Of a stretch of 64,000 bases of DNA, positions 1 through 64,000 are shown one piece after another; within the stretch, counting starts at the first letter, position 1, and the number at the start of each line of letters is the position of its first letter. Under the pieces are notes generated by a model. It was not told the origin of the DNA. It did not search any database and was given only the letters and a program-made list of their open reading frames with translations. The DNA comes from Nitrospiria bacterium (GTDB taxonomy: Bacteria; Nitrospirota; Nitrospiria; JACQCE01). The stretch spans positions 41,884 to 105,883 of the forward strand of contig DATIZH010000007.1 in assembly GCA_035517195.1 (NCBI GenBank), written 5' to 3'. The position numbers and the translations under genes are program-made.

Positions 1-795
1 CTGTTGGAGCGGCATGGGCTTGGCACCTTTGAATCGTTGATGGGGTATGAGGAAGGGATCGTGGTGAAACACCAGAAAGGCAAGCGGATTTTTCAACTCC
101 GCCTGGAATGGGAGGGCGCGCCGATCGTCTTCTATCTGAAGCGACATCGGCTTCCGCTCACGGCGGGACAACGCCTGATGCACCTGTTCGGCCGGCGGGT
201 ATACACCGAAGGAGGCAAGGAATGGGAGTCTATACTGGCGTTTCATGATCGACAATTGCCCTCCGCCACCCCGGTGGCCATGGGCGAGCGCGTCCTTCCG
301 GGCGGCATTCAGGAGTCATTCGTGCTGACGCGCGGTCTGGAGGAGTACGAGCCGCTGGAAAGCCTGGCGCCAAAGCGGTTTGCCCTGCCGTTGAGCGCTG
401 AACGTGTCAAGGAAAAGAGGACGCTCATCCGCGCCATTGCCGGGTTGACGGCCGCCATGCACTGGCATGGATTTTATCACCGTGATTTCTACTCGCCGCA
501 TCTGATGCTGCGCAAAGACGGACCGCCGCTGTCCCCGGATCTCAAGCTGATTGATCTCCAGCGCGTGCTCGCCTTTCCCTGGCTCAGGCGCCGTTGGAAG
601 GTGAAGGACCTGGCGTCAATACACTTTTCCTTTCAACACCTCGGATTGACTCGAACAGACAAGATGCGTTTTCTGAAGACGTATCACCCGTTGGCCGCGC
701 GCGATCGCTCCCTCGTGAGCGCGATTCTCCGCAAGACCGACAGGATCGCCCGCCATGACAGACACACCGCAGGACCCCGGGGGATTGCATCATGA
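1..795 (+). CDS. Lipopolysaccharide kinase (Kdo/WaaP/InaA) family protein, 5' end probably outside the window
   Basis: Frame is open to base 1. Catalytic-loop-like WHGFYHRDFYSPHLML and downstream KLIDLQRV resemble LPS-core kinases. Followed by core-type glycosyltransferases. Confidence 0.55.
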   Translation: MLERHGLGTFESLMGYEEGIVVKHQKGKRIFQLRLEWEGAPIVFYLKRHRLPLTAGQRLMHLFGRRVYTEGGKEWESILAFHDRQLPSATPVAMGERVLPGGIQESFVLTRGLEEYEPLESLAPKRFALPLSAERVKEKRTLIRAIAGLTAAMHWHGFYHRDFYSPHLMLRKDGPPLSPDLKLIDLQRVLAFPWLRRRWKVKDLASIHFSFQHLGLTRTDKMRFLKTYHPLAARDRSLVSAILRKTDRIARHDRHTAGPRGIAS

Positions 796-1523
796 CGCTG
801 CTCATCAACAAAACCTATGAGCCGACCGATCTTGATGAGCGCATCGTCAAGGACCAGGTCCGGGCACTAAGCCACTATGCGCTCAAGATGTTTCTTCGCG
901 GGGCGCCATTTGCCGTCAATGGAGTGCTCCGGCGGCGCTTCTACGTCAGGACGTTCAAAATGTGGGAATATGCCAGGGGACTGGCATTCAGTCAGATACG
1001 TCCCCCCATGCGTGTGCTCGATTTCGGAGGAGGGGCCACGCTCCCGGTGTTCTTCCTGGCCGAACGGGGTTGCGAGGTCGTGAGCGTCGATATCAATCAG
1101 CGATTTACAGATTATGCCAATGCCTTCGCCGCGCGGCACGCGCTTCGTCTGACGGCCAGCTCTCGTGATCTTGTGTCATCTCCGGTGCCGGAAGACTGGG
1201 GGATGTTCGATCGGATCATCTCCTTCTGCGTCATTGAACATTTGCCCCAGGATGCGCAAGTCCCCACGATGAAAAAGCTGGCCGGTCTGCTGCGGCCCGG
1301 CGGGATTATGGCGGTGACATTTGATTTCGGTCCACAGGCCCCGAGTGAATGGCCGCTTCGCTCCCGACAGGATGTCGATCGACTCGTTCGGGAATCGGGA
1401 CTACGATTGATCGGGAACACTGACTTTCGGTCGGTGGATCGATTCTACGTCATCGATAAGAAATATCCGCACGCCAAGTTTACACTCGGATCATTGTTTC
1501 TGACGACGCCGACGCCTGGTTGA
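792..1523 (+). CDS. Class I SAM-dependent methyltransferase
   Basis: SAM motif I VLDFGGGATLPVFFLAERGCEVVSVD. ATGA start/stop overlap with the upstream gene. Confidence 0.7.
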   Translation: MTLLINKTYEPTDLDERIVKDQVRALSHYALKMFLRGAPFAVNGVLRRRFYVRTFKMWEYARGLAFSQIRPPMRVLDFGGGATLPVFFLAERGCEVVSVDINQRFTDYANAFAARHALRLTASSRDLVSSPVPEDWGMFDRIISFCVIEHLPQDAQVPTMKKLAGLLRPGGIMAVTFDFGPQAPSEWPLRSRQDVDRLVRESGLRLIGNTDFRSVDRFYVIDKKYPHAKFTLGSLFLTTPTPG

Positions 1524-2660
1524 GTGGGCAGCATGGGTGTCTTATCGACATCGGAGCCGAAGCCCGGCGAACAACTGAGGAGGATCGAGCGCCCCTCATC
1601 CGCTCTATCGGCTCGCGGTCCCTTTCCACTGGATCAGATCCGGAACATTCTCGTGATCAAGCTCCGGTACATTGGAGATACCGTGTTGATCACCCCGGTG
1701 TTGGAGTCCCTCAGGGGCGCGTTGCCCGACTCCTCCATCACCGCTGTGGTGGCGAAGGGAACGGAGCCAGTTCTGGAAAATCACCCGGCCATTGATGACG
1801 TGCTCCCCATTGATCGAACGGCGCCTGTCTTCAAATATGTCAATGATCTGCGTTCAATCCGCCTCAAACAGGCCGATCTTGCCATCGATTTGACCGGAGC
1901 CGACCGCTCGGGGTTTCTCGCACGTTGGAGCGGCGCGCCGATCCGGATGGGCTATCGGGGTCGAAACAGATTGAGGAACCGTCTGTTTTATAACGTGCTG
2001 ATTGATGCTGATGATGGCCGTCTGCACCGGATTGATCACCATCTCGTGATGATCGATGCCATGGGCATTCCCATCGCGACCAGATCCCCGAGGCTCGTTC
2101 TGTCCGATGACGAACTCTGCGGCGCCACCGATCTGTTGAGGCGAAACGGGCTTGATTCGACTGACCCCTATATCGTGCTGCATCCAGGCGCACGCCGCTG
2201 GTATAAGTGCTGGCCGTTGGATAATTTTTCACGATTGGCTGATCGGATAGTTCGGGAGCTGCGCATCCCTGTAATCCTCGCCGGCGGTGAGACCGACCGG
2301 GTGGCGGTTGAGACGATCGAACGAGGAATGGAGGCGACCTGTCTCAACTTGGCCTCCCGCCTCAACCTCCGCGAATTATCCGCCGTGCTGAAACTGGCGG
2401 CGATCTGTGTCGTCAATGACAGCAGCCCGATGCATCTGGCCGCCGCGGTAGGGACGCCGACCGTTTCGCTCTTCGGCCTCACCGATCCGAACCTCTGGGC
2501 GCCGCGCGGGCCGAATCATCTGGTCATCAGCCGCGACTGTCCATGTCGGCCTTACGGCCATCGTCGTGAGTGTCCAGAGGGAGACAATCGGTGCATGGCC
2601 AAGATATCCGTCACGGAAGTTTTCAACACCATCTGTACGTTGTTGCCGGACCCGACATGA
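1524..2660 (+). CDS. Glycosyltransferase family 9 (heptosyltransferase-like)
   Basis: N-terminal ILVIKLRYIGDTVLITPVLESLR and C-terminal NDSSPMHLAAAVGTPTVSLFG are GT9 hallmarks. Alternative ATG at 1533. Confidence 0.8.
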   Translation: MGSMGVLSTSEPKPGEQLRRIERPSSALSARGPFPLDQIRNILVIKLRYIGDTVLITPVLESLRGALPDSSITAVVAKGTEPVLENHPAIDDVLPIDRTAPVFKYVNDLRSIRLKQADLAIDLTGADRSGFLARWSGAPIRMGYRGRNRLRNRLFYNVLIDADDGRLHRIDHHLVMIDAMGIPIATRSPRLVLSDDELCGATDLLRRNGLDSTDPYIVLHPGARRWYKCWPLDNFSRLADRIVRELRIPVILAGGETDRVAVETIERGMEATCLNLASRLNLRELSAVLKLAAICVVNDSSPMHLAAAVGTPTVSLFGLTDPNLWAPRGPNHLVISRDCPCRPYGHRRECPEGDNRCMAKISVTEVFNTICTLLPDPT

Positions 2661-3730
2661 CTTCCGTCCGCGGTTCTGGCCCGGTCAGCCCGAGAGTGTT
2701 ATTTCTCTTCATGAATGCCACCGATCCGAGCGCGCGGATCCGGGTCTTCAACCTCCTTCCTGATTTACAGAAGGCCGGCTTCAAACTCGAATGCGTGCCG
2801 TATCCGCATCACATTCAGCGCAAACTCAAACTGCTCAGGGAGTGCCGGAAATACGACGTCGTCGTGGTCCATCGGAAGCTCCTGCCCATTGTCGACACGA
2901 TCCTGTTAAGAAGGAACGCCAGGCGACTAATCTTCGATTTTGATGACGCCATCTATCATCGATCCGATCTCCATTCGCGGACGGATCTGGACAGCCGATC
3001 GCGCCTGATGAAGTTTCAATATCTAGTGAGACGAGCAGACTTGGTCATTGCGGGAAACAGGATCCTGGCGGACTATGCCAAACAGTTCAATCGCCGCGTC
3101 TCGATTTTGCCCTCGTCCGTGGAGACTCGCGGCATCCCCACCAAACAGTATGGCGTCCCATCCGATCGGACGATTATTGGGTGGGTCGGCGGCGCGTACA
3201 ATCTGCACCATTTGCAGTTGCTGACACCCGTGTTCCAGAAGCTAGCCGGTCATCACAACATACAAGTGCGCATCCTCTGCAGCGAAAGGATTGAGATCCC
3301 TTCTGTAGACGTCCGATTGATACCCTGGAAACTGGAGACGCAAGAGGCTGAGATCGCCGCCTGTGATATCGGCGTGATGCCGCTCCCTGACAACAAATCG
3401 ACCGAAGGCAAATGCGGGTACAAAGCCTTGCAATATATGGCCGCGATGGTTCCGACCGTGGTCTCTGATGTGGGAGTGAATCGTGAAATTGTAGAGCATG
3501 GACGAGAGGGATTTGTCGTCAAGGCCATCGATGACTTCTACGGAGCCTTAGAAGCTCTAATTATCGACAAAACCCTAAGATATGAGATGGGGGTATGCGC
3601 TAGGAAGAAGGTTGAAAGGCTGTATTCTGTCGACCTGATCGGACGCCGTCTGGCCGCGATGTTACGACAGTGCATCATGGGAGATAACCCTACGGAAGAT
3701 GAGGATCGTCACATCGTCGCAAGGAATTAG
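2657..3730 (+). CDS. Glycosyltransferase family 4 (GT-B fold)
   Basis: C-terminal EGKCGYKALQYMAAMVPTVVSDVGVNREIVEHGREGFVV. Start moved from ORF-track 2570 to in-frame ATG 2657, which forms an ATGA overlap with the GT9 stop. Confidence 0.7.
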   Translation: MTSVRGSGPVSPRVLFLFMNATDPSARIRVFNLLPDLQKAGFKLECVPYPHHIQRKLKLLRECRKYDVVVVHRKLLPIVDTILLRRNARRLIFDFDDAIYHRSDLHSRTDLDSRSRLMKFQYLVRRADLVIAGNRILADYAKQFNRRVSILPSSVETRGIPTKQYGVPSDRTIIGWVGGAYNLHHLQLLTPVFQKLAGHHNIQVRILCSERIEIPSVDVRLIPWKLETQEAEIAACDIGVMPLPDNKSTEGKCGYKALQYMAAMVPTVVSDVGVNREIVEHGREGFVVKAIDDFYGALEALIIDKTLRYEMGVCARKKVERLYSVDLIGRRLAAMLRQCIMGDNPTEDEDRHIVARN

Positions 3731-3763
3731 CTGATTGAGACGAGTTAGGCCACAAATTGCGCT

Positions 3764-4480
3764 TTGACTAGCATGATTGATTGGACTACATTCACAAATG
3801 ATCCGAACGATCCGACGACGCAGTCACGGGTATTGGAGGAAATACGACGCATTCAACTGGTGCATTGCGATACCGATCTCGTGGGGTATGTCGAACGGGT
3901 CGCTGCGGGCAAGAGGATGCTTGATATCGGGATGGCCGATCCATCGCATTTTCTCGGTGATGCATGGCGCCATCATCGATTTACCATGGTCGCTTCATAT
4001 TGCCTCGGTATTGACATCAATAAACGTCTCGTTGAAGGCGCGTTACAGCGAGGCTACAATGTGCGCGAGGTGGATGCCACTTCTGAGATTGATCTTGGCG
4101 TACGATTTGATCTTGTGTTCAATGGCGATGTGATTGAACACGTGGATAACCCGATTCGACTGATGAAGTTTTCCGCACGACATCTCGCGCCAGGAGGACG
4201 CATTCTGGTATCAACGCCGAACCCGTTTAGTCATAAATTTTATCGTAAATTCAGGCGAGCGAAGACGGCCATTGTGAATCTGGATCATGTTGCCTGGTTT
4301 ACACCAACCATGGCGAATGAAATTGCCCGACGCAGCGGCCTTCGGCTAGAACAGATCCATCTGGTCAGACGCATGGGGGTGATACAACGTGCGCTAAAAA
4401 ATATCGCATGGAACATCGAACCCATTGAGTACAGTTTCCCCGCTTATCTTTTTGAATTCAGCCGTCCGTCATTAACGTAA
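3764..4480 (+). CDS. Class I SAM-dependent methyltransferase
   Basis: MLDIGMADP and FDLVFNGDVIEHVDNPIRLMKFSARHLAPGGRILVSTPN (Methyltransf_11/23-like). ATG at 3773 is an alternative start. Confidence 0.65.
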   Translation: MTSMIDWTTFTNDPNDPTTQSRVLEEIRRIQLVHCDTDLVGYVERVAAGKRMLDIGMADPSHFLGDAWRHHRFTMVASYCLGIDINKRLVEGALQRGYNVREVDATSEIDLGVRFDLVFNGDVIEHVDNPIRLMKFSARHLAPGGRILVSTPNPFSHKFYRKFRRAKTAIVNLDHVAWFTPTMANEIARRSGLRLEQIHLVRRMGVIQRALKNIAWNIEPIEYSFPAYLFEFSRPSLT

Positions 4481-4536
4481 CGTATCGTAATGGAACGCCA
4501 TCACACCTTTGCCACCGTTGTGTCCGTGTTGTATCC

Positions 4537-5658
4537 ATGGGGATCTTCCGTGATGAACGCTTCCCTTCCATGAGGCTCCTTTTTGTAATCACCAATCTGA
4601 GTGGCGGCGGCGCTGAAAAATCAACGGTCAAGCTGCTTGAAGGGCTCGCCGGCCGCGGACATGAAGTACATTTGCTCCTCTTGGAAAATAAGATCGTCTA
4701 TACAGTGCCATCAGGGGTGCGTGTCCATGTTTTGTTGCCGGCCGGGAGGAGACTCTCTTCTGGATGGGTCGCCAAACGCGTAATGGCTCTGCGTCTTCGC
4801 GCGTGGTATCGCCACATGACGGCAACCGCCCACTTTGATCTCTCCATTTCGGCACTTCCTTATGCTGATGAAATGGTGCGGTTGGCTCATTTGGGAAATT
4901 GCTGTCATCAAATCCATCATATGCTGTCAGGAGAAATTAGGCAATTGTCGCTGAAAAGTCCGCGTAAGGCGGCACGTCGATTAAACCGGTACCGAAAACT
5001 GTATTCCGGTCGCAGATTGATTGCCGTGTCAGAGGGCATTGCGCGTGATCTCAGCGACACCGTTGGAGTGACTAACTCATCAATTGTCATCATTCATAAT
5101 CCTTTTGATTTCAATGAAATTCGCCAATTATCCCTCTTCTTGGAACCGGATCTGCCCAAAGAACCCTACATAATTCATGTCGGAAGATTCTCAATGCAAA
5201 AACGTCATGATCTGTTGCTGACAGCGTTTGCTGAATCTCACATTCCACATTTGTTGGTGCTGCTTACCGATCCGGTGCCACAACTCGTTGAGATGATCGA
5301 ATCGCGTGGATTGACCTCGCGTGTTATCATTGCCGGGTTCCGCAACAATCCTTACCCATGGTACGCCCGTGCCCTGGCCCTGGTGCTCAGCTCCGATTAC
5401 GAAGGCATGCCGAATGTTCTTGTCGAGGCCCTGGCATGCGGCGTGCCTGTCGTAAGCACGGCTTGCGGTTCGGGCGCCAGTGAGATTCTTGCTGGTCCAA
5501 TGCGTCACTTTCTGGTGCCATGTGGAGACGTTGCCAGGCTTGCGCAAGCGATTCGTGACGTCGTGCAATCCCCCCCGATCATCGACCCCGGATTGCTGTC
5601 CGCGTTTTCAAGCGAAGATGTGATCGGCAAAATTGAGTCGCTTGCCATCGGCGAGTAA
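4537..5658 (+). CDS. Glycosyltransferase family 4
   Basis: MRLLFVITNLSGGGAEKS near the N-terminus (ATG 4570 may be the true start) and SDYEGMPNVLVEALACGVPVVST. Confidence 0.75.
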   Translation: MGIFRDERFPSMRLLFVITNLSGGGAEKSTVKLLEGLAGRGHEVHLLLLENKIVYTVPSGVRVHVLLPAGRRLSSGWVAKRVMALRLRAWYRHMTATAHFDLSISALPYADEMVRLAHLGNCCHQIHHMLSGEIRQLSLKSPRKAARRLNRYRKLYSGRRLIAVSEGIARDLSDTVGVTNSSIVIIHNPFDFNEIRQLSLFLEPDLPKEPYIIHVGRFSMQKRHDLLLTAFAESHIPHLLVLLTDPVPQLVEMIESRGLTSRVIIAGFRNNPYPWYARALALVLSSDYEGMPNVLVEALACGVPVVSTACGSGASEILAGPMRHFLVPCGDVARLAQAIRDVVQSPPIIDPGLLSAFSSEDVIGKIESLAIGE

Positions 5659-6411
5659 ATCTATTATCTGCATCACATCGCATCATCACATCATTCATCA
5701 TAATTAATCATGCAATAATGATTGAAATCCGATATGACCAGACCATGGATGCGGCATGATAATTGTTCCACCAACGCGCAACTCTGTACGCAGTATTTTC
5801 ATGTGTAGAGGGTGGAATCAAGAGCGTCAGCTCCGCGGAGGCCTCCAGTTGACTCGAAAGAAACATGCCCACTCTGGAAACTGACGAACCGCATTGGCGG
5901 CCGGTGCTATTGTAATCGGACTATTGAGACGAGTGTTGTTGGGTTGAGCACCACAATATCACTTGCGTTATGTTCACAATTGAATGTTATATCTACTGTC
6001 ACTGCGATGCGGCCATCCGACAGGATAATCAATCGAGTGTTGTTCTAGTGAAGCATCGGAGACACCTTATAAAAGAGGTTTATCCTGCATGTCATTGCCC
6101 ATCCATCATCGACACGGGCTGAGTTCCAAATGAACACTGGAATGCATTATGGTATTCAAACCGGTCAATGGATTGTGGTCTTGGAAGTTCTATCTGACAG
6201 TAGGGGACGCGATAGCGGAGTCTATCCATTTGACTTAATCTTGATCAAAACGTGAGACCTGTGATGCACTTTATTCCCTTTGGACTCGTACACTACCTCG
6301 AGCCGGGTTCCATGTGGCGACCAGGTTGCTTAATCACCTGCTGGTCGCTATAATAACGCAACCGTCGTCCATGTTTATCCTTGGCGATCATCGAATAGCT
6401 CGGCTAGTACA
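5659..6411. other. AT-rich ~750-bp gap with no convincing ORF
   Basis: Visibly lower GC than the flanks (runs such as catcatcacatcattcatcataattaatcatgcaataatgattgaaatc). The only track ORF, 5812-6048, has no recognisable motif. The 11-mer cgagtgttgtt occurs twice (about 5930 and 6034). Confidence 0.5.
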
Positions 6412-7086
6412 TTGTCGATGAGACCACATCCGAAAACTCTTGAATCCGAATTATCCGCTGATGAATTAGGCTGTCTCACCGGATTATTGAAGACGAACCA
6501 CTTGTCCGGCGATCATTTGGAAATTGGAACGGCCGCCGGGGGGACACTCGCCGTGATGATGAATTGCTACGATCAATTGTCACGCCCGCATTTTGTCGTC
6601 ATTGATACCATGACATATTTTGCGGACCAGTATGATATTATTCGTCGAAATCTTCGGTTGCGCGGTCTTGATCCGGATTCCGTCGAGTTTCGTGTGGCGC
6701 GGAGTTTCGACGCGTTCAAGGAGGCCGAACGGTTGTCCGAGCGATTTGGATTTATCTTTATTGATGGCGCCCATGGGTGTCGCTATGTCATGCAGGATCT
6801 CACCTGGAGTAGGTTGTTGGAAAGGGGAGGGTTCCTGTGCCTTCATGATTATTCTGAGAAAACCCGTGGCGTGATCGTGGCGGCGAATAGATTTTTAAAG
6901 AAATACCCACACTACAAGAAAATTGCACTCGTGGGTTCATTATTGGTGATACAAAAAACCGGCGATACATCAGTGCCGGAGGTGACCTGGGCCGATCACC
7001 GCTATGCGACGATGATGTCGCTCTCGCTGCAACTTCGACGGAGCATTGAGAAGCGATGTGCCGGCATGAGAATGCGGACCGGCTGA
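6412..7086 (+). CDS. Class I SAM-dependent methyltransferase (Methyltransf_24-like)
   Basis: HLEIGTAAGGTL and FIFIDGAHGCRYVMQDL. ATG at 6418 is an alternative start. Confidence 0.6.
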   Translation: MSMRPHPKTLESELSADELGCLTGLLKTNHLSGDHLEIGTAAGGTLAVMMNCYDQLSRPHFVVIDTMTYFADQYDIIRRNLRLRGLDPDSVEFRVARSFDAFKEAERLSERFGFIFIDGAHGCRYVMQDLTWSRLLERGGFLCLHDYSEKTRGVIVAANRFLKKYPHYKKIALVGSLLVIQKTGDTSVPEVTWADHRYATMMSLSLQLRRSIEKRCAGMRMRTG

Positions 7087-8483
7087 TGACCGACAGTCAC
7101 GGCGCCTCTTCAGACGATCACATGCTGGTGTCGGTCAAGCATCGCGGTTGGCGCGGCCAGGTGATCTCAGTGTTCACCGATCCCGCCGTGCTGGACCGGT
7201 ATATCTCCATCCGAGATGCCATCCAACGGGATGAAGCCACGGTCATCAAAGATATAGGCGGTCGGGCGGTGACAGTGATCCAGGTGCCGATCAATGGGCG
7301 GACAATCCCAGTGATCGTCAAACAGGACGACCTCATGGTGTCAGGCGTTCGTGCACTGCTCAAGAGTCATCTGAAGTCCCCGCACGTGCGTAAGGCATGG
7401 CGGTGGACGCTTCGGTTGCGCGACGCCGGCGTCTCAGTTCCGGCGCCAGTCGCCCTGCTTGAACGACGACGATGGGGCGTGTTGTGTACCACGGTCTTTG
7501 TCGGAGAATATCTTCCGAACGCCGCCCCGCTTGCCCATTTGTTGCGACGGGGGGATGTGTCGGGCACAGACCGTGACGATCTGCTTGCGACCCTGGCTAG
7601 GGAACTCCGCTTCATGCACGACTGCGGGTTTTATCACGGTGATCTCAAACCGGTCAATATTCTTGCAGAACACCGGGCCGACGGCTGGATCGTCACCTTC
7701 ATTGATCTGGAAGGCGTGGCGGCCAAACCATGCCTGACAGAAAGGGAGCGGGCCATTGACTTGGGAAGGCTCCGGTGGGCCCTGATACCGTTGATGGACG
7801 ATCCCGCTTGGGAGCGGTTTCTTGAGGCCTATGCCACTATTGCACCGTCCATTGACCTGTTCCTTCTAAGACGCGTGACCGAGTGCCGGATCGAGTACTT
7901 GTCAACGAGGCGGTTCGGAGATTTGCCTCGAATCGGCACCGCGCTGCTCGACGCGCCTGATCAACCGCATCGATGGCTCATCGTCGCGTTGGACTCGCCG
8001 CGGCGTGTGATTCAGGCCATACCACTCCTGGTCCTCTTGCGGTGGCGCTTCCCGTCACTGCATTTAGATCTCCTGGTGCACAGCAGCGCAGCTCCGTTGC
8101 TCGCGCGACACCCCGATATGCGCGTCGCGACCCTCCTTCCGGATGCCTCGATGATGTCGACCATAAAGACGATTCGTTCGAGACACTATCAGGTGGTGAT
8201 TGATGTGACGAATGGTGTTCGGTCGGCGGCCCTGACTCGGGCGAGCAGCGCCAAAATTCGCATCGGCTATCGGACGGCGTCGACCCTGGCCAAATGGATC
8301 AACAGGGCGACCTGGTATACTCACATGATCGTGGCGCGACCTGAGCACCGATTGCCGGAGGATTACTTTCTAATGGTTGCCGAGGCGCTCGGTGTCGACT
8401 GTGTCGGGAGACCTCTTCACAAAGTGTGCGAGAACTATGACAAGCAGAACGCCGCTCCCATGGCACAGAGTGACCCTGTATGA
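7086..8483 (+). CDS. LPS-kinase domain fused to the N-terminal half of a GT9-like domain
   Basis: Kinase motifs FYHGDLKPVNIL and FIDLEG. C-terminal RWLIVALDSPRRVIQAIPLLVLLRWRFP...YQVVIDVTNGVRSAALTRASSAKIRIGYR resembles a GT9 N-domain. TGATG junction with the upstream gene, so start moved from 7056. Confidence 0.6.
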   Translation: MTDSHGASSDDHMLVSVKHRGWRGQVISVFTDPAVLDRYISIRDAIQRDEATVIKDIGGRAVTVIQVPINGRTIPVIVKQDDLMVSGVRALLKSHLKSPHVRKAWRWTLRLRDAGVSVPAPVALLERRRWGVLCTTVFVGEYLPNAAPLAHLLRRGDVSGTDRDDLLATLARELRFMHDCGFYHGDLKPVNILAEHRADGWIVTFIDLEGVAAKPCLTERERAIDLGRLRWALIPLMDDPAWERFLEAYATIAPSIDLFLLRRVTECRIEYLSTRRFGDLPRIGTALLDAPDQPHRWLIVALDSPRRVIQAIPLLVLLRWRFPSLHLDLLVHSSAAPLLARHPDMRVATLLPDASMMSTIKTIRSRHYQVVIDVTNGVRSAALTRASSAKIRIGYRTASTLAKWINRATWYTHMIVARPEHRLPEDYFLMVAEALGVDCVGRPLHKVCENYDKQNAAPMAQSDPV

Positions 8484-9559
8484 AGGCGTTGATCGCGGCC
8501 GGCGGAAGAGGGACGAGGTTGCGGCCGATCACCTATACGAATAATAAACATTTGATCCCGATCGCGAACAAACCAATGTTATTTTACGCGATCGAAGCCG
8601 TGGCTGCGGCCGGCATTACCGAGATCGGTCTTGTGTTCGGTCCCGAGAGTCACAAGGCCATCAGTGCGGCCATTGCCCCATTGGCCACGCAAGGACTTCG
8701 ATTTACGTTAATGATCCAAGACGCCCCACTTGGGTTGGCCCATGTCGTCCGATTAGCCGAAACATTCGTTGCCGGCGATGATTTCGTCTTCTACTTGGGC
8801 GACAATCTCATGACTCACGACGTTCGTCGATGCGTTGATCAATTTCGTTCCCAGCACCTCAATTGCCTGCTGGTGCTGGCGCAGGTGAAAGAACCTCAGC
8901 GGTTCGGCGTGGCCGAGATCCAAGCCGGACGGATCGTCAGCGTCGAGGAAAAGCCGTTGCAGCCGAAAAGCTCATACGCGGTGGCCGGGCTATATATTTA
9001 CGACCGGTCGATCTTCGAGGCCGTTTCAAGGCTGCGACCAAGCGCGCGGGGCGAGCTGGAGATTTCCGATGCCCATCAGTATCTGCTGGATCATGGGTTT
9101 CGCGTGGGCTATACGGAAATTGACGGTTGGTGGAAGGATACGGGGAAGCCGGAAGATCTGTTGGAAGCCAATCGAATGGTGCTCGAGCAAATGTCCGCTG
9201 CCAGGATGATGCGTCATGAAGGAACGGTGGACGGCGCTTCTACCATCGAGGGCAATGTCACGATCGAAGCCGGGGCTCGGGTCGTGGCGAGTCGCATTCG
9301 GGGTCCGTCGATTATCGGGAAGAACAGCGTCGTAGAGAGGAGTTATATCGGGCCCTTTACCGCCATTGGGCCGGATTGCGGCATTGTCAACAGCGAGATC
9401 GAATACAGCATCCTCTTGGATGGGTGCCGGGTCAATGATGCCGAGATCCGAATCGAACGGAGCCTGCTCGGACGCGGAGTGGAGATCATCAAGGGGCAGC
9501 ACCGCCCCAGAATCCAGCGCTTGATCGTGGGTGATCAAAGTCGAATCGAGTTGCCGTAG
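8480..9559 (+). CDS. rmlA: Glucose-1-phosphate thymidylyltransferase-like sugar nucleotidyltransferase (long form with C-terminal hexapeptide-repeat region)
   Basis: MKALIAAGGRGTRLRPITYTNNKHLIPIANKPM signature. C-terminal I/V-G-x repeats. ATGA overlap with the upstream gene. Confidence 0.7.
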   Translation: MKALIAAGGRGTRLRPITYTNNKHLIPIANKPMLFYAIEAVAAAGITEIGLVFGPESHKAISAAIAPLATQGLRFTLMIQDAPLGLAHVVRLAETFVAGDDFVFYLGDNLMTHDVRRCVDQFRSQHLNCLLVLAQVKEPQRFGVAEIQAGRIVSVEEKPLQPKSSYAVAGLYIYDRSIFEAVSRLRPSARGELEISDAHQYLLDHGFRVGYTEIDGWWKDTGKPEDLLEANRMVLEQMSAARMMRHEGTVDGASTIEGNVTIEAGARVVASRIRGPSIIGKNSVVERSYIGPFTAIGPDCGIVNSEIEYSILLDGCRVNDAEIRIERSLLGRGVEIIKGQHRPRIQRLIVGDQSRIELP

Positions 9560-9567
9560 TCAAGCCA

Positions 9568-10077
9568 ATGGCGACGAATCTGCCACAGCGCGGTTCCCAC
9601 ATCAACGGGGTGTCGATCAAGGAACTCAAGGCGTTGAGCGATGACCGGGGATTTTTAATGGAAATGTTGCGGGCCGACGAGCCGATCTACGAGCGTTTCG
9701 GCCAGGTCTATATCACCGGTTGCAAGCGCGGTGTCGTCAAAGGCTGGCACTATCACAAGGAACAGACGGATCATTTCATCTGCGTGGCCGGCCGCGCCTT
9801 GGTGGTACTGTATGATCCGCGGGAGGGGTCGTCTTCGAAAGGATGGGTTGAAGAGCATTACCTGGAGTCACCGCCCGGGTCGGACCGGCCGCCGATCCTG
9901 TTGAAAATTCCCCCATATGTCTACCATGGATTCACGGCAGTTGAATGCGACGAGGCGCGCCTCATCAATGTGCCCACGCTGCCCTATCGCCACGACCGGC
10001 CGGATGAATTCCGCCATCCGTGGAACAGCACTGATATTCCCTATCAATGGCCCGCCGACGTCACACGGGGCGGGTGA
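9568..10077 (+). CDS. dTDP-4-dehydrorhamnose 3,5-epimerase-like cupin (short RmlC/SpsL type)
   Basis: DDRGFLMEM...VKGWHYHKEQTDHFICVAGRALVVLYD...IPPYVYHGF matches the RmlC-type cupin pattern. Lies between rmlA-like and rfbB. Confidence 0.6.
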   Translation: MATNLPQRGSHINGVSIKELKALSDDRGFLMEMLRADEPIYERFGQVYITGCKRGVVKGWHYHKEQTDHFICVAGRALVVLYDPREGSSSKGWVEEHYLESPPGSDRPPILLKIPPYVYHGFTAVECDEARLINVPTLPYRHDRPDEFRHPWNSTDIPYQWPADVTRGG

Positions 10078-10127
10078 CCTCCGATGGTTCGAAACGGCTT
10101 CGCCAACACCCCACACAGGGTCGCAGG

Positions 10128-11168
10128 ATGCGACTGTTGGTGACCGGCGGCGCGGGTTTCATCGGAAGCCAGTTTGTCCGTTATGTGCTCGACCGATACC
10201 CCGACTACCGGATCGTCAATCTGGACAAGCTGACGTACGCCGGCAATCGGGAGAATCTTCACGAGGTTGCCCGCCACCCCAGGCATCGATTCGTCAAAGG
10301 AGACATCTGCAGCCGCCCTCTTGTGTTCCGACTGGCGGCGAAGGTTGATGTCATTGTGAATTTCGCGGCCGATACACATGTCGATCGTTCGATTACGAAC
10401 CCCGCCTCTTTTTTACACACCGACGTGGTGGGAACAGGCGTGTTGTTGGAGGCGGCCCGCCGTTTCTCGCATCAGCGTTACCTGCAAATTTCCACGGACG
10501 AGGTGTACGGCAGCATTGACCGGGGCCGTGCGGATGAGACCTCGCCCGTACGACCGGGGAACCCTTATTCGGCGGCCAAGGCAGGGGCAGATCTGCTGGT
10601 GCAGGCATACGGCGGAACCTACGGGCTCCCGGTCCTGATTTCTCGTTGCTGCAACAATTACGGTCCCTACCAGCATCCTGAAAAATTTATCCCCCTGTGT
10701 ATCACCAATGCCTTAGAGGGATTGCCTCTGCCTGTCTACGGCGACGGTCAGTACCGTCGGGATTGGATTCACGTCCTCGATCATTGCCGGGCCATCGATG
10801 TGGTGTTGCATCACGGAATTGGGGGGAATGTGTATAATATAGGAGGCGGGTCGGAACTGGCCAATGTGGATGTCGTTGAACGCATTGCAGCTGCCTTGAG
10901 GGTGCCGGCATCCGGGATTCATCATGTGACGGATCGGCCAGGCCATGACCGTCGGTATGCCGTAAACGATGAAAAGCTTCGAGCGTTGGGGTATCGACCG
11001 ATCACATCCTTTGAGTCGGGGTTGGCCGAGACGATACGGTGGTATCAGGAGCACAGAGGCTGGTGGAAGACCATCAGGGCTGGTGCGTTTCGTCGCTACT
11101 ATCGGCAGCGGTATTCCGGATTGACCCACGCATCAAAGCACGCGAGAATTTGTCATCGAAAAGGTTGA
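10128..11168 (+). CDS. rfbB: dTDP-glucose 4,6-dehydratase
   Basis: MRLLVTGGAGFIGSQF Rossmann start, YSAAKAGADLL (YxxxK), HPEKFIPL. Start moved from ORF-track 10047 to ATG 10128. Confidence 0.85.
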   Translation: MRLLVTGGAGFIGSQFVRYVLDRYPDYRIVNLDKLTYAGNRENLHEVARHPRHRFVKGDICSRPLVFRLAAKVDVIVNFAADTHVDRSITNPASFLHTDVVGTGVLLEAARRFSHQRYLQISTDEVYGSIDRGRADETSPVRPGNPYSAAKAGADLLVQAYGGTYGLPVLISRCCNNYGPYQHPEKFIPLCITNALEGLPLPVYGDGQYRRDWIHVLDHCRAIDVVLHHGIGGNVYNIGGGSELANVDVVERIAAALRVPASGIHHVTDRPGHDRRYAVNDEKLRALGYRPITSFESGLAETIRWYQEHRGWWKTIRAGAFRRYYRQRYSGLTHASKHARICHRKG

Positions 11169-11172
11169 GGTC

Positions 11173-12594
11173 ATGTCTTCAAACAGATTGAAAGTTAAGA
11201 ATAACAAAAGAGCTGGTCTGATGCCCAACAAGCCGAATACCACGCGTGGATCGGCGTTGGGGCGCCGGACGGGAGAGTGGGTTGCACGCCTGGCGAAGTT
11301 GATTCAAAGTCGCAAGGCGCACGTCGGCATAATCGGATTGGGCTATGTGGGGTTGCCGCTCGCCGTGGAATTGGCCAAGGCGGGCCTCCGCGTGACCGGC
11401 ATCGATATCGATGCGGAAAAAGTGAAGGCGATCAACTCCGGCCGATCGTACATCCAGGATGTGCCCTCCGCCGATGTGGCGAGGCTGGTCAGAGAGGGCC
11501 GGCTGGTGGCGACGGAGGATTTCAGCGCGCTGGCAGAGCTCGACACGGTGTCGATTTGCGTTCCCACGCCGTTGCGCAAGACCAAGGATCCCGATGTGTC
11601 GATGATCATGTCTGCCATGAAGGAGGTGGCGCGGCATCTGCACGCCGGGATGCTGATCGTATTGGAGAGCACCACCTACCCGGGGACGACGGAAGAAATG
11701 GTCCGGCCCGAGGTAGAACGGCAGGGGCTGTCGGTCGGCCGCGAGGTGTTTCTGGCCTTTTCGCCTGAGCGTGTTGATCCGGGCAACCCGACCTACCATA
11801 CGAAGAACACGCCGAAAATCATCGGAGGCTGCACGCCGACCTGCACGGAGCTTGCCGTGTCGCTTTATGCCCTGGCGGTCGACCGGGTCATCCCGGTCAG
11901 CTCCTCCCAGACGGCCGAAATGGTCAAGCTGCTGGAGAACACGTTTCGAGCGATCAACATCGGGCTGGCGAACGAAGTGGCGATCATGTGCGACCGACTT
12001 GGAGTCAATGTCTGGGAAGTGATCGACGCGGCGGCCACCAAACCCTTCGGGTTCATGCCCTTTTATCCGGGGCCGGGTCTGGGCGGCCACTGCATCCCGA
12101 TCGATCCACTTTATCTGTCATGGAAATTGAAGACCCTGGATTACAATGCCCGGTTCATCCAGCTGGCGAGCGAGATCAACACCCAGATGCCCCACTATGT
12201 CGTGGACAAAATCGCCGCGGCCCTCAATGACCGCCGGCAAAGCATCAACGGCGCCGGAATTCTGATTGTGGGCGTCAGTTACAAACGCGATGTGGAGGAT
12301 CTGCGCGAGTCACCGGCCTTGGACATTATCCGTTTACTCCGGCAGCGTGGCGCAACGGTCACCTATACCGATCCCTACAACGCCGAGTTGCGAATTGAAA
12401 GCCCGCAGGGGGAGTCGATTCTACGGTCGGTCGCCTTGCCGGAAGGCCTGGCCAAACAGGACTGCATCGTCATCGTGACCGACCATCGCGCCTTCAATTA
12501 TCAGCAAATCGTGGATCATTCGAGTCTTGTCCTTGACACTCGAAACGCGACCCGGGCCATCACTCGCGGCCGCGAAAAGGTGATCATGCTATGA
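11173..12594 (+). CDS. Nucleotide-sugar 6-dehydrogenase (UDP-glucose/GDP-mannose dehydrogenase family, TviB/WbpA-like)
   Basis: VGIIGLGYVGLPLAVELAKAGLRVTGIDID, GLGGHCIPIDP catalytic Cys motif. ATG 11221 is a possible alternative start. Confidence 0.75.
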   Translation: MSSNRLKVKNNKRAGLMPNKPNTTRGSALGRRTGEWVARLAKLIQSRKAHVGIIGLGYVGLPLAVELAKAGLRVTGIDIDAEKVKAINSGRSYIQDVPSADVARLVREGRLVATEDFSALAELDTVSICVPTPLRKTKDPDVSMIMSAMKEVARHLHAGMLIVLESTTYPGTTEEMVRPEVERQGLSVGREVFLAFSPERVDPGNPTYHTKNTPKIIGGCTPTCTELAVSLYALAVDRVIPVSSSQTAEMVKLLENTFRAINIGLANEVAIMCDRLGVNVWEVIDAAATKPFGFMPFYPGPGLGGHCIPIDPLYLSWKLKTLDYNARFIQLASEINTQMPHYVVDKIAAALNDRRQSINGAGILIVGVSYKRDVEDLRESPALDIIRLLRQRGATVTYTDPYNAELRIESPQGESILRSVALPEGLAKQDCIVIVTDHRAFNYQQIVDHSSLVLDTRNATRAITRGREKVIML

Positions 12595-13535
12595 CGGTCA
12601 ATTATCTCGTGACCGGGGGCGCCGGGTTCATTGGTTCCAGCATCGTCGCGGCCCTCGCTGCGCGCGGGGAGCGGGTGCGCGTGCTTGACGATTTCTCAAC
12701 CGGGAAGGAAGCCAACCTGACGCCGTATCGGGACCGGGTCGACCTCATCAGGGGCGATATCCGCGACGAGCGGGCCTGCGCAGCCGCCATGCGAGGGGTG
12801 CGGTTCGTCTTTCATCAGGCGGCGCTCCGGTCGGTGCCGCGATCTGTGGACGATCCATTGTCGACGGACGCGGTCAATGTTCACGGGTCGTTGGTGGTGC
12901 TGCAATCCGCTCGGATCGCCGGTGTTGAACGGCTTGTCTATGCCTCGTCCTCTTCGGTGTACGGCGACAATCCCGCCCTGCCCAAGGAGGAATCGATGAC
13001 CCCCTTGCCGCGGTCACCCTATGCGGTGAGCAAGCTGACGGCGGAATACTATTGCCGGGTCTACGCCCAGACGTTCGGATTGTCGACCGTCTCCCTCCGG
13101 TATTTCAATGTCTATGGACCCGGACAGGATCCGATGTCCCAATATGCGGCAGTCATCCCGCTGTTCATGGATGCGCTGCAACACGGGACTGCGGCGATCG
13201 TTCACGGCGACGGCGAACAGTCGAGGGATTTCACCTATATCGACGATTGTGTGCAGGCCAATCTGCTGGCATGCACCGCTCCGGACATTGACGGGGAGGT
13301 CTTTAACATTGCATATGGGGCCAAGACCAGCGTCAATCAAATCTACACCCAGTTGTCAACATTGATGGGCCGGAACATCTCTCCTCGCCATGAACCCCCG
13401 CGGGCTGGCGATGTGCGCCATACGCTGGCAGATCTGACCAAGGCTCGGGAGCGTCTCGGCTATCGGCCGACTACCGACATCGCCGTCGGCCTTGACAAGA
13501 CCGTTCGATGGTTTCTCAATCGCGTCGGGGGCTGA
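12591..13535 (+). CDS. NAD-dependent nucleotide-sugar epimerase (TviC/WbpP-like)
   Basis: YLVTGGAGFIGSSIV, YAVSKLTAEYY (YxxxK). ATGA overlap with the dehydrogenase gene. Confidence 0.7.
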   Translation: MTVNYLVTGGAGFIGSSIVAALAARGERVRVLDDFSTGKEANLTPYRDRVDLIRGDIRDERACAAAMRGVRFVFHQAALRSVPRSVDDPLSTDAVNVHGSLVVLQSARIAGVERLVYASSSSVYGDNPALPKEESMTPLPRSPYAVSKLTAEYYCRVYAQTFGLSTVSLRYFNVYGPGQDPMSQYAAVIPLFMDALQHGTAAIVHGDGEQSRDFTYIDDCVQANLLACTAPDIDGEVFNIAYGAKTSVNQIYTQLSTLMGRNISPRHEPPRAGDVRHTLADLTKARERLGYRPTTDIAVGLDKTVRWFLNRVGG

Positions 13536-14320
13536 GGCTCGTCGCATGGCTCGCGGCGATGGCCGCGCTGCTGCCGGGAACGGCCGGTTCGGCCTCGGTG
13601 ACGGCCATGCAACCTCCCAAGCCCCCGTTTGCCGAGCCGGAGCGTTTGCATTATTCGATCAGCTGGATCGGCATTCCGGTCGGGGAGAGCACGCTGGTCA
13701 GTCAGGGGATGGTCGACGAAGGGGGGAATGCGGTCTATCATTTCTCATCGACGGCCACGTCCAACCACGTGCTTCGGTTGCTGTATCCCGTTCGGACACG
13801 CATCGACAGCATTGTCGACCCCGAGCGCTTTCTGCCCATCCGGTATACCATGATGGGGCGCCAGGGATTCCAACGGCGCAACCGGGAATTGCAGTTCGAC
13901 CAGGACAATCACGTGGTCCAGGTTACGATGGATGGTGAACGCCGGAATTATCCCACCGTGGCGGCGGTGCAGGATCCCCTGTCCGCGCTGTACTTTTATC
14001 GAATGACCGCCACGATGCAGCCCGGTGAGGTGGTTCGCATACCCGTGCACGACCGCAAACGACCGAAGCAAATTGTCGTGACCGCGGGACCGGTGGAGAC
14101 GGTCAAGACCGACGCCGGCACGTTTCAGGCCTCCCGGTTGCATATCAAGCAGGAAGAAGAGGGCCTGTTTCTGCACGAAGGAGACATCACCGTCTGGATC
14201 ACCTCGGATGAACGGCGGCTGCCGGTTAGGTTGGAGGGACGAGTCGCCATCGGCACCGTATCTGCCGAGTTGGAAGACTATTCCGGCGCTCCGTCAACGC
14301 AGGCGCCACAACAACCCTGA
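13508..14320 (+). CDS. DUF3108-like secreted protein
   Basis: N-terminal signal-like LRLVAWLAAMAALLPGTAGSASV, YSISWIGIPVGESTL, and C-terminal WITSDERRLPVRLEGRVAIGTVSAELEDY as I recall for DUF3108. Confidence 0.5.
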   Translation: MVSQSRRGLRLVAWLAAMAALLPGTAGSASVTAMQPPKPPFAEPERLHYSISWIGIPVGESTLVSQGMVDEGGNAVYHFSSTATSNHVLRLLYPVRTRIDSIVDPERFLPIRYTMMGRQGFQRRNRELQFDQDNHVVQVTMDGERRNYPTVAAVQDPLSALYFYRMTATMQPGEVVRIPVHDRKRPKQIVVTAGPVETVKTDAGTFQASRLHIKQEEEGLFLHEGDITVWITSDERRLPVRLEGRVAIGTVSAELEDYSGAPSTQAPQQP

Positions 14321-15376
14321 TCCCACCATCACGAGCAGTCCATCGGCGAACCAGGCCGCAATGACCGGATGTAATATGGCCCGATTGCCGAGTGCCATGG
14401 TGTAAGCCTGGACGAGCGCGTACGCGATGCTGATCAGGATTGCCAGGCTGATTCCCTGAGCCAACTGAGGCCAGCGTCCCCCCCGCATCCCGAGCGGGAC
14501 CCCGATCATCACCATCAACAACGTCACGGCTGGAATTGCCAGTTTGGCGTAATAGTTAATTTCATATCTGGCGCTGTCCAACCCGGAGCGGCGAAGCTGT
14601 TCGATGTAATGCCACAGTTGTGTATTATCCAACTCGTCGGGATCGACCACCACCGACCGGAAATCGGCCGGCTCCTTGCCCAAATCGATGGGCGTCTGTT
14701 GGAGTGATTCGATCGCGACCGAACGGTCGGCCTGGAAACGCCACCGGGTCCCCTGCACAATAAACCAGCGTCCGTTTTTGAATTCGATGGAACCCGCCTC
14801 GATCAGCTCCACCAGATCGAACGATTCATCCATCCGGTAAAGGGTGACACCGTACAGGACGTCCAGAACGGGATGCACCAATTGAATATTCATGAGCCGG
14901 TCCCGATCCAATTGCAACCAGAGCCTGTTTTGTCCAAACAGGACCGATTCCTGCCTGCCGAGCAATTTGACATTTTTAATCCATTCGGACTGGCGGGTTG
15001 CCGCTGGGATCAGCGACCAGTTTGCCGCCATAAGCGAGCCGCTGATCACCACGCCGAATAGCAAAATGGGTGCGGCAATATAATGCGGCGAAAGTCCCAC
15101 GGTGCGCATCGCCAGCAATTCCCGCCGCTTGCTCATCAGGCCTAGGGCGACGATCGCCGCGATTAACGTCGTAATCGGAATGAGGATCAACAGTGTCTGG
15201 GGAAGATGAAGCAGCAGGAATGCCGTAAAATCATCGAAGGGCATTGATCGATCGGCATAGCGGCGCAGACGGGTGAAGATCTCGATGATCTGCGACACCA
15301 ATAACAATGCACCGAAGGTCAGTCCCCAGATTCGCAGGAACTCCTTGCTAATGTGGCGATGCAGCAATGACATCAT
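14294..15376 (-). CDS. lptG: LPS export ABC transporter permease (YjgP/YjgQ family)
   Basis: MMSLLHRHISKEFLRIWGLTFGALLL start 2 nt after the lptF stop. Multi-pass membrane profile. ORF-track start 15499 overlaps lptF and was rejected. Confidence 0.75.
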   Translation of the reverse strand: MMSLLHRHISKEFLRIWGLTFGALLLVSQIIEIFTRLRRYADRSMPFDDFTAFLLLHLPQTLLILIPITTLIAAIVALGLMSKRRELLAMRTVGLSPHYIAAPILLFGVVISGSLMAANWSLIPAATRQSEWIKNVKLLGRQESVLFGQNRLWLQLDRDRLMNIQLVHPVLDVLYGVTLYRMDESFDLVELIEAGSIEFKNGRWFIVQGTRWRFQADRSVAIESLQQTPIDLGKEPADFRSVVVDPDELDNTQLWHYIEQLRRSGLDSARYEINYYAKLAIPAVTLLMVMIGVPLGMRGGRWPQLAQGISLAILISIAYALVQAYTMALGNRAILHPVIAAWFADGLLVMVGSGLLWRLR

Positions 15377-15378
15377 TG

Positions 15379-16515
15379 TCAGGAGGAGGGAGCCGGCGGC
15401 CGTGAATGTGGCCGAAACATGCCGGCGTGAAATCGTCTCGATAGGAACCGTGTGAAAAATGCAAGCGTCACCAGCAGGAGGAGGCCGTTGGGCAGCCATG
15501 CCGCCGCGAGGAAATGCAGTCGACGCGTTTCGGCAAATGAGGTGGACGCCGTCATCAGCAGATAGTATCCCACGAGGACGACGAGCCCTGCCGCGAAGCC
15601 GCCGAGCCGTCCCCCGCGGCTGGCCAAAAGTCCGAGCGGAAAACCGAGGATGGCAAGCAGGACGCAGGCAATGGGAAGCGCGTGGTAGGTGTGGTACGTG
15701 ACAAGCTGATCCAACAAGTCAACGTCCGTATTACCGCCACGCGCATATTCGCGCATGACCTCGCCAATGGACGGGGCGGCGGACGGCGACCGCGTCATGC
15801 CCGTTACATCGAACCCTCTAGTGTAGCTGTCAAAGACGATCCGTTGGTAGGGGGCGTCGGGCTCCGGCCTTCGATGCAGGCTTCCGTGTTGCAGGGTCAG
15901 CTCCAATCTCCGGGTGGCCGCATCTCGATGAAAGCGCCCCTGCTGCGCAACCACAAACTGCGTCTGATCCGCGTTGCGATAATCAAACACAAACACGCCG
16001 TTGAGCTGGCCGGGCTGATCACTATGGGCGACGTAGAGAATCAAACCGTTCTGCAACGGCTGAAATTGCCCTTCCCTGATAATGAGCGCCGCCTGTTCCT
16101 GAGACAGCAGGGTGATCGCCGCGGATTTCATTGACGCTCCACTGATCGGTTCGCCAGTATGCAGGAGGAGCGTGCTAGTGAGGGCGACGCATCCTGCGAA
16201 GAGCACAACGGGGCGGAGGAGACGCCACGGTGAAATCCCGACCGTAAACCACGCCAGCACCTCCCGGTCGCCAGCGAGCCGGCTGAATGCCGAGGTGGAG
16301 GCGATCAACGTTCCGACAGGGAGGGCCAGCAGCAGCATCAGTGGAAGCAGCGCCAGAAAGAGCCGCAGCACCGTACGCGCGGGGACGCCCCGGTTGACGA
16401 TCCAATCCAGGAACAGCAGTCCCTGCTGCATGACAAGGAACAACAGAAACACACCCAAGGTAAGACAGAAGGGAAGGATCAACTCGGTGGCGATGTACCG
16501 ATCAATTTTGGCCAT
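15379..16515 (-). CDS. lptF: LPS export ABC transporter permease (YjgP/YjgQ family)
   Basis: MAKIDRYIATELILPFCLTLGVFLLFLV typical N-terminus. Paired with the downstream paralog. Confidence 0.75.
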   Translation of the reverse strand: MAKIDRYIATELILPFCLTLGVFLLFLVMQQGLLFLDWIVNRGVPARTVLRLFLALLPLMLLLALPVGTLIASTSAFSRLAGDREVLAWFTVGISPWRLLRPVVLFAGCVALTSTLLLHTGEPISGASMKSAAITLLSQEQAALIIREGQFQPLQNGLILYVAHSDQPGQLNGVFVFDYRNADQTQFVVAQQGRFHRDAATRRLELTLQHGSLHRRPEPDAPYQRIVFDSYTRGFDVTGMTRSPSAAPSIGEVMREYARGGNTDVDLLDQLVTYHTYHALPIACVLLAILGFPLGLLASRGGRLGGFAAGLVVLVGYYLLMTASTSFAETRRLHFLAAAWLPNGLLLLVTLAFFTRFLSRRFHAGMFRPHSRPPAPSS

Positions 16516-16635
16516 CGGCCCACTATAACGAAATCATCCAGACATGTAAACACGCGGGACGTCCGTCGGCTCCTTCGACGGATTCTGGCAACCAAAAACA
16601 CCTGATTTTCCATCGAGTTCTCGCCCCTGCTTTCC

Positions 16636-16664
16636 TTGACAGCCTCTGGGTCCTATGCTACGGT
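16636..16664 (+). promoter_or_regulatory. Putative sigma70-type promoter for the TPR/ExeA operon
   Basis: TTGACA (16636-16641), 17-nt spacer, TACGGT (16659-16664), in the divergent lptF/TPR intergenic region. Confidence 0.35.
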
Positions 16665-16702
16665 GAATCGACGACATCTGCACCTTGCAGAAGGGAATTT
16701 TT

Positions 16703-19700
16703 GTGGCCGTCGACCGAAGCACCCTCATACAAAACGCCCAGCGCTTCACGGCCAGGGGCCAGATTGACAAGGCGATCGAGGAATGGCAGAAACTTGTCAG
16801 TCAGACCCCCCAGGACGGCAATCTGTACAACACGATCGGCGACCTGTACCTGAAAAAGAACGACAACCATCACGCGGTTGAAACGTTCTTGCTGGCCGCA
16901 GCCGCATTCGAGCGGGCCGGGTTTGCACTCAAGACGATCGCCGTGTACAAGAAAATCCTCAAAGTCGATCCCTCCAATCTTGAAGTCAATCTCAAGCTGG
17001 CCGACCTCAACGCGGATCGCGGACTGACGGGGAACGCCATCGAAGACTACCTGAAGGTCGCCAAGGAGTTTGGTCGGGCGGGCAAGGTTCATCAGGCGCT
17101 GGATATTTACAGGAAGATCGCCAATTTCGATCCCAGCAACATCAATATCCATTTAAAGCTCGCGGAACTGAGTCTTCGGGAGAAACTGACTGACGAGGCG
17201 ATCGACGAATATACAAAAATCGCCAAAATTTACGAGCAAAACGGCCGGTCCGCCGATGCGGCCGGCATGTACAAAAAGATTCTTGACATTAATCCGAAAC
17301 ATGAAGCGGCCAGGGAGGCCCTCAAGTTGTCAGGGCCCAAGGAGGCCCTTAAAGAGCCCGCGCCCAAGGGGACCCTCAAGGAATCGGCGCCCACCGCGGC
17401 GCCGGTGCTGCCGACCATCAAGGAGATCGAGGACGCCATTGCATCAGAAGATTGGGATCTGGCTGGTCAAAAGGCCAGCGCCCTCCTGCTGCATGAGCCG
17501 TCCAATATGACGCTTCGGTGGCTGCGCGGCAAGGTCCTGCTCCACAACGGCCATCGAAAAGCTGCGTGGGACGACTACCGCGCGATCGTCGATGAGGCGA
17601 TGCGCGCCAGACGAGTCGACGAGGCGATTACGCTTGTGCGGGAATATATCGGGCAGGCGCCCGATCAGCGGGAAGCGGTCGAGTGGTTGGCGTCCCAGTA
17701 TGAGGAGAGGAAGCAGGTTCCGGAGGCCGTCCAGACCCTCGCGACGCTGATTGAACTCATGGATCGTGAAGGCGTCCACGAGTCTGAAGTCAAAGAGTGC
17801 TTCCTGAAGATGAAGGCGCTCGATCCGGCGGGTGAAATGACCGGCCGCTATATGGCGAGATTCGAACCGCCGCCCGTTCAGGAGGCGGTGGAGCCTGTGG
17901 TGGCGGGCCCCGTCCAGGTTGAGCCCGGGACCTCAGACCCCAGAGGCACCGAAGTCGACCGACTTGATGATGCCGGGTCAGCCCCCGTTGAAGCAGGGCA
18001 AGCGGCTGGGGAGGCTCCGGTCACAGGGGAGGTGTCGGACGGCAATAAGGATGGGTGGTCCGATGCTCTTGCACATATCCTCCCCGGATCGCTGCCTGCC
18101 GAGCCGGTTCCGGATGAGGGAGAGCTTCCGGCCGTGGAAGACGCGCCCCCGGCACCCGTGGAATCGTCCAAATCAAGCCGTTCGCACTCCGTGTCTCATT
18201 CGGTCAGCCATCGCGCCGCGGCCACGCCGGACAAATTATCCGCGAACGCGCCACCCAGCCGCGAGGCATCACAGAGTCAGAGTCAAGAACGGTCGGCCCC
18301 CTCGATCAGTCACCGTGCCGCAGCCGAGCCGGTGAAACCGGCCGCGCGTCCGCCGCACCGCGCCGAGGCGTCACAGAGCCAGAGTCGGGAGCCGTCGGCC
18401 CCGCCCAAGCAAAAGAAGCGGGTCCGCCCCAGGGATTTACAGGATTATTTTGCCGAGGCCGAAGTGTATTTGAAATACGGTCTGGCCGCCAAGGCGATCG
18501 AACAGTACGATTTGATTCTCTCCATTGACCCCAACAATATCGAGGCCCATTCCAAACTGAGCGAGTTATATCAGTTGGAGGGTAGAACGGAGGAGGCGGT
18601 CACCCACTGCGTGGCACTGGCTCAGGTCTATCTCGCCGGGGGCCAACGCGACGCCGCAGAACAAATCTGGGGGGAAGCACGGGAATTGAGTCCGGACGAT
18701 CCCCGGCTGCAGGGCGGGATCACGGATCATGACGCGCCCGCCACACCTCACGCGACACAGCACGAAGACGACCAGTTGCCCCAGGAAGAGACCATTCAGC
18801 GGCCCAAACACGATCTCCAGGAATGGCTTGCCGAAGCGGAATTTTACCTTCAGCAGGGACTGCAGGAGCAGGCCCACGAATTGTTTGAAACCATCCGGCA
18901 GCATTATCCCGATGCTCCTGAAATTCAGGCCTATTTCAGCGCGCCACATCAATCGGTACAAGGCGGCGCCCGCGCTTCGGCAGCCAAAGGAATGAGTGAG
19001 GTAGCCGATGAACCGGAGCGGTCATCCGGCGACGACCCGCCGAGTGAAAACGACGCATCGCTCAGCAAGCAGCTGGCGGATTTGTTTCCGGGGGCGTTCC
19101 GAGGAATGACGGATGAGATTCCACAGAACGCCGCGGACCGTCTGACGGCTTCGGTCGAGGGTGTGATCAAGGCAGTGGAGCAGGGGGGGCAGCCGTTGCC
19201 CCCGGAGGGTCCGGACCCGCATTACAGTCTTGGACTGGCGTACAAGGAAATGGGCCTCTATTCGGAAGCGCGCAAGGAGTTTGAACAGGCGTTGTCGGTG
19301 CCGACCTGTCGCATTGACGCGGCCCTGATGATTGCCGCATGCCACGGTGCGGAGGGACAGTCGAAGCTGGCCGTCCGTCACCTGCAACAGTTCCTGGATG
19401 CCTTGAATCACGATGATCCCAAGTGGGCGGAGGTGGCCTATGAAACGGCGCGCATGTACGCCGATACCGGTGAACCGGACAAGGCCGTGACCTTGCTTCA
19501 ATCCGTGATCCGCACCAACTCTGCGCACGAACAGGCCGCGAGCCTACTGAAAACGTTGCAAAAGCCCTCACCATCGAACGGCTCTCAAGAGAGGGAGCGG
19601 AGCCAACCGTCGCCTTCAGTGAAGGCGGCGCCCGAGGATCGGGGACATCGTTCAGACGACCCGGCGGACAAGGCAGGGGAGCCAAAGAACGATAAGAACA

Positions 19701-19726
19701 AACGACGCCGGATTTCGTACGTCTAA
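16703..19726 (+). CDS. Large TPR-repeat protein with a central low-complexity Pro/Ser/Ala/His-rich linker
   Basis: Many TPR units (e.g. GNLYNTIGDLYLKKNDNHHAVETFLLAAAAFERAGFALKTIAVYKKILKVDPSN). GTG 16703 is preceded by GAAGGGA. TTG 16685 is the ORF-track alternative. Confidence 0.8.
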   Translation: MAVDRSTLIQNAQRFTARGQIDKAIEEWQKLVSQTPQDGNLYNTIGDLYLKKNDNHHAVETFLLAAAAFERAGFALKTIAVYKKILKVDPSNLEVNLKLADLNADRGLTGNAIEDYLKVAKEFGRAGKVHQALDIYRKIANFDPSNINIHLKLAELSLREKLTDEAIDEYTKIAKIYEQNGRSADAAGMYKKILDINPKHEAAREALKLSGPKEALKEPAPKGTLKESAPTAAPVLPTIKEIEDAIASEDWDLAGQKASALLLHEPSNMTLRWLRGKVLLHNGHRKAAWDDYRAIVDEAMRARRVDEAITLVREYIGQAPDQREAVEWLASQYEERKQVPEAVQTLATLIELMDREGVHESEVKECFLKMKALDPAGEMTGRYMARFEPPPVQEAVEPVVAGPVQVEPGTSDPRGTEVDRLDDAGSAPVEAGQAAGEAPVTGEVSDGNKDGWSDALAHILPGSLPAEPVPDEGELPAVEDAPPAPVESSKSSRSHSVSHSVSHRAAATPDKLSANAPPSREASQSQSQERSAPSISHRAAAEPVKPAARPPHRAEASQSQSREPSAPPKQKKRVRPRDLQDYFAEAEVYLKYGLAAKAIEQYDLILSIDPNNIEAHSKLSELYQLEGRTEEAVTHCVALAQVYLAGGQRDAAEQIWGEARELSPDDPRLQGGITDHDAPATPHATQHEDDQLPQEETIQRPKHDLQEWLAEAEFYLQQGLQEQAHELFETIRQHYPDAPEIQAYFSAPHQSVQGGARASAAKGMSEVADEPERSSGDDPPSENDASLSKQLADLFPGAFRGMTDEIPQNAADRLTASVEGVIKAVEQGGQPLPPEGPDPHYSLGLAYKEMGLYSEARKEFEQALSVPTCRIDAALMIAACHGAEGQSKLAVRHLQQFLDALNHDDPKWAEVAYETARMYADTGEPDKAVTLLQSVIRTNSAHEQAASLLKTLQKPSPSNGSQERERSQPSPSVKAAPEDRGHRSDDPADKAGEPKNDKNKRRRISYV
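18206..18409 (+). repeat. Two imperfect 102-bp (34-codon) tandem repeats inside the TPR gene
   Basis: Unit 1 SHRAAATPDKLSANAPPSREASQSQSQERSAPSI. Unit 2 SHRAAAEPVKPAARPPHRAEASQSQSREPSAPPK. Preceded by SHSVSHSVSH. Confidence 0.8.
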
Positions 19727-19736
19727 TGGAGGGATC

Positions 19737-20564
19737 ATGGACTACTTGGAATTCTATCGTCTGAAGGAACAGCCCTTTTCAATCGCGGTCGATAATCGGT
19801 TTTATTACAACAGCAGCCAGCACAGTGAAGCGCTGATCCGGTTACGATATGCGGCGGACACCCAAAAAGGACTGGCAGTGCTGGTCGGCGACGTCGGGAC
19901 GGGGAAAACGACGCTGGCCCGCCGGCTGCTGGATGAGTTGGATGAACGGTACTTCCACGCCGCATTGCTGGTCGTACTGCACGCCTCGGTGACAGCGGAG
20001 TGGCTGGTCCGCAAAATCGCCATGCAATTGGGCGTCGAGAAACCGGCCGATGATAAAACCGAATTATTATCTCAATTGTACCAGCGTTTGGTCGAGCTCC
20101 ACGATCAAAAGAAGAAGGCGGTGGTGCTCATCGATGAAGCGCAGATGCTGGGCAACAAGGCGCTGATGGAGGAACTCCGAGGCATCCTGAATATCGAAGT
20201 GGATAATCAGAAGCTGTTGACATTCATCCTGTTTGGCCTACAGGAGTTGGATAGCTGCCTCTCACTCGATGGGCCGCTGCGCCAACGGGTGGCGATCCGG
20301 TATGAGCTGACCTCGTTTACGCAGGCCACGACGGAGGATTACATCCGGTACCGGTTGCAGGTCGCCGGGGCGACCCGCGAGTTATTCAATGCCCCCGCCC
20401 TGGCCACGGTGTTCGAGTATTCCCGCGGCGTGCCGCGATTGATCAATACCATCTGTGACAATGCCCTGCTGGAAGGCTTCTTGCGAAAAAAGGAGCAATT
20501 GGAGCCGGATTTGGTCCGAGACGTGGCGTTTGATCTGAAACTGTCCCAGGCGGTCAGCGCTTGA
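19737..20564 (+). CDS. ExeA/GspA/MshM-like AAA+ ATPase (paralog 1)
   Basis: MDYLEFYRLKEQPF..., Walker A GDVGTGKTT, Walker B VVLIDEAQ, GVPRLINTICDNALL. GGAGGG Shine-Dalgarno upstream. Confidence 0.8.
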   Translation: MDYLEFYRLKEQPFSIAVDNRFYYNSSQHSEALIRLRYAADTQKGLAVLVGDVGTGKTTLARRLLDELDERYFHAALLVVLHASVTAEWLVRKIAMQLGVEKPADDKTELLSQLYQRLVELHDQKKKAVVLIDEAQMLGNKALMEELRGILNIEVDNQKLLTFILFGLQELDSCLSLDGPLRQRVAIRYELTSFTQATTEDYIRYRLQVAGATRELFNAPALATVFEYSRGVPRLINTICDNALLEGFLRKKEQLEPDLVRDVAFDLKLSQAVSA

Positions 20565-20672
20565 CAGCCGACAAAACAAGCTGATACATTTTCCCATTGG
20601 CATGCGACGCCGGCATGACGGGCCGGCTGTGCAAGTGTTCGAAGGCTCGGGCGTCAGGGCTTCATATCTGAT

Positions 20673-20744
20673 GCGGGTGTAGCTCAGTGGTAGAGTACAA
20701 GCTTCCCAAGCTTGGTGTCGCGGGTTCGAATCCCGCCACCCGCT
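20673..20744 (+). tRNA. tRNA-Gly (anticodon CCC)
   Basis: Cloverleaf folded by hand. Acceptor GCGGGTG/CACCCGC, D arm GCTC-AGTGGTA-GAGT, anticodon stem CAAGC/GCTTG with loop TTCCCAA, T arm GCGGG-TTCGAAT-CCCGC, discriminator T. CCA is not encoded. Confidence 0.9.
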
Positions 20745-20848
20745 TTTCTTCAAAAGCAAATCTGAGGGCCGCCGAGGTGACCGGAACACTGCATCACCTC
20801 ACGCATCGAGCTGTGACGACCATCAGCTGCAGTGATCCATCCTCCTGA

Positions 20849-21505
20849 GTGGCCGCCTCCGTTACGATCCTCTACCTCATACGCCACGGACAGGTGGCAA
20901 AAGCCCGGCCCCGCAGCTACAACGGCCAGTCGGATGTGCCCCTAAGCGCACTGGGTGCGCAACAAATGGAGCGTTTGGCCGATTGGGCATCATCGGCGGG
21001 GGTCACCGCCGTCTATTGCAGTGATTTGCAGCGGACGAGGAGCGGCGCCGATCAAGTGGCCCGACGATGCGTGGCGACTGTCACGGTGTCCTCATCGCTT
21101 CGGGAGAAGCATTTTGGTTCCTGGGAGGGGTTGACATACGAGGAAGCCGAACAGCGATTCCCCACAGAATGGCGTGCATGGCTGATCGATCCGTCGATTG
21201 CGAGACCTCCCGGAGGGGAAACCTACCGGGAGGTTGAAGACAGGGTCGTTCCATTGGTGCGAGGGATCGTGTCCGACCACCTAGGCCAGACGGTCCTCAT
21301 CCTGGCGCATGGCGGCGTCAACCGCGTGCTTCTTTGCCGGGCGTTGGGGTTGCCGCTCCGTCAGGCGTTCCGCATCGAGCAGGATTATGCCTGTGTGAAT
21401 CGAATCGACTGCGCGGCCGGCGACCGTTGGCGGGTGGCCCTGCTGAACAGTGCGCTGCCGGGTGACCCGTTAAGGCCATTGCCAGGATCCGACGAGACCT
21501 CCTGA
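20849..21505 (+). CDS. Histidine phosphatase family protein (phosphoglycerate mutase/CobC-like)
   Basis: LYLIRHGQ catalytic RHG motif, later LILAHGGVNR. Confidence 0.7.
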   Translation: MAASVTILYLIRHGQVAKARPRSYNGQSDVPLSALGAQQMERLADWASSAGVTAVYCSDLQRTRSGADQVARRCVATVTVSSSLREKHFGSWEGLTYEEAEQRFPTEWRAWLIDPSIARPPGGETYREVEDRVVPLVRGIVSDHLGQTVLILAHGGVNRVLLCRALGLPLRQAFRIEQDYACVNRIDCAAGDRWRVALLNSALPGDPLRPLPGSDETS

Positions 21506-21518
21506 GCGGCAGGAGCAT

Positions 21519-21977
21519 TCAGGCAGGGAAAACGGGATAGGGGAAGGTGCTCGGTTTTGAGCCGGAAAGGGGAGACGAGGGTGTAATCGGCAGCTCGACC
21601 GGCGGGGTGAAATGGTAGCCGCATTGGAAATCAACATCCGCCAGATCTCTCGGATCGATTGGAAACGCGGCGCATTGGAATGGCCTTCCCTGCTCGTAAA
21701 TCAGGCAGGTCGGATTTTCCTCCGACCCGCCCAAAAACGGGCAGCGAAACACGAGACGGCAGCATCGGCCGCACCGGACGCACTCGCCTCCGCGCAACTG
21801 CTGTTGATCCTGGATATAGCCGGGATTCACCGTACAGATCAGAAACCGTCTGATCTTATTGGCCACCTTGCTGAACGGAGAGGTGCGGCTCGGGGTGAGT
21901 TGCCACAGACGGTATCGTGTCAAGGATGGCAGCGCCATAATGTTGCAGGTTCTAACATAAATGCCGCCTGGAGGCAA
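21519..21977 (-). CDS. YkgJ-family cysteine-cluster protein (UPF0153)
   Basis: CVRCGRCCR (CxxCxxCC) followed by additional Cys residues. Internal Met (MALPSL) could be the true start. Confidence 0.6.
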   Translation of the reverse strand: MPPGGIYVRTCNIMALPSLTRYRLWQLTPSRTSPFSKVANKIRRFLICTVNPGYIQDQQQLRGGECVRCGRCCRLVFRCPFLGGSEENPTCLIYEQGRPFQCAAFPIDPRDLADVDFQCGYHFTPPVELPITPSSPLSGSKPSTFPYPVFPA

Positions 21978-22249
21978 TGAATATTTTCCTTGTCGATTTC
22001 AATAGCCTGTTTCCCGTCATGGGGTCGAATCGCCATACGGTGTTCCTTGACATCGCGACTGGTTCGTGCGTCGCGCTGTGACCAAGGGCGTTCAGGCCGC
22101 CTGTGCCTTCTCCAGGCCATTCAGACCTGGTGGGGGACGGTTGGAGGAATACACGGGCCCGGAAGCGTTGAAACGGATCAAATCAACGAGGGCCAGACGC
22201 TGTTCGCGCCGAGCAATTCGGGCGACGAGGCGGAATCTGTCAATTCAGC

Positions 22250-22277
22250 TTGAAAAAGACAGGAAAAACGATACAAT
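22250..22277 (+). promoter_or_regulatory. Putative sigma70-type promoter of the MinD-like operon
   Basis: TTGAAA (22250-22255), 16-nt spacer, TACAAT (22272-22277). The start codon is only about 9 nt downstream, so the mRNA would be near-leaderless. Confidence 0.4.
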
Positions 22278-22286
22278 GGTGGCGTC

Positions 22287-23264
22287 ATGGGCGACATGCC
22301 ACACGAGAACGGCTCACTGTTTGAGCACGGCATGACTCCCGTGAGGGAGGTTTGCGCCATCGGGGGCGGGAAGGGCGGTACGGGAAAGACCTTCCTGTCG
22401 GCCGGTCTGGGCATCGCCTTGGCCAAAATGGGCAAACGGGTGATTTTGGTCGATGCGGATCTCGGATGCGCCAACCTGCACACCGCATTGGGACTCCCGT
22501 ATCCGGAAGAGACCCTTTCCGATTTCATGAAGGAGAAGGTGAGGCGGCTGAGTGACGTCATTGTGGACACCGGCATCGAGCATCTTCGGCTGATCAGTGG
22601 AGCGCAGGATTTCCTGGAAATCGCCAATCCCCGTTATAAGGAAAAAATGCGGCTGATCCGGCAAGTACAAGGGCTCGATGTCGACTATATCATTCTTGAT
22701 CTTGGAGCCGGGACCTCTTTCACCATTCTCGATTTTTTCCTCAGCGCCGATAATGGACTGCTGGCGGTGATCCCGGAGCCGGGGTCCATCGAGAACGTCT
22801 ATCGATTCATCAAAAGCGTATATTTCAGAAAATTTAAGAAGATCGCGAGAGATCCTCAAATGCGTGAATTGATCACGCAGGCGATGGATCGCAAGAACAC
22901 CCTTGGACTGCGCACGCCGTATGATCTGGTCGCATACATACAAACCATCAATGCCGAACTGGGTCGGCGGTTGCTGGAGTCGCTGTCAACGCTTCGGCCC
23001 AAACTCGTGGTCAATCAGGTGCGGACCAAGGACGACATCGCCCTGGGTTTTTCGATGCGCAGTTCCTGCAGCAAATATTTCGGAATCGATGTGGAATACC
23101 TCGGGTACATCGAATCCGATGATACGGTCCGCGTGGCCGCCAGACGCAAGCGACCGCTGTTGCTTGACTATCCCTATTGCAGTGCAGCCCGCTGCATTGA
23201 TCGCATCGCGCAGAATTTGGTCAAGCACGAACAACTGAATTTCGAGCTGATCCCGAAACCGTAA
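22287..23264 (+). CDS. MinD/ParA/FlhG-family P-loop ATPase
   Basis: Deviant Walker A GGGKGGTGKT, VILVDADLGCANL. Confidence 0.75.
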   Translation: MGDMPHENGSLFEHGMTPVREVCAIGGGKGGTGKTFLSAGLGIALAKMGKRVILVDADLGCANLHTALGLPYPEETLSDFMKEKVRRLSDVIVDTGIEHLRLISGAQDFLEIANPRYKEKMRLIRQVQGLDVDYIILDLGAGTSFTILDFFLSADNGLLAVIPEPGSIENVYRFIKSVYFRKFKKIARDPQMRELITQAMDRKNTLGLRTPYDLVAYIQTINAELGRRLLESLSTLRPKLVVNQVRTKDDIALGFSMRSSCSKYFGIDVEYLGYIESDDTVRVAARRKRPLLLDYPYCSAARCIDRIAQNLVKHEQLNFELIPKP

Positions 23265-23270
23265 CAGGCG

Positions 23271-23885
23271 GTGGACGGTCTGATGAAGATCGAACGGAAT
23301 TTGTATCGACTGCTTGACGTGGCGGAGACCGCGACGCCACATGAAATTAGGCAAGCCTATGAATTGGCCAGGCGCACGTACGGCGGCGACTCGCTGGCCA
23401 CCTATTCACTGTTTGGAGCAGAAGACCGTCAGGTGGTCATGTCTCAGATCGATGAGGCGTATCGCGTGCTGAGCGATCCCGAGCGACGCCGTGCCTATGA
23501 CCATATGATCACGAAGACGGGATCCCCCTCGGGTGCGTTCGACGTGGTCGATGAGGCCCCCATCCAGGATGCCGGACGTCCCGGACCACAGAGCAACCTC
23601 ACCGCCCTTCCGCTGGAGACGCTTCCGATTCCGGATGTCATCACGGGGGGGGATTTGAAACGATTCAGGGAATCCCGTCGGATGTCGCTGCAAACCATCG
23701 CCAACTTGACGAGGATCAACATCAAATATCTGCAATACCTCGAAGAAGATCGTCACGACAATCTTCCGCACACCGTATTTATCCGCAGCTATTTGCTGCA
23801 ATACGCCAAAGTGCTCAAGTTGGATCCCGATCGAGTCTTGAATGGTTATCTGAAGGGTATGTCGAAGGCCTCATCGACCCCCTAG
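23271..23885 (+). CDS. J-like domain (no HPD) fused to a RodZ-like helix-turn-helix domain
   Basis: NLYRLLDVAETATPHEIRQAYELARRTY...IDEAYRVLSDPERRRAYD is J-domain-like but has YGGDS where HPD is expected. C-terminal LKRFRESRRMSLQTIANLTRINIKYLQYLEEDRHDNLP is HTH_25/RodZ-like. ATG 23283 is an alternative start. Confidence 0.6.
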   Translation: MDGLMKIERNLYRLLDVAETATPHEIRQAYELARRTYGGDSLATYSLFGAEDRQVVMSQIDEAYRVLSDPERRRAYDHMITKTGSPSGAFDVVDEAPIQDAGRPGPQSNLTALPLETLPIPDVITGGDLKRFRESRRMSLQTIANLTRINIKYLQYLEEDRHDNLPHTVFIRSYLLQYAKVLKLDPDRVLNGYLKGMSKASSTP

Positions 23886-23915
23886 GCGGTGATCCGGCGG
23901 CTTGTGCCGTGTATG

Positions 23916-25283
23916 TCAACCCGTCACCGCTTGGATGGAACGTCCGACAATGTCCGCCATTCGCCGGAGCACGGGCCGCGTCGCGGTCAACGGGGGCATG
24001 AGAACGATGACGTCCCTCAGGGGGCGAAGCAGCAATCCGCGACGCCTGGCCTCGCGGCAGACCTGATAGCCCGTTCTGCGCGCAAGCGCATAGGGTTCGC
24101 GGTTCCCGCGGTTCTTGACCAATTCAATACCAACCATCAGGCCTCGTTGCCGGACCTGACCGACATGGGGAAGTGCGGTGATCGATTCCAAGGCCTCCCT
24201 CAGATCCGAGATGGTCGATCGTGCGCGGGCCAGCGTGTGTTCCGTGTCAAAGATTTTCAAGTTGGCCAGGGCGGCGGCGCATCCCAACGGATTGCCGGTG
24301 TAGCTGTGGCCGTGAAAGAACGTCCTGAATGATTTGTACGGGCCGAGAAAACTCCTGTACAAGCGTTCCGTTGTCAGGGTTGCGGCCAGAGGCAGGTAGC
24401 CCCCCGTCAGGCCCTTCGCAACGGCCATCAGATCGGGGGAGACGGCCTCGTGCTCGCAAGCAAAGAACCTCCCCGTCCGGCCGAACCCCGTAGCCACCTC
24501 GTCGGCGATCATGATCACGTCATGCCGGCTGGTGAGTTCGCGCACGCGGCGCAAGTGGCCCGGTGGTGCCGCCAGCATGCCGGCCGCCGCCTGAATCAAC
24601 GGTTCAACGATGACGCCCGCGATCTCATCCTTCCGCTGGGTGAGCGTCCGTTCCAATTGATCCAGGCAGGCGATTCCGCATTCCGGGTATCGGAGTCCCA
24701 ATGGGCAGCGGTAGCAGTAGGGAGCGTGCACCTTGAGGGTGGGGAAGAGCAGCGGGGCGAAGCGCTGATGGAAGAGGTCGATGCCGCCCACGCTGACGGC
24801 CCCGAGCGTGTCCCCATGGTAGGCATTGGCAAAGGAGACGAATAATCGCTTCCGTCGCCCGGCCCCTCCGGACAATTGCCAGAATTGAAAGGCCATCTTC
24901 AGCGCCACCTCAACCGCGGTCGAACCGTTGTCGGAGTAAAAGACGCGACTTAAGCCACGAGGTGCGCGCTGCACGAGTTCGCCGGCCAATTTGATCGCGG
25001 GGGCGTGGCTCAGGCCGAGCAGGGTGGAATGGGCCACACGGCTCAGCTGTGCCTCGATGGCACGGTCCAAGACGGGATGGCGGTGACCATGCAGGTTGAC
25101 CCACAGTGACGATGTCCCGTCGAGATAGCGGCGACCGTCATGGCCCCAGAGATAAGGGCCCCGGCCTCGGACAATGATGAGCGGCGGCTCCTTGTTCCAC
25201 CCGGCCATCTGTGTGAAGGGGTACCAGAGGTGTCGTCGGGAGGTTATCGCCAGATTGCGCGCCGCGGGTCGTGTCGGTTTCAT
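23916..25283 (-). CDS. bioA: Adenosylmethionine-8-amino-7-oxononanoate aminotransferase
   Basis: HLWYPFTQM, YHGDTLGAVSVGG, ADEVATGFGRTG, AKGLTGGYLPL (PLP lysine). Start placed at MKPTRP; ORF-track start is 25352. Confidence 0.85.
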   Translation of the reverse strand: MKPTRPAARNLAITSRRHLWYPFTQMAGWNKEPPLIIVRGRGPYLWGHDGRRYLDGTSSLWVNLHGHRHPVLDRAIEAQLSRVAHSTLLGLSHAPAIKLAGELVQRAPRGLSRVFYSDNGSTAVEVALKMAFQFWQLSGGAGRRKRLFVSFANAYHGDTLGAVSVGGIDLFHQRFAPLLFPTLKVHAPYCYRCPLGLRYPECGIACLDQLERTLTQRKDEIAGVIVEPLIQAAAGMLAAPPGHLRRVRELTSRHDVIMIADEVATGFGRTGRFFACEHEAVSPDLMAVAKGLTGGYLPLAATLTTERLYRSFLGPYKSFRTFFHGHSYTGNPLGCAAALANLKIFDTEHTLARARSTISDLREALESITALPHVGQVRQRGLMVGIELVKNRGNREPYALARRTGYQVCREARRRGLLLRPLRDVIVLMPPLTATRPVLRRMADIVGRSIQAVTG

Positions 25284-25361
25284 CGCATGTGTCGTGGAGA
25301 AGATCTCATGGAGTGTGCGCTTACCATATGAGAAGCCAGGGGAACTTGTCAATCGAGCGGC

Positions 25362-25390
25362 TTGACAGGCCCCCGGATTGCCGCTACCTT
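25362..25390 (+). promoter_or_regulatory. Possible promoter of the ExeA2/HD-GYP operon
   Basis: TTGACA (25362-25367), 17-nt spacer, weak TACCTT (25385-25390). TGTCAA/TTGACA inverted repeat around the -35 box. Confidence 0.3.
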
Positions 25391-25440
25391 GATCCAGAGG
25401 AGCTGTCTGTCAGCCTGCGGCTTCTTGGAGAGGCAGAAGC

Positions 25441-26271
25441 GTGTACATTGATTACTGGGGGTTGACATCACCTCCCTTTGAAAACGTGCCGGATCCCAAG
25501 TTTTATTTCCCTTCAAGCCAGCATGAGGAGGGACTGCACCGGTTGCTGTACGCCGTGACGCAACGCAAGGGCGCCGCCATGCTCACGGGGGAAGTGGGAT
25601 GCGGCAAGACGCTCTTGTCCCGTGAATTTCTAAATAATCTTCATAGCGACCGGTTCAATGTGGCCATGATCACCAATCCATCGTTTCCGGCCCAACAGTT
25701 TTTTCATGAGGTGCTCTACCAGTTCGGGATCGGGACGACCGGCAACCGGAAGGTCTCGATGCTCCATCGCTTTAACGAACATCTGCTGCAGAACGACGAA
25801 CGGAAGATCCAGAGCGTGCTGGTGGTCGACGAGGCGCAGGCCATCGTCGACGACCAGGTGCTGGAAGAGCTTCGACTGCTGTTGAATTTTCAACGGAATG
25901 ACCGGTTTTTGCTGACCCTCGTCCTACTGGGCCAGCCTGAACTTCGCGAGAAGCTGTGGGCCCTCCCGCAATTCGCTCAACGGATTGGCATCCAGTATCA
26001 CCTGATGCCATTGGAAGAAACCGAGGTGGACCGGTACGTCACCTCCAGGCTGCGCGCCGCCGGCAGGGCCGATGAGTTGTTCGACCAGGAGGCCACTCAG
26101 GCGATCGCGAAGTGCAGCAGGGGGATTCCACGAGTGATCAACAACTTGTGCGATCTTTGCTTACTGTCCGGACGCCTGGCGAAGGCCAACCGGATCGATG
26201 CAGATCTTGTCCACATGGTAGCCAGGAACGGGTATTTCGCCGGGTACTTTACCACGGTGGCTCATGGCTGA
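25441..26271 (+). CDS. ExeA/GspA/MshM-like AAA+ ATPase (paralog 2)
   Basis: YWGLTSPPFENVPDPKFYF, Walker A GEVGCGKTL, Walker B VLVVDEAQ, GIPRVINNLCDLCLL. GTG start with GGAGAGG upstream. Confidence 0.8.
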   Translation: MYIDYWGLTSPPFENVPDPKFYFPSSQHEEGLHRLLYAVTQRKGAAMLTGEVGCGKTLLSREFLNNLHSDRFNVAMITNPSFPAQQFFHEVLYQFGIGTTGNRKVSMLHRFNEHLLQNDERKIQSVLVVDEAQAIVDDQVLEELRLLLNFQRNDRFLLTLVLLGQPELREKLWALPQFAQRIGIQYHLMPLEETEVDRYVTSRLRAAGRADELFDQEATQAIAKCSRGIPRVINNLCDLCLLSGRLAKANRIDADLVHMVARNGYFAGYFTTVAHG

Positions 26272-27376
26272 ACCGATCAAAAAAGAGAAACCGATCGTCC
26301 GCTATAGCGACTTGGCCCGATCATCTGAAAACGGGCTGCGAAACATCGGGTCGGACACGCCGGTGCGCGATACGGATGAGATCATGTTCCGGGACGCGAT
26401 CCAGTTGAGAGCCATGGGCCGGTCCCAGTCGCCTCAGCCCGTCGCCTCCAGCGGGGCGGGTGATCATCACGTGGCCAGGCTGTTTGAGCAGATCCTCCAT
26501 GAGGTGACAGGGATTTATACAGCCGCGCGGGGCGGTCTGCCGTTCCGTCTCGAACGGGTGTTTGGTCTGGCACAAGCCATCGCCGATCATGCGACGCCCG
26601 ATCGGTTGCTGTCCCAGCTGTTTGAAGCGCACCCGCAATTCCACTACACCGATCTGAATTCGGCGCACTGCGCAATTATTGCGGTTCAGATCGCCCGCGG
26701 ATTGGGCCATCAACGCGATGAACAGGTCCAGTTAGCCGTCGCGTCCTTGGTTCACGATATCGGCATGCAGACGCTGCCGCAGGGATTGCTCAATACGCCT
26801 GGTCCATTGTCCAAAGACCAGGTTGCCGCCGTACGGACCCATCCTGAATCGGGGGCTCGGTTGTTGAAACAAGCCGCCCCGCAGCACCCCTGGCTGGCCG
26901 CCATCGTCAGAGAGGAACACGAACGGGAGCAAGGGCAAGGTTATCCCAATGGGCTCCGGTCGGAAGAAATTCATGCACTGGCCAAGATTCTTGGCCTGGC
27001 GGATATTTACGACGCCTTGATCTGCCCGCGTCCATATCGACGCATGTTCAGCCCGCATGAGGCGGTCCAGGAGTTGCTGGATTGTCAGGACCGCCTGGGG
27101 TATCCGAAACTGGTCGTCCGGGAACTCATCCAGCAGCTGTCGCTCTTTCCGGCCGGGTGTCGCGTCAGGCTCAGTTCGAATGAGGTCGGGCGCGTGATCC
27201 TCATGAATAAGCAGTCTCCCCTTAGGCCGGTAGTGGAGGTGTTGTTCGATGCGGAAGGACAGCCGCTGCAGACCCCCAGGCACGTGGATCTGAACACGAA
27301 TCCGCTGGTCTATGTCACGGCATCGCTGCCGTTAGAGCATGCCTGCGTGACGGCGCCATCGGAGAACGGCAATTGA
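26264..27376 (+). CDS. HD-GYP domain protein (putative c-di-GMP phosphodiesterase) with an uncharacterised N-terminal region
   Basis: LVHDIGM, THPESGARLL, EEHEREQGQGYPNGL, ADIYDALICPRPYR. 8-nt overlap with ExeA paralog 2. Confidence 0.75.
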   Translation: MAEPIKKEKPIVRYSDLARSSENGLRNIGSDTPVRDTDEIMFRDAIQLRAMGRSQSPQPVASSGAGDHHVARLFEQILHEVTGIYTAARGGLPFRLERVFGLAQAIADHATPDRLLSQLFEAHPQFHYTDLNSAHCAIIAVQIARGLGHQRDEQVQLAVASLVHDIGMQTLPQGLLNTPGPLSKDQVAAVRTHPESGARLLKQAAPQHPWLAAIVREEHEREQGQGYPNGLRSEEIHALAKILGLADIYDALICPRPYRRMFSPHEAVQELLDCQDRLGYPKLVVRELIQQLSLFPAGCRVRLSSNEVGRVILMNKQSPLRPVVEVLFDAEGQPLQTPRHVDLNTNPLVYVTASLPLEHACVTAPSENGN

Positions 27377-27399
27377 CGGAAGCCGGCCTCGACCGTTCA

Positions 27400-28566
27400 T
27401 CATCTCGTCCTGTCTCCACCTGCGCCGGAATGTATGAGCCGCCCCGTCAATTGGACGGCCCGCCATGACAGGCGGCCCAACCGGTCGAGATAACTCCAAG
27501 TGATGCCGAGCGGCGAGACGGAACGACCCTCCTGCCGGAGAGCGTCTCTCTTCGGGAAGATGACCTGCCGAACAAAACGTCGCCGCAATGCAGCAGGCCG
27601 AACGGACATCAGATAGAACAGATCCCCCATGCCATTGATGCGGTGATCGGCCATTAATCGGGCGTATAGCCGGCGCTCCAGCCAGGTCAAAGACGGTGCG
27701 GGCAGTTGGACAGTAAGCAAGGAGGGGAGTAGCAAGACTGTTCTGAGATAGGCGCAGACGAAATAGAGCGGTCGGTCGAGTCCGAGCTGCTCGGCCCTCT
27801 CCCTGATTACATCAAACGCTGTCACCTTGAGGAGTCGGTTCAGCAGCCGTCCGATATCGATAAACCAGATCAGACGGTCGAACGAATGCTTCTGAAGATG
27901 GGCGCTGAGGATCACGATCTGGTCGATCGGCGCCAACGACCAGCTCACGGCCGAGCCAAACGGTCGTCGAACGGCGCCGGTCCAGAGCATCGTCTCGTCG
28001 ATGCGGAGAGGATTGGCCGCCGGTTCGACGCGGGAGAGCGAGGCCAGCTGCCGGTGCAGATCGATGCAGATCCCGTCTCTCACATACACGGGGGGAAAGC
28101 GGGACACGGCCGTGTAACCCAGGTCGAATAACAGCCGTTCTGTCTGCTTAAAATGATCGGGACGAACCAGCAGATCGATGTCGCTTAACGGGCGGATTCC
28201 GGGTGGATACAGCTCATCAGTAATGGCCATGCCCTGCATGATCAGGAGATCAAGTTTCTTTTCGGCGGAATGGAGCAGCACCTCTTCCAACATCGCGCAT
28301 TTGATGTGATGATCAAGCAGCCGATGTGTTTTGATCCTGTCCATCCGCCGTCGTATGTCCGCCGGCGGAGGGGGGAAAGGGGGGCTCTCTCTGCACACCT
28401 CGTCATGGAGTAGGCCATCTATGCCCTCCCCACCGGCTTCGATGAGCAGAACCGACCATTCTGAAGGGGTCGAGGGCACCCAGCGTTGGGCCTGCGGCAC
28501 TATCGCATCGCACGCGATACGAGCCAACGTGACCTTCTGCCGTTGGACAGCTGTCTGCATAGGCAT
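27400..28566 (-). CDS. Uncharacterised nucleotidyltransferase family protein (PF14907/NTP_transf_5-like)
   Basis: LDLLIMQGMAITDELYPPGIRPLSDIDLLVRPDHFKQTERLLFDLGY is the family hallmark as I recall it. Start placed at MPMQTAV; ORF-track start 28689 would overlap the divergent gene. Confidence 0.65.
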   Translation of the reverse strand: MPMQTAVQRQKVTLARIACDAIVPQAQRWVPSTPSEWSVLLIEAGGEGIDGLLHDEVCRESPPFPPPPADIRRRMDRIKTHRLLDHHIKCAMLEEVLLHSAEKKLDLLIMQGMAITDELYPPGIRPLSDIDLLVRPDHFKQTERLLFDLGYTAVSRFPPVYVRDGICIDLHRQLASLSRVEPAANPLRIDETMLWTGAVRRPFGSAVSWSLAPIDQIVILSAHLQKHSFDRLIWFIDIGRLLNRLLKVTAFDVIRERAEQLGLDRPLYFVCAYLRTVLLLPSLLTVQLPAPSLTWLERRLYARLMADHRINGMGDLFYLMSVRPAALRRRFVRQVIFPKRDALRQEGRSVSPLGITWSYLDRLGRLSWRAVQLTGRLIHSGAGGDRTR

Positions 28567-28626
28567 GGAGATGTGTTCTAGGATACTCGGCCTCCGGGTG
28601 GATGTCCAGTCGGTGAAACGAGTGTC

Positions 28627-28655
28627 TTGACAACCGGGGGCATGAGGGCTAATAG
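28627..28655 (+). promoter_or_regulatory. Putative promoter of the peptidase/PqqD operon, possibly leaderless
   Basis: TTGACA (28627-28632), 17-nt spacer, TAATAG (28650-28655). ATG 28663 sits about where the transcription start is expected. The ORF-track TTG start is the -35 box itself. Confidence 0.4.
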
Positions 28656-28662
28656 TGAAACC

Positions 28663-29112
28663 ATGGCGCGACCCCATCCCCTGTTTCATGTCGATTTCAC
28701 TCGTGAAGTGCTGACCCGTGAAGGCGAACTCTGGTTTCGAATTGAAGGGCGCAGCATGCGGCCGTTCTTGAGAACTGGCGACCGAGTGTTAATTCGCTCG
28801 TGTTCGATTGATTCGCTGACCTGCGGAGACCTGGTGCTCCTGAATGTCGGTGACTCTCTCTGTCTGCATCGGGTCCTGATGAACGCGGATCGTGACGGTC
28901 CACGCCGACTGAGATCGAAAGGGGATGCCTGCGGCCGATGGGATCTTCCGGTAACTGGCGAGTCGATCGTTGGCAAAGGAGTCGCCGTGAATCGCGGGAC
29001 ACTGACGATGTCCCTGGACAACTGGGCCGGTCGTCTCCTGGGATATCTGTCCGTGTGCGTCTCACTCGTGACAGGATGGGGGTTGTGGTTGAAATGGCGC
29101 CTTCAGGCGTGA
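28663..29112 (+). CDS. S26-family signal-peptidase-like serine peptidase (SipW/ER type)
   Basis: GRSMRPFLRTGDRVLI (Ser nucleophile box), LHRVL (His box) and RSKGDACGRWD (compare TKGDANxxxD), then IVGKGV. C-terminal hydrophobic segment LLGYLSVCVSLVTGWGLWL. No N-terminal TM. ATG 28642 is an alternative start. Confidence 0.65.
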   Translation: MARPHPLFHVDFTREVLTREGELWFRIEGRSMRPFLRTGDRVLIRSCSIDSLTCGDLVLLNVGDSLCLHRVLMNADRDGPRRLRSKGDACGRWDLPVTGESIVGKGVAVNRGTLTMSLDNWAGRLLGYLSVCVSLVTGWGLWLKWRLQA

Positions 29113-29123
29113 CCAGAGTTCCC

Positions 29124-29375
29124 ATGAAGGCGTCCCACACCGCCTCGCAGATGATCAACGGTGAGGCGGTCGTGCTTGATATTCCTGGTAAAATACTTCG
29201 AGGTCTTAATCCCGTGGGCAGCCGCATTTGGGAATTGGTCGACGGCCAACGTACGCTTCTGGACATTGCGCGATTGGTGGCTGAGGAATATACCAGATCT
29301 GAAATCGAAGTGCTTCAGGATGTCGAGTCATTTCTTGATGAGCTTGCCGTACGAGGTGTCATCGAATTCAGATAG
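29124..29375 (+). CDS. PqqD-family protein (RiPP recognition element-like)
   Basis: INGEAVVLDIPGKILRGLNPVGSRIWELVDGQRTLLDIARLVAEEY...VLQDVESFLDELAVRGVI is a typical PqqD pattern. GTG 29109 (GTGA overlap with the peptidase stop) is an alternative start. Confidence 0.75.
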   Translation: MKASHTASQMINGEAVVLDIPGKILRGLNPVGSRIWELVDGQRTLLDIARLVAEEYTRSEIEVLQDVESFLDELAVRGVIEFR

Positions 29376-29442
29376 GATTAAGGATCGAGAAATGGTTTGT
29401 CTTATTAATGGGTTATGCCGTCACTTCAGGTGATATGTCAGG

Positions 29443-29470
29443 TTGACAGACGGAGGAGGTACGCTATAGT
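29443..29470 (+). promoter_or_regulatory. Strong sigma70-type promoter upstream of the riboswitch-like leader
   Basis: TTGACA (29443-29448), 16-nt spacer, TATAGT (29465-29470). Confidence 0.5.
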
Positions 29471-29513
29471 TATAACAGGACAGTGAGAAGCAACGACGGA
29501 CACCGTTAACGCC

Positions 29514-29600
29514 GACACCGATAAGAGCAAACCCCGAGTGATCGGGGGGCGCAAAGCCGCTCACCCCGCCGATGGAGGGCAGGGCAGGAGGGTTGCCGAA
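29514..29600 (+). promoter_or_regulatory. Candidate c-di-GMP-I (GEMM-I) riboswitch aptamer
   Basis: 29525-29558 reads GAGCAAA-CCCCGA-GUGA-UCGGGG-GGCGCAAAGCC. It is segment-for-segment colinear with the remembered Vc2 core GGGCAAA-CCAUUC-GAAA-GAGUGG-GACGCAAAGCC, including a GNRA tetraloop. A second C-rich/G-rich hairpin (29557-29592) follows. It lies between a promoter and a large secreted-protein gene. Confidence 0.55.
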
Positions 29601-29642
29601 GTGAACGGAAGGTACAGGAAAGCTCATTTTCACTTGCCGAAA

Positions 29643-32600
29643 ATGGGCTTATTATTTGCGTGCAGAACGCTGCATCACCGCGCGCTCACTGGCATTTTCA
29701 CTTTAATATTCTGCTGGGTGGCATTTCCCGCGCACGAGGCGAAGGCCGCGGTCGCCTACAGGGCCTCCGGGACGTTCACCGCCAGAACAGGCTCGATCTC
29801 ACCGCCTTATCCCGCGAGCATGCAGGCCAATGATGTCTGCCTGCTTGTTGTCGAGTCAGAGAATCAGGCCATCTCGCTCTCCTCGGCGCAGGGATTTGCC
29901 GAACTCCCCTGGTCGCCCCAGAGCGCTGGGACATCCGGCGTGAACCCGGCGACTCGACTGGCAGTATTCTGGAAACGGACGGTCGGCGGCGACACGGCCC
30001 CGTCCGTCGCCGACACCGGCGACCATACGACGGGCCAGATCCACTGTTTCTCCGGCGTGATCACCTCCGGCAATCCATGGGACGTCGGCACGGGCGGGAA
30101 CGACGGCGGCGCCAATGACACAAGTGGTTCGATCCCAGGCGCCACCACGACGGTCGATTCAACACTGGTCGTCCTAGTGATCTCCACGAGTTATAACGGG
30201 AGCAGTAACACCCAATGCTCGAACTGGACCAACGCGAGCCTGACCAATTTAACGGAGAGAGCGGACAATACTTCCACAGTAGGATTTGGTGGCGGCCATT
30301 GCATGGCCACGGGCGACATGACCACTGCGGGCACCTACGCCACGACCACCGTAACGCTGGCGAATACGACCTACAAAGGGGCGATTTCGCTTGCGCTTAA
30401 ACCATCTGCCCCCCCGGTGGCCAATCCGACCGAGATTCATTACAGATGGCGGGATGACGACGGTCCCGAAGCCGGCGTCCTGAACCTCGCCCTGATCTGC
30501 GCCACGGCGACCTGCACCGATGTCAATATTGATGTCCCCTTGAAGAATCATCTTATTGCCCTGGGGCACACCGTGACCACCTATATCGACACCAATCATA
30601 CATGGACACCCACCAATTACGACGTGATCGTCATCTCTGAGTCGGTGTTGTCGGCCAACACCGCATGGTTGAAACCCTACGCGGTCCCCATCTTGACGGT
30701 CGAGGGGCAAAATTGGGATGAACTCAGTATGGGGACGAGCGGCGACAGTAACCTCGGCGGCAGCCTAGACATCGATATCGTCAATAATACTCACTTCATC
30801 ACCTCCGTCTATCCGCTCGGAACGTTGACCATCAACACCGCCGGCACGAACACCAGCAATGATCTGGGCTATATGGCCGGCTGGGCCAATGGCGTGACGG
30901 ACTTGGCGACTTACACCTCCAACAGCAGTTGGGCCAGACTGCTGGTGGTGGACAAAGGTGGCGCCCTGGTGACAAGCGGAACTGCGGCTGAACGCCGTGT
31001 GTTCTTCGGCGCCCGTTATTTCGGCGAACTGACCAGCGATGGCATCAGGATTTTCGACCGGGCTCTGGCTTGGGTCTCCTATCTTGGCGCCGGCGCCACA
31101 TTCCTGGCCAACGAGGATACGCCGGTGACCGGTTATCCCAAACTCACGACCATTCGAAACAGAATCGAAATCGCCAATCAGGGCGGAACCACCACCGGCG
31201 CCATGACCTACCGGCTGGAATATGCTCTGTCGACGTCCGGTCCGTGGACTTCCGTGCCCGCCGCCGCCACATCAGAAGACTGGGAAATGGTCGACTCCAC
31301 ATTCATCACCGACGGGCAGTCGACACAAAACATTATCCCTGGATTGACCGATGTTGGATCGCCGTTCGTTTCGGGCCAGTTGAAGGATACAGGGTCGACA
31401 ACCGGTGCGATTGCGCTGGGAGGCAGTCAGTTTACGGAGCTCGAATATTCCATCCATGCCACCAGCAACGCGACGAATTGCCAGACCTATTATTTCCGCG
31501 TGACCAACGCCGGTTCAACAACCAATTTCACCTACACCGTCTACCCTCAGATCACGCTGGCCGGTTCACCGACCTGCACCGCACCCACGCCGGTCGACAA
31601 TCTGACGATCACGGCCAACAACTCTCAGAACACGATCACATGGGACAATCCCGCCTCGAATTACACGCAAGTTCTTGTGCTGGCGAAGACCTCGGACTGC
31701 GCCTTCAGCAGCGATCCCGTCGGCACCGAGCCGATCAACACGACGGTCGGGACCGGGACGGTGATATTCAATGACAATCCGGCGGTCGACCTGTCTTCAA
31801 CATCGGTGACGGTGGGAGGACCGACCACGGTCAGCTACACGGCGGCCACCCAGCGATTGGTTCATAGCGGCCTGACCGATGGTGTGGTGTACTGCTACAA
31901 AATCTACATGAGAAACGGCGATTTGATCGATGACGATAGCGGCGCCGGCCGTCCTTCGGTCACCGCCACGGGCACCGACGGGGTTTCGCCCAGTGCGGTG
32001 TGGAGCTTCAATCAGATCGCCTCGACCGGGGCTACACTCGTCCAACCTAGCGTCGATCCCGGGGCGTCGATCTACACATCATATGGCAACGGCACGTTGG
32101 TCGCCATGGATGCGACGGACGGCTTGCTCTCTTGGCGCGTCACACCGGCGTCAGGCGCGATCCAGGATCAATCCGCGGTTGTGCCGATGTCGGGTTCTAG
32201 CACCTGCGGGGTCGCCGGGGCCACCACCTGTCTGTTCGCCGCCGCCCAGGACGGTTTCGTGTATGCGCGAAACGTAACGGACGGGGGCGGGACGTGGAAT
32301 TATCAAAACGGGTCGAGTGATATGCTCCAGGGCGCGCCGGCTGTGCAGGTTAAAGCCTACAGCAACGGCGGGTTTACCTCGACGACCGATCTCGTCTTTG
32401 CGGCCACACGGGACGCCACGACCATGGCCAACAAAGTGTTTGCCCTGAATCCGACCGTCTCCCCGCCGACAGTGGTATGGCTCTACACGGGCGGCAGCGT
32501 CAACCCATCGTTGGACATGATCACCTCTGCGCCGGTCGTCGACTACAGCAACAACCGACTCTATGTGACAAGTAACTCGAACGGAGGCACCCAGCGAAGC

Positions 32601-33227
32601 CTGTGGGTGTTTAACACCCTCAATGGAACATTACTCAGCACCGGATCGACCTACGGAGGAACGACCCTCGGGGATATCCAGGTGCCGCCCGCCTTGAGCA
32701 TTGACGGAAGCGTGGTTTATGTCGGAACGACGGCCGGAAACATCAGAGCCTACAACACCAGTACCGGTGCGCTGCTCTGGAGCTTCCCGGCCGGCAGCGC
32801 GGTTGTGTCTGGGCTGTGGGTCGAGTTCCGTTCGGGCCTGTCGGGGAATATCTTTTTCGCCACGGCCAACGGGAAGATCTGGAGGATAAAAGATAACGGA
32901 TCCTCCGCCACCGATTTGTGGGGGGCCGGCGCCCCGATGATCACCGCCGCATCATTCCCAGTTGTGATTCCTTCCTCCGGAAAGGTCTACGCTGCAGGCT
33001 GCTCGGGCGCGAGTTGTTCCAGCGGCAGTCTAGCCAAGCTCTACCAACTCGCCGTGTCGACCGGGACGAAAGAGCAGTGCCGCATTCTGGGGACCGACGT
33101 CACGCCGGGAGATCCGGCGTTCGATACCGTGCTTGAACAATTGATTGTTGGGGCCACCGATGGCAAATTGCACGCTTACGCCGCGCCTGGCGGCATCCTG
33201 GGGGGAGATCCGTCATGCACGCCATGA
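29643..33227 (+). CDS. 1,194-aa secreted multidomain protein with a C-terminal PQQ-like/BamB-like beta-propeller
   Basis: Signal peptide MGLLFACRTLHHRALTGIFTLIFCWVAFPAHEAKA. About 8 propeller-blade motifs (LVAMDATDGLLSWRV, FVYARNVTDGGGTWNY, IRAYNTSTGALLWSF, IWRIKDNGSSATDLW, and others). Start moved from ORF-track 29538, which lies inside the riboswitch-like element. TTG 29634 is an alternative start. Confidence 0.7.
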   Translation: MGLLFACRTLHHRALTGIFTLIFCWVAFPAHEAKAAVAYRASGTFTARTGSISPPYPASMQANDVCLLVVESENQAISLSSAQGFAELPWSPQSAGTSGVNPATRLAVFWKRTVGGDTAPSVADTGDHTTGQIHCFSGVITSGNPWDVGTGGNDGGANDTSGSIPGATTTVDSTLVVLVISTSYNGSSNTQCSNWTNASLTNLTERADNTSTVGFGGGHCMATGDMTTAGTYATTTVTLANTTYKGAISLALKPSAPPVANPTEIHYRWRDDDGPEAGVLNLALICATATCTDVNIDVPLKNHLIALGHTVTTYIDTNHTWTPTNYDVIVISESVLSANTAWLKPYAVPILTVEGQNWDELSMGTSGDSNLGGSLDIDIVNNTHFITSVYPLGTLTINTAGTNTSNDLGYMAGWANGVTDLATYTSNSSWARLLVVDKGGALVTSGTAAERRVFFGARYFGELTSDGIRIFDRALAWVSYLGAGATFLANEDTPVTGYPKLTTIRNRIEIANQGGTTTGAMTYRLEYALSTSGPWTSVPAAATSEDWEMVDSTFITDGQSTQNIIPGLTDVGSPFVSGQLKDTGSTTGAIALGGSQFTELEYSIHATSNATNCQTYYFRVTNAGSTTNFTYTVYPQITLAGSPTCTAPTPVDNLTITANNSQNTITWDNPASNYTQVLVLAKTSDCAFSSDPVGTEPINTTVGTGTVIFNDNPAVDLSSTSVTVGGPTTVSYTAATQRLVHSGLTDGVVYCYKIYMRNGDLIDDDSGAGRPSVTATGTDGVSPSAVWSFNQIASTGATLVQPSVDPGASIYTSYGNGTLVAMDATDGLLSWRVTPASGAIQDQSAVVPMSGSSTCGVAGATTCLFAAAQDGFVYARNVTDGGGTWNYQNGSSDMLQGAPAVQVKAYSNGGFTSTTDLVFAATRDATTMANKVFALNPTVSPPTVVWLYTGGSVNPSLDMITSAPVVDYSNNRLYVTSNSNGGTQRSLWVFNTLNGTLLSTGSTYGGTTLGDIQVPPALSIDGSVVYVGTTAGNIRAYNTSTGALLWSFPAGSAVVSGLWVEFRSGLSGNIFFATANGKIWRIKDNGSSATDLWGAGAPMITAASFPVVIPSSGKVYAAGCSGASCSSGSLAKLYQLAVSTGTKEQCRILGTDVTPGDPAFDTVLEQLIVGATDGKLHAYAAPGGILGGDPSCTP

Positions 33228-33826
33228 GATCCGGGGCGATCCCCACTGCTGTTGTGCTGCTTGTCCTGTTCGTTTGCGGGGGAATGGAGCTTGCTATTTC
33301 TGGCCCCGCCAGGGCGGGAAATCTCATACTGACGAACAGCATTGGAAGGAATCATGGAAGGGACCACCACACACCGGTTAAGGCGTTGCTCACCGTTGCC
33401 GGCACCGATCTATCGGCCCACACACGGGGCTCCGGCATCATATGGGAAACCTTGAAAGTCGGCACGAGCTTCTCTGCCTCCACTGTCAGGGATCTGTATC
33501 TGTACATCTATTGGACCAATCTCTCCGGGAACCACATTGTGACAGTGACCTTTTACAGCCCTGACGGACAGCTCTATGAGCAACGGCTCATTCCTGTCAC
33601 AACCAGTGCTCAGTCGGTGTCACCGAGGATGGTTCCCGGGGTGGAACGATCCGTGAATGTCCAATCAACTCGGAACTTTGCACAGTACAACGTGTCGACT
33701 GTTCAGCTGCCGGTCGCCGGCACCTGGATCACCAGACATCGTCTTCTGGGCACATGGCGTGCGGATGTCCTCCTGGATCAGGCCTCGACGCCCATCGTCA
33801 GCAGCACCTTTACCATTATGAACTGA
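33224..33826 (+). CDS. 200-aa secreted protein of unknown function
   Basis: Signal-like MRSGAIPTAVVLLVLFVCGGMELAISGPARA. ATGA overlap with the stop of the propeller gene implies translational coupling. No motif recognised. Confidence 0.55.
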   Translation: MRSGAIPTAVVLLVLFVCGGMELAISGPARAGNLILTNSIGRNHGRDHHTPVKALLTVAGTDLSAHTRGSGIIWETLKVGTSFSASTVRDLYLYIYWTNLSGNHIVTVTFYSPDGQLYEQRLIPVTTSAQSVSPRMVPGVERSVNVQSTRNFAQYNVSTVQLPVAGTWITRHRLLGTWRADVLLDQASTPIVSSTFTIMN

Positions 33827-33857
33827 CCATGATGTGCCAGACCCTGCGGGCGCGCGG

Positions 33858-33886
33858 TTGCGGGATCCGGCGGGGTGGGGTATAGT
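33858..33886 (+). promoter_or_regulatory. Possible internal promoter in front of the small ORF/kinase/rSAM genes
   Basis: TTGCGG (33858-33863), 17-nt spacer, TATAGT (33881-33886). The -10 hexamer is the same as at 29465. Confidence 0.3.
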
Positions 33887-33921
33887 GGTAAAAACCGCCA
33901 TGTTCGAGGAGGATGACGAGG

Positions 33922-34086
33922 ATGGATGAACAATCGAACGTCGAACGTCGATCGCTCCCCCCTGAACCCTATCGAAAACCGAAGATCGAATGGGAGGAAC
34001 CATTTGAACCCGTGACGTCGGCCATCAGCTGCGCCAAGCATCCCGGCCAGGGTGTTCCCAGTTGCACAGCGGCGCCGAAAGTCTAA
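33922..34086 (+). CDS. Unannotated 54-aa ORF, candidate RiPP precursor peptide
   Basis: Hand translation: MDEQSNVERRSLPPEPYRKPKIEWEEPFEPVTSAISCAKHPGQGVPSCTAAPKV. GAGGAGG (33906-33912) lies 9 nt before the ATG. The stop is 7 nt before the kinase ATG. Below the 60-aa cut-off of the ORF track. Confidence 0.5.
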   Translation: MDEQSNVERRSLPPEPYRKPKIEWEEPFEPVTSAISCAKHPGQGVPSCTAAPKV

Positions 34087-34093
34087 GATCGAG

Positions 34094-34897
34094 ATGACCG
34101 CTTCTTCAGTGACGCTTGAAATGGGAGGATTCACGTGCGCCATCCTCTCGGGGGATCAGGCGATCACCGAACCACTTACCCGTCGATATCAGGGGTTTTT
34201 TTCGACCGACCCTCCCGACTTCACGCTTACAACCATGATCATGGATGGCGCTGCCCGGCAAGATGGGGTGTTGGAGATTCAATCAGGGGCGGTCGCCGTC
34301 GGGCGATCCGCGCGGCGATTGACGCTGACCGGGAGTGGTTTCTGGGCCGAATGTGATCTGGACCTCAGGACGGGGACCATCGTTCAACCATTGAATTTAA
34401 GTCCTTTAGATGTACTACTCAAGGCGATCTATTCACACTACTTGTCATATGAAGACGCCTGCTTTGTCCATGGCTGTGCCATACAGCGCCAGGGCAGAGG
34501 CTTCCTGTTCTTTGGCCCCAGCGGCAGCGGCAAATCGACAATGGCCAAGATAGCAGGCGAAGGAGTGCTGGCGGACGAATTGGTGATTCTGCGCCGGCGT
34601 GAACGCAGTTATGAGCTTCATGGGACGCCGTTTTGGGGCGGCAGCAATTCGACGGCGCCCCTGACGGGGCTGTTCGCGCTCAGTCTTGACCGTCGCGCGG
34701 AGACCGACACCCTCTTGACGCCGGCCCAGACGGTGCGTCGACTGCTCCCCTGCATGGGTAATTTTATCGAAGATGCGGCGTGCCAGGCGCGGCTGCTGGC
34801 TCTTGCCAGCTCAGTAGCGCAAACCATGCCGTGCCGGCAAGTGCAATTCTCGACCACCGCATCGATGGAGTCCTGGGCCCATGCTCATTTCGTTTGA
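34094..34897 (+). CDS. HPr kinase-related P-loop protein (HprK-like serine kinase)
   Basis: VHGCAIQRQGRGFLFFGPSGSGKSTMAKIAGEGVLADELVIL parallels the HprK C-terminal domain (P-loop plus LVADD-like). Start moved from GTG 34052 to ATG 34094. Confidence 0.65.
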   Translation: MTASSVTLEMGGFTCAILSGDQAITEPLTRRYQGFFSTDPPDFTLTTMIMDGAARQDGVLEIQSGAVAVGRSARRLTLTGSGFWAECDLDLRTGTIVQPLNLSPLDVLLKAIYSHYLSYEDACFVHGCAIQRQGRGFLFFGPSGSGKSTMAKIAGEGVLADELVILRRRERSYELHGTPFWGGSNSTAPLTGLFALSLDRRAETDTLLTPAQTVRRLLPCMGNFIEDAACQARLLALASSVAQTMPCRQVQFSTTASMESWAHAHFV

Positions 34898-36059
34898 TTC
34901 AGACCACCATCGATTGGAGCCATCGAATACTGCCACACGTTATGGGCGAATCGTCAGGCAGGCGGCCAGTGCGCATATTCCGATGAATGTGCTGGTGGAA
35001 CTCACGCACCGCTGCCATCTCGATTGCGTTCACTGTTATCTCGAAGACAATCATGCGCATGACGCAAGGCCTCGAGAGCTCACCACCGAAGAGCTCTATC
35101 ACCTGATTGATGATCTGGTGGCCGCCGGCTGTCTGTTTCTGACCCTCAGCGGCGGGGAGATTTTTCTTCGATCGGATACGTTGAAAATCGCGCGGTATGC
35201 CAGGAGCCGCGGGATGGCGATCCGGTTCTTCACCGCCGGATTGCTTCTGACCACCGAGTTGATCGACGCCATCGCAGAGCTCCATCCGCTCTCTGTTGAA
35301 TTCTCTCTGTATTCGGCCGACCATCCGGACATTCATGACGCCATCACACGCGTGCCTGGTTCTCACGCCAAAACCCTGTGGTCATTGCGGGAGCTGTCCG
35401 CGCGTCGGATTCCGGTGGTGATCAAGACCCCATTGATGCGATCGGTGTATAAGGAATACCCTGGCATTATTGCGCTGGCCCGATCTCTCGGCGCGGAGTA
35501 TCTGCTTGATCCGACCGTAACCCCAAGAAACGATGGTGATCTCTCCACCTGTGCGTTGCGTGTCACAGCGGACCAGCTGGCCGAACTGTATGCCGATCAG
35601 TCTCTGCCCGTGGCCGAGGAGATCAGAACCCTGGCATCCCGCCGCCGACCCAGGGACCCGGATGATGAGATATGCAATCTTGGCAAGACGGGTTGCGCCA
35701 TTTCCCCGTTTGGTGATGTCTATCCGACGTTGGGTTTTCCCTGGTCGGCCGGCAATATCAGACTCGAATCGTTTCAGACAATCTGGCGGGACTCGCCCGT
35801 CTTGGCGAGACTCCGCAACATGAAAGTCAAGGATTTGGGGGTCTGTTCACACTGCGAGAAGGCATCATACTGCAACCGATGCTGCATGTGGGCGCTGATG
35901 GATGACGGCAATTTGCTTGGTGGATCCACCTGGGCCTGCGACATCGCGGCCGCCAAGGAACGGGCGGCTGGGCTTTCATCGAATCCGACCCCCCACCAGT
36001 TAAATATGAGTCAAAGAACGAACGACGATGTTGTTGTTCCACTTCGCCTGATGTTGTAA
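34881..36059 (+). CDS. Radical SAM enzyme with C-terminal SPASM domain
   Basis: CHLDCVHC (CxxxCxxC) and GGEIFL. SPASM-type Cys cluster CNLGKTGCAISPFGDVYP...CSHCEKASYCNRCCMW. 17-nt overlap with the kinase gene. Confidence 0.85.
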   Translation: MLISFDSDHHRLEPSNTATRYGRIVRQAASAHIPMNVLVELTHRCHLDCVHCYLEDNHAHDARPRELTTEELYHLIDDLVAAGCLFLTLSGGEIFLRSDTLKIARYARSRGMAIRFFTAGLLLTTELIDAIAELHPLSVEFSLYSADHPDIHDAITRVPGSHAKTLWSLRELSARRIPVVIKTPLMRSVYKEYPGIIALARSLGAEYLLDPTVTPRNDGDLSTCALRVTADQLAELYADQSLPVAEEIRTLASRRRPRDPDDEICNLGKTGCAISPFGDVYPTLGFPWSAGNIRLESFQTIWRDSPVLARLRNMKVKDLGVCSHCEKASYCNRCCMWALMDDGNLLGGSTWACDIAAAKERAAGLSSNPTPHQLNMSQRTNDDVVVPLRLML

Positions 36060-36110
36060 GTCCTTTCGCACGCCTTCCCCCCACCCATTTCCAGCACAAC
36101 TTCCTTCAGC

Positions 36111-36132
36111 GATGTCTGAGGTCTCAGACATC
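36111..36132. promoter_or_regulatory. Perfect 22-bp palindrome (10-bp arms, 2-nt centre)
   Basis: GATGTCTGAG-GT-CTCAGACATC, located 22 nt upstream of the -35 box of the wza promoter and 52 nt after the rSAM stop. Confidence 0.6.
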
Positions 36133-36153
36133 TGGTTGATGTTGCGGGACAAT

Positions 36154-36182
36154 TTGACAGTATTACGGACCTCGGCTACATT
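36154..36182 (+). promoter_or_regulatory. Putative sigma70-type promoter of the EPS export/assembly operon
   Basis: TTGACA (36154-36159), 17-nt spacer, TACATT (36177-36182). Confidence 0.45.
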
Positions 36183-36258
36183 TTTATTAACGAGTATTCT
36201 TCAATCGGCACTGCCGGTGAACAATGAGGATATTAAGACGGCAATGGGGAGTGCGGTC

Positions 36259-36987
36259 ATGGTGAAGTCTCGGGCGCAGATCTTGCGGATTGCGGCCGGA
36301 GCACTCGCCGGGCTGATCATCGCCGGGTGCGCTATCCGGACCCCGCCTCCGACAACAGTCACGGAACCGGTCGCTTCGACGGTCAGGTCCGATTTGCTGA
36401 CCATTTCGGCTGGCGACGTCTTAGAAGTCGTCATCCGCAGGGGAGCCGGCGAGGAAACCTACACCGGCACCGTCAGGGACAACGGCACATTGTCGGTTTC
36501 TTTCATTGATGCGGACGTCAAGGGATTGAGCCTGATGGAGGCGGAAAAGAAGCTGACGGAGATGCTCTCCCCCTACATCAAGGACCCGCGCGTTCAAGTC
36601 CTCTTCAAACAGAAGGTGATCACCGACCGAATCTTCGTCTTCGGAGAGGTCAATAAGCCCGGCGTCATTCCGTTGGAGCCGGGGATGACGGTCGTGGACG
36701 CGGTGGGCAAAGCGAACGGCTATACCAACTATGCCTATCTGCCGAGTGTCCGCGTCTTACGCGGGGGAGGGAACCGTCCCGAAGTGCTCGCGGTCGATCT
36801 TGATCAACTGATTTACCATGGCCAGCTGGGACAAAACCTGCTCCTCAGGAATCAAGACATTGTGTTTATCCCCAGGTCTCAGATCGGCGATTGGAACGCC
36901 TTCATGAAAGATCTGATGCCGACTCTGGAGGTTATCGAGAAGGCGTTGCAGCCGCCCATTCTCTATCAGACGATCAGGAATAACTAA
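36259..36987 (+). CDS. wza: Polysaccharide export outer-membrane lipoprotein (Wza family)
   Basis: Lipobox LIIAGC after MVKSRAQILRIAAGALAG. Poly_export-like GDVLEVVI...PYIKDPRVQV and SLBB-like RIFVFGEVNKPGVIPLEPGMTVVDAV. ATG 36244 is an alternative start. ORF-track 36112 lies in the palindrome/promoter. Confidence 0.8.
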   Translation: MVKSRAQILRIAAGALAGLIIAGCAIRTPPPTTVTEPVASTVRSDLLTISAGDVLEVVIRRGAGEETYTGTVRDNGTLSVSFIDADVKGLSLMEAEKKLTEMLSPYIKDPRVQVLFKQKVITDRIFVFGEVNKPGVIPLEPGMTVVDAVGKANGYTNYAYLPSVRVLRGGGNRPEVLAVDLDQLIYHGQLGQNLLLRNQDIVFIPRSQIGDWNAFMKDLMPTLEVIEKALQPPILYQTIRNN

Positions 36988-36998
36988 GGAGACCTTGT

Positions 36999-39278
36999 GT
37001 GGCTCAATATGAGCTGAACCTTCGAGACTACTGGCACATCATCAGGAAACAACGGAGGACCGTGCTGTTCACAGTCGTCCTGGTATCGATGTCCTCGTTC
37101 GTGCTGTCTGAGCTGCTCAGACCCACGCCGCTCTATGAGGCGACCGCCAGCGTGAAATATGACCGCTCAAGCAATCTGGCCGGCCTCTTCGTAGAAGCCA
37201 TGACCTATTCCTACACTGATGACATCGCCAGCCAGACCGAGGTGATCAGGAGTTATCCCATCATTGAAATGACAGCCAGGACGGCCGGCTTGATTCCACA
37301 AGTGACCACTAGCGAGGAAATCCGCCGTCACCCCGCACTGCTCAAAACGGTCCTCGACCTGCAGAGGCGCGTCAAAGCCGAACGGGAGGGGAATACCAAT
37401 ATCATCAATGTCAGCGTCACCGCCAAGGATGCGGCGCAGGCTGAACGGTTGGCCAACGGCGTAGTCGATGCCTACAAGGATGAAAACAGCCTGAATCGAA
37501 ACCGGCAGGTGGACGAAGGCAGGAAGTTCATCGAAAACCAATTGACGGTGGTCAAGCGGCAATTGGACCAGTCGGAGCAGGACCTGGAGAATTTCAAGAA
37601 AAAAGAAGGGGTCGTCGAGATCAGCGACCAGGCCAGGGCGGCGCTGTCCGAACTGACGCGACTCGAGGACGAAGCTGGAGAGGTCAAGCAAACGCTCCGG
37701 GAAATCGATGACCAGACGGCGGAACTCCGGCGCGGGAACGCTCTGGTCAAAGCGGGCGAATCCACCAGGATTTTCACTGAAAATGCGGCCGCTCAGATCT
37801 ACACGCTGAATACGCGCCTGATGGACCTCCAGCAGGAACGGAACACGCTGTTGATCAGCTATTATCCCGATCATCCCAGCGTCAAGGACGTGGATGACAA
37901 GATTCAGGTGGTCCGACAGGAAATGCTGCATGAGCTGGACGCCAAGCGTCAGACTTATGTAGCCAGGCAGGCGCAGTTGTCGGCCCGCCTGGCCGCGATC
38001 AAGCAAGAGTATTACAGCGTGCCCGAAAAAGCGCTGCGACTGGCTCGTCTGGAGCGGGATGTGAAGGTGAACACCGACATCTACTCGCTCCTTCAGACCA
38101 AGCACCAGGAAGCGTTGATCCGCGGGGCGGAAAAGATCGTTGAAGTGACACAACTGCAGCCGGCGTTCGCCAGTCCGTTGCCAGTGAACATGCCCAACAC
38201 GCCGCTTAACATGTTGATCGGCGCCGTAATCGGGTGTTTGCTTGGATTGATCATCGGGTTCGTTCAGGAGTCGTTTGACACGTCACTGGGGACGATCGAG
38301 GATGTTGAATCCTTTCTGGGGCTGCCGGTGCTCGGCGTACTGCCCCATGCCGGCGATGAAGTGATCAACAAGGCATCCAGGGAGACAGCCCATGATAGGG
38401 GGCGGAATGGTCCATCGAGCTGGGTTCCCGCATGGCTCGGAGCCGGCCGCCGGTCGAGTGTCAGACAACGGGCCTCGCGCGGCCGTTCACTGGCCGACCT
38501 GTCGATGCTCTACGCGCCGCAATCGGCGCTGGCTGAGAGTTACCGGTCGCTTCGTACGAACCTGCTGTTTACCTCCTTGGGCAAATCCCTGCAGGTGATC
38601 CAACTGACCAGCGTCGGCATCGGGGAGGGCAAAACCAGCGTGATCGTGAATTTGGCGATCAGCATGGCGCAGGCCGGAAAACGAGTGCTCGTCGTGGACG
38701 CCGATTTGAGACGCCCGGCCATTCACCAGGTGTTCGGCATCGAGAAAGGGCCCGGCCTGACTGAACTGTTGCTCGGCACCAAGACCGTGTCGCAGGTTTG
38801 CCGGAGCCTGCCGGATCTACTGATGGGGCGGTTTCAAGTCGGCGAGATGATGGGCATTCCCGGCATCGACAAGCTAAACATCGTGACCAGCGGGTCGCTC
38901 CCGCCGAATCCGTCGGAATGTTTGAACTCGGTCCGCCTGGATGAGATTATGAGGGAATTCCGGCAACAGTATGATCTGGTGTTGATCGATACGCCGCCCA
39001 CCCTGCCTGTGGCGGATTCGATCATCATTGGTCGCAAGTCGGACGGCACGCTGCTGGTCTATGAAGTCGGCGACATCCCGCGCGTCGCGCTTCGCCGGGC
39101 CAAGATGATACTGGAGCAGGCACAGGTGAAGGTCCTGGGCATTGTATTGAACAATATGAGAGCGGAGATCAGTCTCGATCAATATCATTTCGATTATCAT
39201 TATCCCTATTTCGCCAACGGATCAGCGACGGAACCGACTCGTGAACCGGTCCATGTCAACGGACCGACGGGGCGTTGA
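36999..39278 (+). CDS. wzc: Polysaccharide co-polymerase / BY-tyrosine kinase (Wzc/GumC/EpsG-like)
   Basis: Wzz-type N-terminus LNLRDYWHIIRKQRRTVLFTVVLV, long coiled-coil, Walker A GIGEGKTS, VLVVDADLRRP, C-terminal Tyr cluster DQYHFDYHYPYF. AAGGAG lies before the GTG start. Confidence 0.85.
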   Translation: MAQYELNLRDYWHIIRKQRRTVLFTVVLVSMSSFVLSELLRPTPLYEATASVKYDRSSNLAGLFVEAMTYSYTDDIASQTEVIRSYPIIEMTARTAGLIPQVTTSEEIRRHPALLKTVLDLQRRVKAEREGNTNIINVSVTAKDAAQAERLANGVVDAYKDENSLNRNRQVDEGRKFIENQLTVVKRQLDQSEQDLENFKKKEGVVEISDQARAALSELTRLEDEAGEVKQTLREIDDQTAELRRGNALVKAGESTRIFTENAAAQIYTLNTRLMDLQQERNTLLISYYPDHPSVKDVDDKIQVVRQEMLHELDAKRQTYVARQAQLSARLAAIKQEYYSVPEKALRLARLERDVKVNTDIYSLLQTKHQEALIRGAEKIVEVTQLQPAFASPLPVNMPNTPLNMLIGAVIGCLLGLIIGFVQESFDTSLGTIEDVESFLGLPVLGVLPHAGDEVINKASRETAHDRGRNGPSSWVPAWLGAGRRSSVRQRASRGRSLADLSMLYAPQSALAESYRSLRTNLLFTSLGKSLQVIQLTSVGIGEGKTSVIVNLAISMAQAGKRVLVVDADLRRPAIHQVFGIEKGPGLTELLLGTKTVSQVCRSLPDLLMGRFQVGEMMGIPGIDKLNIVTSGSLPPNPSECLNSVRLDEIMREFRQQYDLVLIDTPPTLPVADSIIIGRKSDGTLLVYEVGDIPRVALRRAKMILEQAQVKVLGIVLNNMRAEISLDQYHFDYHYPYFANGSATEPTREPVHVNGPTGR

Positions 39279-39323
39279 CCGGAGGCGATCGACTCCGGTT
39301 CCTCTTGTCACCGCGCGGAGCGG

Positions 39324-40748
39324 ATGGGCATGCGTACGATAGAGCGCATCGAGCCTCAACCCCTGCCGCTCCTTTTTCTCTCCGCGCTGGCGCTGGCCGC
39401 GGCCTTCGCCATCGTGCAGATGACATTGGCCCACGCGGCCATGGCCTTTTCACTGGCCGGTCTGTGCGTCATCGCTCTTCTGTCCACCCCACTGGCGTTG
39501 TATTTGTTGATCTTTTCCATGCTCTTCTCGCCGGAGCTGGTGATCGGTCAGATGGCCGGACATGGCATAGCCGGCCGGGGGGTGACGCTCCGGCTGGATG
39601 ACATCCTGTTGATCGTCATCGGCTTCAGCTGGCTGGTGAAAATGGCCGTCTATAAGGAGCTGGGGCTGGTCCTTCGAACGCCCCTCAACCGTCCCATTCT
39701 TTTCTACATCTCGGCATGTGTGGTGGCGACGCTGATCGGGATCGCATCCGGACGCGTTCGTCCGGAATCGGGATTGTTCTATACGCTGAAATACTTTGAG
39801 TACTTTTTCATCTATTTTATGGTGGTCAACAATCTTCAGACGCAGGATCAGGTCAGGCGCTACCTGATCGCGTTGATCATCACCTGTGGCATCGTCAGTC
39901 TGTACGCCATCACGCAGATCCCCGGAGGTGTCCGGGCCAGCGCCCCGTTTGAAGGAGAGTCGGGCGAACCGAACACGCTGGGGGGCTATCTGGTGCTGAT
40001 GTTTTCCTTGGTGGCCGGGCTGGGGCTCCATGTTCGTGGAGCCAAGATCAGGATCGCTCTCGGCGTGCTGGCCGTTGTGATCCTGATCGCGCTGTCGGCA
40101 ACCCTGTCGCGCACCTCCTATCTGGCGTTGGGTGGGTCGGTGCTGGCATTGATGCTGTTCAGTCGAAGGCGGTTGGTCCTCGTGCTGGGGCTTGTGCTCA
40201 TGATGACGCTGAGTCCCTTCATTGTTCCGGAACGGGTGAAACATCGGGTGGGAGAAACATTTGTCACTCAACCGGACGAGGAGGAACAGGAGGTCCAGGT
40301 GGGGCGCATCGTGCTGGACACGTCGACCTCGGCTCGGCTGATCAGTTGGAAGACATCCACCGAAGACTGGCTCCGCCATCCCATCTTTGGATATGGGGTG
40401 ACAGGGTACGGATTCATCGATGCCCAATATTTCAAAGTACTGGTAGATACCGGACTCGTCGGGATCACGGCATTCCTCGTCCTGCTCTTCTCCCTCTGGT
40501 CGAGATTGCGGAACGCCTCGCGTTCAATGACCACACCCTGGACCCAGGGACTGGTGCTGGGCTTTATGGCCGGGTACATCGGGTTGTTGGTCCATGGGAT
40601 CGGCGCCAATACCTTCATCATTGTCAGAATCATGGAGCCGTTTTGGATGATTGTCGGATTATTGATTGTGTTGGTTCAGAATCAGGGAGTCATGACGCAG
40701 ACACAACCGATGATCAGCGGCCGAAAGGGCGTAACGTGGAAATATTGA
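39324..40748 (+). CDS. O-antigen ligase/polymerase family membrane protein (Wzy_C-like)
   Basis: About 10 or more hydrophobic segments, LSRTSYLALGGSVLALMLF motif, large loop with conserved His/Arg. Confidence 0.7.
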   Translation: MGMRTIERIEPQPLPLLFLSALALAAAFAIVQMTLAHAAMAFSLAGLCVIALLSTPLALYLLIFSMLFSPELVIGQMAGHGIAGRGVTLRLDDILLIVIGFSWLVKMAVYKELGLVLRTPLNRPILFYISACVVATLIGIASGRVRPESGLFYTLKYFEYFFIYFMVVNNLQTQDQVRRYLIALIITCGIVSLYAITQIPGGVRASAPFEGESGEPNTLGGYLVLMFSLVAGLGLHVRGAKIRIALGVLAVVILIALSATLSRTSYLALGGSVLALMLFSRRRLVLVLGLVLMMTLSPFIVPERVKHRVGETFVTQPDEEEQEVQVGRIVLDTSTSARLISWKTSTEDWLRHPIFGYGVTGYGFIDAQYFKVLVDTGLVGITAFLVLLFSLWSRLRNASRSMTTPWTQGLVLGFMAGYIGLLVHGIGANTFIIVRIMEPFWMIVGLLIVLVQNQGVMTQTQPMISGRKGVTWKY

Positions 40749-40803
40749 CAGACAATGACTCGCCAATTTCCAGAGCGACCAAATTATCATCCTGGATCTG
40801 AAC

Positions 40804-42318
40804 ATGCCAAGGCCCAAGGACGCGATCGTCAAAAATGTATTTTGGAATTTCTTCGGCCAGGGATGGTTGCTGGTCGTTGCCTTTTTTGTCACACCCTATA
40901 TCGTTCATCGGCTCGGTGTCGGCGTGTATGGAATTCTGGCATTTGTCGGCGTCGTCACCGGATATTTCTCATTTATGGAATTCGGTTTCGGAGCGGCCCT
41001 TGTGAAGCACATCGCGCAATATCAATCCCAACATGAGAAAGAGGCAATCCGAAGGGTGTTCTGGTCGTGTGTGCTGGTGTATGTGTGTCTCGGAAGCGTG
41101 GGGGTGACGATCATGGTTGTCTCGGCCCCTCTGCTCATTGATCGGCTGTTCCATATTTCTCAAGATATGAAGGCCCTGGCGTTTTTCGTACTTTATGTCG
41201 GAGCGTTTGGCTTCATGTTGTCCATGTTTTCAGGCGTGTTGGGCGGTGCACTGAAGGCTGTCAATCGGTTCGATCTCCTCAATCGGATTGAGGTGCTCCT
41301 TGGCACCGGGCAATCGGGGATGACCGTCATGCTGCTATACAATGGTTATTCCGTGAAGGGCGTCATTCTCGTCGATCTCTGCATCAGGATTGTTCGTGTC
41401 GCCACCTATGGGATCTTCACACAGAGAACGTTCCCATTCCTTGGACGCCCGTGCTGGGATACCAAAAGTTTTCTCACGCTGCTCAAATATGGCGGAAGTG
41501 TGACGATCTCAAGCATTGCAGGTCCCGTATTGGTCAACACTGAAAAGGTATTTCTTGGCGCTGTCTTTCCCATCACCGCGTTGACCTATTATACGGTCCC
41601 GTATTCATTCTTGCTGAAGCTATTGATTATCCCCTCGGCGATTTCATCGGTGCTGTTCCCTGCCTTTAGTCACTATCAAAGCGTACGCGATGAACAGACC
41701 ATTCTGGAGCTTTACAACAGGGGGACGTTGTATACCATCCTGCTACTTAGTTTTCCAGTGATGTTCCTTGCCATTTTCAGCCAGCCCTTTCTCACTGTCT
41801 GGATGGGTCGTGATTTTGCCCTGCACTCATCCGCGGTGTTAAGCATTCTTGCTGTCGCCAGCCTGATCAACGCCATGGCCTATCCGGCCGCCGTCGCCCT
41901 TCAAGGACTTGGGCGACCGTCCATCCCTGCGGCGTTCCATCTCCTCGAAGTGATCATCCATGTTCCGGTCAGTTACTTCCTCATCATCTCGCACGGACTG
42001 GTGGGCGCTGCACTAGCCTGGTTGCTCCGGGTGGTGATCGATACAGCGCTCCTGCACGCAGCGGTGAATCGTCTCTTTGAGATCAACTCGCTTCATTGGT
42101 ATTGGTCTCTGGCCTATCGCGGATTTGTGCCCGTCTTCGTCTGCGGCCTTCTGTTGTGCGCGATCCGGTGGTCTGAGGTATCTCTTTTGCAACCGGTGGC
42201 CTTAGGTGGTCTGATCGCAGGGGGCTTCCTGTACGGTTATCTGATCTGGAATTGGAGTCTTGATCAGGTTGCACGGCAACAAATCGGAATTAGCTGGACC
42301 CACTATGCCCTGAAATGA
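40804..42318 (+). CDS. wzx: Polysaccharide flippase (MOP/Wzx family)
   Basis: NVFWNFFGQGWLLVVAFFVTPYIVHRLGVGVYGILAFV N-terminus. About 12 or more TM segments. Confidence 0.8.
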   Translation: MPRPKDAIVKNVFWNFFGQGWLLVVAFFVTPYIVHRLGVGVYGILAFVGVVTGYFSFMEFGFGAALVKHIAQYQSQHEKEAIRRVFWSCVLVYVCLGSVGVTIMVVSAPLLIDRLFHISQDMKALAFFVLYVGAFGFMLSMFSGVLGGALKAVNRFDLLNRIEVLLGTGQSGMTVMLLYNGYSVKGVILVDLCIRIVRVATYGIFTQRTFPFLGRPCWDTKSFLTLLKYGGSVTISSIAGPVLVNTEKVFLGAVFPITALTYYTVPYSFLLKLLIIPSAISSVLFPAFSHYQSVRDEQTILELYNRGTLYTILLLSFPVMFLAIFSQPFLTVWMGRDFALHSSAVLSILAVASLINAMAYPAAVALQGLGRPSIPAAFHLLEVIIHVPVSYFLIISHGLVGAALAWLLRVVIDTALLHAAVNRLFEINSLHWYWSLAYRGFVPVFVCGLLLCAIRWSEVSLLQPVALGGLIAGGFLYGYLIWNWSLDQVARQQIGISWTHYALK

Positions 42319-43340
42319 AGCGACTTCGAACAGAGAAGATTTCCGCCTGCCCGGTGTGCGGCAAATTCGGTAGACGCATCTATAGCGACTTGAAGGACCG
42401 CCTGTATGACGTCCAGGGCACATTCAGCTTCCAACAATGCCCCTCATGCGGTCTCTTGTGGTTAGATCCAAGGCCGATCAAAAAGGATATCCCCAAGTGT
42501 TATGAAACTTATTGCACACATGAGGCACCACGCGAGGGTCCACAGGCCCCGCGGCGTCCTTTTGCCATGGTCAGAGACGCGCTGAGGACCGCTATTCTGT
42601 GCGGGGCCTACCGTTATCGCCACCTCCATGCCACACATATCTTGTGTCGATTGAGTCCGTTGCTGGTCAGGTTTCCATGGCTCGAACAGAAGGCAATTTA
42701 CGGGTTGAGAATGCCGTTTCCGGCGTATTCTCTGGGTTTACTGATCGATATCGGATGCGGCAACGGAAGTTATCTCGCAAGAATGAAGGACTTGGGGTGG
42801 AAGGTGTTGGGCATCGAGCCCGATCCAGCATCAGCCCAGATAGCGAAGAACAAAGGCATCCCCGTGTTCTCGGGAAGCCTTGAGGAGGCGCATCTCCCCG
42901 AAGCGATTGCTGATTACATCACAATGACACATGTCATTGAGCATCTCCCGGACCCGCGTTCAACGCTCAGGGAATGTTATCGCCTGCTGAAACCCGGCGG
43001 GAAGGTAGTCGTCTTCACGCCAAATGTAGACAGTCTCGGACATCGCTTGTTCCGACAGGCCTGGATGGCGCTTGATCCACCTCGTCATTTGATGATTTTT
43101 TCGGTGTTGAGCATAGACAAATTGTTCCGGACTGTGTTCTCCCGAGTCGATGTTGGAACTTCATCACACTTTGCGAGAGAGCATTACGATGCGAGTGCCG
43201 TCATTTCCCAATCCGGCAGAGTGAATCTGCATCGCGTACGGCCCCAACGTGGCGGACTGTTGTTTGCTGTGAAAGAACGGCTCAGTTGCCGACTCTGGAA
43301 TACAGGAGGCGAAGAACTGAAAGTTGTGGCGGTGAAGTAA
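42315..43340 (+). CDS. Class I SAM methyltransferase with N-terminal Zn-ribbon
   Basis: CPVCG...CPSCGLLWLDP, LLIDIGCGNGSY, HVIEHLPDPRSTLRECYRLLKPGGKVVVFTPN. 4-nt overlap with wzx. Confidence 0.75.
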   Translation: MKRLRTEKISACPVCGKFGRRIYSDLKDRLYDVQGTFSFQQCPSCGLLWLDPRPIKKDIPKCYETYCTHEAPREGPQAPRRPFAMVRDALRTAILCGAYRYRHLHATHILCRLSPLLVRFPWLEQKAIYGLRMPFPAYSLGLLIDIGCGNGSYLARMKDLGWKVLGIEPDPASAQIAKNKGIPVFSGSLEEAHLPEAIADYITMTHVIEHLPDPRSTLRECYRLLKPGGKVVVFTPNVDSLGHRLFRQAWMALDPPRHLMIFSVLSIDKLFRTVFSRVDVGTSSHFAREHYDASAVISQSGRVNLHRVRPQRGGLLFAVKERLSCRLWNTGGEELKVVAVK

Positions 43341-43358
43341 GGCAAGTGGTGCAGTGAG

Positions 43359-44273
43359 ATGACGACACCAACAGTCTCGGTCATTATTCCCTATTATGAA
43401 GGGCCGACGTGGCTGCCTCTGTCCCTGGAGAGTGTCCGGCGTCAGCGAGGGGTCTCGTGGGAGTTGATCATCGTAGATGATGGATCGATCCAGCAGCCGG
43501 ACACCATTATCGATGCTGTTCGTGATCCCCGGATCCACTTGGTAAGAATGATACACGCGGGAAAAGGTGCGGCAATCAACAGGGGAGTGGCGCATGCCCG
43601 GTCGGAGTTCATCTGCATTCTCGATCAGGATGATCAGATGGTTGAGACCCGGTGCGCCGTGCAGGCGGCGGCTCTGATGGGGAATCCACACGCCGCGGCC
43701 GTTTACTCGGACTATGAACTTGTATCTGACGGGGGACATGCAAGCAAGACCGTGATCAGCCGACAAGCCGATGCGGAGGAATTGCTGCATCAATTGGCCG
43801 TCGGCCGCGGTCTGATCTCCATGCAAACGATGATGATTCGAAAAACAGCTCTGCTCGACCTGGGGGGATTTTCAGAAGATCCAACGATCATCGGACTCGA
43901 TGACGGAGAGTTCTTCATGCGACTCTTCTGTTCCGGATCGAGGCTCCGTTATGTGCCGGGCGTAGTCGGCAGGTGGATCGAGCATTCCAAAAACTATTCG
44001 AAAAGCGAGAAATTTCAAGACGCCAGGCTCAGTTTATTGAGACACGCAGTCGAACTTGCGAATGAGTATTCATTGTTGAGAAAAGAATTGAAATACTTTC
44101 ACTTTCACAATTATTACATGCGGGGCTTGTTTTATCTCGAACACAACCGTCCACACCTGGCCTTTCATTCATTCCAGGCGGCCGTCGCTGCGCATCCGTT
44201 CCGTATGATCTCATACTATCTGTTGCTGAAATCAGGGATGATGAGTTTGTACAGCCAATGTATCAATCCATGA
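43359..44273 (+). CDS. Glycosyltransferase family 2
   Basis: VSVIIPYYEGPTWLPLSLESVRRQ, IIVDDGS, ILDQDD. Confidence 0.8.
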   Translation: MTTPTVSVIIPYYEGPTWLPLSLESVRRQRGVSWELIIVDDGSIQQPDTIIDAVRDPRIHLVRMIHAGKGAAINRGVAHARSEFICILDQDDQMVETRCAVQAAALMGNPHAAAVYSDYELVSDGGHASKTVISRQADAEELLHQLAVGRGLISMQTMMIRKTALLDLGGFSEDPTIIGLDDGEFFMRLFCSGSRLRYVPGVVGRWIEHSKNYSKSEKFQDARLSLLRHAVELANEYSLLRKELKYFHFHNYYMRGLFYLEHNRPHLAFHSFQAAVAAHPFRMISYYLLLKSGMMSLYSQCINP

Positions 44274-45289
44274 AGATCCTAGTCATCGGATATCACAATC
44301 CTCACTTCGAGACCGTGACCGAATACACGGAGGCGGCTGTCAGGCAAATGGGAGGCCGGTTACTCATCTCTGACGACCGTGACTTTCGACTGCCCGGAAC
44401 CCTGCGGGAATGGTTTGGACCGCTCCAGCGTTGGGATATCAGGAAGATGAACCAGCGTATCGTGGCGCTGGCCATGGACCAGAGTCCACATGTCTGCCTG
44501 GTTCAGGGCGGCCATCGCATCCTGCCTGAAACCGTTCGGGAGATGAAGGCCAGAGGAATCATCACTGTGTTGTGGACGATTGACGCGCCTGGATCGTCTG
44601 GCCTGCCGTATGACACCGCCCCGTTGTATGACCTGGTGTTTTGCGGGGGGACCGAGGCGGTCGAATTACTGACCGCGGCCGGCGTCACACGGCCGCAGTG
44701 GCTGCCTTTCGGCACTCCCTCCGCACTGGAGCCGTATCATTTGAGCGATGGAGAGCGGTCAGCCTACGACAGTGACGTCTGTTTTATCGGATCCTATTAT
44801 CCCAACCGGGCGCGACTGTTCGAGCAGTTGACCGGTCTCCGCCTGCTCATCCGTGGTCCGGGTTGGGGGCGTCTGTCCCCTCAATCACCGCTGACTGCAA
44901 TGGCCAGGGATCGGCAGGTCCCACCGTCAGAATGGCGGCGAATTTATGCCGCGTCGAAGATCGTCCTGGCGGTGCACTATCAGGACGATCGATCTCCATG
45001 CCATCAGGCTAGTCCGAGAGTATTTGAGGTCATGGCCTGCGGGGCCTTCCTGCTCTGCGATGGCCAGCGAGACGTGGCGACGCTTTTTAGGGACGGCGAA
45101 CATCTCGTTCTTTTCAACGACGGCCGTGATCTGAGACAAAAAATCGACTATTACCTGTCCCATCCGGGGGAACGGGCACGCATTGCCGAGCAGGGGCGTC
45201 GAGAAACCTTGAAGCATCATACCTACCTGCACAGGATGGAACACGTGCTGGCCGCCGTGCGGGCCATCCAGGCCCGGAGAGCCGCATGA
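44270..45289 (+). CDS. CgeB-like glycosyltransferase (Glyco_trans_1_2/DUF3880-like)
   Basis: SPRVFEVMACGAFLLCD...DGEHLVLFNDGRDLRQKIDYYLSHPGERARIAEQGRRETLKHHTYLHR. ATGA overlap with the GT2 stop, so start moved from 44258. Confidence 0.6.
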   Translation: MKILVIGYHNPHFETVTEYTEAAVRQMGGRLLISDDRDFRLPGTLREWFGPLQRWDIRKMNQRIVALAMDQSPHVCLVQGGHRILPETVREMKARGIITVLWTIDAPGSSGLPYDTAPLYDLVFCGGTEAVELLTAAGVTRPQWLPFGTPSALEPYHLSDGERSAYDSDVCFIGSYYPNRARLFEQLTGLRLLIRGPGWGRLSPQSPLTAMARDRQVPPSEWRRIYAASKIVLAVHYQDDRSPCHQASPRVFEVMACGAFLLCDGQRDVATLFRDGEHLVLFNDGRDLRQKIDYYLSHPGERARIAEQGRRETLKHHTYLHRMEHVLAAVRAIQARRAA

Positions 45290-47589
45290 GCGGGCCCGTT
45301 CATACGCCTATCCGCGTGGTGCATCTGATCGATCGCCTCGAAATCGGCGGGATGGAGCGGGTGCTTGCCACCATTGTGACCCGCTTGGACCGCAACCGGT
45401 ACCAACCGAGAGTATTGTGTCTGCTGGGACGGGGAGAAATCGCCGATGAATTGCAGCGAGCCGGCGTCACCGTCGATTGCTTCGAATGGCGCGCGGACCA
45501 GCGTCTCAAGGAACTTGCCCGGCTGGCCCGGTGGCTGCGCGATCATCAAGTCACCATCCTCCATACCCATGGCTACTCGGCCGGCGTGCTGGGGCGTGTG
45601 GCGGGATTGCTGGCCCGCACGCCGGTGCTCGTCGCCCATCTCCACACCACCGACTGGGGATTCACCGCGAGACAACGATGGATCGAGTGGGGCCTCTCCC
45701 TGGTCACGGATCGTGTGGTCTGCTGTTCACACGCCGTCGCCGCGTTCGCGGCAGGGACATTGGGCCTGTCGCCAGCGGTCCTGTCCGTGATTCGCAACGG
45801 CGTGCCGCTGCGTCGTGCAACGGATCACATTGAGCGCGAGCAGACTGCCGTGCGGCGGCTCTACGGCCTTTCGGCCGGCGCGCCGGTCATCGGCATCATC
45901 GGCTCGCTGGCCGCGCACAAGGGACACGCCGTCGCCCTGCAGGCCTTCGCCCGGCTGCGGCGTGAATTGCCAGAGGCAAGGATGCTGATCGTAGGGGACG
46001 GGCCGGAGCGGGAACGCTTGCGCGCGCAGGCGGAATCATCTGGGTTGCTGCCGTCGGTGGTTTTCACCGGCCGTCAGTCACGGGTCGCACCGCTGATGGC
46101 CGCATGCGACGTCGTCTGTCTGCCGTCGATTCAGCGGGAGGGGCTTGGTCTGGCACTGCTCGAAGCGATGACCGCCGGCAAGGCCGTCGTGGGATCCGAT
46201 CTTGAGGGCATGCGGGAGGTGGTGGCATCGTCGGAAACCGGCGCCCTCGTGCCGCCGAACGATTCGGCACGGCTGGCCGAGACCCTGGCCTGGGTGCTGA
46301 CCCATCCTGACCGGCGACGGGCGATGGGAGCCAACGGACGTCAGCGTGTCGAACGGCTCTTTTCCGAAACCCTGATGATGCGACGGATCACCGAATTATA
46401 TGATGACTTGTGCCGTCCAGCCTGGCTGTCATCGAAGAAACAACCCGTTCCGGTCCTCTACACCACCTGCCGTGGCACCTTGGAGGGGGGCGGGCAACAG
46501 AGCTTGATCCAACTGCTCACTCATCTGGACCGAGTCCGGTATCGCCCCGTAGTGCTCAGCCCGGATCGGGGTGAGTTGAGCGACCGAGTGGAGGGCATGG
46601 GCATCGAGGTGGTCGTGTGGCCGCTTCCCAAGGTCGCAAGCTGGCCTTTCTGGCCGCTGGTCCGAACCGTGGTCCAGATGGTCTCGTTCATTCGTCGTCG
46701 GCGGATTCGTCTCGTCCACACCGATGCGCCGCGCGAAACATTCTATACCGGTCTGGCGGCGTCGCTGAGCCGGGCCTCGTTGCTCTGGCATGTACGGGCC
46801 TGCAGCGGGGACTGGTCGGACCGCTGGTTGGCGGCGTTCTCGGACCGACTGATCCTGGTTGCGGAGGCGCTGCGTCCCAGGTTCAGGTACTACGTGGCCG
46901 GAGAGGATCAACCCAAACTGACCGTCATCCACAACGGCGTTGAGCTCGAACCGCCCTCCTCGCTCGAGGCTCAACGCGCCGCACTCCGGGCGCGCCTGAA
47001 TGTCCAGGCCGGAACAGTGGTCCTGGCCGCGGTGGGACGGATCGAGCCGCTCAAGGGCGTCGAGATCTTGCTGGAGGCGATGAGCCGTCTTCCGCGCGAA
47101 AGCCGGAATGTCAGGGTGCTCCTAATCGGGCCCATCGATTCGGCCTATCGAACCACGCTGCACTCCAAGGTAGAACGGATGGGCTTGAGTGGATGCATTG
47201 AGTTCGTCGGCTATCAGACACCTGTCCAACCTTGGATTGCTGTTGCAGATCTCATTGTTCATCCTTCACTTTATGAGGCTTTTCCTCGTGTGATACTTGA
47301 AGCTATGGCCATGGCAAAACCGGTCATCGCCTCGCGCGTGGGGGGCGTAGCCGAAGCGGTGGTAGATGAGGAGACGGGAATTCTGGTATCCGCGGAGGAT
47401 CCCGATGCCCTCGCGGCGGCACTGGCGCGATTGATCATGGATGCCGCATTGCGTGAGCGGATGGGTAAAGCGGGCCTGGAACGGGTTGCCGCACGGTTTG
47501 GCGCCGACCAGTGCGCGCGACGGGTCGAAGCGGAATATCGGCGTCTGGTCGGGGAGCCGGCCACGGTGCCTGAAGGGGCGGGATCATGA
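45286..47589 (+). CDS. Tandem double GT4 glycosyltransferase (two complete GT-B modules)
   Basis: Module 1: IRVVHLIDRLEIGGMERVL ... PSIQREGLGLALLEAMTAGKAVVGSDLEGMREVV. Module 2: VLYTTCRGTLEGGGQQSL ... PSLYEAFPRVILEAMAMAKPVIASRVGGVAEAV. Confidence 0.75.
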   Translation: MSGPVHTPIRVVHLIDRLEIGGMERVLATIVTRLDRNRYQPRVLCLLGRGEIADELQRAGVTVDCFEWRADQRLKELARLARWLRDHQVTILHTHGYSAGVLGRVAGLLARTPVLVAHLHTTDWGFTARQRWIEWGLSLVTDRVVCCSHAVAAFAAGTLGLSPAVLSVIRNGVPLRRATDHIEREQTAVRRLYGLSAGAPVIGIIGSLAAHKGHAVALQAFARLRRELPEARMLIVGDGPERERLRAQAESSGLLPSVVFTGRQSRVAPLMAACDVVCLPSIQREGLGLALLEAMTAGKAVVGSDLEGMREVVASSETGALVPPNDSARLAETLAWVLTHPDRRRAMGANGRQRVERLFSETLMMRRITELYDDLCRPAWLSSKKQPVPVLYTTCRGTLEGGGQQSLIQLLTHLDRVRYRPVVLSPDRGELSDRVEGMGIEVVVWPLPKVASWPFWPLVRTVVQMVSFIRRRRIRLVHTDAPRETFYTGLAASLSRASLLWHVRACSGDWSDRWLAAFSDRLILVAEALRPRFRYYVAGEDQPKLTVIHNGVELEPPSSLEAQRAALRARLNVQAGTVVLAAVGRIEPLKGVEILLEAMSRLPRESRNVRVLLIGPIDSAYRTTLHSKVERMGLSGCIEFVGYQTPVQPWIAVADLIVHPSLYEAFPRVILEAMAMAKPVIASRVGGVAEAVVDEETGILVSAEDPDALAAALARLIMDAALRERMGKAGLERVAARFGADQCARRVEAEYRRLVGEPATVPEGAGS

Positions 47590-48455
47590 GACAGGTGGAC
47601 GCGCGTGCGGTATTGGGCTCTGCGGTGACGGAGGCGATGGGCCGGTGTCCGCTATGCGGCGGAACCGCGAGCCGCGTCATCGAACAGTGCGGCGACGTCA
47701 GCACCAGACTGTGCGAGCAATGCGATGTCGCCTATCTCGCACCTGCCCCCGCGATGTCAGAGCTCAGCGCGCATTATGACGAGGCCTATTACTCGGCGTG
47801 GATGACCTCCCAGCAGCGCGCGCGGCGCAGGCTGTGGCGACAACGGTTGAAACTGGTTCGCTCTCGCCGGTCCTGCGGCGAGCTGCTGGATGTCGGCTGC
47901 GGCGACGGGAGCTTTCTTGAAGCGGCGCAGACTGCGGGATATTTGTGCGCCGGGACAGAATTGTCCGAGTATGCCGCCGAGTGGGTTCGGAGGGGTTTGC
48001 ATATTCCAGTGATGACCGGTCCCGTTCGCGCCATCGAATGGCCGGTCGCTTCGTTCGACATCGTCACGATGTGGCACGTTCTGGAGCATCTGGCCAATCC
48101 CCGCGGGGATCTGGCCATCGTGTACCGGCTTCTGCGCCCGGGGGGGCTGCTTTTTGTCGCCGTGCCCAACCGGCACAGCGCGCTCTTCAACGCCGTCTAT
48201 CGCCTAATCAAGGGGGTCCCGCCACCGTTCTTCATGCCTGACGAGCGGGAACTGCATCTGTTTCATTTCACTCCGGGCGGCCTTCGACGGTTGTTGGAGG
48301 GGGCGGGCTTTGCCGTCGTGACGACAGGGATGGATGTGGAAGATGCCGACTGGCGCAAACGGTGGACCGACCGGGCCGCCCGCTGGTGGTTCCATCTGAC
48401 CGGCATCAATCGGTCGATGACGATTTTGATGATCGCGGAGAAGCCGCGTGATTAA
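47586..48455 (+). CDS. Class I SAM methyltransferase with N-terminal Zn-ribbon
   Basis: CPLCGG...CEQCDVAYLAP, LLDVGCGDGSF, WHVLEHLANPRGDLAIVYRLLRPGGLLFVAVPN. ATGA overlap upstream. Confidence 0.75.
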   Translation: MRQVDARAVLGSAVTEAMGRCPLCGGTASRVIEQCGDVSTRLCEQCDVAYLAPAPAMSELSAHYDEAYYSAWMTSQQRARRRLWRQRLKLVRSRRSCGELLDVGCGDGSFLEAAQTAGYLCAGTELSEYAAEWVRRGLHIPVMTGPVRAIEWPVASFDIVTMWHVLEHLANPRGDLAIVYRLLRPGGLLFVAVPNRHSALFNAVYRLIKGVPPPFFMPDERELHLFHFTPGGLRRLLEGAGFAVVTTGMDVEDADWRKRWTDRAARWWFHLTGINRSMTILMIAEKPRD

Positions 48456-49653
48456 CAAACGGCTCAAGGATGGCGTGAAATGGTGTTATTACTTCCTGCG
48501 GGCGGTCGGCCTGTGGCTGCTTCTGCCCCTGTTCGTCCGACGCCCGTCGACCGACGCCGGCGAAGTGCGCCGCATTCTCGTCATCCGTCTCGACCGGCTG
48601 GGCGATCTTGTACTGACCCTGCCGCTGCTAGCCGCGATCAAACGGCGATGGCCGTCGTCAGAGTTGACGCTCCTGTGCCGGGACACTGTCGCCCCCCTCG
48701 CCCGGGCCCAGACGGAAATCGACCGGCTGATGACGGTGCGGGGGAGAACCGGGCAGAAGGGCGGACAGGCCGGGAGCCTGCTGGACCGGGATGAACGACT
48801 AAGCCTTCGCGCCCGGCTCAGGGCCGGACAGTTCGATCTGGTGATCGATCCCTATGACGGGGAGGAGCTGGAATCGGCGCTCCTGGCCTGGCACACCCGG
48901 GCGTCCCGGCGTGTCGGCTTTTCCGCGGCCGGAAGAGGATTGTTTTTTACGCAGGCTGTATCCGCCGGATCGAACCAGTCCTTTCTCCAGCGGCAACAAT
49001 CATTGGCGTCGGCGATGGGCCTGGAGCTCGATCCGGCTGAACCACCCCGCCTGAGGCTGACGGTCTCGGAGCGGGAAGCGGCGGAGACCCACCTGCGCCA
49101 GAAGGGGCTCGATCCGGCCCGACCGATCATCGGGATCCATCCGGGAGGGTACTATCCTTCACAGCGCTGGCCGCTCGGCCGGTTTCTCGCGTTGGCGGGG
49201 CGGTTGGAGCGCGAGCGGCAGTGGCAGATCGTGTTTTTCGGGACACGGGCCGAAGAACAGTTGATTGCGCACGTCGGTTTTGAGGCGGGACAGCGTATCG
49301 CGGTCTTCTTCGACCTGGAACTGCGCGGGTTCATCGCCTTGATGAGCTGGTGCCGGCTGTTCGTCTGCAACAACTCGGGGCCCCTGCACCTGGCGTCGGC
49401 CCTGGGTCTGCCGACCGTCTCGACCATGGGGCCGACCGATCCCATCCGGTGGCCGCCTGTTGGACAGGGCCATCTGGTCGTGCGCAAACCGCTCTGGTGC
49501 AGCCCGTGCGGGGAGGGAACCTGCCCCCTGGGCACCCATGCCTGCATGACGGCCATCTCCGTTGAAGAGATGTTCAACGCCGTCGAGGAATCGGCGGCGG
49601 TGTGGCGTCGCCTGCCCGTCGCCTCAAGGGAATTGGTGGGAGACGTCCCGTGA
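48448..49653 (+). CDS. Glycosyltransferase family 9
   Basis: ILVIRLDRLGDLVLTLPLLAAIKRRWP, NNSGPLHLASALGLPTVSTMGPTDP. Confidence 0.8.
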   Translation: MINKRLKDGVKWCYYFLRAVGLWLLLPLFVRRPSTDAGEVRRILVIRLDRLGDLVLTLPLLAAIKRRWPSSELTLLCRDTVAPLARAQTEIDRLMTVRGRTGQKGGQAGSLLDRDERLSLRARLRAGQFDLVIDPYDGEELESALLAWHTRASRRVGFSAAGRGLFFTQAVSAGSNQSFLQRQQSLASAMGLELDPAEPPRLRLTVSEREAAETHLRQKGLDPARPIIGIHPGGYYPSQRWPLGRFLALAGRLERERQWQIVFFGTRAEEQLIAHVGFEAGQRIAVFFDLELRGFIALMSWCRLFVCNNSGPLHLASALGLPTVSTMGPTDPIRWPPVGQGHLVVRKPLWCSPCGEGTCPLGTHACMTAISVEEMFNAVEESAAVWRRLPVASRELVGDVP

Positions 49654-49835
49654 GCCGGCGATGGTTCTGGCAGGTCGTCTGGTCGATGGCGGCGGCTGCG
49701 GTGAGCCTCTACATCGCCTATCTGGTGGCGCATTATTACGGCATCGGGCCGTCGGCGTACGAGCCGAAGGATTTCGAGCGGCAGCAATTGTATGAGCAAA
49801 CCGGAAAATCGACCATCGAACGTGCAGAGCGCTGA
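49650..49835 (+). CDS. Possible 61-aa single-pass membrane protein
   Basis: GTG overlapping the GT9 stop (GTGA). VSRRWFWQVVWSMAAAAVSLYIAYLVAHYYG contains one hydrophobic helix. Overlaps the annotated start of the next gene. No homology recognised. Confidence 0.3.
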   Translation: MSRRWFWQVVWSMAAAAVSLYIAYLVAHYYGIGPSAYEPKDFERQQLYEQTGKSTIERAER

Positions 49836-51222
49836 GCCAAAACGACTGCGTCCCCGCCGGTCCGCCCGGCGGCCTGGCGGATCGACCTCGCCGGCTGGCC
49901 GGACCCCGCGTCAGGTGCGCCCGCGGCAGAGCGGCGAGCGAATTCGCGTCCTGCACCTGATTACCCGTCTGGACCGGGGAGGCTCGGCCGAGAACACGCT
50001 GCTCACCGTGACGGGCCTCGATCCGAAACGGTACAGGGTGATGTTGGCCTCGGGCGCATCGGGTGAATCCCGCATGACGCCGGATGAACAAACATCGCTG
50101 GACCAGCGGCTCACCGCAGCGGATGCCGTCGGCGTGGAGCGTGTCATGATTCCCTCTCTTGTCCGCCGGCTCTCACCGTGGCGGGATGCGGCGGCCCTGC
50201 TGGCCATGTGTCGGTTGATCCGAGCCTTCAAGCCGCACATCGTGCACACACATACGTCGAAGGCCGGCGCATTGGGACGGGTCGCCGCCAGGTTGTGCGG
50301 CGTGCCTCTTGTGGTCCACACACCCCACGGCCATATCTTCTACGGCTACTACGGCCGGTTGCTGAGCGCTTGCGCAGTGGCTGCGGAGCGGTGGCTGGGC
50401 CGGATGACCGATGCGCTAATCGCATTGACCGAAGCAGGCAGGCAGGAATATCTGGAGCGCCGCATCGCGCCCAGTGAACGGCTCCACGCCGTTCATAGCG
50501 GGATTCAACTGGTTTCCGATGACCGCGGCCGCCCGACCCTTGCCGCCGCGCGACGCGATCTCGGACTGCTCGCCCGGGAACCCGTCATCGGCATCCTGGG
50601 ACGGCTGGTGCCGATCAAGGGCCACCGGTATCTGATCGAGGCGCTGCCAGCGGTGCTCAAGGAGTTTCCCTCGGCGTTGCTGTTGGTCGTCGGAGAAGGT
50701 CCCGAGCGGGACTCACTTGCCTCGCTGGCCGCCTCGCTCGGCGTGAGCGGTCAGATCAGGATGATCGGCGCCCGATCCGACCTGTTGCGGTACGTGGCCG
50801 CCTGCGACGTGATCGTACAACCATCGTTAAACGAGGGGATGGGACGAACCGTGCTGGAGGCGCTGGTCATGGGCAAACCGGTCATCGCGAGCCAGGTCGG
50901 CGGGCTCCCGGACCTCATTGTCCACGGCCGCAATGGATTGCTGGTGCCTCCGGCCTCGCCATCAGCCCTGGCCCATGCCATTTGCTCGCTCTGTTGGGAT
51001 CCCGTCCGCTTGCGCCGGATGAGCGGGGAAGCGCGCCGGTCTGTCGGACGGCAGTTCAGCGTGGCGGCGATGGTGGAGGCGATCGATCGTCTCTACGGTG
51101 ACCTGCTTTTGAGGGTCCGCATCGCTCACGGCGTTGATGGGGTCGCGGAAGGCGCCGTCCGTCAGGCCGGCCGGCGCCGGCAGAGCCGATCGACGATCGT
51201 GGATGGGCGCCGTTGTGACTAA
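49792..51222 (+). CDS. Glycosyltransferase family 4 with an Arg/Pro-rich N-terminal extension (start uncertain)
   Basis: IRVLHLITRLDRGGSAENTL, PSLNEGMGRTVLEALVMGKPVIASQVGGLPDLI. No in-frame ATG closer to the GT core. Confidence 0.7.
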   Translation: MSKPENRPSNVQSAEPKRLRPRRSARRPGGSTSPAGRTPRQVRPRQSGERIRVLHLITRLDRGGSAENTLLTVTGLDPKRYRVMLASGASGESRMTPDEQTSLDQRLTAADAVGVERVMIPSLVRRLSPWRDAAALLAMCRLIRAFKPHIVHTHTSKAGALGRVAARLCGVPLVVHTPHGHIFYGYYGRLLSACAVAAERWLGRMTDALIALTEAGRQEYLERRIAPSERLHAVHSGIQLVSDDRGRPTLAAARRDLGLLAREPVIGILGRLVPIKGHRYLIEALPAVLKEFPSALLLVVGEGPERDSLASLAASLGVSGQIRMIGARSDLLRYVAACDVIVQPSLNEGMGRTVLEALVMGKPVIASQVGGLPDLIVHGRNGLLVPPASPSALAHAICSLCWDPVRLRRMSGEARRSVGRQFSVAAMVEAIDRLYGDLLLRVRIAHGVDGVAEGAVRQAGRRRQSRSTIVDGRRCD

Positions 51223-52762
51223 ACGGCTGGCCGCCGGTCTGCTGGCGGCGTGTTGTGTGCTCTCTGGCGCCGATCGGGCGGGCGCCGAGGAACGGCCACT
51301 TCGCCATTCGATCGCGCTGGCCGTCCACGTCCATTCCACCATCAGCACAGGTTCCCTGTCGTTGGATCAACTGGCCGCGCAGGCAAAGGCAGCGGGACTG
51401 GACGGGATCGTGCTGACCGATAATTACGATCTGCATGTCGGGTATGGGGTGTGGCCGCTGCGAGGCTTGCTCCAATTTGGCGTCAATTTTCCTTCGGTCC
51501 ATCAGGCCGGAGAAACGGCTTATCTGGACCAAATCCGCGCCGCAGAGCGGCGCCATCCCGACCTGCTGTGGATTCCCGGAGTGGAGGTCATGCCCCAGTA
51601 TCGTTGGACCGGATCGCTTCTGACGGGCGATCTCACGTTGCACGACACGCAAAAGAATCTGCTGGTGGTCGGCCTTGACGATCCGGCGCGGTTGGCCGCC
51701 GCGGTTGGCGGTTGTCCTTACGCGTCCGACTGGCCGGTGCGCTTGTGGCCGGCCTTGCTGGCAGTGCCGATTCCATGGCTCTGGCGGAAAGAGCGGCTGG
51801 TGCAGACACGCACGCGATATTTTCGCCTGATCACGCGCCGGCGTCGGCGGGGGGAGGCGGCGGCGCTGGCGGTGATCGCCTCGCTGTTATTGCTGAACAA
51901 TCTGCTGACGGCCCGGCAACCCTTCGATCCGTACGGACCCGATCCCGGAGACGCGCCGGCGCAGCGGATCATCGACTCCGTACGCGAGGCGGGAGGCCTG
52001 AGTTTTTGGTCCCTGCCGGAAGCCGCCGATGATCACCGATATCGGATGGCCGATCTGGCCGAACAGGGGGGGGCATTGGGGAGGGCGGGACGGCTGATGG
52101 ACTGGTACAACGGTTCGGTTTCGGTGGAGACGAGACCGTATCTGCCCTCTTTGGCGAAGACCGAAGGGTACACGGGGTTTGGCGCAGTCTATGAGGATAC
52201 CATCACCGCTACACGACCGGGCGGCGAATGGGACCGCCTGCTGATGGCCTACTTGGATGGCAGACGCCGGCAGCCGGTCTGGGGCATCGGTGAGCGGGCC
52301 TATCATGACGCAGGGAACGATCAGAAAAGGTTCGGTGATATTCAGACGGTCGTTCTGGCCGACTCCCGTTCCTCCGCGTCGGTGCTTTCGGCGCTCCGTG
52401 CCGGCGCGTTTTACGCCCGGCAGCGCCAGCCGGCCTGGGGGCTGACGTTGGACGACTTCACCGTGCGGGGATCGGACGGTGAAGCGCTCTCCGGGCAGAC
52501 CATTTCAGTCCACCCAGGACAATCCGTCACAGTGCGACTGGCGGTTTCGGCCAGTGACAACAGGTCCGAGCCGGTCGAGATTCGGGTCATCCGCTCCGGA
52601 CGCCTCTGGCAACGCCTCACGGCGTCCACGCCTTTCGACCGGCAGTGGACCGACGAGCCGCCGGCGACCGGTGCTGCCTACTATCGTATCGAAGTGGGTC
52701 AGGGGGATCAACATCTGATCTCCAATCCCGTCTTTCTCACGACGGCACAACGGACCGGATAG
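51203..52762 (+). CDS. PHP-domain-like metal-dependent phosphoesterase with signal peptide and internal hydrophobic segments
   Basis: MGAVVTKRLAAGLLAACCVLSGADRAGA signal. VHVHSTISTGSLSLDQLAAQAKAAGLDGIVLTDN is a PHP-type HxH motif. Start moved from ORF-track 51134. Confidence 0.5.
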   Translation: MGAVVTKRLAAGLLAACCVLSGADRAGAEERPLRHSIALAVHVHSTISTGSLSLDQLAAQAKAAGLDGIVLTDNYDLHVGYGVWPLRGLLQFGVNFPSVHQAGETAYLDQIRAAERRHPDLLWIPGVEVMPQYRWTGSLLTGDLTLHDTQKNLLVVGLDDPARLAAAVGGCPYASDWPVRLWPALLAVPIPWLWRKERLVQTRTRYFRLITRRRRRGEAAALAVIASLLLLNNLLTARQPFDPYGPDPGDAPAQRIIDSVREAGGLSFWSLPEAADDHRYRMADLAEQGGALGRAGRLMDWYNGSVSVETRPYLPSLAKTEGYTGFGAVYEDTITATRPGGEWDRLLMAYLDGRRRQPVWGIGERAYHDAGNDQKRFGDIQTVVLADSRSSASVLSALRAGAFYARQRQPAWGLTLDDFTVRGSDGEALSGQTISVHPGQSVTVRLAVSASDNRSEPVEIRVIRSGRLWQRLTASTPFDRQWTDEPPATGAAYYRIEVGQGDQHLISNPVFLTTAQRTG

Positions 52763-52771
52763 CGGGCGCAC

Positions 52772-54691
52772 ATGTGCGGGATCTGTGGATTTGTCGGCCT
52801 GCATGACGAGCCCCTGCTGCGTCGGATGACGCAACGGCTTGTACATCGGGGGCCTGACGATCAAGGATTCTTTCTTGATGGCAAAGACGGAAGAACGGGT
52901 GTGGGGCTGGGCATGCGCCGGCTCAGTATCATCGATCTGGACGGAGGCCGTCAACCGATTGCGAATGAGGACGGATCGATCCGGGTTGTCTTCAACGGGG
53001 AAATCTACAACTACCGCGAACTGCGCCAAGGGTTGTTGGACAAAGGCCACATCTTTTCCACGCAGAGTGACACGGAAGTGATCGTGCATCTGTACGAAGA
53101 GCATGGCGAGGCCTGCGTCGAACACCTGCAAGGGATGTTCGCGTTTGCCCTCTGGGATGAGCCCCGTGAACAGCTGGTGCTGGCGCGCGATCGCCTAGGC
53201 ATCAAGCCGCTCTACTATGCGGTACACAACGGCACACTCCTTTTCGCCTCTGAACTGAAGGCGCTGCTCGAGTGTGACGCCATTCGGAAGACTGTGGAAC
53301 CACAGGCCATCGCGGCCTTCCTGACGTTCCTCTACATCCCCTCGCCCGATACCATTTTCGCCGGCGTCCGCAAGCTGCCCCCTGGTCATGTGTTCCGCTT
53401 TCGCAAGGGGGAAGCGACGCTCCGCCCTTATTGGACGCTGTCATTTCCCGACCGCCGCCAGAGAGCGGAGTTCGGCCGTCGGAGGCCTGAAGACTATTGC
53501 GAAGAATTGCGGGTAATGCTCGAGGAAACGGTGAGGGCCCATCAGATGAGCGATGTCCCGTTGGGCCTGTTTCTGTCCGGTGGCCTCGATTCGGGCGGCC
53601 TCGCCGCGATCATGGCTCGGCAACGCGCCGAACCGGTGCAGACGTTCACCGTCGGCTACGGGGACGAGGCCGCCTCTTATAACGAGCTGGAGGCCGCCCG
53701 CGTCATGGCCCGCCACATCGGGTCGAACCATCATGAGGAAATCATCACGCCGAACGTGATGGTATTGCTTCCCAAACTGGTCTGGCATCTGGACGAGCCC
53801 TTCGCCGATTCTTCGCTGATTCCCACCTATCTGGTCTCGATGACGGCACGGCGCCACGTCACCGTCGCGCTGACCGGGATCGGAGGGGATGAGTTGTTCG
53901 GCGGCTATCCGAGATACCTCGGCGCCCGATTGGCCAACGGCTACGAACGCCTGCCCGTTCCGCTGCGCCGGGCCGCGGCGGGGCTGATCGATTGGCTGCC
54001 GGAATCGACCGGCAGCCGGAACATGGGCGGACGGATCAAACGGTTCGTGAAAAGCGGCCTGCTCCCGGCCCGGGAACGGTACCTCTCCTGGATTTCATTC
54101 TACGACCGGGCCGGACTGGAGGAGCTGCTGTCGCCGTCGATGAAGATGGCCGTCGGCCGGCCGGACTCGATCTGGGAGGCCCACCGCCGGTGGTATGATC
54201 ACGCCGGCGCATCGAATGAGATGGACCACCTCTTTGCCACCGATGTTCGAGGGTATCTTGCCGACGATCTGCTGATGCTGGCGGATAAGATGAGCATGGC
54301 GGCATCGCTCGAGCTGCGGGTGCCCTACTGCGATCACCGGTTGATCGAGTACGCGGCGGCCATTCCCGGCGACCTCAAGGTGCGCGGTCTGACCTTGAAG
54401 GCGTTGTTCCGCCGCACGATCAGGGAGATGGTGCCCGCCCCCATCTTGAACCACCCCAAGCAGGGCTTCATGGTTCCAATCGCCTCTTGGCTCAACAAGG
54501 AATTGAAACCGCTGGTGAACGAATTACTCTCCGAGTCGGCGATCGACAAACGGGGCTATTTCAATTCTGCTTCGATACGTCGTCTGCTTGAGGAGCACGA
54601 GTCGGGCCGGAGAAATTGCGCCGATCAACTCTTTGCGCTGCTGGTGCTGGAGCTCTGGCATCGCATCTACATTGACGGGGAGCGGTGGTGA
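52772..54691 (+). CDS. asnB: Asparagine synthase (glutamine-hydrolysing) family amidotransferase
   Basis: MCGICGF N-terminal nucleophile Cys, LSGGLDSG PP-loop, full length 639 aa. Confidence 0.85.
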   Translation: MCGICGFVGLHDEPLLRRMTQRLVHRGPDDQGFFLDGKDGRTGVGLGMRRLSIIDLDGGRQPIANEDGSIRVVFNGEIYNYRELRQGLLDKGHIFSTQSDTEVIVHLYEEHGEACVEHLQGMFAFALWDEPREQLVLARDRLGIKPLYYAVHNGTLLFASELKALLECDAIRKTVEPQAIAAFLTFLYIPSPDTIFAGVRKLPPGHVFRFRKGEATLRPYWTLSFPDRRQRAEFGRRRPEDYCEELRVMLEETVRAHQMSDVPLGLFLSGGLDSGGLAAIMARQRAEPVQTFTVGYGDEAASYNELEAARVMARHIGSNHHEEIITPNVMVLLPKLVWHLDEPFADSSLIPTYLVSMTARRHVTVALTGIGGDELFGGYPRYLGARLANGYERLPVPLRRAAAGLIDWLPESTGSRNMGGRIKRFVKSGLLPARERYLSWISFYDRAGLEELLSPSMKMAVGRPDSIWEAHRRWYDHAGASNEMDHLFATDVRGYLADDLLMLADKMSMAASLELRVPYCDHRLIEYAAAIPGDLKVRGLTLKALFRRTIREMVPAPILNHPKQGFMVPIASWLNKELKPLVNELLSESAIDKRGYFNSASIRRLLEEHESGRRNCADQLFALLVLELWHRIYIDGERW

Positions 54692-55569
54692 CAACTACAC
54701 GGAAAGCGGAAGAAGTCGCTTGCAACGGATGCGGAGGGATGGAGACGATTGTGTATGCCATTTCGCCTGACGGTCACCGTGTCGTCCGGTGCGTTCGGTG
54801 CGGGTTGATCTACACCAATCCACGGCTGCGCACAGATCTCACCGGACAGCGGGTCGATATACAAGATCACGAGGAGCTTGAGCAAGAATACGGCGCGGAA
54901 CATGCGTTGTATGATGCCCGGTTCGATGAACGACTCGACTGGATGTCTTCCCGGCTTCCGTCCGGGGCCAGGGTACTCGATATCGGCTGTGCCTGGGGCT
55001 ATTTTCTTGACCGGGGGCTGCGGAGAGGATTCAGAATGGCCGGTGTGGAAATTTCCCCTCGCACTGGGATGTTCGCGAAACGAAGTTGCCGGGACGTGCA
55101 TATCGGCGAGCTGGCAACGGCGCCGTGGCCTGAGCAGTGGTTCGACGCTGTGACATTATGGCATACGCTGGAACACGTGCCCGATCCCTCCGAGATTCTG
55201 CGACTGGCGCATCGGCTGCTGAAACCGGGAGGGACGCTGTTTATCGAGGTGCCCGATGCCGGAAGCCGAATCGCCAGGGAACAAATAGAACACTGGGTCC
55301 ATTTTCGCCCGCTGTCCCATCTCTATTATTTCGACCGGACGACGCTCGAAGTCCTGCTGGCGAAATGCGGCTTTACCTGCCAACGATTGGAAGGGGTGTC
55401 TCAAGGAACTGGATGGGGGGATCGGCTCAATCAGCTGGGTCTGGGTTGGGTGAGCAAGGCATTGCTGATGTCTTGTCCTGGCCTTGTGATGGCTGTACGT
55501 TCCCGCCTGATGCGAACAGGGCGGACGGAGACGGACGTGTTGATCGTGGCCGCCACGAGAAGAGATTGA
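54685..55569 (+). CDS. Class I SAM methyltransferase with N-terminal Zn-ribbon
   Basis: CNGCGG...CVRCGLIYTNP, VLDIGCAWGYF, WHTLEHVPDPSEILRLAHRLLKPGGTLFIEVPD. GTG start overlaps the asnB stop. Confidence 0.75.
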   Translation: MVTTTRKAEEVACNGCGGMETIVYAISPDGHRVVRCVRCGLIYTNPRLRTDLTGQRVDIQDHEELEQEYGAEHALYDARFDERLDWMSSRLPSGARVLDIGCAWGYFLDRGLRRGFRMAGVEISPRTGMFAKRSCRDVHIGELATAPWPEQWFDAVTLWHTLEHVPDPSEILRLAHRLLKPGGTLFIEVPDAGSRIAREQIEHWVHFRPLSHLYYFDRTTLEVLLAKCGFTCQRLEGVSQGTGWGDRLNQLGLGWVSKALLMSCPGLVMAVRSRLMRTGRTETDVLIVAATRRD

Positions 55570-55572
55570 GGG

Positions 55573-56613
55573 ATGGAGAAAATTCTTGTCTTGAATGTTT
55601 CAGGGATCGGCGATTTTGCCGATTCACTCCCAGCGCTGAGACGCTTGCGGGTCGCGAAGCCAGGCGCCTTCATCCGGCTGGTCGTGGCTGAAAAGACGGC
55701 GCCGCTCGCCCGGTGCTGCCCCGATATCGATGATGTGATCGGCCTGCCCACGATGCCTGGCCGTGCCATTCCGGCGCCGTCCGATTCCCCCCGGTGGCTC
55801 CGTCGAATGATCGGCCTGCGCGGCCGTTACGACCTGGTGCTCGATTTGTACGGCGGCGAGTCCTTGGTCGGACGGTGTTGGCGCGCGTTGATTCGACTGA
55901 TGTTATGCGCGCCTCTGATTGGACTGGACGGCCAACACGCGTCCGACAGCCAGTCTGCGCGGTATTTGAAGCTGGTGTCCAAGATCGGCACGTCCTCCCT
56001 GCCGGCACCCCCGCACACTGCCGCACCGCTGCATATCACCGACGCCGTCAGACGGGAGGTCCGGATCTGGCTCGACTCCCTGTCATGGGGGCCGCTGACC
56101 GGTCCCCGACTCGTTGTCGCGCTGGGCGGCGACCGACGGACGCGACATGAATCTCCGGAGCGGGCCAACCAATGGCTCGCACTGCTCCAGGCACGTTGGC
56201 AAGTGCGTCCCATTCTCATCGGGTCGCCGCGCGATCCGGGGTTGCCGTCCGGTTCAGCCGTACGGCACTTTGACGCCCGCGGCCGGTGGGACATCGCCAG
56301 AACCGCAGTGTTGATCGAGTCTGCAGACGCGCTGATCAGTACCGATAGCGCGCCACCACATCTAGCGGCTGTCTGGGGGGTTCCGACTGTTATTCTTGTC
56401 GGGCCCGGTGACGCCATCCGGTACCGTCCCCCCTTCTCCGAGACACGGCTCCGCCAGCTTCGGCACGAGGTTCCCTGCGCGCCCTGCTACCATGATCGAT
56501 GTCCGTTGACAGGCGCCGATTATCAGCGCTGCATGACCGGCATTGCTCCTGAAGCGGTCGCCCGGGCGTTCGGCGAGCTCATGGCGATGAGCCGTGTGGT
56601 CGGCGGCGATTGA
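55573..56613 (+). CDS. Glycosyltransferase family 9
   Basis: MEKILVLNVSGIGDFADSLPALRRLR, TDSAPPHLAAVWGVPTVILVGPGD. Confidence 0.75.
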   Translation: MEKILVLNVSGIGDFADSLPALRRLRVAKPGAFIRLVVAEKTAPLARCCPDIDDVIGLPTMPGRAIPAPSDSPRWLRRMIGLRGRYDLVLDLYGGESLVGRCWRALIRLMLCAPLIGLDGQHASDSQSARYLKLVSKIGTSSLPAPPHTAAPLHITDAVRREVRIWLDSLSWGPLTGPRLVVALGGDRRTRHESPERANQWLALLQARWQVRPILIGSPRDPGLPSGSAVRHFDARGRWDIARTAVLIESADALISTDSAPPHLAAVWGVPTVILVGPGDAIRYRPPFSETRLRQLRHEVPCAPCYHDRCPLTGADYQRCMTGIAPEAVARAFGELMAMSRVVGGD

Positions 56614-57557
56614 TGCAGCTGCTGAAGCGGCTGGCCGAAGCCGTCACCAAAAGATCCGTTCGCCGGCTGTTGACGGACGCCTACGCGAATCCAGGCGGAT
56701 CGGGCCACCGGAGAATTCAGCGGGCCGCGCGCGCCTGGTACGGAGTCGACCGTTGCGGACCGATTCGCCGGCTCGCGAGCCGTTGGTTTGTGGATTTTGT
56801 CTTCCAGGTTCAGCAGGAGCAGTCGATTCGCGATCAAGAACACCCGTTCCCCCCGTCGCCGATCGGTTTCGACGGCCTGATGATCGGGTGCCGAGCGGGG
56901 GATGCCAATTCCAGCGTCGTCTACTTGTACGGATTCAGCGACAATCTGACGTCATTTGCCCTGTACCAACGTTATGCCAAATCCGGAACAATTGCTGTCG
57001 ACGTGGGCGCCAACATCGGCATCCATACGCTTGTCCTGTCCCGGTGCGTTGGCCGCACCGGGCGGGTGTACGCCTACGAACCCCTTGAGGCGCTATACCG
57101 GCGGCTGACGACCAATCTCTCCCTGAACAGCGCCGGCAATGTCACGGCCAGACCCTATGGGGCAGGGGAGAAGGCCGGGACAATTGCGTTCGATGACCAC
57201 GCCGGCGATTTCAACATCGGCAAAGGGCGGTTCGATCCCGGCGGCGCCGGGACGATTCAGGTCCGGACGCTCGATGACGAACTCCGCGGCGTGGACGCGC
57301 CGGTCAGCCTGATCAAGATCGATGTCGAAGGGTACGAATTGCCGGTCCTGAAGGGGGCGTGTGACACATTGCAACGGCATCGGCCCGTGCTGCTGATCGA
57401 GTACAATCCCGATGCCTACCGGCTGGCCGAGGTCGAGGCATGCCTGCCGTACCCGGTCAGATTCGCGAAGGTGCCAGAGACCCGCTGGGACGTCCTGACC
57501 CCGGTGCAACCCGATGACATTCGAACGCGGGGAGATGTGTTGATCACGCCGGCATAA
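56613..57557 (+). CDS. FkbM-family methyltransferase
   Basis: AVDVGANIGIHTLVLSR, IKIDVEGYELPVLKGA. TGATG junction with the GT9 stop. Confidence 0.75.
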   Translation: MQLLKRLAEAVTKRSVRRLLTDAYANPGGSGHRRIQRAARAWYGVDRCGPIRRLASRWFVDFVFQVQQEQSIRDQEHPFPPSPIGFDGLMIGCRAGDANSSVVYLYGFSDNLTSFALYQRYAKSGTIAVDVGANIGIHTLVLSRCVGRTGRVYAYEPLEALYRRLTTNLSLNSAGNVTARPYGAGEKAGTIAFDDHAGDFNIGKGRFDPGGAGTIQVRTLDDELRGVDAPVSLIKIDVEGYELPVLKGACDTLQRHRPVLLIEYNPDAYRLAEVEACLPYPVRFAKVPETRWDVLTPVQPDDIRTRGDVLITPA

Positions 57558-57638
57558 GGCGGCTTGCCGGAGGTCAGTTGCGACGCTGCGGTCGATTTCA
57601 TTATACTGGTCGGGCGATTATTCCGGGGAGTGTCATCC

Positions 57639-58502
57639 ATGGCCGCCATCCGTTCCGTCCACCAGCTCTTTCGAAGCCGGCCGACCATGGAAGGGGCCGG
57701 GGTCAAGCTCAAGCGCGCATTTGGATCACCCCAGCTCCCGTTATTCGACCCCTTCCTGCTGCTCGATGATTTTCATTCGGATCAGCCCGATGATTATCTG
57801 TCCGGCTTCCCCATGCATCCGCATCGTGGCATCGAAACGATCACCTATCTGCTGCAGGGGAGGGTGCTGCACAAAGACAGCATGGGCCACAGCGGCGTCA
57901 TCGAAGCGGGCGACGTGCAGTGGATGACGGCCGGCGGCGGCATCATTCATGAGGAAATGCCGCAGGTCTCCACGCCGGAGCTTTGGGGATTCCAGCTCTG
58001 GGCCAATCTGCCCGCCTCGCACAAAATGATGGCGCCCCGCTACCGGGAGATCCGGCGCGAGCAGATCCCGGTGGTGACGCCTGCGGAGGGCGTGACGATC
58101 CGGATCGTGTGCGGCCGGGTCGACGGCGTTGAAGGGCCGGTGCGGGAAATCATCATCGATCCTGAATTTCTCGACGTCTCGCTGGCGCCGGACCACCGGT
58201 ATGACCACCCCGTCAAGGCGGGCCACCGCGTGTTTGCCTATCTGCTGGAAGGCGAGGCGCGGTTCGGGGAATCGGACGGCGACGCGATCGGCATCGAGAC
58301 GGTGGTATTGTTCGGCGATGGCGACACGGTGAGGATCGCCGCACGCACACGCGCGGCCAGGCTGTTGCTCATCTCCGGCACACCGATCGGGGAGCCGATC
58401 GCCTGGGGCGGCCCGATCGTCATGAACACGAGAGAGGAGCTGGCCCGCGCGTTCGAGGAGTACCGGGACGGGACCTTTCTTTCGCGCGTCAAACCTGAAT
58501 GA
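57639..58502 (+). CDS. Pirin family protein
   Basis: GFPMHPHRGIETITYLLQGRVLHKDSMGH, WMTAGGGIIHEEMP. GGGGAG lies 8 nt before ATG 57639. ORF-track start is 57564. Confidence 0.85.
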   Translation: MAAIRSVHQLFRSRPTMEGAGVKLKRAFGSPQLPLFDPFLLLDDFHSDQPDDYLSGFPMHPHRGIETITYLLQGRVLHKDSMGHSGVIEAGDVQWMTAGGGIIHEEMPQVSTPELWGFQLWANLPASHKMMAPRYREIRREQIPVVTPAEGVTIRIVCGRVDGVEGPVREIIIDPEFLDVSLAPDHRYDHPVKAGHRVFAYLLEGEARFGESDGDAIGIETVVLFGDGDTVRIAARTRAARLLLISGTPIGEPIAWGGPIVMNTREELARAFEEYRDGTFLSRVKPE

Positions 58503-58503
58503 G

Positions 58504-59481
58504 CTACAGATTGACCCCCCAGAGGGCGCGGACCGCCGAGCCGATCGCGTAACTGACGCCGACCGCCGCGGCGATGATGGCCAGATTCATCGCCATGCGC
58601 TTCCGGATGTCCATGCCTGAGAGAAACGCCAGCACCATCGAGACGAGCAGGATGGTGAGGCCGCCGGCCAGGATCGACGCAAGCGCGGTTGTCGCGCCCA
58701 TGAGCACGGGCAGGATGGGCAGCACGGCGCCGGCAAAATAACTGGCGCCCACGACGGCGGCCGTGCCGAGCGCCGGTTCGCCGGACGCATCGCCTCCCGC
58801 CCGTTCGTCAAGAAACCGCCGCTTGGATGTTTGCGTGCGCCGCACTTCCTGTTCCGAATTGACGGCGATGTAGGCCCCGGCCGCCATGGAGAGGGCGCCG
58901 GCCACGGCGGTCGTGACGCCGGCCAACACCACCATGACACTGGAGCCGAACGCGGCGAAAAAACCGCTCACCGCGCCCAGGATCTCCACCAGACCGTCAT
59001 TGAACCCGAGAAAGATGTTGCGGATACGATCCGGATTAATTTTCCTCGCCGTCAGCCGGGTGACCGCCTCATCCTCGTGCTGAAACTCATCCTCCAGGAT
59101 TCCGCGCACCGCGCCCCCCAGCGGATCGTGCCGGTAGCGTTCCCACAGCGCCAGATATTTTCTCACGCCGTAGACCTCGATTGCCTCCAGGACCAGCTGC
59201 ATGCCCAGATCGCCGGTGAGCCGGCAGGCCAGTTCGATCAACCACAGTTTCACGCGGCGGCCGGGATCGAGCGCGTCAAGAGGAAGCTGAAAAAACGCCT
59301 GCCAGAAGGCCAGGTGGCGGCTCTCAATGACGATCAACTCATCCAGCGTGGGATGCAGCTCTGGTTGCGCGAACGTGCGCAAGCGCCTGTAGAGCGACAG
59401 GTCAAACAGTTCGTCGAGCACAAGCTGACGGCCAAGGGATCCCGCCGATGAGGTTTCGGGTTGCATAGAAGCTGAAAACAT
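58504..59481 (-). CDS. VIT1/CCC1-family iron/manganese transporter with N-terminal ferritin-like domain
   Basis: FLGFNDGLVEILGAVSGF plus C-terminal TM helices. N-terminal ExxH-containing four-helix-type region. Confidence 0.7.
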   Translation of the reverse strand: MFSASMQPETSSAGSLGRQLVLDELFDLSLYRRLRTFAQPELHPTLDELIVIESRHLAFWQAFFQLPLDALDPGRRVKLWLIELACRLTGDLGMQLVLEAIEVYGVRKYLALWERYRHDPLGGAVRGILEDEFQHEDEAVTRLTARKINPDRIRNIFLGFNDGLVEILGAVSGFFAAFGSSVMVVLAGVTTAVAGALSMAAGAYIAVNSEQEVRRTQTSKRRFLDERAGGDASGEPALGTAAVVGASYFAGAVLPILPVLMGATTALASILAGGLTILLVSMVLAFLSGMDIRKRMAMNLAIIAAAVGVSYAIGSAVRALWGVNL

Positions 59482-59617
59482 GATAAGCCTTGTGCGGAGC
59501 CAGGGTCAAATGAGGGGGCCTCACGGCCCGCGGCGATACACCCGGCGCGACACGGCGACGTGAGCGACGGGCGCGGGCGGATGACCAGACTGCCGGAACC
59601 GGCTGGGAGACAACGCG

Positions 59618-60040
59618 ATGACGACACGTCCGACGATGGTGACCTTTTCCAACGGCGTCAGGCTGATCAAGTGGAGCCGGAAGGAAGAGCCGACGGCCGA
59701 GTTGGTGGCCTCGGAGATGAAACGGTTTGGTTACTCCGTCTACGATCTGCAGACGATCGGCCCCTGGTTCGAGCGCAGCCGCCACGCGCATGACCATGAG
59801 GAAATCCGTGGCGCCGTCTCGGGCGTGACCACGTTCCACTTTGACGACTGTCCGATCACGATCGAGGGAGGGGATATTCTCTTCATCCCCGGCGGTCTGC
59901 CGCATGAGGTGATCAGCCACAACGGCCGGCCGTTCTCAGCGTACAAGGGATCATTGAGCGGGGAGCGAAAGGTCACGGAGTACGGGGATGCCAAGGGGAG
60001 CGTCGAAACACTGGCCAAAGAGCGGGCACGCGCCTCGTGA
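59618..60040 (+). CDS. Cupin domain protein
   Basis: HAHDHEEIRGAVSGVTTFHFDDCPITIEGGDILFIPGGLPHEV. Confidence 0.65.
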   Translation: MTTRPTMVTFSNGVRLIKWSRKEEPTAELVASEMKRFGYSVYDLQTIGPWFERSRHAHDHEEIRGAVSGVTTFHFDDCPITIEGGDILFIPGGLPHEVISHNGRPFSAYKGSLSGERKVTEYGDAKGSVETLAKERARAS

Positions 60041-60717
60041 CGTTGATCGGCCTCGATCTTGACGGCACCCTGGAGGACAGCCGCCGCGACATGGTGGCGG
60101 CCGCCCGGCGCGTCCGCATCCATCTGAAGCTGCCCCCCAGGCCAGACGACGCCCTGCTGCCGTGGGTCAACAAGGGGATGGACCAGCTCTACCGGGCCTG
60201 TTTCGACGATTTCATCGGGGGGGACGACTCGCGGCTGGCGGAGGTCCGCCGCCTGTATGAGACCGATTATTACAACCACGTCGCCGTGGAGACACGGCTC
60301 TACCCCGGCATCGCCCCGGCGGTCGAACAACTCTCAACCATGGGCGCGCTGGCCTGCGTGACGAACAAGCCGGAACAGATCTCCTGGCGGCTGCTTGAGG
60401 TGCTGGGGGTGAGCAAGCACTTCATGACCGTCATCGGAGGGGACACCTGTCCGCAAGGGAAGCCCGACCCCATTGTCCTGGAGGCGGCCGCCCGGCGCTG
60501 CGGATTTGATAAAAAGCCAGCGCGGACCATCATGATCGGCGACGCGACGGCCGACCTGAAAATGGGCCGAGCGTTCGGCGCGGCCACCATCTGGTGCGCC
60601 TGGGGGTACGCTGAGCACCCCGGAGAGGTCCGTCCCGATTGGACGGCCCACTCGCCGGAACAATTGCCGGATTTGGTGCGGGAGGCCTTGACCGAACGTG
60701 CCGGAGATCTCGACTGA
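60037..60717 (+). CDS. HAD-superfamily hydrolase (phosphoglycolate phosphatase-like)
   Basis: IGLDLDGTLEDS (DxDGT), VTNKP, GDTCPQGKPDP, MIGDATADL. Confidence 0.7.
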   Translation: MTLIGLDLDGTLEDSRRDMVAAARRVRIHLKLPPRPDDALLPWVNKGMDQLYRACFDDFIGGDDSRLAEVRRLYETDYYNHVAVETRLYPGIAPAVEQLSTMGALACVTNKPEQISWRLLEVLGVSKHFMTVIGGDTCPQGKPDPIVLEAAARRCGFDKKPARTIMIGDATADLKMGRAFGAATIWCAWGYAEHPGEVRPDWTAHSPEQLPDLVREALTERAGDLD

Positions 60718-60755
60718 AGGGCCGGTGACATGACGCGGGCGAACGTGGTCGGCGG

Positions 60756-61310
60756 ATGACGGAATTGGCGACGCTCGGAGGAGGCTGCTTCTGGTGCCTG
60801 GAGGCGGTCTTCCACAGTCTCAAGGGCGTGTTGAAGGTCGAGTCCGGGTATGCCGGAGGATCGACGCCCAATCCCACCTACGAGCAGGTGTGCTCCGGCC
60901 GGACCGGTCACGCCGAGGTGGTGCAGGTGACGTTCGATCCGGCCGCCATCAGTTACCGGGAGTTGCTTGAGGTTTTCTTCGCCATTCACGATCCCACCAC
61001 GCTCAACCGTCAGGGTCCAGACTCGGGCACGCAATACCGATCGGTCATCCTGTTCCATTCACCGGAGCAGAAGGAGGTCGCCGAAGGGGTGATCAAGGAC
61101 ATCGAAGCGGCCCGCATCTGGGACGGAACGATCGTCACCCAACTGGTCCCCTTGCAGATCTTCTACCGGGCCGAGGCCTCTCATCAGAACTATTTTCGCA
61201 ATAACCCCCTGCAACCCTACTGTCTGGCCGTCATCGCGCCCAAGGTCGCCAAATTTCGCCAGCATCGACTGGCCGCGCTCCTCAGGCAGCCTCCGGCCTC
61301 GGCCATATGA
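60756..61310 (+). CDS. msrA: Peptide-methionine (S)-S-oxide reductase
   Basis: LGGGCFWCLEAVF, GYAGG, GHAEVVQVTFDP, NRQGPDSGTQYRS. Confidence 0.9.
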   Translation: MTELATLGGGCFWCLEAVFHSLKGVLKVESGYAGGSTPNPTYEQVCSGRTGHAEVVQVTFDPAAISYRELLEVFFAIHDPTTLNRQGPDSGTQYRSVILFHSPEQKEVAEGVIKDIEAARIWDGTIVTQLVPLQIFYRAEASHQNYFRNNPLQPYCLAVIAPKVAKFRQHRLAALLRQPPASAI

Positions 61311-62266
61311 AGCCGAGAATTTATTCGACCCGAGAGCTGCCGCCGGAGGTGATCAGCGAGTTGAAGCGGCGGTTCCGGCTGGATTGGAACCGTCGAGACC
61401 GTCCGGTGACCAGGCGCGAGCTGCTCCAGGCCGTCGACGGTGCCGAAGGGCTGATCACCATGCTCAACGATTCGATCGATGCGGCTGTCATGGCCGCGGC
61501 GCCGAAGCTGCGGATCATCGCCAATTACGCCGTCGGCTACAACAATATCGATGTCGTCGCGGCGAGCCGTCGGGGGATCGACGTCACGAATACGCCGGGC
61601 GTGCTCACCGAAGCGACGGCGGACCTGACATGGGCGCTGATTCTGGCGACGGCCAGGCGCCTGCATGAGGGAGAAGCGCTGGTTCGATCAGGTCGCTGGA
61701 CGGGATGGGCGCCGACCCAGCTGGTGGGCGGGGAGATCTATGGGAAGACCATCGGCATCATCGGGATGGGTCGGATCGGACAGGCGGTTGCCAGACGGGC
61801 GCAGGGGTTTGCCATGGACATCATCTATCACAGCCGCAACCGTCTGCCCCTGATCAAAGAGGTCGTGCTGGGCGCCCGATACCAGTCGCTGAAAACGCTG
61901 CTTCATGAAGCCGACGTGGTCACGCTGCATCTGCCCCTGACCAATGAATCCCGCCATGTCATCGGCCAGGAGGCGCTGCAATGGATGAAGCCGACGGCCT
62001 ATTTGATCAACACGGCGCGGGGACCGGTGGTGGATGAGAAGGCTCTGCTGAAGGCCCTCGCGCGAAAACAAATCGCCGGGGCGGGGTTCGATGTGTACGA
62101 AGAGGAGCCGCGCGTGCCGGCGGCATTGCGGCGGTTGAACAATGTCGTCCTCCTGCCGCATCTGGGTTCGGCCGCGCGAGAGACACGCGTGCAGATGGGC
62201 ATGATGGTGATCGACAACCTCGCCGCCAGATTTGCAGGTCATGAACCGCCCAACAAGGTGAATTAA
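61307..62266 (+). CDS. D-2-hydroxyacid dehydrogenase / glyoxylate-hydroxypyruvate reductase
   Basis: GIIGMGRIGQAVARRA NAD motif, INTARGPVVDE, LLPHLGSA. ATGA overlap with msrA. Confidence 0.8.
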   Translation: MKPRIYSTRELPPEVISELKRRFRLDWNRRDRPVTRRELLQAVDGAEGLITMLNDSIDAAVMAAAPKLRIIANYAVGYNNIDVVAASRRGIDVTNTPGVLTEATADLTWALILATARRLHEGEALVRSGRWTGWAPTQLVGGEIYGKTIGIIGMGRIGQAVARRAQGFAMDIIYHSRNRLPLIKEVVLGARYQSLKTLLHEADVVTLHLPLTNESRHVIGQEALQWMKPTAYLINTARGPVVDEKALLKALARKQIAGAGFDVYEEEPRVPAALRRLNNVVLLPHLGSAARETRVQMGMMVIDNLAARFAGHEPPNKVN

Positions 62267-62300
62267 CCGCACGTCGTGAGGGTCGGCGGGAGGTGAAGGA

Positions 62301-62585
62301 GTGGCCTCCGCCGTTCCTGAGCTGATGCGACTGTCGATCAAGGTCGTGCCCAGATCTTCACGGAACGCCGTCGTCGGGTGGGTGGGCACGGCGCTGAAGA
62401 TCTGCGTGACCGCGGCGCCGGAGAAGGGGAAGGCGAACGAGGCGGTCGAGGGCGTTCTCGCTGAGACGTTGGGGCTTCCGAGGGACCGCGTCGGCGTCGT
62501 GGCCGGTCACGCTGCTTCTCGGAAGACGGTTGAGATCCACGGGATGGAAGAGCGCGAGGTGCGAAAACGGCTGCCGCCTCGCTGA
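62301..62585 (+). CDS. DUF167 (YggU) family protein
   Basis: LSIKVVPRSSRNAVVGW...LKICVTAAPEKGKANEAVEGVLAETLGLPRDRV. Confidence 0.7.
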   Translation: MASAVPELMRLSIKVVPRSSRNAVVGWVGTALKICVTAAPEKGKANEAVEGVLAETLGLPRDRVGVVAGHAASRKTVEIHGMEEREVRKRLPPR

Positions 62586-62611
62586 CGGTACCCCTGCGCC
62601 GCGAGGGCGAT

Positions 62612-62630
62612 GACGGGCGGCAGTCCCGTC
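62612..62630. terminator. Weak hairpin between convergent genes
   Basis: GACGGG-CGGCAGT-CCCGTC directly after the hydrolase stop (minus strand) and 27 nt after the DUF167 stop. Only TT follows on the plus strand. Confidence 0.25.
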
Positions 62631-63458
62631 TTACGGCAGAAGGCGCAGCCTCCGGAGGAACGCCTCAATTTCGGAGAAGAGCGTTTCTTTCCGGTCGGTC
62701 AGCCGGTGATCGCCGCCGGCGATGAGGACCAACTCCAGCGGCCGCGCCTTCGTCAACTTCGTAAAGACGACGCTGTCTTCGAACGGCACCGAGTCATCCT
62801 CGGTTCCGTGCAGAAGCAGGGAAGGCGTGCGGTAGAGCGCCAACAAGCGGTCCATGGGGTACTGACCGGCGTCATCAAACAACGCGGGGCCGATCGTCAC
62901 CTCCACCCATTGATTTTTGTAGACGATCTGCCCACTCTGCCTGAGGCGCTCGAGGCCCTTCGGTCCCAATTCCTCCATGCGCCGTTCGATGAATCGAAAA
63001 CCCGGAGCGATCAGCACGGCCGCGGCGATCACGTCGGGATGGCGCGCCGCGTACCAGGCCGCCGTCTGTCCCCCCATCGACGAGCCGACCAGAACGTGCC
63101 GGGCGTATCCGCCCACGTGCTGCTGAAGCACGGCGTCCAGATCCTCAAGATTCCGCGACACGGTCAGCTCCCTGATCGTGCCCGATGACCGGCCGTGGCC
63201 GCGATGATCGAAGGCCAGAAACGCGCAGCCGGCCGCGGTGAAACGGTCGCGAAGATAAAGAACCTTCTCCCCTGACTGGTCCGACGCGAAGCCGTGCACA
63301 TATGTCACCAGCGTCGTCGCCGGTCGTCCGGCGGCCGGCGGTGTCAGGGTGTAGTCGAGATGATCGGAGGGGCGCCCCGGGACTCGCAACTGGGCCATCA
63401 GCTGCATGATAGGGAGCGCGGTCAGCCGTGTCAATTGTAGGGGCTCGCGTCGCCCCAT
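62631..63458 (-). CDS. Alpha/beta hydrolase
   Basis: VHGFASDQSG, nucleophile elbow VLVGSSMGG, C-terminal GGDHRL. An internal Met could be the true start. Confidence 0.7.
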   Translation of the reverse strand: MGRREPLQLTRLTALPIMQLMAQLRVPGRPSDHLDYTLTPPAAGRPATTLVTYVHGFASDQSGEKVLYLRDRFTAAGCAFLAFDHRGHGRSSGTIRELTVSRNLEDLDAVLQQHVGGYARHVLVGSSMGGQTAAWYAARHPDVIAAAVLIAPGFRFIERRMEELGPKGLERLRQSGQIVYKNQWVEVTIGPALFDDAGQYPMDRLLALYRTPSLLLHGTEDDSVPFEDSVVFTKLTKARPLELVLIAGGDHRLTDRKETLFSEIEAFLRRLRLLP

Positions 63459-63465
63459 CCCGAAC

Positions 63466-63490
63466 GGGGACAGATTTCAAATCTGTCCCC
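63466..63490. repeat. Perfect 10-bp inverted repeat with 5-nt loop
   Basis: GGGGACAGAT-TTCAA-ATCTGTCCCC in the divergent hydrolase/MEKHLA intergenic region. Confidence 0.6.
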
Positions 63491-63643
63491 CTGCTGGGAG
63501 CCCCCTCGGCTCAAGCCCTCGGGACAAGCCCTCCCCCTCACGTTCGCGTTGCTCGCTGTAGATATCCCCCTGCAAGCCGGCGGGCATTTGATGCGCATAC
63601 GATTGACAGTGTTGTGCGGAGCTGCTACGGTACGCCTTCGTTC

Positions 63644-64000
63644 ATGAACGCGCCGATCTTCTCGGACCCGCTTGTCGTCAGGCACTCCCAACGGCTGATC
63701 GCAAGCTATCGCCACTGGACGGGCCGTCCGCTGATTCCCGATGACGCTTCCACGGCCATCCAGGCCCGCATGCTGTTCCACCATCCCTCTCCCGTCCTGT
63801 CTCATAACGCCCAGGCCGATCCCATCCTCAATTACGGCAATGCGGCCGCGCTCCACCTCTGGGACATGACGTGGGACGAATTCACCAAGACGCCCTCGCG
63901 GCTCACCGCCGAGCCGGTTGCGCGCGAGGAGCGGGCCCGGCTGCTTGCCGAGGCGGCGAAGCGCGGCTATCTCGACCAGTATCGGGGGATTCGAATTTCG
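63644..64000 (+). CDS. MEKHLA domain protein, 3' end outside the window
   Basis: Hand translation MNAPIFSDPLVVRHSQRLIASYRHWTGRPLI...SHNAQADPILNYGNAAALHLWDMTWDEFTKTPSRLTAEP..EERARLL. Open to the window end, so absent from the ORF track. Confidence 0.6.
   Translation, partial: MNAPIFSDPLVVRHSQRLIASYRHWTGRPLIPDDASTAIQARMLFHHPSPVLSHNAQADPILNYGNAAALHLWDMTWDEFTKTPSRLTAEPVAREERARLLAEAAKRGYLDQYRGIRIS

Follow-up and report, generated by a model that had tools for sequence, protein, structure and literature searches.

An eight-gene cassette in a Nitrospiria bacterium looks like an undescribed modified-peptide (RiPP-like) family

Analysis of a 64,000-nucleotide stretch of DNA from a Nitrospiria bacterium, hereafter the window, indicated with a probability of about 0.8 that positions 27400-36059 hold one copy of a conserved eight-gene cassette modifying a small ribosomally made peptide (RiPP-like). 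The set is conserved in 12 independent loci, with a GC range of 39-69%, and in 80 further metagenome loci. A PqqD-family gene, a ScmC-type P-loop protein gene and one radical SAM (rSAM)/SPASM gene adjoin the precursor ORF in essentially every locus, and the further members encode two enzymes, an S26B-like peptidase and a PF14907 enzyme, and two secreted proteins, one with a beta-propeller and one Ig-like. When each gene was scored only in the metagenome loci with enough flank, the rSAM gene was present in 36/36, the PqqD gene in 59/60, the ScmC-type kinase-like gene in 45/46, the peptidase in 19/19, PF14907 in 12/12 and the Ig-like gene in 8/8. The initial annotation of this DNA had made its reading depend on co-localisation in other genomes, and the genes co-occur at near 100% over about 90 loci. 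All the genes it named were found where it had placed them, and its PqqD, PF14907 and rSAM/SPASM assignments were upheld by Pfam profile search, but it had overlooked the two secreted-protein genes, which at 29538-33826 take up about half of the interval. As judged from sequence, the cassette is widespread and tightly conserved, and tailoring a small ribosomal peptide is its most likely task; it seems to represent a modified-peptide (RiPP-like) family not yet described, built from known enzyme types, for which the product and each reaction are proposed from family membership.

The precursor peptide of 54 aa (MDEQSNVERRSLPPEPYRKPKIEWEEPFEPVTSAISCAKHPGQGVPSCTAAPKV) is encoded at 33922..34086 on the plus strand, with a GGAGG 9 nt upstream of the ATG. 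Previously listed simply as a 54-codon ORF, it differs from its counterpart in locus L004 by 12 synonymous and 2 non-synonymous codon changes, and is a real conserved coding gene under purifying selection. A word index retrieved 164 homologs, and the family comprises ~995 representative clusters at 50% identity, with no Pfam or NCBIfam model. Residues Y17, P20, E29, T32, A34, C37 and K39 are invariant among 35 sequences. The leader carries a motif that had escaped the initial annotation, Y(-17)xxP(-14)xI(-12)...T(-2), which is the lasso-peptide register as published (PMC10368454), with Y17, P20, I22 and T32 matching exactly. The predicted core starts at Ala34 or Ile35 and holds two conserved Cys (C37 and C48) and one Lys; no Asp or Glu that could act as an acidic ring acceptor was found in the window's core, and no core aromatic residue, a possible quinone source, in the alignment. 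A C-terminal Ser is present in 206/232 family peptides (89%).

The 83-aa PqqD-family protein (29124..29375, plus strand; PF05402, E 2.2e-15) is the predicted RiPP recognition element for this leader. Its sub-threshold NCBIfam matches are PqqD, lasso PqqD, ScmD (30 bits, cut-off 100) and GeoRSP PqqD, and PqqD-precursor fusions exist (for example, P0239), which we counted as support for a relation between recognition element and substrate. The radical SAM/SPASM peptide-maturase-like enzyme (34881..36059, plus strand; PF04055, 68 bits; PF13186, 32 bits) carries a CX3CX2C motif and eight C-terminal Cys, and its nearest solved structures are SkfB, the closest by sequence, and PqqE, both peptide maturases. 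Its best NCBIfam matches were MftC at 130 bits (cut-off 265) and PqqE at 84 bits (cut-off 381), and the further equivalogs gave scores against cut-offs of 75/400 for ScmE, 74/400 for ScmF and 83/400 for the GeoRSP rSAM. Since every equivalog score of the cassette lies far under its cut-off, no function can be transferred from any named system.

The rSAM gene overlaps by 17 nt (34881..34897), as noted earlier, with the gene of a ScmC-family P-loop protein of PEPCK/HprK fold (34094..34897, plus strand; precomputed Pfam PF27840 ScmC). Its motifs GPSGSGKST, LADELVI and HGTPFWG are invariant, with Walker A and DE intact, and it is thus probably an ATP-dependent kinase. Foldseek searches with its model (pLDDT 90) returned ATP-PEPCK at E 4e-8 and HprK/P at E 7e-5; the model is closer to PEPCK than to HprK, and the protein may instead transfer phosphate to an acceptor other than a protein or activate a carboxylate. 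The previous label of HPr-kinase-like stands at the superfamily level only; the best NCBIfam match was ScmC at 26 bits (cut-off 125). A link to the HPr-rel-A system was not borne out: HprK_rel_A (TIGR04352) reached 18.5 bits where 200 are required, no PqqD_rel_X match was obtained at E<=0.01, and ScmC of SynChlorMet is nearer. The PF14907 (NTP_transf_5) nucleotidyltransferase-fold enzyme (27400..28689; E 6.7e-32, 111.5 bits versus a cut-off of 31.2) is encoded on the minus strand, divergent from the remaining cassette genes as annotated before, and its translation contains the DxD motif SDIDLLV. Since homologs are ~383 aa long, translation probably begins near 28566 (Met42/44); such homologs lie inside the cassette in L004, L007, L008, L009, L012 and L014. 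In published work (PMC8498205), a C-terminal Ser is the target of HprK homologs, and the phosphate they add is glycosylated by PF14907-type enzymes.

The cassette shares several features with the paeninodin, pseudomycoidin and Bradymonas bsf lasso clusters: YxxPx(L/I) at -17 to -12 of the leader followed by Thr at -2, a stand-alone PqqD-like recognition protein, a PF14907 enzyme alongside a kinase of HprK/PEPCK fold (as in the paeninodin and pseudomycoidin clusters), in most of its peptides the C-terminal Ser that their kinases target, and, in the variant cassette of L016, a lasso B2-type protease. With SynChlorMet (ScmC, ScmD, ScmE and ScmF; TIGR04248-04251) it shares the trio of ScmC-type P-loop protein, PqqD homolog and rSAM/SPASM enzyme, along with the PF27840 annotation and ScmC as top NCBIfam match. 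Even so, it is very improbable that the cassette simply is a named system, be it a phosphorylated lasso cluster, the HPr-rel-A system or a SynChlorMet cassette. A lasso cyclase homolog was found in 0/98 loci, the full-length AsnB of glycan loci aside, which extends to other loci the absence reported earlier for this one; the window's AsnB lies 17 kb from the cassette and has complete GATase domains. An rSAM/SPASM enzyme takes the place of the cyclase, and since the core also lacks an acidic ring acceptor, no macrolactam is expected. In contrast to the phosphorylated lasso clusters, the cassette has an S26B-like enzyme, not a transglutaminase-like one, as its predicted leader peptidase, it comes with two secreted proteins as obligatory neighbours, and in the window its peptide does not end in Ser, a point absent from the initial annotation. 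As for SynChlorMet, all four of its equivalog scores are far under cut-off, HprK_rel_A fares no better, and the cassette has one rSAM gene versus two. It also adds genes for the S26B-like peptidase, PF14907 enzyme, propeller and Ig-like protein, and has a clear precursor family, whereas we know of no precursor identified for the SCM cassette; our literature search retrieved no paper mentioning SynChlorMet. Sactipeptide and ranthipeptide systems (SkfB, AlbA and SCIFF) likewise combine an rSAM/SPASM maturase, a PqqD-like element and a Cys-containing core, but in the cassette recognition element and maturase are separate proteins where those systems have a fusion, the enzymes further include a kinase, a PF14907 enzyme and an S26B-like peptidase, the peptide has only two conserved Cys, and there is no dedicated exporter. 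The earlier placement of this RiPP-like pathway outside the described classes is supported by these comparisons.

The S24/S26-type serine peptidase, S26B (Sec11/SipW)-like (28627..29112, plus strand), matched PF00717 at 29.2 bits (cut-off 23.3), and its best NCBIfam match, the archaeal-type signal peptidase TIGR02228, reached 33 bits, under cut-off. The motifs GxSMxP, GD, HR and KGD are invariant among nine homologs, and the spacing of SM.P, HR and KGD resembles that of the Ser-His-Asp sites of Sec11. The C-terminal tail is hydrophobic or amphipathic. Unlike SipW/Sec11-type signal peptidases, the protein has no N-terminal transmembrane anchor, and the leader that it probably cleaves has no hydrophobic core. 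The earlier name SipW-type S26 peptidase needs correcting in so far as, with the anchor absent, this is not a classical signal peptidase. The gene is present in 11/12 independent loci; in L016 its position is taken by a lasso B2-type Transglut_core3 protein, a swap which argues for a leader peptidase role, and such a role is the one we infer.

The first secreted protein, of 1229 aa (29538..33227, plus strand; PF13360 and PF13570), has an N-terminal signal-like segment, and its PDB matches included BamB and quinoproteins. By jackhmmer, its conserved C-terminal module spans residues ~600-1217 and ends in a PQQ-like/BamB-like beta-propeller, with variable N-terminal domains across the family. Homologs contain CBM96 in L012 and L018 and a Peptidase_S8 domain in L016. 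Its gene overlaps by 13 nt with that of the second, a 203-aa Ig-like beta-sandwich protein (33215..33826, plus strand), secreted or membrane-anchored, which has no Pfam or NCBIfam match. The AlphaFold model of the latter (pLDDT 80.7) comprises an N-terminal helix and a beta-sandwich, with weak Foldseek matches to the Wzt carbohydrate-binding domain, CARDB and RhoGDI/UNC119. Both genes occur in 11/12 loci, and almost every metagenome locus with sufficient flank has the propeller gene too.

PqqA, PqqD and PqqE feed beta-propeller quinoproteins, and quinohemoprotein amine dehydrogenase pairs a beta-propeller subunit with a small subunit whose cross-links come from an rSAM/SPASM enzyme. Like these systems and mycofactocin, the cassette combines a small precursor, PqqD and rSAM/SPASM with a beta-propeller, so that its peptide, rather than being a free natural product, could give rise to a component of the propeller/Ig-like pair: a cross-linked small subunit, a prosthetic group or a tightly bound ligand. 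This unlikely reading draws on the near-constant presence of the pair, on the conservation of the propeller module beside varying N-terminal domains, on the cofactor maturases MftC and PqqE as best rSAM matches, and on the resemblance of the leader's Y-x-K-P-x-I to the PqqA motif W-x-K-P-x-F; the conserved set also contains no dedicated transporter or immunity gene in the loci compared. It is opposed by L003 and L015, which have the peptidase, ScmC, PqqD, rSAM and peptide genes without a propeller or Ig-like gene, and by the core, which offers no aromatic residue for quinone formation. Moreover, PQQ_2-type propellers are mostly non-quinoproteins such as BamB, and no route is visible from a cytoplasmically modified peptide to a Sec-exported partner. 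The cassette also departs from PQQ and mycofactocin biosynthesis: the rSAM scores stay below the MftC and PqqE cut-offs, PqqB/C and MftB/D/E homologs are absent, and the core has no Glu-Tyr or Val-Tyr motif.

In the preferred reading, a peptide-modifying cassette, PqqD would act like a lasso B1 protein and bind the YxxPxI leader, and the rSAM/SPASM enzyme would cross-link the core, most likely through a thioether from one or both of C37 and C48. The ScmC-type kinase would then phosphorylate a hydroxyl, family-wide most likely that of the C-terminal Ser. None of the 24 peptides of the window's own clade ends in Ser, so a different site is expected there, the best candidate being the clade-invariant Ser36. 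The PF14907 enzyme would decorate the phosphate, in the manner of PsmN in pseudomycoidin, the S26B-like peptidase would cut the leader in the cytoplasm at the invariant T-x-A site, and the product would act together with the two secreted proteins. Several observations sit uneasily with this scheme: the window's clade departs from the C-terminal Ser rule, 2/24 of its members are also without T32, no transporter of the conserved set accounts for peptide export, and the near-obligatory propeller and Ig-like proteins have no place in a classical RiPP pathway.

The initial annotation had also seen the set directly upstream of wza-wzc and proposed a link to exopolysaccharide (EPS) or biofilm matrix. 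The position was confirmed, with wza-like (36112) and wzc-like (36999) genes directly after the rSAM gene, but the link did not generalise. The cassette has a PEP-CTERM-type ATPase plus HD-domain gene on one side and wza-wzc on the other in the window, L004 and L007, and in L001 and L006 it adjoins ABC-2 exporter, glycosyltransferase and AsnB genes. Together with the Wzt-like match of the Ig-like protein, the CBM96 domains of the partner proteins in L012 and L018 and the sugars that PF14907 enzymes add to phospho-Ser (PMC8498205), this setting would suit a dedicated EPS/biofilm-matrix accessory; in a SipW/TasA-like version, the secreted proteins would be substrates of the S26B peptidase, and the peptide would either be joined to the polymer or regulate it. 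We consider such a role quite improbable: none of the six metagenome loci with 5 kb of flank at both ends has a Wza or Wzc homolog, wza/wzc or other glycan genes are absent at L003, L009, L012, L014, L016 and L018, the peptidase has no N-terminal anchor to put its active site outside the membrane, and L003 has the peptidase yet no secreted partner. Glycan genes flank only the Nitrospirota-type loci (the window, L004, L007, L001 and L006), and elsewhere the cassette is surrounded by unrelated genes of metabolism or housekeeping; the EPS adjacency is local and confined to the Nitrospirota clade.

Within the interval 27400-36059 of the window, ORF listing and HMM scans confirmed every gene that the initial annotation had named, and added two genes spanning 29538-33826, half of the interval, which it had omitted. 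The PF14907 nucleotidyltransferase gene lies on the minus strand (27400-28689; 111.5 bits against a Pfam gathering score of 31.2 bits). Seven genes lie on the plus strand, beginning with an S24/S26-type peptidase (28627-29112; PF00717, 29 bits; its top NCBIfam match, archaeal-type signal peptidase I, stays under the cut-off at 33 bits) and an 83-aa PqqD protein (29124-29375; PF05402, 57 bits). These are followed by a 1229-aa protein whose N-terminus looks signal-like and whose C-terminal part is a PQQ-like/BamB-like beta-propeller (29538-33227), a 203-aa protein without a family match (33215-33826), and a 54-codon ORF with GGAGG 9 nt upstream (33922-34086). The genes of a P-loop, ScmC-like protein (34094-34897) and of a radical SAM (rSAM)/SPASM enzyme (34881-36059) complete the cassette, and the 17-nt overlap claimed for this last pair was borne out (34881-34897). 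Because a strong sigma-70-like promoter match (TTGACA-16-TATAGT, 11/12) is located at 29443-29470, between the PqqD and the large secreted-protein genes, the sequence suggests that the plus-strand genes may form more than one transcription unit.

The initial annotation had made its proposal dependent on conserved co-localisation of these genes in other genomes. Homologs of the P-loop protein were scarce (33 in a 5.8-billion-protein index), and the same neighbours were found on every long contig carrying one. Using the small peptide as query gave 164 matches and additional loci of 39-69% GC. When 12 independent loci were tabulated with jackhmmer, the peptide, PqqD, ScmC-like and rSAM genes were present in 12/12, the S26-like peptidase in 11/12, the propeller protein and the 203-aa homolog likewise in 11/12, and PF14907 in 8/12. 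A peptide scan of JGI metagenomes returned 308 relatives, mostly from soil judging by contig names, of which 80 loci were kept. When the counts were restricted to loci with sufficient flanking DNA, rSAM was found in 36/36, PqqD in 59/60, the ScmC-like gene in 45/46, the S26-like peptidase in 19/19, PF14907 in 12/12, the Ig-like 203-aa homolog in 8/8 and the propeller gene in 4/5. The cassette genes therefore co-occur at near 100%; the refuting condition set by the initial annotation, a lack of such co-localisation, does not hold, and chance juxtaposition was rejected on this ground. A scan of GTDB genomes with a P-loop pattern taken from the ScmC-like alignment recovered a short HPr kinase of the canonical kind from Paracoccus, along with a weak match in Ruminococcus.

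The 54-codon ORF is a real gene: in a 28-codon block compared between the window and a related locus, L004, 12 codons differ synonymously and 2 non-synonymously. Residues Y17, P20, E29, T32, A34, C37 and K39 are invariant in 35 diverse peptides, and G42 and C48 nearly so. A peptide profile search of 1.84 billion representatives retrieved 995 clusters at E<=1e-3; Pfam and NCBIfam scans of the peptides gave zero matches at E<=10, and no description of the family was found in the literature. In lasso leaders, the motif YxxPxL occupies positions -17 to -12 and a Thr position -2 (PMC10368454). Given a core start at A34, residues Y17, P20, I22 and T32 of the window peptide fall exactly in this published register. 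Y and T are 15 positions apart in 21 members of the window's clade (24 sequences that share 'WEEPFEP') and 13 apart in 211 other peptides. Two members of this clade, P0053 and P0054, carry Ala in place of the otherwise invariant Thr32.

The relation between recognition element and substrate is supported by PqqD-precursor fusions. The homolog P0239 has a genuine PqqD domain (PF05402 at 20-86) and a precursor-like tail (103-146), so that one protein joins the recognition element to the substrate. A 135-aa gene of the variant locus L016 (10522-10929), with an apparent PqqD domain joined to a precursor-like tail (…PPAVVWREELNRFGGSCGLLPSQSPLCDQIPFNS), lends similar support. In the representative search, P0239, P0209, P0255 and P0269 are 105-148 aa long and carry the precursor motif C-terminally.

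The rSAM enzyme scored above cut-off for PF04055 (68.1 bits) and PF13186 (32.2 bits), and its translation contains the CX3CX2C motif (CHLDCVHC) and the full SPASM cysteine set (CSHCEKASYCNRCC); its closest solved relatives are SkfB and PqqE. Its gene adjoins the peptide gene in 36/36 loci, and by this adjacency the peptide is its candidate substrate. In the kinase-like P-loop protein, the motifs GPSGSGKST, LADELVI and HGTPFWG are invariant among homologs. Both domains of its confident AlphaFold model (pLDDT 90) aligned with ATP-dependent PEP carboxykinases (E 4e-8, TM 0.5-0.6), and the catalytic domain also with HPr kinase/phosphorylase (E 7e-5 to 1e-3); the precomputed Pfam annotation of P0001, a protein identical to it, is PF27840 'ScmC'. 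PDB sequence searches returned only P-loop and PEPCK matches for the ScmC profile and zero matches for the PF14907 protein.

The peptidase had been called a SipW-type S26 enzyme, and this held for the Ser/His motifs: GxSMxP, HR and KGD are invariant in nine homologs, to which GD is also common, a set of motifs typical of the Ser and His sites in S26B enzymes of the Sec11/SipW type. It did not hold for the score against the signal-peptidase model TIGR02228 (33 bits, below the 51.85-bit cut-off) or for the N-terminal membrane anchor. Since the aligned homologs lack a hydrophobic N-terminal segment and have a hydrophobic or amphipathic C-terminal tail, the peptidase is read not as a true signal peptidase but as an enzyme that probably works in the cytoplasm or at the membrane periphery. 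A true signal peptidase that processes the secreted proteins was rejected, given the missing N-terminal anchor and the presence of the peptidase in loci without those proteins.

Comparison with named systems gave scores below cut-off throughout. The suggested link to the HPr-rel-A system did not survive: TIGR04352 HprK_rel_A scored 18.5 bits (E 8.6e-4) against a cut-off of 200, over the P-loop region 136-182 only, and the system-specific PqqD model was not among the five NCBIfam matches of the 83-aa PqqD at E<=0.01. For the SynChlorMet cassette (TIGR04248-04251), ScmC scored 26.4 bits (>=125 required) and ScmD 29.7 bits (>=100 required), and a single rSAM gene scored 75.2 for ScmE and 74 for ScmF, where the system needs two genes of at least 400 bits each. 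For GeoRSP (TIGR04302/04303), the scores were 29.6 vs >=100 bits for PqqD and 83.5 vs >=400 bits for rSAM; for mycofactocin and PQQ biosynthesis, 130 vs >=265 bits for MftC and 84.5 vs >=381 bits for PqqE. Membership of the HPr-rel-A, SCM, GeoRSP, mycofactocin and PQQ systems was thus rejected by NCBIfam scores. An anti-phage defence system was likewise rejected, as PADLOC gave only generic similarity of the rSAM enzyme to viperin and of the P-loop protein to JetC. In the library searched, nothing relevant was found on SynChlorMet/ScmC, HPr-rel-A/HprK-related, GeoRSP or PF14907, nor on RiPPs combined with SPASM and HPr kinase, and the Nitrospirota RiPP surveys retrieved did not seem to deal with this cluster. 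To our knowledge, the ScmC/PqqD/rSAM trio is named in database family definitions only.

The cassette shares further features with lasso peptide clusters. Those of paeninodin and pseudomycoidin carry a kinase and PF14907 pair, as this cassette does; there, the kinase phosphorylates the Ser at the end of the precursor, and hexoses are attached to this phosphate by the PF14907-type enzyme (PMC8498205). A C-terminal Ser, a further likeness, ends 206/232 family peptides (89%). The window peptide, in contrast, ends in Val and lacks this acceptor, which is found in 0/24 peptides of its clade, although the kinase and PF14907 genes are intact. An invariant Ser immediately precedes the first Cys in this clade ('[IVL]SC'), and this residue, Ser36, is our best guess at the phospho-acceptor there, an unsupported one. 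As the initial annotation stated, the cassette has no lasso cyclase: no Asn-synthetase homolog was found in it, and across 98 loci the only Asn-synthetase-like proteins were full-length AsnB orthologs in the glycan loci of L001 and L006. The AsnB of the window, encoded at a distance of 17 kb (52772-54691), retains its GATase domains in full. No B2 transglutaminase-like protease occurs in the window either, the S26B-like peptidase being present instead. The window core, AISCAKHPGQGVPSCTAAPKV, contains zero Asp/Glu, and any Asp/Glu occurs in 30/232 family cores. The cassette is therefore not a lasso system, because a cyclase is missing, as is an acidic residue at core position 7-9 to serve as acceptor, and the original statement that it fits no described RiPP class stands. 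It combines known enzyme kinds in an undescribed way with a newly recognised, abundant precursor family, and is probably a new RiPP class, not a categorically new one.

On the proposed route, PqqD would bind the YxxPxI leader, the rSAM/SPASM enzyme would cross-link the core, most plausibly via the conserved cysteines, the ScmC-type kinase would phosphorylate a hydroxyl group and the PF14907 enzyme would decorate the phosphate. The S26B-like peptidase would then cut the leader off at the invariant T-x-A, a site compatible with the lasso 'Thr at -2' rule or with a -3/-1 small-residue rule. The full reading, to which we give about one chance in four, is a widespread uncharacterised RiPP class of ~1000 precursor clusters (50% identity), in which lasso leader-recognition logic is kept, radical-SAM cross-linking and phospho-decoration replace lasso cyclisation, and the product, instead of acting alone, would work with the dedicated pair of secreted beta-propeller and Ig-like proteins; it could be a ligand derived from the peptide, a prosthetic group or a tag joined through a phosphoglycosyl link to a glycan or protein of the cell surface. 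The large unmodelled peptide family (~995 representative clusters) offers a candidate substrate for the ScmC/PqqD/rSAM trio. Four lasso modules, those of the leader, the recognition protein, the kinase and the nucleotidyltransferase, are reused here alongside a radical SAM enzyme and a protease resembling signal peptidases, a combination of use for RiPP engineering and genome-mining rules. The value to RiPP biology and genome mining is substantial, tempered by an EPS link that is not general.

RiPP clusters are not usually paired in this near-obligatory way with two secreted proteins, and instead of an antibiotic the product may be a ligand or cofactor derived from the peptide. The 203-aa protein was modelled as an N-terminal helix and an Ig-like beta-sandwich (AlphaFold, pLDDT 81), with weak, generic structural neighbours (Wzt carbohydrate-binding domain, CARDB, RhoGDI/UNC119). 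In the 1229-aa protein, residues ~600-1217 are common to homologs and the N-terminal regions vary, homologs elsewhere carrying an N-terminal CBM96 or subtilisin domain. A rival explanation is that the peptide would serve as a subunit, ligand or cofactor of this pair by PQQ- or QHNDH-like logic, for which the near-obligatory association and a cassette without transporter or immunity gene argue, and against which stand the L003/L015 loci without propeller/Ig-like genes and a core devoid of aromatic residues. In these loci (9434-12390), a minimal cassette lies among housekeeping genes of a 39% GC organism; it comprises peptidase, ScmC, PqqD and rSAM genes together with that of a 58-aa peptide, which has four Cys and a longer core, and is without propeller, Ig-like or PF14907 genes. 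In L001 (213-9735), the peptide gene is preceded by a tandem duplication of the propeller and Ig-like genes, one pair directly after the other.

A role specific to EPS or biofilm, as initially proposed, fits the context in the window and the carbohydrate-binding hints. Wza-like and wzc-like genes do directly follow the cassette, and after wzc come genes of Wzy-like, flippase-like and AsnB-like proteins as well as glycosyltransferase and methyltransferase genes; on the upstream side are bioA and the genes of an HD-domain protein and a homolog of PEP-CTERM-type ATPases. The distribution of the cassette does not fit such a role, which is not general: wza/wzc neighbours occur in the window, L004 and L007, ABC-2 exporter and glycosyltransferase neighbours in L001 and L006, and Wza or Wzc in 0/6 metagenome loci with sufficient flank. 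Because glycan-export and -synthesis neighbours are confined to Nitrospirota-type loci, the cassette is a self-contained eight-gene unit and its EPS context a clade-specific location; for annotation, EPS adjacency should not be taken as function.

Other features were observed around the cassette and its relatives. L016 carries a Transglut_core3 (lasso B2 family) gene at 12854-13318 in place of the S26-like peptidase, a lasso likeness seen in this variant only, and its large partner protein has a Peptidase_S8 domain. The window core holds a conserved loop Cys-x-Lys-x-Pro-Gly…Cys (C37-C48, 34030-34065), which we presume, as pure speculation, to recall loosely the canonical Cys-Thr-Lys protease-inhibitor loops of Bowman-Birk/SFTI type; the subtilisin domain of the L016 partner protein may be set beside it. 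In L008 (8604-11201), a second small module adjoins the cassette; it encodes a TPR protein, a further PqqD and a Polbeta/HepT pair and includes an additional radical SAM gene, for which no SPASM domain was called. The window also encodes, at 16685-20564 and 25441-27376, a 1013-aa TPR protein with PrsT-like similarity, two paralogous TIGR03015-like 'PEP-CTERM system ATPase' proteins, both below cut-off, and an HD_5-domain protein; no exosortase gene was identified in the window. Synteny of the ATPase-HD pair upstream of the cassette extends to L004 and L007. Finally, two GT4 glycosyltransferase units are fused to make up a 767-aa protein (45286-47589); the first of them resembles the PEP-CTERM/XrtA-associated TIGR03088 (323 bits, below the cut-off of 409).

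Follow-up and report, generated by a model that had tools for sequence, protein, structure and literature searches.

A GEMM-I riboswitch with a lineage-fixed adenine at the ligand-reading position precedes a secreted propeller protein gene in Nitrospirota

Rfam and genome pipelines label every element of this kind “c-di-GMP-I”, which raises the question of what ligand is read by the one that we examined in a Nitrospiria metagenome-assembled genome, and what it does to the gene behind it. The window, a 64,000-nucleotide stretch of a single contig, contains a leader for which an original prediction had proposed a GEMM-I (c-di-GMP-I) fold in front of a secreted propeller protein. The covariance model RF01051 (c-di-GMP-I) bears this out, matching positions 29516-29600 of the forward strand over its full length (model positions 1-87 of 87) with 55.7 bits (E = 3.5e-8), which is 20 bits over the gathering score of 35 bits. 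The same element occupies the same place in all seven syntenic orthologous loci whose sequence reaches into the upstream DNA, with scores of 53.9-59.9 bits. The predicted core at 29525-29558 is exact (GAGCAAA-CCCCGA-GTGA-TCGGGG-GGCGCAAAGCC), and the Rfam model places the other predicted hairpin (~29555-29594) as the family's second stem. Besides the score, the element possesses two hairpins with the conserved junction (GCAAAC...GNRA...GCAAAGCC...CCGA) and a closing P1, and it lies in the 5′ leader, downstream of a promoter and on the strand of the regulated gene. It is a genuine member of the GEMM-I family of cyclic-dinucleotide riboswitches in a Nitrospirota genome. The c-di-GMP-I-GGC variant (RF03167) was rejected: it scores 50.5 bits against a gathering threshold of 59, and the window reads GCAAAG where the variant has GCGAAG, so position 47 is A and not the variant's G.

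The promoter that had been predicted upstream (TTGACA-N16-TATAGT) is supported by its score and by its conservation, as TTGAC of the -35 box does not vary and the -10 box reads TATAGT, TAAAGT or TATATT in the 8/8 orthologous leaders. Two promoter-like sites occur in the 1-kb region, compared to 0.6 ± 0.7 in shuffles. Transcription would start near 29477. In the leader ahead of the aptamer, CAAC (29491-94) could pair with GUUG (29592-95) as a candidate anti-sequestor, and both of its variants would still allow wobble pairing. The probability of this pairing ranges from 0.01 to 0.88, the accompanying gain in exposure of the Shine-Dalgarno (SD) sequence is within one standard deviation of that of shuffled leaders, and the effect of the leader on folding is no larger than that of shuffled ones.

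The aptamer consists of three helices (Table 1). The closing helix P1, which could not be found by eye, is present: RNAalifold, run without constraints, joins 29512-14 to 29606-08 and 29516-18 to 29601-03, and the pairing of 29519-20 with 29597-98 comes from the P1 of the RF03167 model. Across the eight sequences, 96.9% of the P1 cells are paired, with one change from A-U to G-U. The cells of P2 are 100% paired, and its tetraloops are GUGA, GUAA or GCGA, all of the GYRA type. The base of P3 is likewise 100% paired, and its distal part is variable, with one exchange of U-A for C-G. Altogether, 94.8% of the cells of the aptamer helices are paired, compared to 37-55% in slid registers, and the aptamer fold lies 2.2-7.0 kcal/mol above the minimum free energy in all eight orthologues.

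Table 1. Positions of the riboswitch, its flanking signals and the neighbouring genes in the window
Feature	Position	Strand	Details
HD-GYP phosphodiesterase gene	26264..27376	+	HDIG and GYP motifs; synteny with the riboswitch kept at every orthologous locus
Sigma-70-type promoter	29443..29470	+	-35 TTGACA 29443-48; -10 TATAGT 29465-70; 16-nt spacer; score 11/12
5′ leader upstream of aptamer	29477..29511	+	partly conserved (..CATTGAAGAGACAACGGACA..) across orthologous leaders
P1, 5′ strand	29512..29520	+	CCG-A-CAC-CG
J1/2	29521..29526	+	AUAAGA; last base A29526 = position 20 (Vc2 numbering)
P2	29527..29552	+	G29527-C29552, C29528-G29551; conserved AAA; 6-bp stem 29532-37/29542-47; GUGA loop 29538-41
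J2/3	29553..29554	+	A29553 = A47; Rfam alignment GCAAAGCC; A29553 invariant in orthologues
P3	29555..29594	+	base 29555-62/29588-94, G29559 bulged; distal stem 29564-70/29578-84; loop GAUGGAG
Candidate ribosome-binding region	29586..29603	+	AGGAGG 29586-91 in P3 3′ strand; N9; GTG 29601-03 in P1 3′ strand
J3/1	29595..29596	+	C29596 = C92; Rfam alignment UGCCGAA; C29596 invariant in orthologues
P1, 3′ strand	29597..29608	+	CG-AA-GUG-AA-CGG; includes GTG 29601-03
Regulated gene	29601..33227	+	secreted protein of ~1200 aa; start GTG 29601 or ATG 29643
Terminator-like hairpin	29620..29657	+	12-bp stem 29620-31/29639-50; loop ACUUGCC; U-rich tail AUUAUUU 29651-57

The ligand pocket departs from that of the c-di-GMP sensors at a single base. 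Position 20 contacts one base of the ligand, and G20 reads Gα of c-di-GMP (PMC6140456). In the window, A29526 is aligned to position 11 of the RF01051 model, where the consensus is G, corresponding to a change of G20 to A. The difference between GAGCAAA here and GGGCAAA in Vc2 had been taken as a mere purine substitution, yet it falls on this ligand-reading base (PMC6140456). A20 is found in 8/8 orthologues, the neighbouring position 19 varying among A, C and G, whereas G occupies position 20 in 123/123 metagenomic aptamers with an otherwise similar core, collected in a scan that permitted either purine there; A20 is thus fixed and specific to the lineage. The other two contacts are both kept, namely A47 (29553), which intercalates between the two ligand bases in Vc2 and Gs1761 (PMC6140456, PMC6274999), and C92 (29596), which forms a Watson-Crick pair with the ligand guanine (PMC6140456). 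The canonical c-di-GMP contact set G20/A47/C92 is thus replaced by A20 with A47 and C92 retained in a GEMM-I fold, which is the pocket that defines GEMM-Ib. In addition, J1/2 has adenines at the positions of A9, A11, A12 and A14, the ligand contacts of Gs1761 (PMC6274999).

An adenine at position 20 of the GEMM-I fold defines the cGAMP-sensing subclass GEMM-Ib (PMC6140456, PMC6456294) and makes Vc2 bispecific (PMC6140456). Wild-type Vc2 binds c-di-GMP with picomolar affinity and cGAMP at 10 µM, whereas Vc2-G20A binds cGAMP at 120 nM and c-di-GMP at 53 nM, the latter through a protonated adenine (PMC6140456). Judged from the aligned bases, the pocket of the window has the configuration of GEMM-Ib and of the bispecific Vc2-G20A, not that of canonical G20 sensors, and binding of 3′,3′-cGAMP would be expected because of this match. 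The most likely case is that c-di-GMP is bound no better than 3′,3′-cGAMP, and far more weakly than by a G20 aptamer. A20 alone gives no guarantee of cGAMP selectivity, as Vc2-G20A and the natural aptamer Cbe 1-2 are both bispecific (PMC6140456); A20 is necessary for it but insufficient. Of the original label, the family stands, but c-di-GMP as the ligand is not safe, because position 20, a ligand contact, is A as in GEMM-Ib. Because the lineage has fixed the cGAMP-type adenine at the specificity position, “c-di-GMP-I” probably names the wrong or an incomplete ligand for this element.

The alternative that fares best is that of an ordinary c-di-GMP riboswitch in an organism without cGAMP, in which A20 is tolerated, or was selected only for lowering the c-di-GMP affinity from the picomolar range to a nanomolar-to-micromolar one of use under physiological conditions. 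We regard it as a serious possibility, though not as the probable one. The solid Rfam family match agrees with it, as does the c-di-GMP binding that Vc2-G20A keeps via its protonated adenine (PMC6140456), and several features of the neighbourhood point the same way. The HD-GYP gene that had been noticed upstream is indeed present, and its protein has HD-GYP phosphodiesterases as its best solved-structure match, with RPYR aligned to RPYK of PmGH, the canonical c-di-GMP-type Rxx[K/R] signature. As Rxx(Q/N) replaces Rxx(K/R) in cGAMP-specific HD-GYP proteins of the GAP or PmxA type (bioRxiv 10.1101/600031), a role of this neighbour as a cGAMP-specific phosphodiesterase was rejected. Neither a GGDEF motif nor a CD-NTase gene occurs in the 64-kb window, and the contig flanks, which together with the window span ~32.5-114 kb of the 118.8-kb contig, have no GGDEF or CD-NTase Pfam hits; no cGAMP synthase, be it a Hypr GGDEF or a DncV-type CD-NTase, is thus seen within these ~82 kb. 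Moreover, the literature searched contains no link of Nitrospirota to Hypr GGDEFs or cGAMP riboswitches, and the pair next to A20, which is G-C as in Vc2 and not C-G as in Gs1761 (C15/G40, PMC6274999), also counts against a cGAMP ligand. What weighs against c-di-GMP is the pocket itself: A20 is kept by every orthologue while the comparable aptamers retain G, A20/A47/C92 is the exact set that pairs with the A and G of cGAMP (PMC6140456), and the characterised natural A20 aptamers in the literature examined (Gs1761, Gm0970 and Cbe 1-2) all bind cGAMP.

Compared to the Geobacter GEMM-Ib riboswitches (Gs1761 upstream of pgcA, Gm0970 and pilM), the element shares the three-helix GEMM-I fold and the pocket bases A20 (A14 in Gs1761), A47 for intercalation and C92 for pairing. 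Its J1/2 is likewise 6 nt long and has adenines where the ligand is contacted, P2 is likewise capped by a GYRA tetraloop, and an extracellular or surface function is likewise under control, with a terminator hairpin following the aptamer. It differs in its host, which belongs to Nitrospirota instead of Desulfuromonadota and has no cGAMP synthase in the ~82 kb of contig covered, in the pair beside A20 mentioned above for Gs1761, and in having the SD sequence and a GTG within the aptamer. Similar to the window element, Vc2 of Vibrio cholerae has the fold and core blocks GCAAAC...GCAAAGCC...UNCCGA, as well as the pairs G21-C46 and C22-G45 beside position 20. However, wild-type Vc2 has G20 with its picomolar c-di-GMP affinity, and a GAAA loop whose tetraloop receptor lies in P3, in contrast to the A20, GYRA loop and different P3 found here. 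The pocket of Vc2-G20A is identical to that of the window, and this mutant binds cGAMP and c-di-GMP about equally (PMC6140456), whereas A20 is natural and fixed here. Cbe 1-2 of Clostridium beijerinckii is a natural, bispecific A20 GEMM-I outside Geobacter (PMC6140456), which differs from the present element in coming from Firmicutes and from another gene context.

How binding is passed on to the gene depends on the region between P1 and the start of translation. Here a hairpin of AAGUGAA with UUCACUU had been proposed as the expression platform. Both segments are present (29599-29605 and 29629-29635), but TTCACTT occurs in 0/7 orthologues and AAGUGAA is part of the 3′ strand of P1, so this platform, seen in the window only, was rejected. 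The conserved downstream element, absent from the original prediction, is instead the terminator-like hairpin at 29620-29650, a G+C-based stem with an immediate U-tract that is predicted as a terminator with the tail ATTATTT. Hairpin and U-rich tail are conserved in 8/8 orthologues, most of which have runs of 4-5 T; the hairpin energies range from -12.1 to -18.6 kcal/mol, and 92.7% of the cells are paired, with six pairs altered on one side while pairing is retained. The hairpin starts 11 nt past P1, and both form in the RNAalifold consensus fold. Because it overlaps neither P1 nor any other part of the aptamer, aptamer and terminator can coexist.

This arrangement differs from the typical, though not defining, ON layout of GEMM-Ib, in which terminator and P1 are mutually exclusive; in pilM, for instance, aptamer and terminator exclude each other (PMC9262584), whereas the terminator is clear of P1 here. 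It resembles instead Cd1 of Clostridioides difficile, a c-di-GMP-I OFF switch, in which a separate, coexisting aptamer and terminator make up an OFF-type layout (PMC9262584). Cd1 differs in carrying G at the specificity position and in its long platform, which includes a defined antiterminator; no antiterminator is detectable in the present element, and here the terminator extends over the beginning of the coding region. A duplex search and nascent-transcript folding across the orthologues found no conserved antiterminator for the 5′ arm of the terminator; the candidate partner differs in nearly every orthologue and lies in P2, the 3′ side of P3, the linker or the leader.

The candidate ribosome-binding region is strictly kept. 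AGGAGG-N9-GTG is invariant in 8/8 orthologues, the GTG is in frame with the ORF, the frame is open in 8/8, and the 42 nt from GTG to ATG carry no indels in any of them. Gene callers start at the GTG in 5/7 orthologous loci and on this contig (protein P0010, 1208 aa). In neighbouring genes, GGAGG precedes the start by 7-10 nt, and AGGAGG-N9-GTG fits this SD usage of the lineage. The ATG at 29643-45, which lies within the 3′ arm of the hairpin, is present in 7/8 orthologues and replaced by ACG in L005, and no SD sequence precedes it. This gene-called start inside the aptamer is either an annotation error or the key to the mechanism. The location of the SD sequence and GTG in the 3′ strands of the aptamer suggests ligand-dependent repression: ligand binding would lock P1 and P3 and hide the ribosome-binding region, the terminator would then form, opposed by neither a ribosome nor an alternative pairing, and the net result would be that the ligand turns the operon down. 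Taken as a whole, a functional riboswitch of the GEMM-I fold with its own promoter and a cGAMP-type or dual pocket, whose ligand lowers the operon output, is the account that we consider probable, though well short of certain. That the lineage is of the GEMM-Ib type (3′,3′-cGAMP-responsive) and at the same time uses an unusually compact platform, with SD and start codon in the 3′ strands of P3 and P1 and a terminator within the first ~20 codons that reads out ribosome loading, is a speculative proposition, and we think it doubtful.

Several observations count against ligand-dependent repression from the GTG. Most of the SD sequence lies in P3, which is stable even without ligand, and only a modest change in SD exposure is predicted. 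On matrix and adhesin genes, these messengers act more often as inducers than as repressors. A distant homologue, L133, has a signal peptide of ~34 aa, which fits a start at the ATG better than one at the GTG; no GEMM-I element lies upstream of it, so it is unable to extend the comparison. The opposite reading is a classical transcriptional ON switch, in which the ligand would block the 29620-29650 terminator via an undetected alternative pairing, and ATG 29643 would be the true start, exposed with read-through. Such a switch seems somewhat unlikely to us. It would match the Geobacter GEMM-Ib riboswitches, which are terminator-based ON switches (PMC6456294, PMC9262584), and it is consistent with the conserved hairpin and U-tract, with the presence of the ATG in nearly all orthologues, with a signal peptide of ~35 aa counted from the ATG, in agreement with the homologues L133 and P0029, and with surface or matrix targets that are usually induced. 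Against it stand the coexistence of the terminator with the entire aptamer including P1, the want of an orthologue-conserved partner for the terminator 5′ arm, and the ATG itself, which is without SD and gives way to ACG in L005.

Chance resemblance or a decayed, non-functional aptamer has a negligible probability and is effectively refuted already. In its favour is the non-significant covariation among the eight orthologues, whose aptamers are too similar for this statistic to be informative; against it stand the score far above threshold over the full model, an aptamer that is near-invariant though the downstream proteins of the loci are only 71-81% identical, and a conserved, correctly placed promoter.

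The propeller gene appears to head an operon whose further genes include a peptide/ScmC-like/radical-SAM cassette and genes for polysaccharide export, as suggested by the shared strand, overlapping or closely spaced genes and conserved synteny. A scan of GTDB genomes with the downstream protein returned no close relatives and only a weak match in Rikenellaceae. If cGAMP is the ligand, riboswitch-based 3′,3′-cGAMP signalling would reach beyond Geobacter and its relatives into Nitrospirota, where a secreted propeller protein, the radical-SAM peptide cassette and the export of polysaccharides would be linked to it. This would imply cGAMP control of matrix or surface-protein production in a phylum without prior description of such signalling. 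If c-di-GMP is the ligand, the element would be a natural case of affinity tuning via a protonated adenine. As for the product, the ORF that ends at 33227 encodes a ~1200-aa protein in which a signal peptide is followed by an N-terminal module (aa 36-254) that is widely shared, and in which the C-terminal region is a PQQ-like β-propeller; it is the secreted propeller protein that had been foreseen.

Rfam search of the window revealed a match to the c-di-GMP-I family (RF01051) over the entire model (positions 1-87), scoring 55.7 bits where the gathering score is 35 (E = 3.5e-8). The search proposed with the original prediction is thus passed, and its GEMM-I call is right: the observation is real and the family assignment correct. 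The predicted promoter TTGACA-N16-TATAGT (score 11/12), the core GAGCAAA-CCCCGA-GTGA-TCGGGG-GGCGCAAAGCC and the second hairpin are all present. In addition, the P1 helix, for which no convincing candidate had been seen by eye, was recovered by unconstrained RNAalifold on eight leaders, on which the anatomy of the aptamer is based. The P2 loop of the orthologues is GUGA, GUAA or GCGA, GYRA in every case. The c-di-GMP-I-GGC family (RF03167) was rejected, with 50.5 bits under permissive settings against a gathering score of 59, and the variant-defining position is A, not G. Elsewhere in the window, the only Rfam match is a tRNA-Gly (anticodon CCC; 72.9 bits), also found by ARAGORN.

Features of the leader and its surroundings, in window positions
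Feature	Position	Strand	Basis or remark
tRNA-Gly	20673-20744	+	Rfam, ARAGORN
AAA_22 ATPase	25441-26271		upstream of cassette
HD-GYP protein	26264-27376		upstream of cassette
NTP_transf_5 nucleotidyltransferase	27400-28689		opposite orientation, precedes cassette
SynChlorMet-like cassette	28938-29375, 33913-34086, 34052-34897, 34881-36059		PqqD/ScmD-like, 57-aa candidate precursor peptide, ScmC-like (HprK-related), radical SAM/SPASM
Promoter	29443-29470		
Leader from inferred transcription start to P1	29477-29511		alignment columns 104-138
P1	29512-14 with 29606-08; 29516-18 with 29601-03		RNAalifold
P1, two extra pairs	29519-20 with 29597-98		Rfam GGC model
RF01051 match	29516-29600	+	Rfam
Core	29525-29558		
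P2	29532-37 with 29542-47, plus G29527-C29552 and C29528-G29551		RNAalifold; GUGA loop
P3	29555-62 with 29588-94, plus variable distal stem		RNAalifold
Candidate Shine-Dalgarno (SD) AGGAGG	29586-91		in P3 3' strand
GTG candidate start	29601-03		in P1 3' strand, nine nucleotides past AGGAGG
Separate (terminator-like) hairpin, pairs	29621-31 with 29639-49		3' of aptamer; RNAalifold
Same terminator-like hairpin, with tail	29620-29650, U-rich tail 29651-57	+	intrinsic-terminator pattern score
Second promoter-like match	29627-29655	+	TTTTCA-17-TATTAT (9/12)
N-terminal module	29748-30404		aa 36-254 of downstream protein
Downstream genes	33913-34086 (57-aa peptide ORF)		203-aa protein, 57-aa peptide, ScmC-like, radical SAM/SPASM
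Further downstream genes			polysaccharide export, chain-length regulator, Wzy, flippase, glycosyltransferases

Exact matches to neighbouring proteins (HUJ78814-21) put the window on a contig of 118.8 kb from a metagenome-assembled "Nitrospiria bacterium". Seven full-length orthologues of the downstream 1194-aa protein, with identities of 71-81%, were found on metagenome contigs. The loci share the gene order of HD-GYP, NTP_transf_5 (opposite strand), PqqD-like, intergenic gap and big protein, followed by an ~200-aa protein, an ~54-aa peptide, ScmC-like and radical SAM/SPASM. An RF01051 match lies at the same place in 7/7 loci that include upstream DNA (53.9-59.9 bits). In an alignment of the eight leaders, the -35 TTGAC never varies, the -10 is conserved, and the aptamer is near-invariant despite 20-30% protein divergence. 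Covariation statistics are uninformative because the aptamer is almost invariant; the proposed pairing register leaves 94.8% of cells paired, compared to 37-55% with the partners slid. No GEMM-I element was found upstream of a more distant homologue (34% identity) with the same cassette. Outside the aptamer, the 35 nt preceding P1 are partly conserved (CATTGAAGAGACAACGGACA), and include a CAAC that may base-pair with the GUUG next to C92 (Vc2 numbering) at the foot of P3.

In the window, A29526 stands in place of the unpaired consensus G immediately before the first G-C pair (RF01051 model position 11), which corresponds to Vc2 position 20 by a mapping derived from the consensus. Alignment to what we take to be the Vc2 and Gs1761 sequences agrees with this assignment, as a lead only. 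The mapping also agrees with the residues G8, A9, A11, A12, A14, C15, G40, A41 and C75 named in PMC6274999. G20 reads one c-di-GMP guanine at its Hoogsteen face; in cGAMP riboswitches an adenine replaces G20 and pairs with the cGAMP adenine, the cGAMP guanine is paired by C92, and A47 intercalates (PMC6140456). Both A47 (29553) and C92 (29596) are kept in the window. A20 is found in 8/8 orthologues, with the adjacent position 19 varying among A, C and G. As a control, metagenomes were scanned for this aptamer core by a pattern that admitted either purine at position 20; the scan gave at least 123 aptamers on at least 120 loci, and G20 in 123/123 among the matches listed. In this lineage, A20 is therefore fixed, rather than the outcome of drift within a c-di-GMP aptamer. 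As to the two purine substitutions of the original prediction, GGCGC for GACGC is a common natural variant, since it occurs in at least 120 loci of a scan whose pattern required it, whereas the A at position 20 is the specificity base, which had been passed over. Among the matches listed, the metagenome loci L012, L087, L100, L104 and L111 have two G20 GEMM-I aptamers, in tandem or ~0.6-0.8 kb apart, and exemplify the tandem arrangement known for the class.

The element belongs to the GEMM-I fold family, except for the c-di-GMP-specific G20 contact, and has the A20/A47/C92 residues that define GEMM-Ib. By this sequence definition it classes as GEMM-Ib, the subclass-defining property of which is cGAMP selectivity. 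The pocket is predicted to recognise 3',3'-cGAMP and to bind c-di-GMP much more weakly than a G20 aptamer does, a prediction that does not extend to selectivity. Wild-type Vc2 has a Kd of 10 uM for cGAMP and a picomolar Kd for c-di-GMP, compared to 120 nM and 53 nM, respectively, for Vc2-G20A (PMC6140456). Natural A20 aptamers range from strongly cGAMP-selective (Gs1761 and Gm0970 of Geobacter) to bispecific (Cbe 1-2 of Clostridium beijerinckii) (PMC6140456, PMC8835794). The pair adjoining A20 in the window is G-C, the same as in Vc2, whereas it is C-G in Gs1761; besides the orientation of this pair, the window element differs from Geobacter GEMM-Ib in host phylum and platform. The window aptamer likely binds cGAMP no less well than c-di-GMP, and the chances are about equal that cGAMP is its natural ligand or that it is a c-di-GMP sensor of tuned-down affinity. 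The c-di-GMP-I label of the original prediction therefore holds for the fold, but its ligand name needs correcting in view of A20. The riboswitch class is well known, but a specificity-position change that is fixed in a phylum new to it gives a clear and testable lead.

No cyclase was found: the 64-kb window has no GGDEF motif, and the flanking contig DNA (~82 kb with the window) has neither GGDEF nor CD-NTase families. The literature searched links neither Hypr GGDEFs nor cGAMP riboswitches with Nitrospirota. The syntenic HD-GYP protein possesses HDIG, GYP and RPYR motifs. Among solved structures it matches V. cholerae 3'3'-cGAMP phosphodiesterase 3 best (5z7c, E = 6.6e-19), though only modestly better than the c-di-GMP enzyme PmGH. 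The HD-GYP and ATPase genes share 8 nt, and every orthologous locus keeps HD-GYP and NTP_transf_5 in synteny.

The proposed expression platform, a pairing of AAGUGAA with UUCACUU, also needs correction: both strands are present, but the pairing is unconserved, TTCACTT being unique to the window and AAGUGAA being the 3' strand of P1. Instead, all eight leaders keep an 11-12-bp hairpin with a U-rich tail (consensus AGCCCAUUUUC..GAGAAUGGGCU), with energies of -12 to -19 kcal/mol and six pairs changed on one side, all still paired. RNAalifold showed that the aptamer and this hairpin do not overlap and can coexist, the same layout as in the OFF-switch Cd1, whereas the aptamer and terminator of the ON-switch pilM are mutually exclusive (PMC9262584). 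No conserved antiterminator was found across the orthologues. The second promoter-like match, within the hairpin and U-tract, is most likely a by-product of A+T-rich terminator sequence.

All eight leaders have an identical AGGAGG-GTG region, open and in frame; the 42 nt from GTG to ATG 29643 have zero indels in 8/8, and indels past the U-tract are multiples of three. Gene callers chose the GTG in 5/7 orthologous loci and on this contig (P0010, a 1208-aa protein call). The start calls for the ~1200-aa protein differ in two loci, L006 having the ATG equivalent to 29643 and L010 an internal ATG 20 codons later. ATG 29643 is without an SD and is ACG in locus L005, and in about half of the genes nearby GGAGG is used at a comparable spacing. 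The aptamer fold is 2.2-7.0 kcal/mol less stable than the MFE, with the SD 36-70% unpaired in the free ensemble. Ligand binding would lock P1 and P3, hiding the SD and GTG; ribosomes would then not enter, the hairpin would terminate transcription, and the ligand would repress the operon. We slightly favor this OFF direction, against which stand the stability of P3 without ligand, a modelled effect on SD exposure that is modest and does not exceed that of shuffled leaders, and homologue signal peptides of ~34 aa, which fit the ATG start. Moreover, these messengers as a rule induce matrix genes, which also counts against an OFF switch. That cGAMP signalling in Nitrospirota, a ribosome-binding site inside the aptamer and a terminator read out by translation come together here is a tentative and rather unlikely reading.

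The downstream protein is secreted, with a signal peptide and a C-terminal PQQ-like beta-propeller. Neither Pfam nor NCBIfam matches its N-terminal module, which shares 60-75% identity with the N-termini of dozens of large surface proteins that are otherwise unrelated. These are of MshQ/DUF6701, LamG, FN3 and Ig-like types, from Gammaproteobacteria, Dehalococcoidales, Patescibacteria and one Nanoarchaeota MAG. Conservation this high between distant phyla is unusual and suggests a domain that is mobile or under strong constraint. The genes 3' of the big protein are on the same strand, overlapping or closely spaced, and probably form an operon with it. The riboswitch lies inside the peptide-maturation cassette, with the PqqD-like gene upstream of its promoter and the rest downstream; the candidate precursor peptide has 54-65 aa in orthologues, and all cassette family scores are under the curated cut-offs. 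The window forms part of a very large envelope-polysaccharide region (contig k141_4467568, ERZ27256514; ~32.5-53 kb and 93-114 kb, contig regions L131 and L132), which contains many glycosyltransferases and methyltransferases, Kdo transferase/LpxK and heptosyltransferases, in addition to dTDP-sugar, UDP-glucose dehydrogenase and WbqC/PIG-L/DegT genes.
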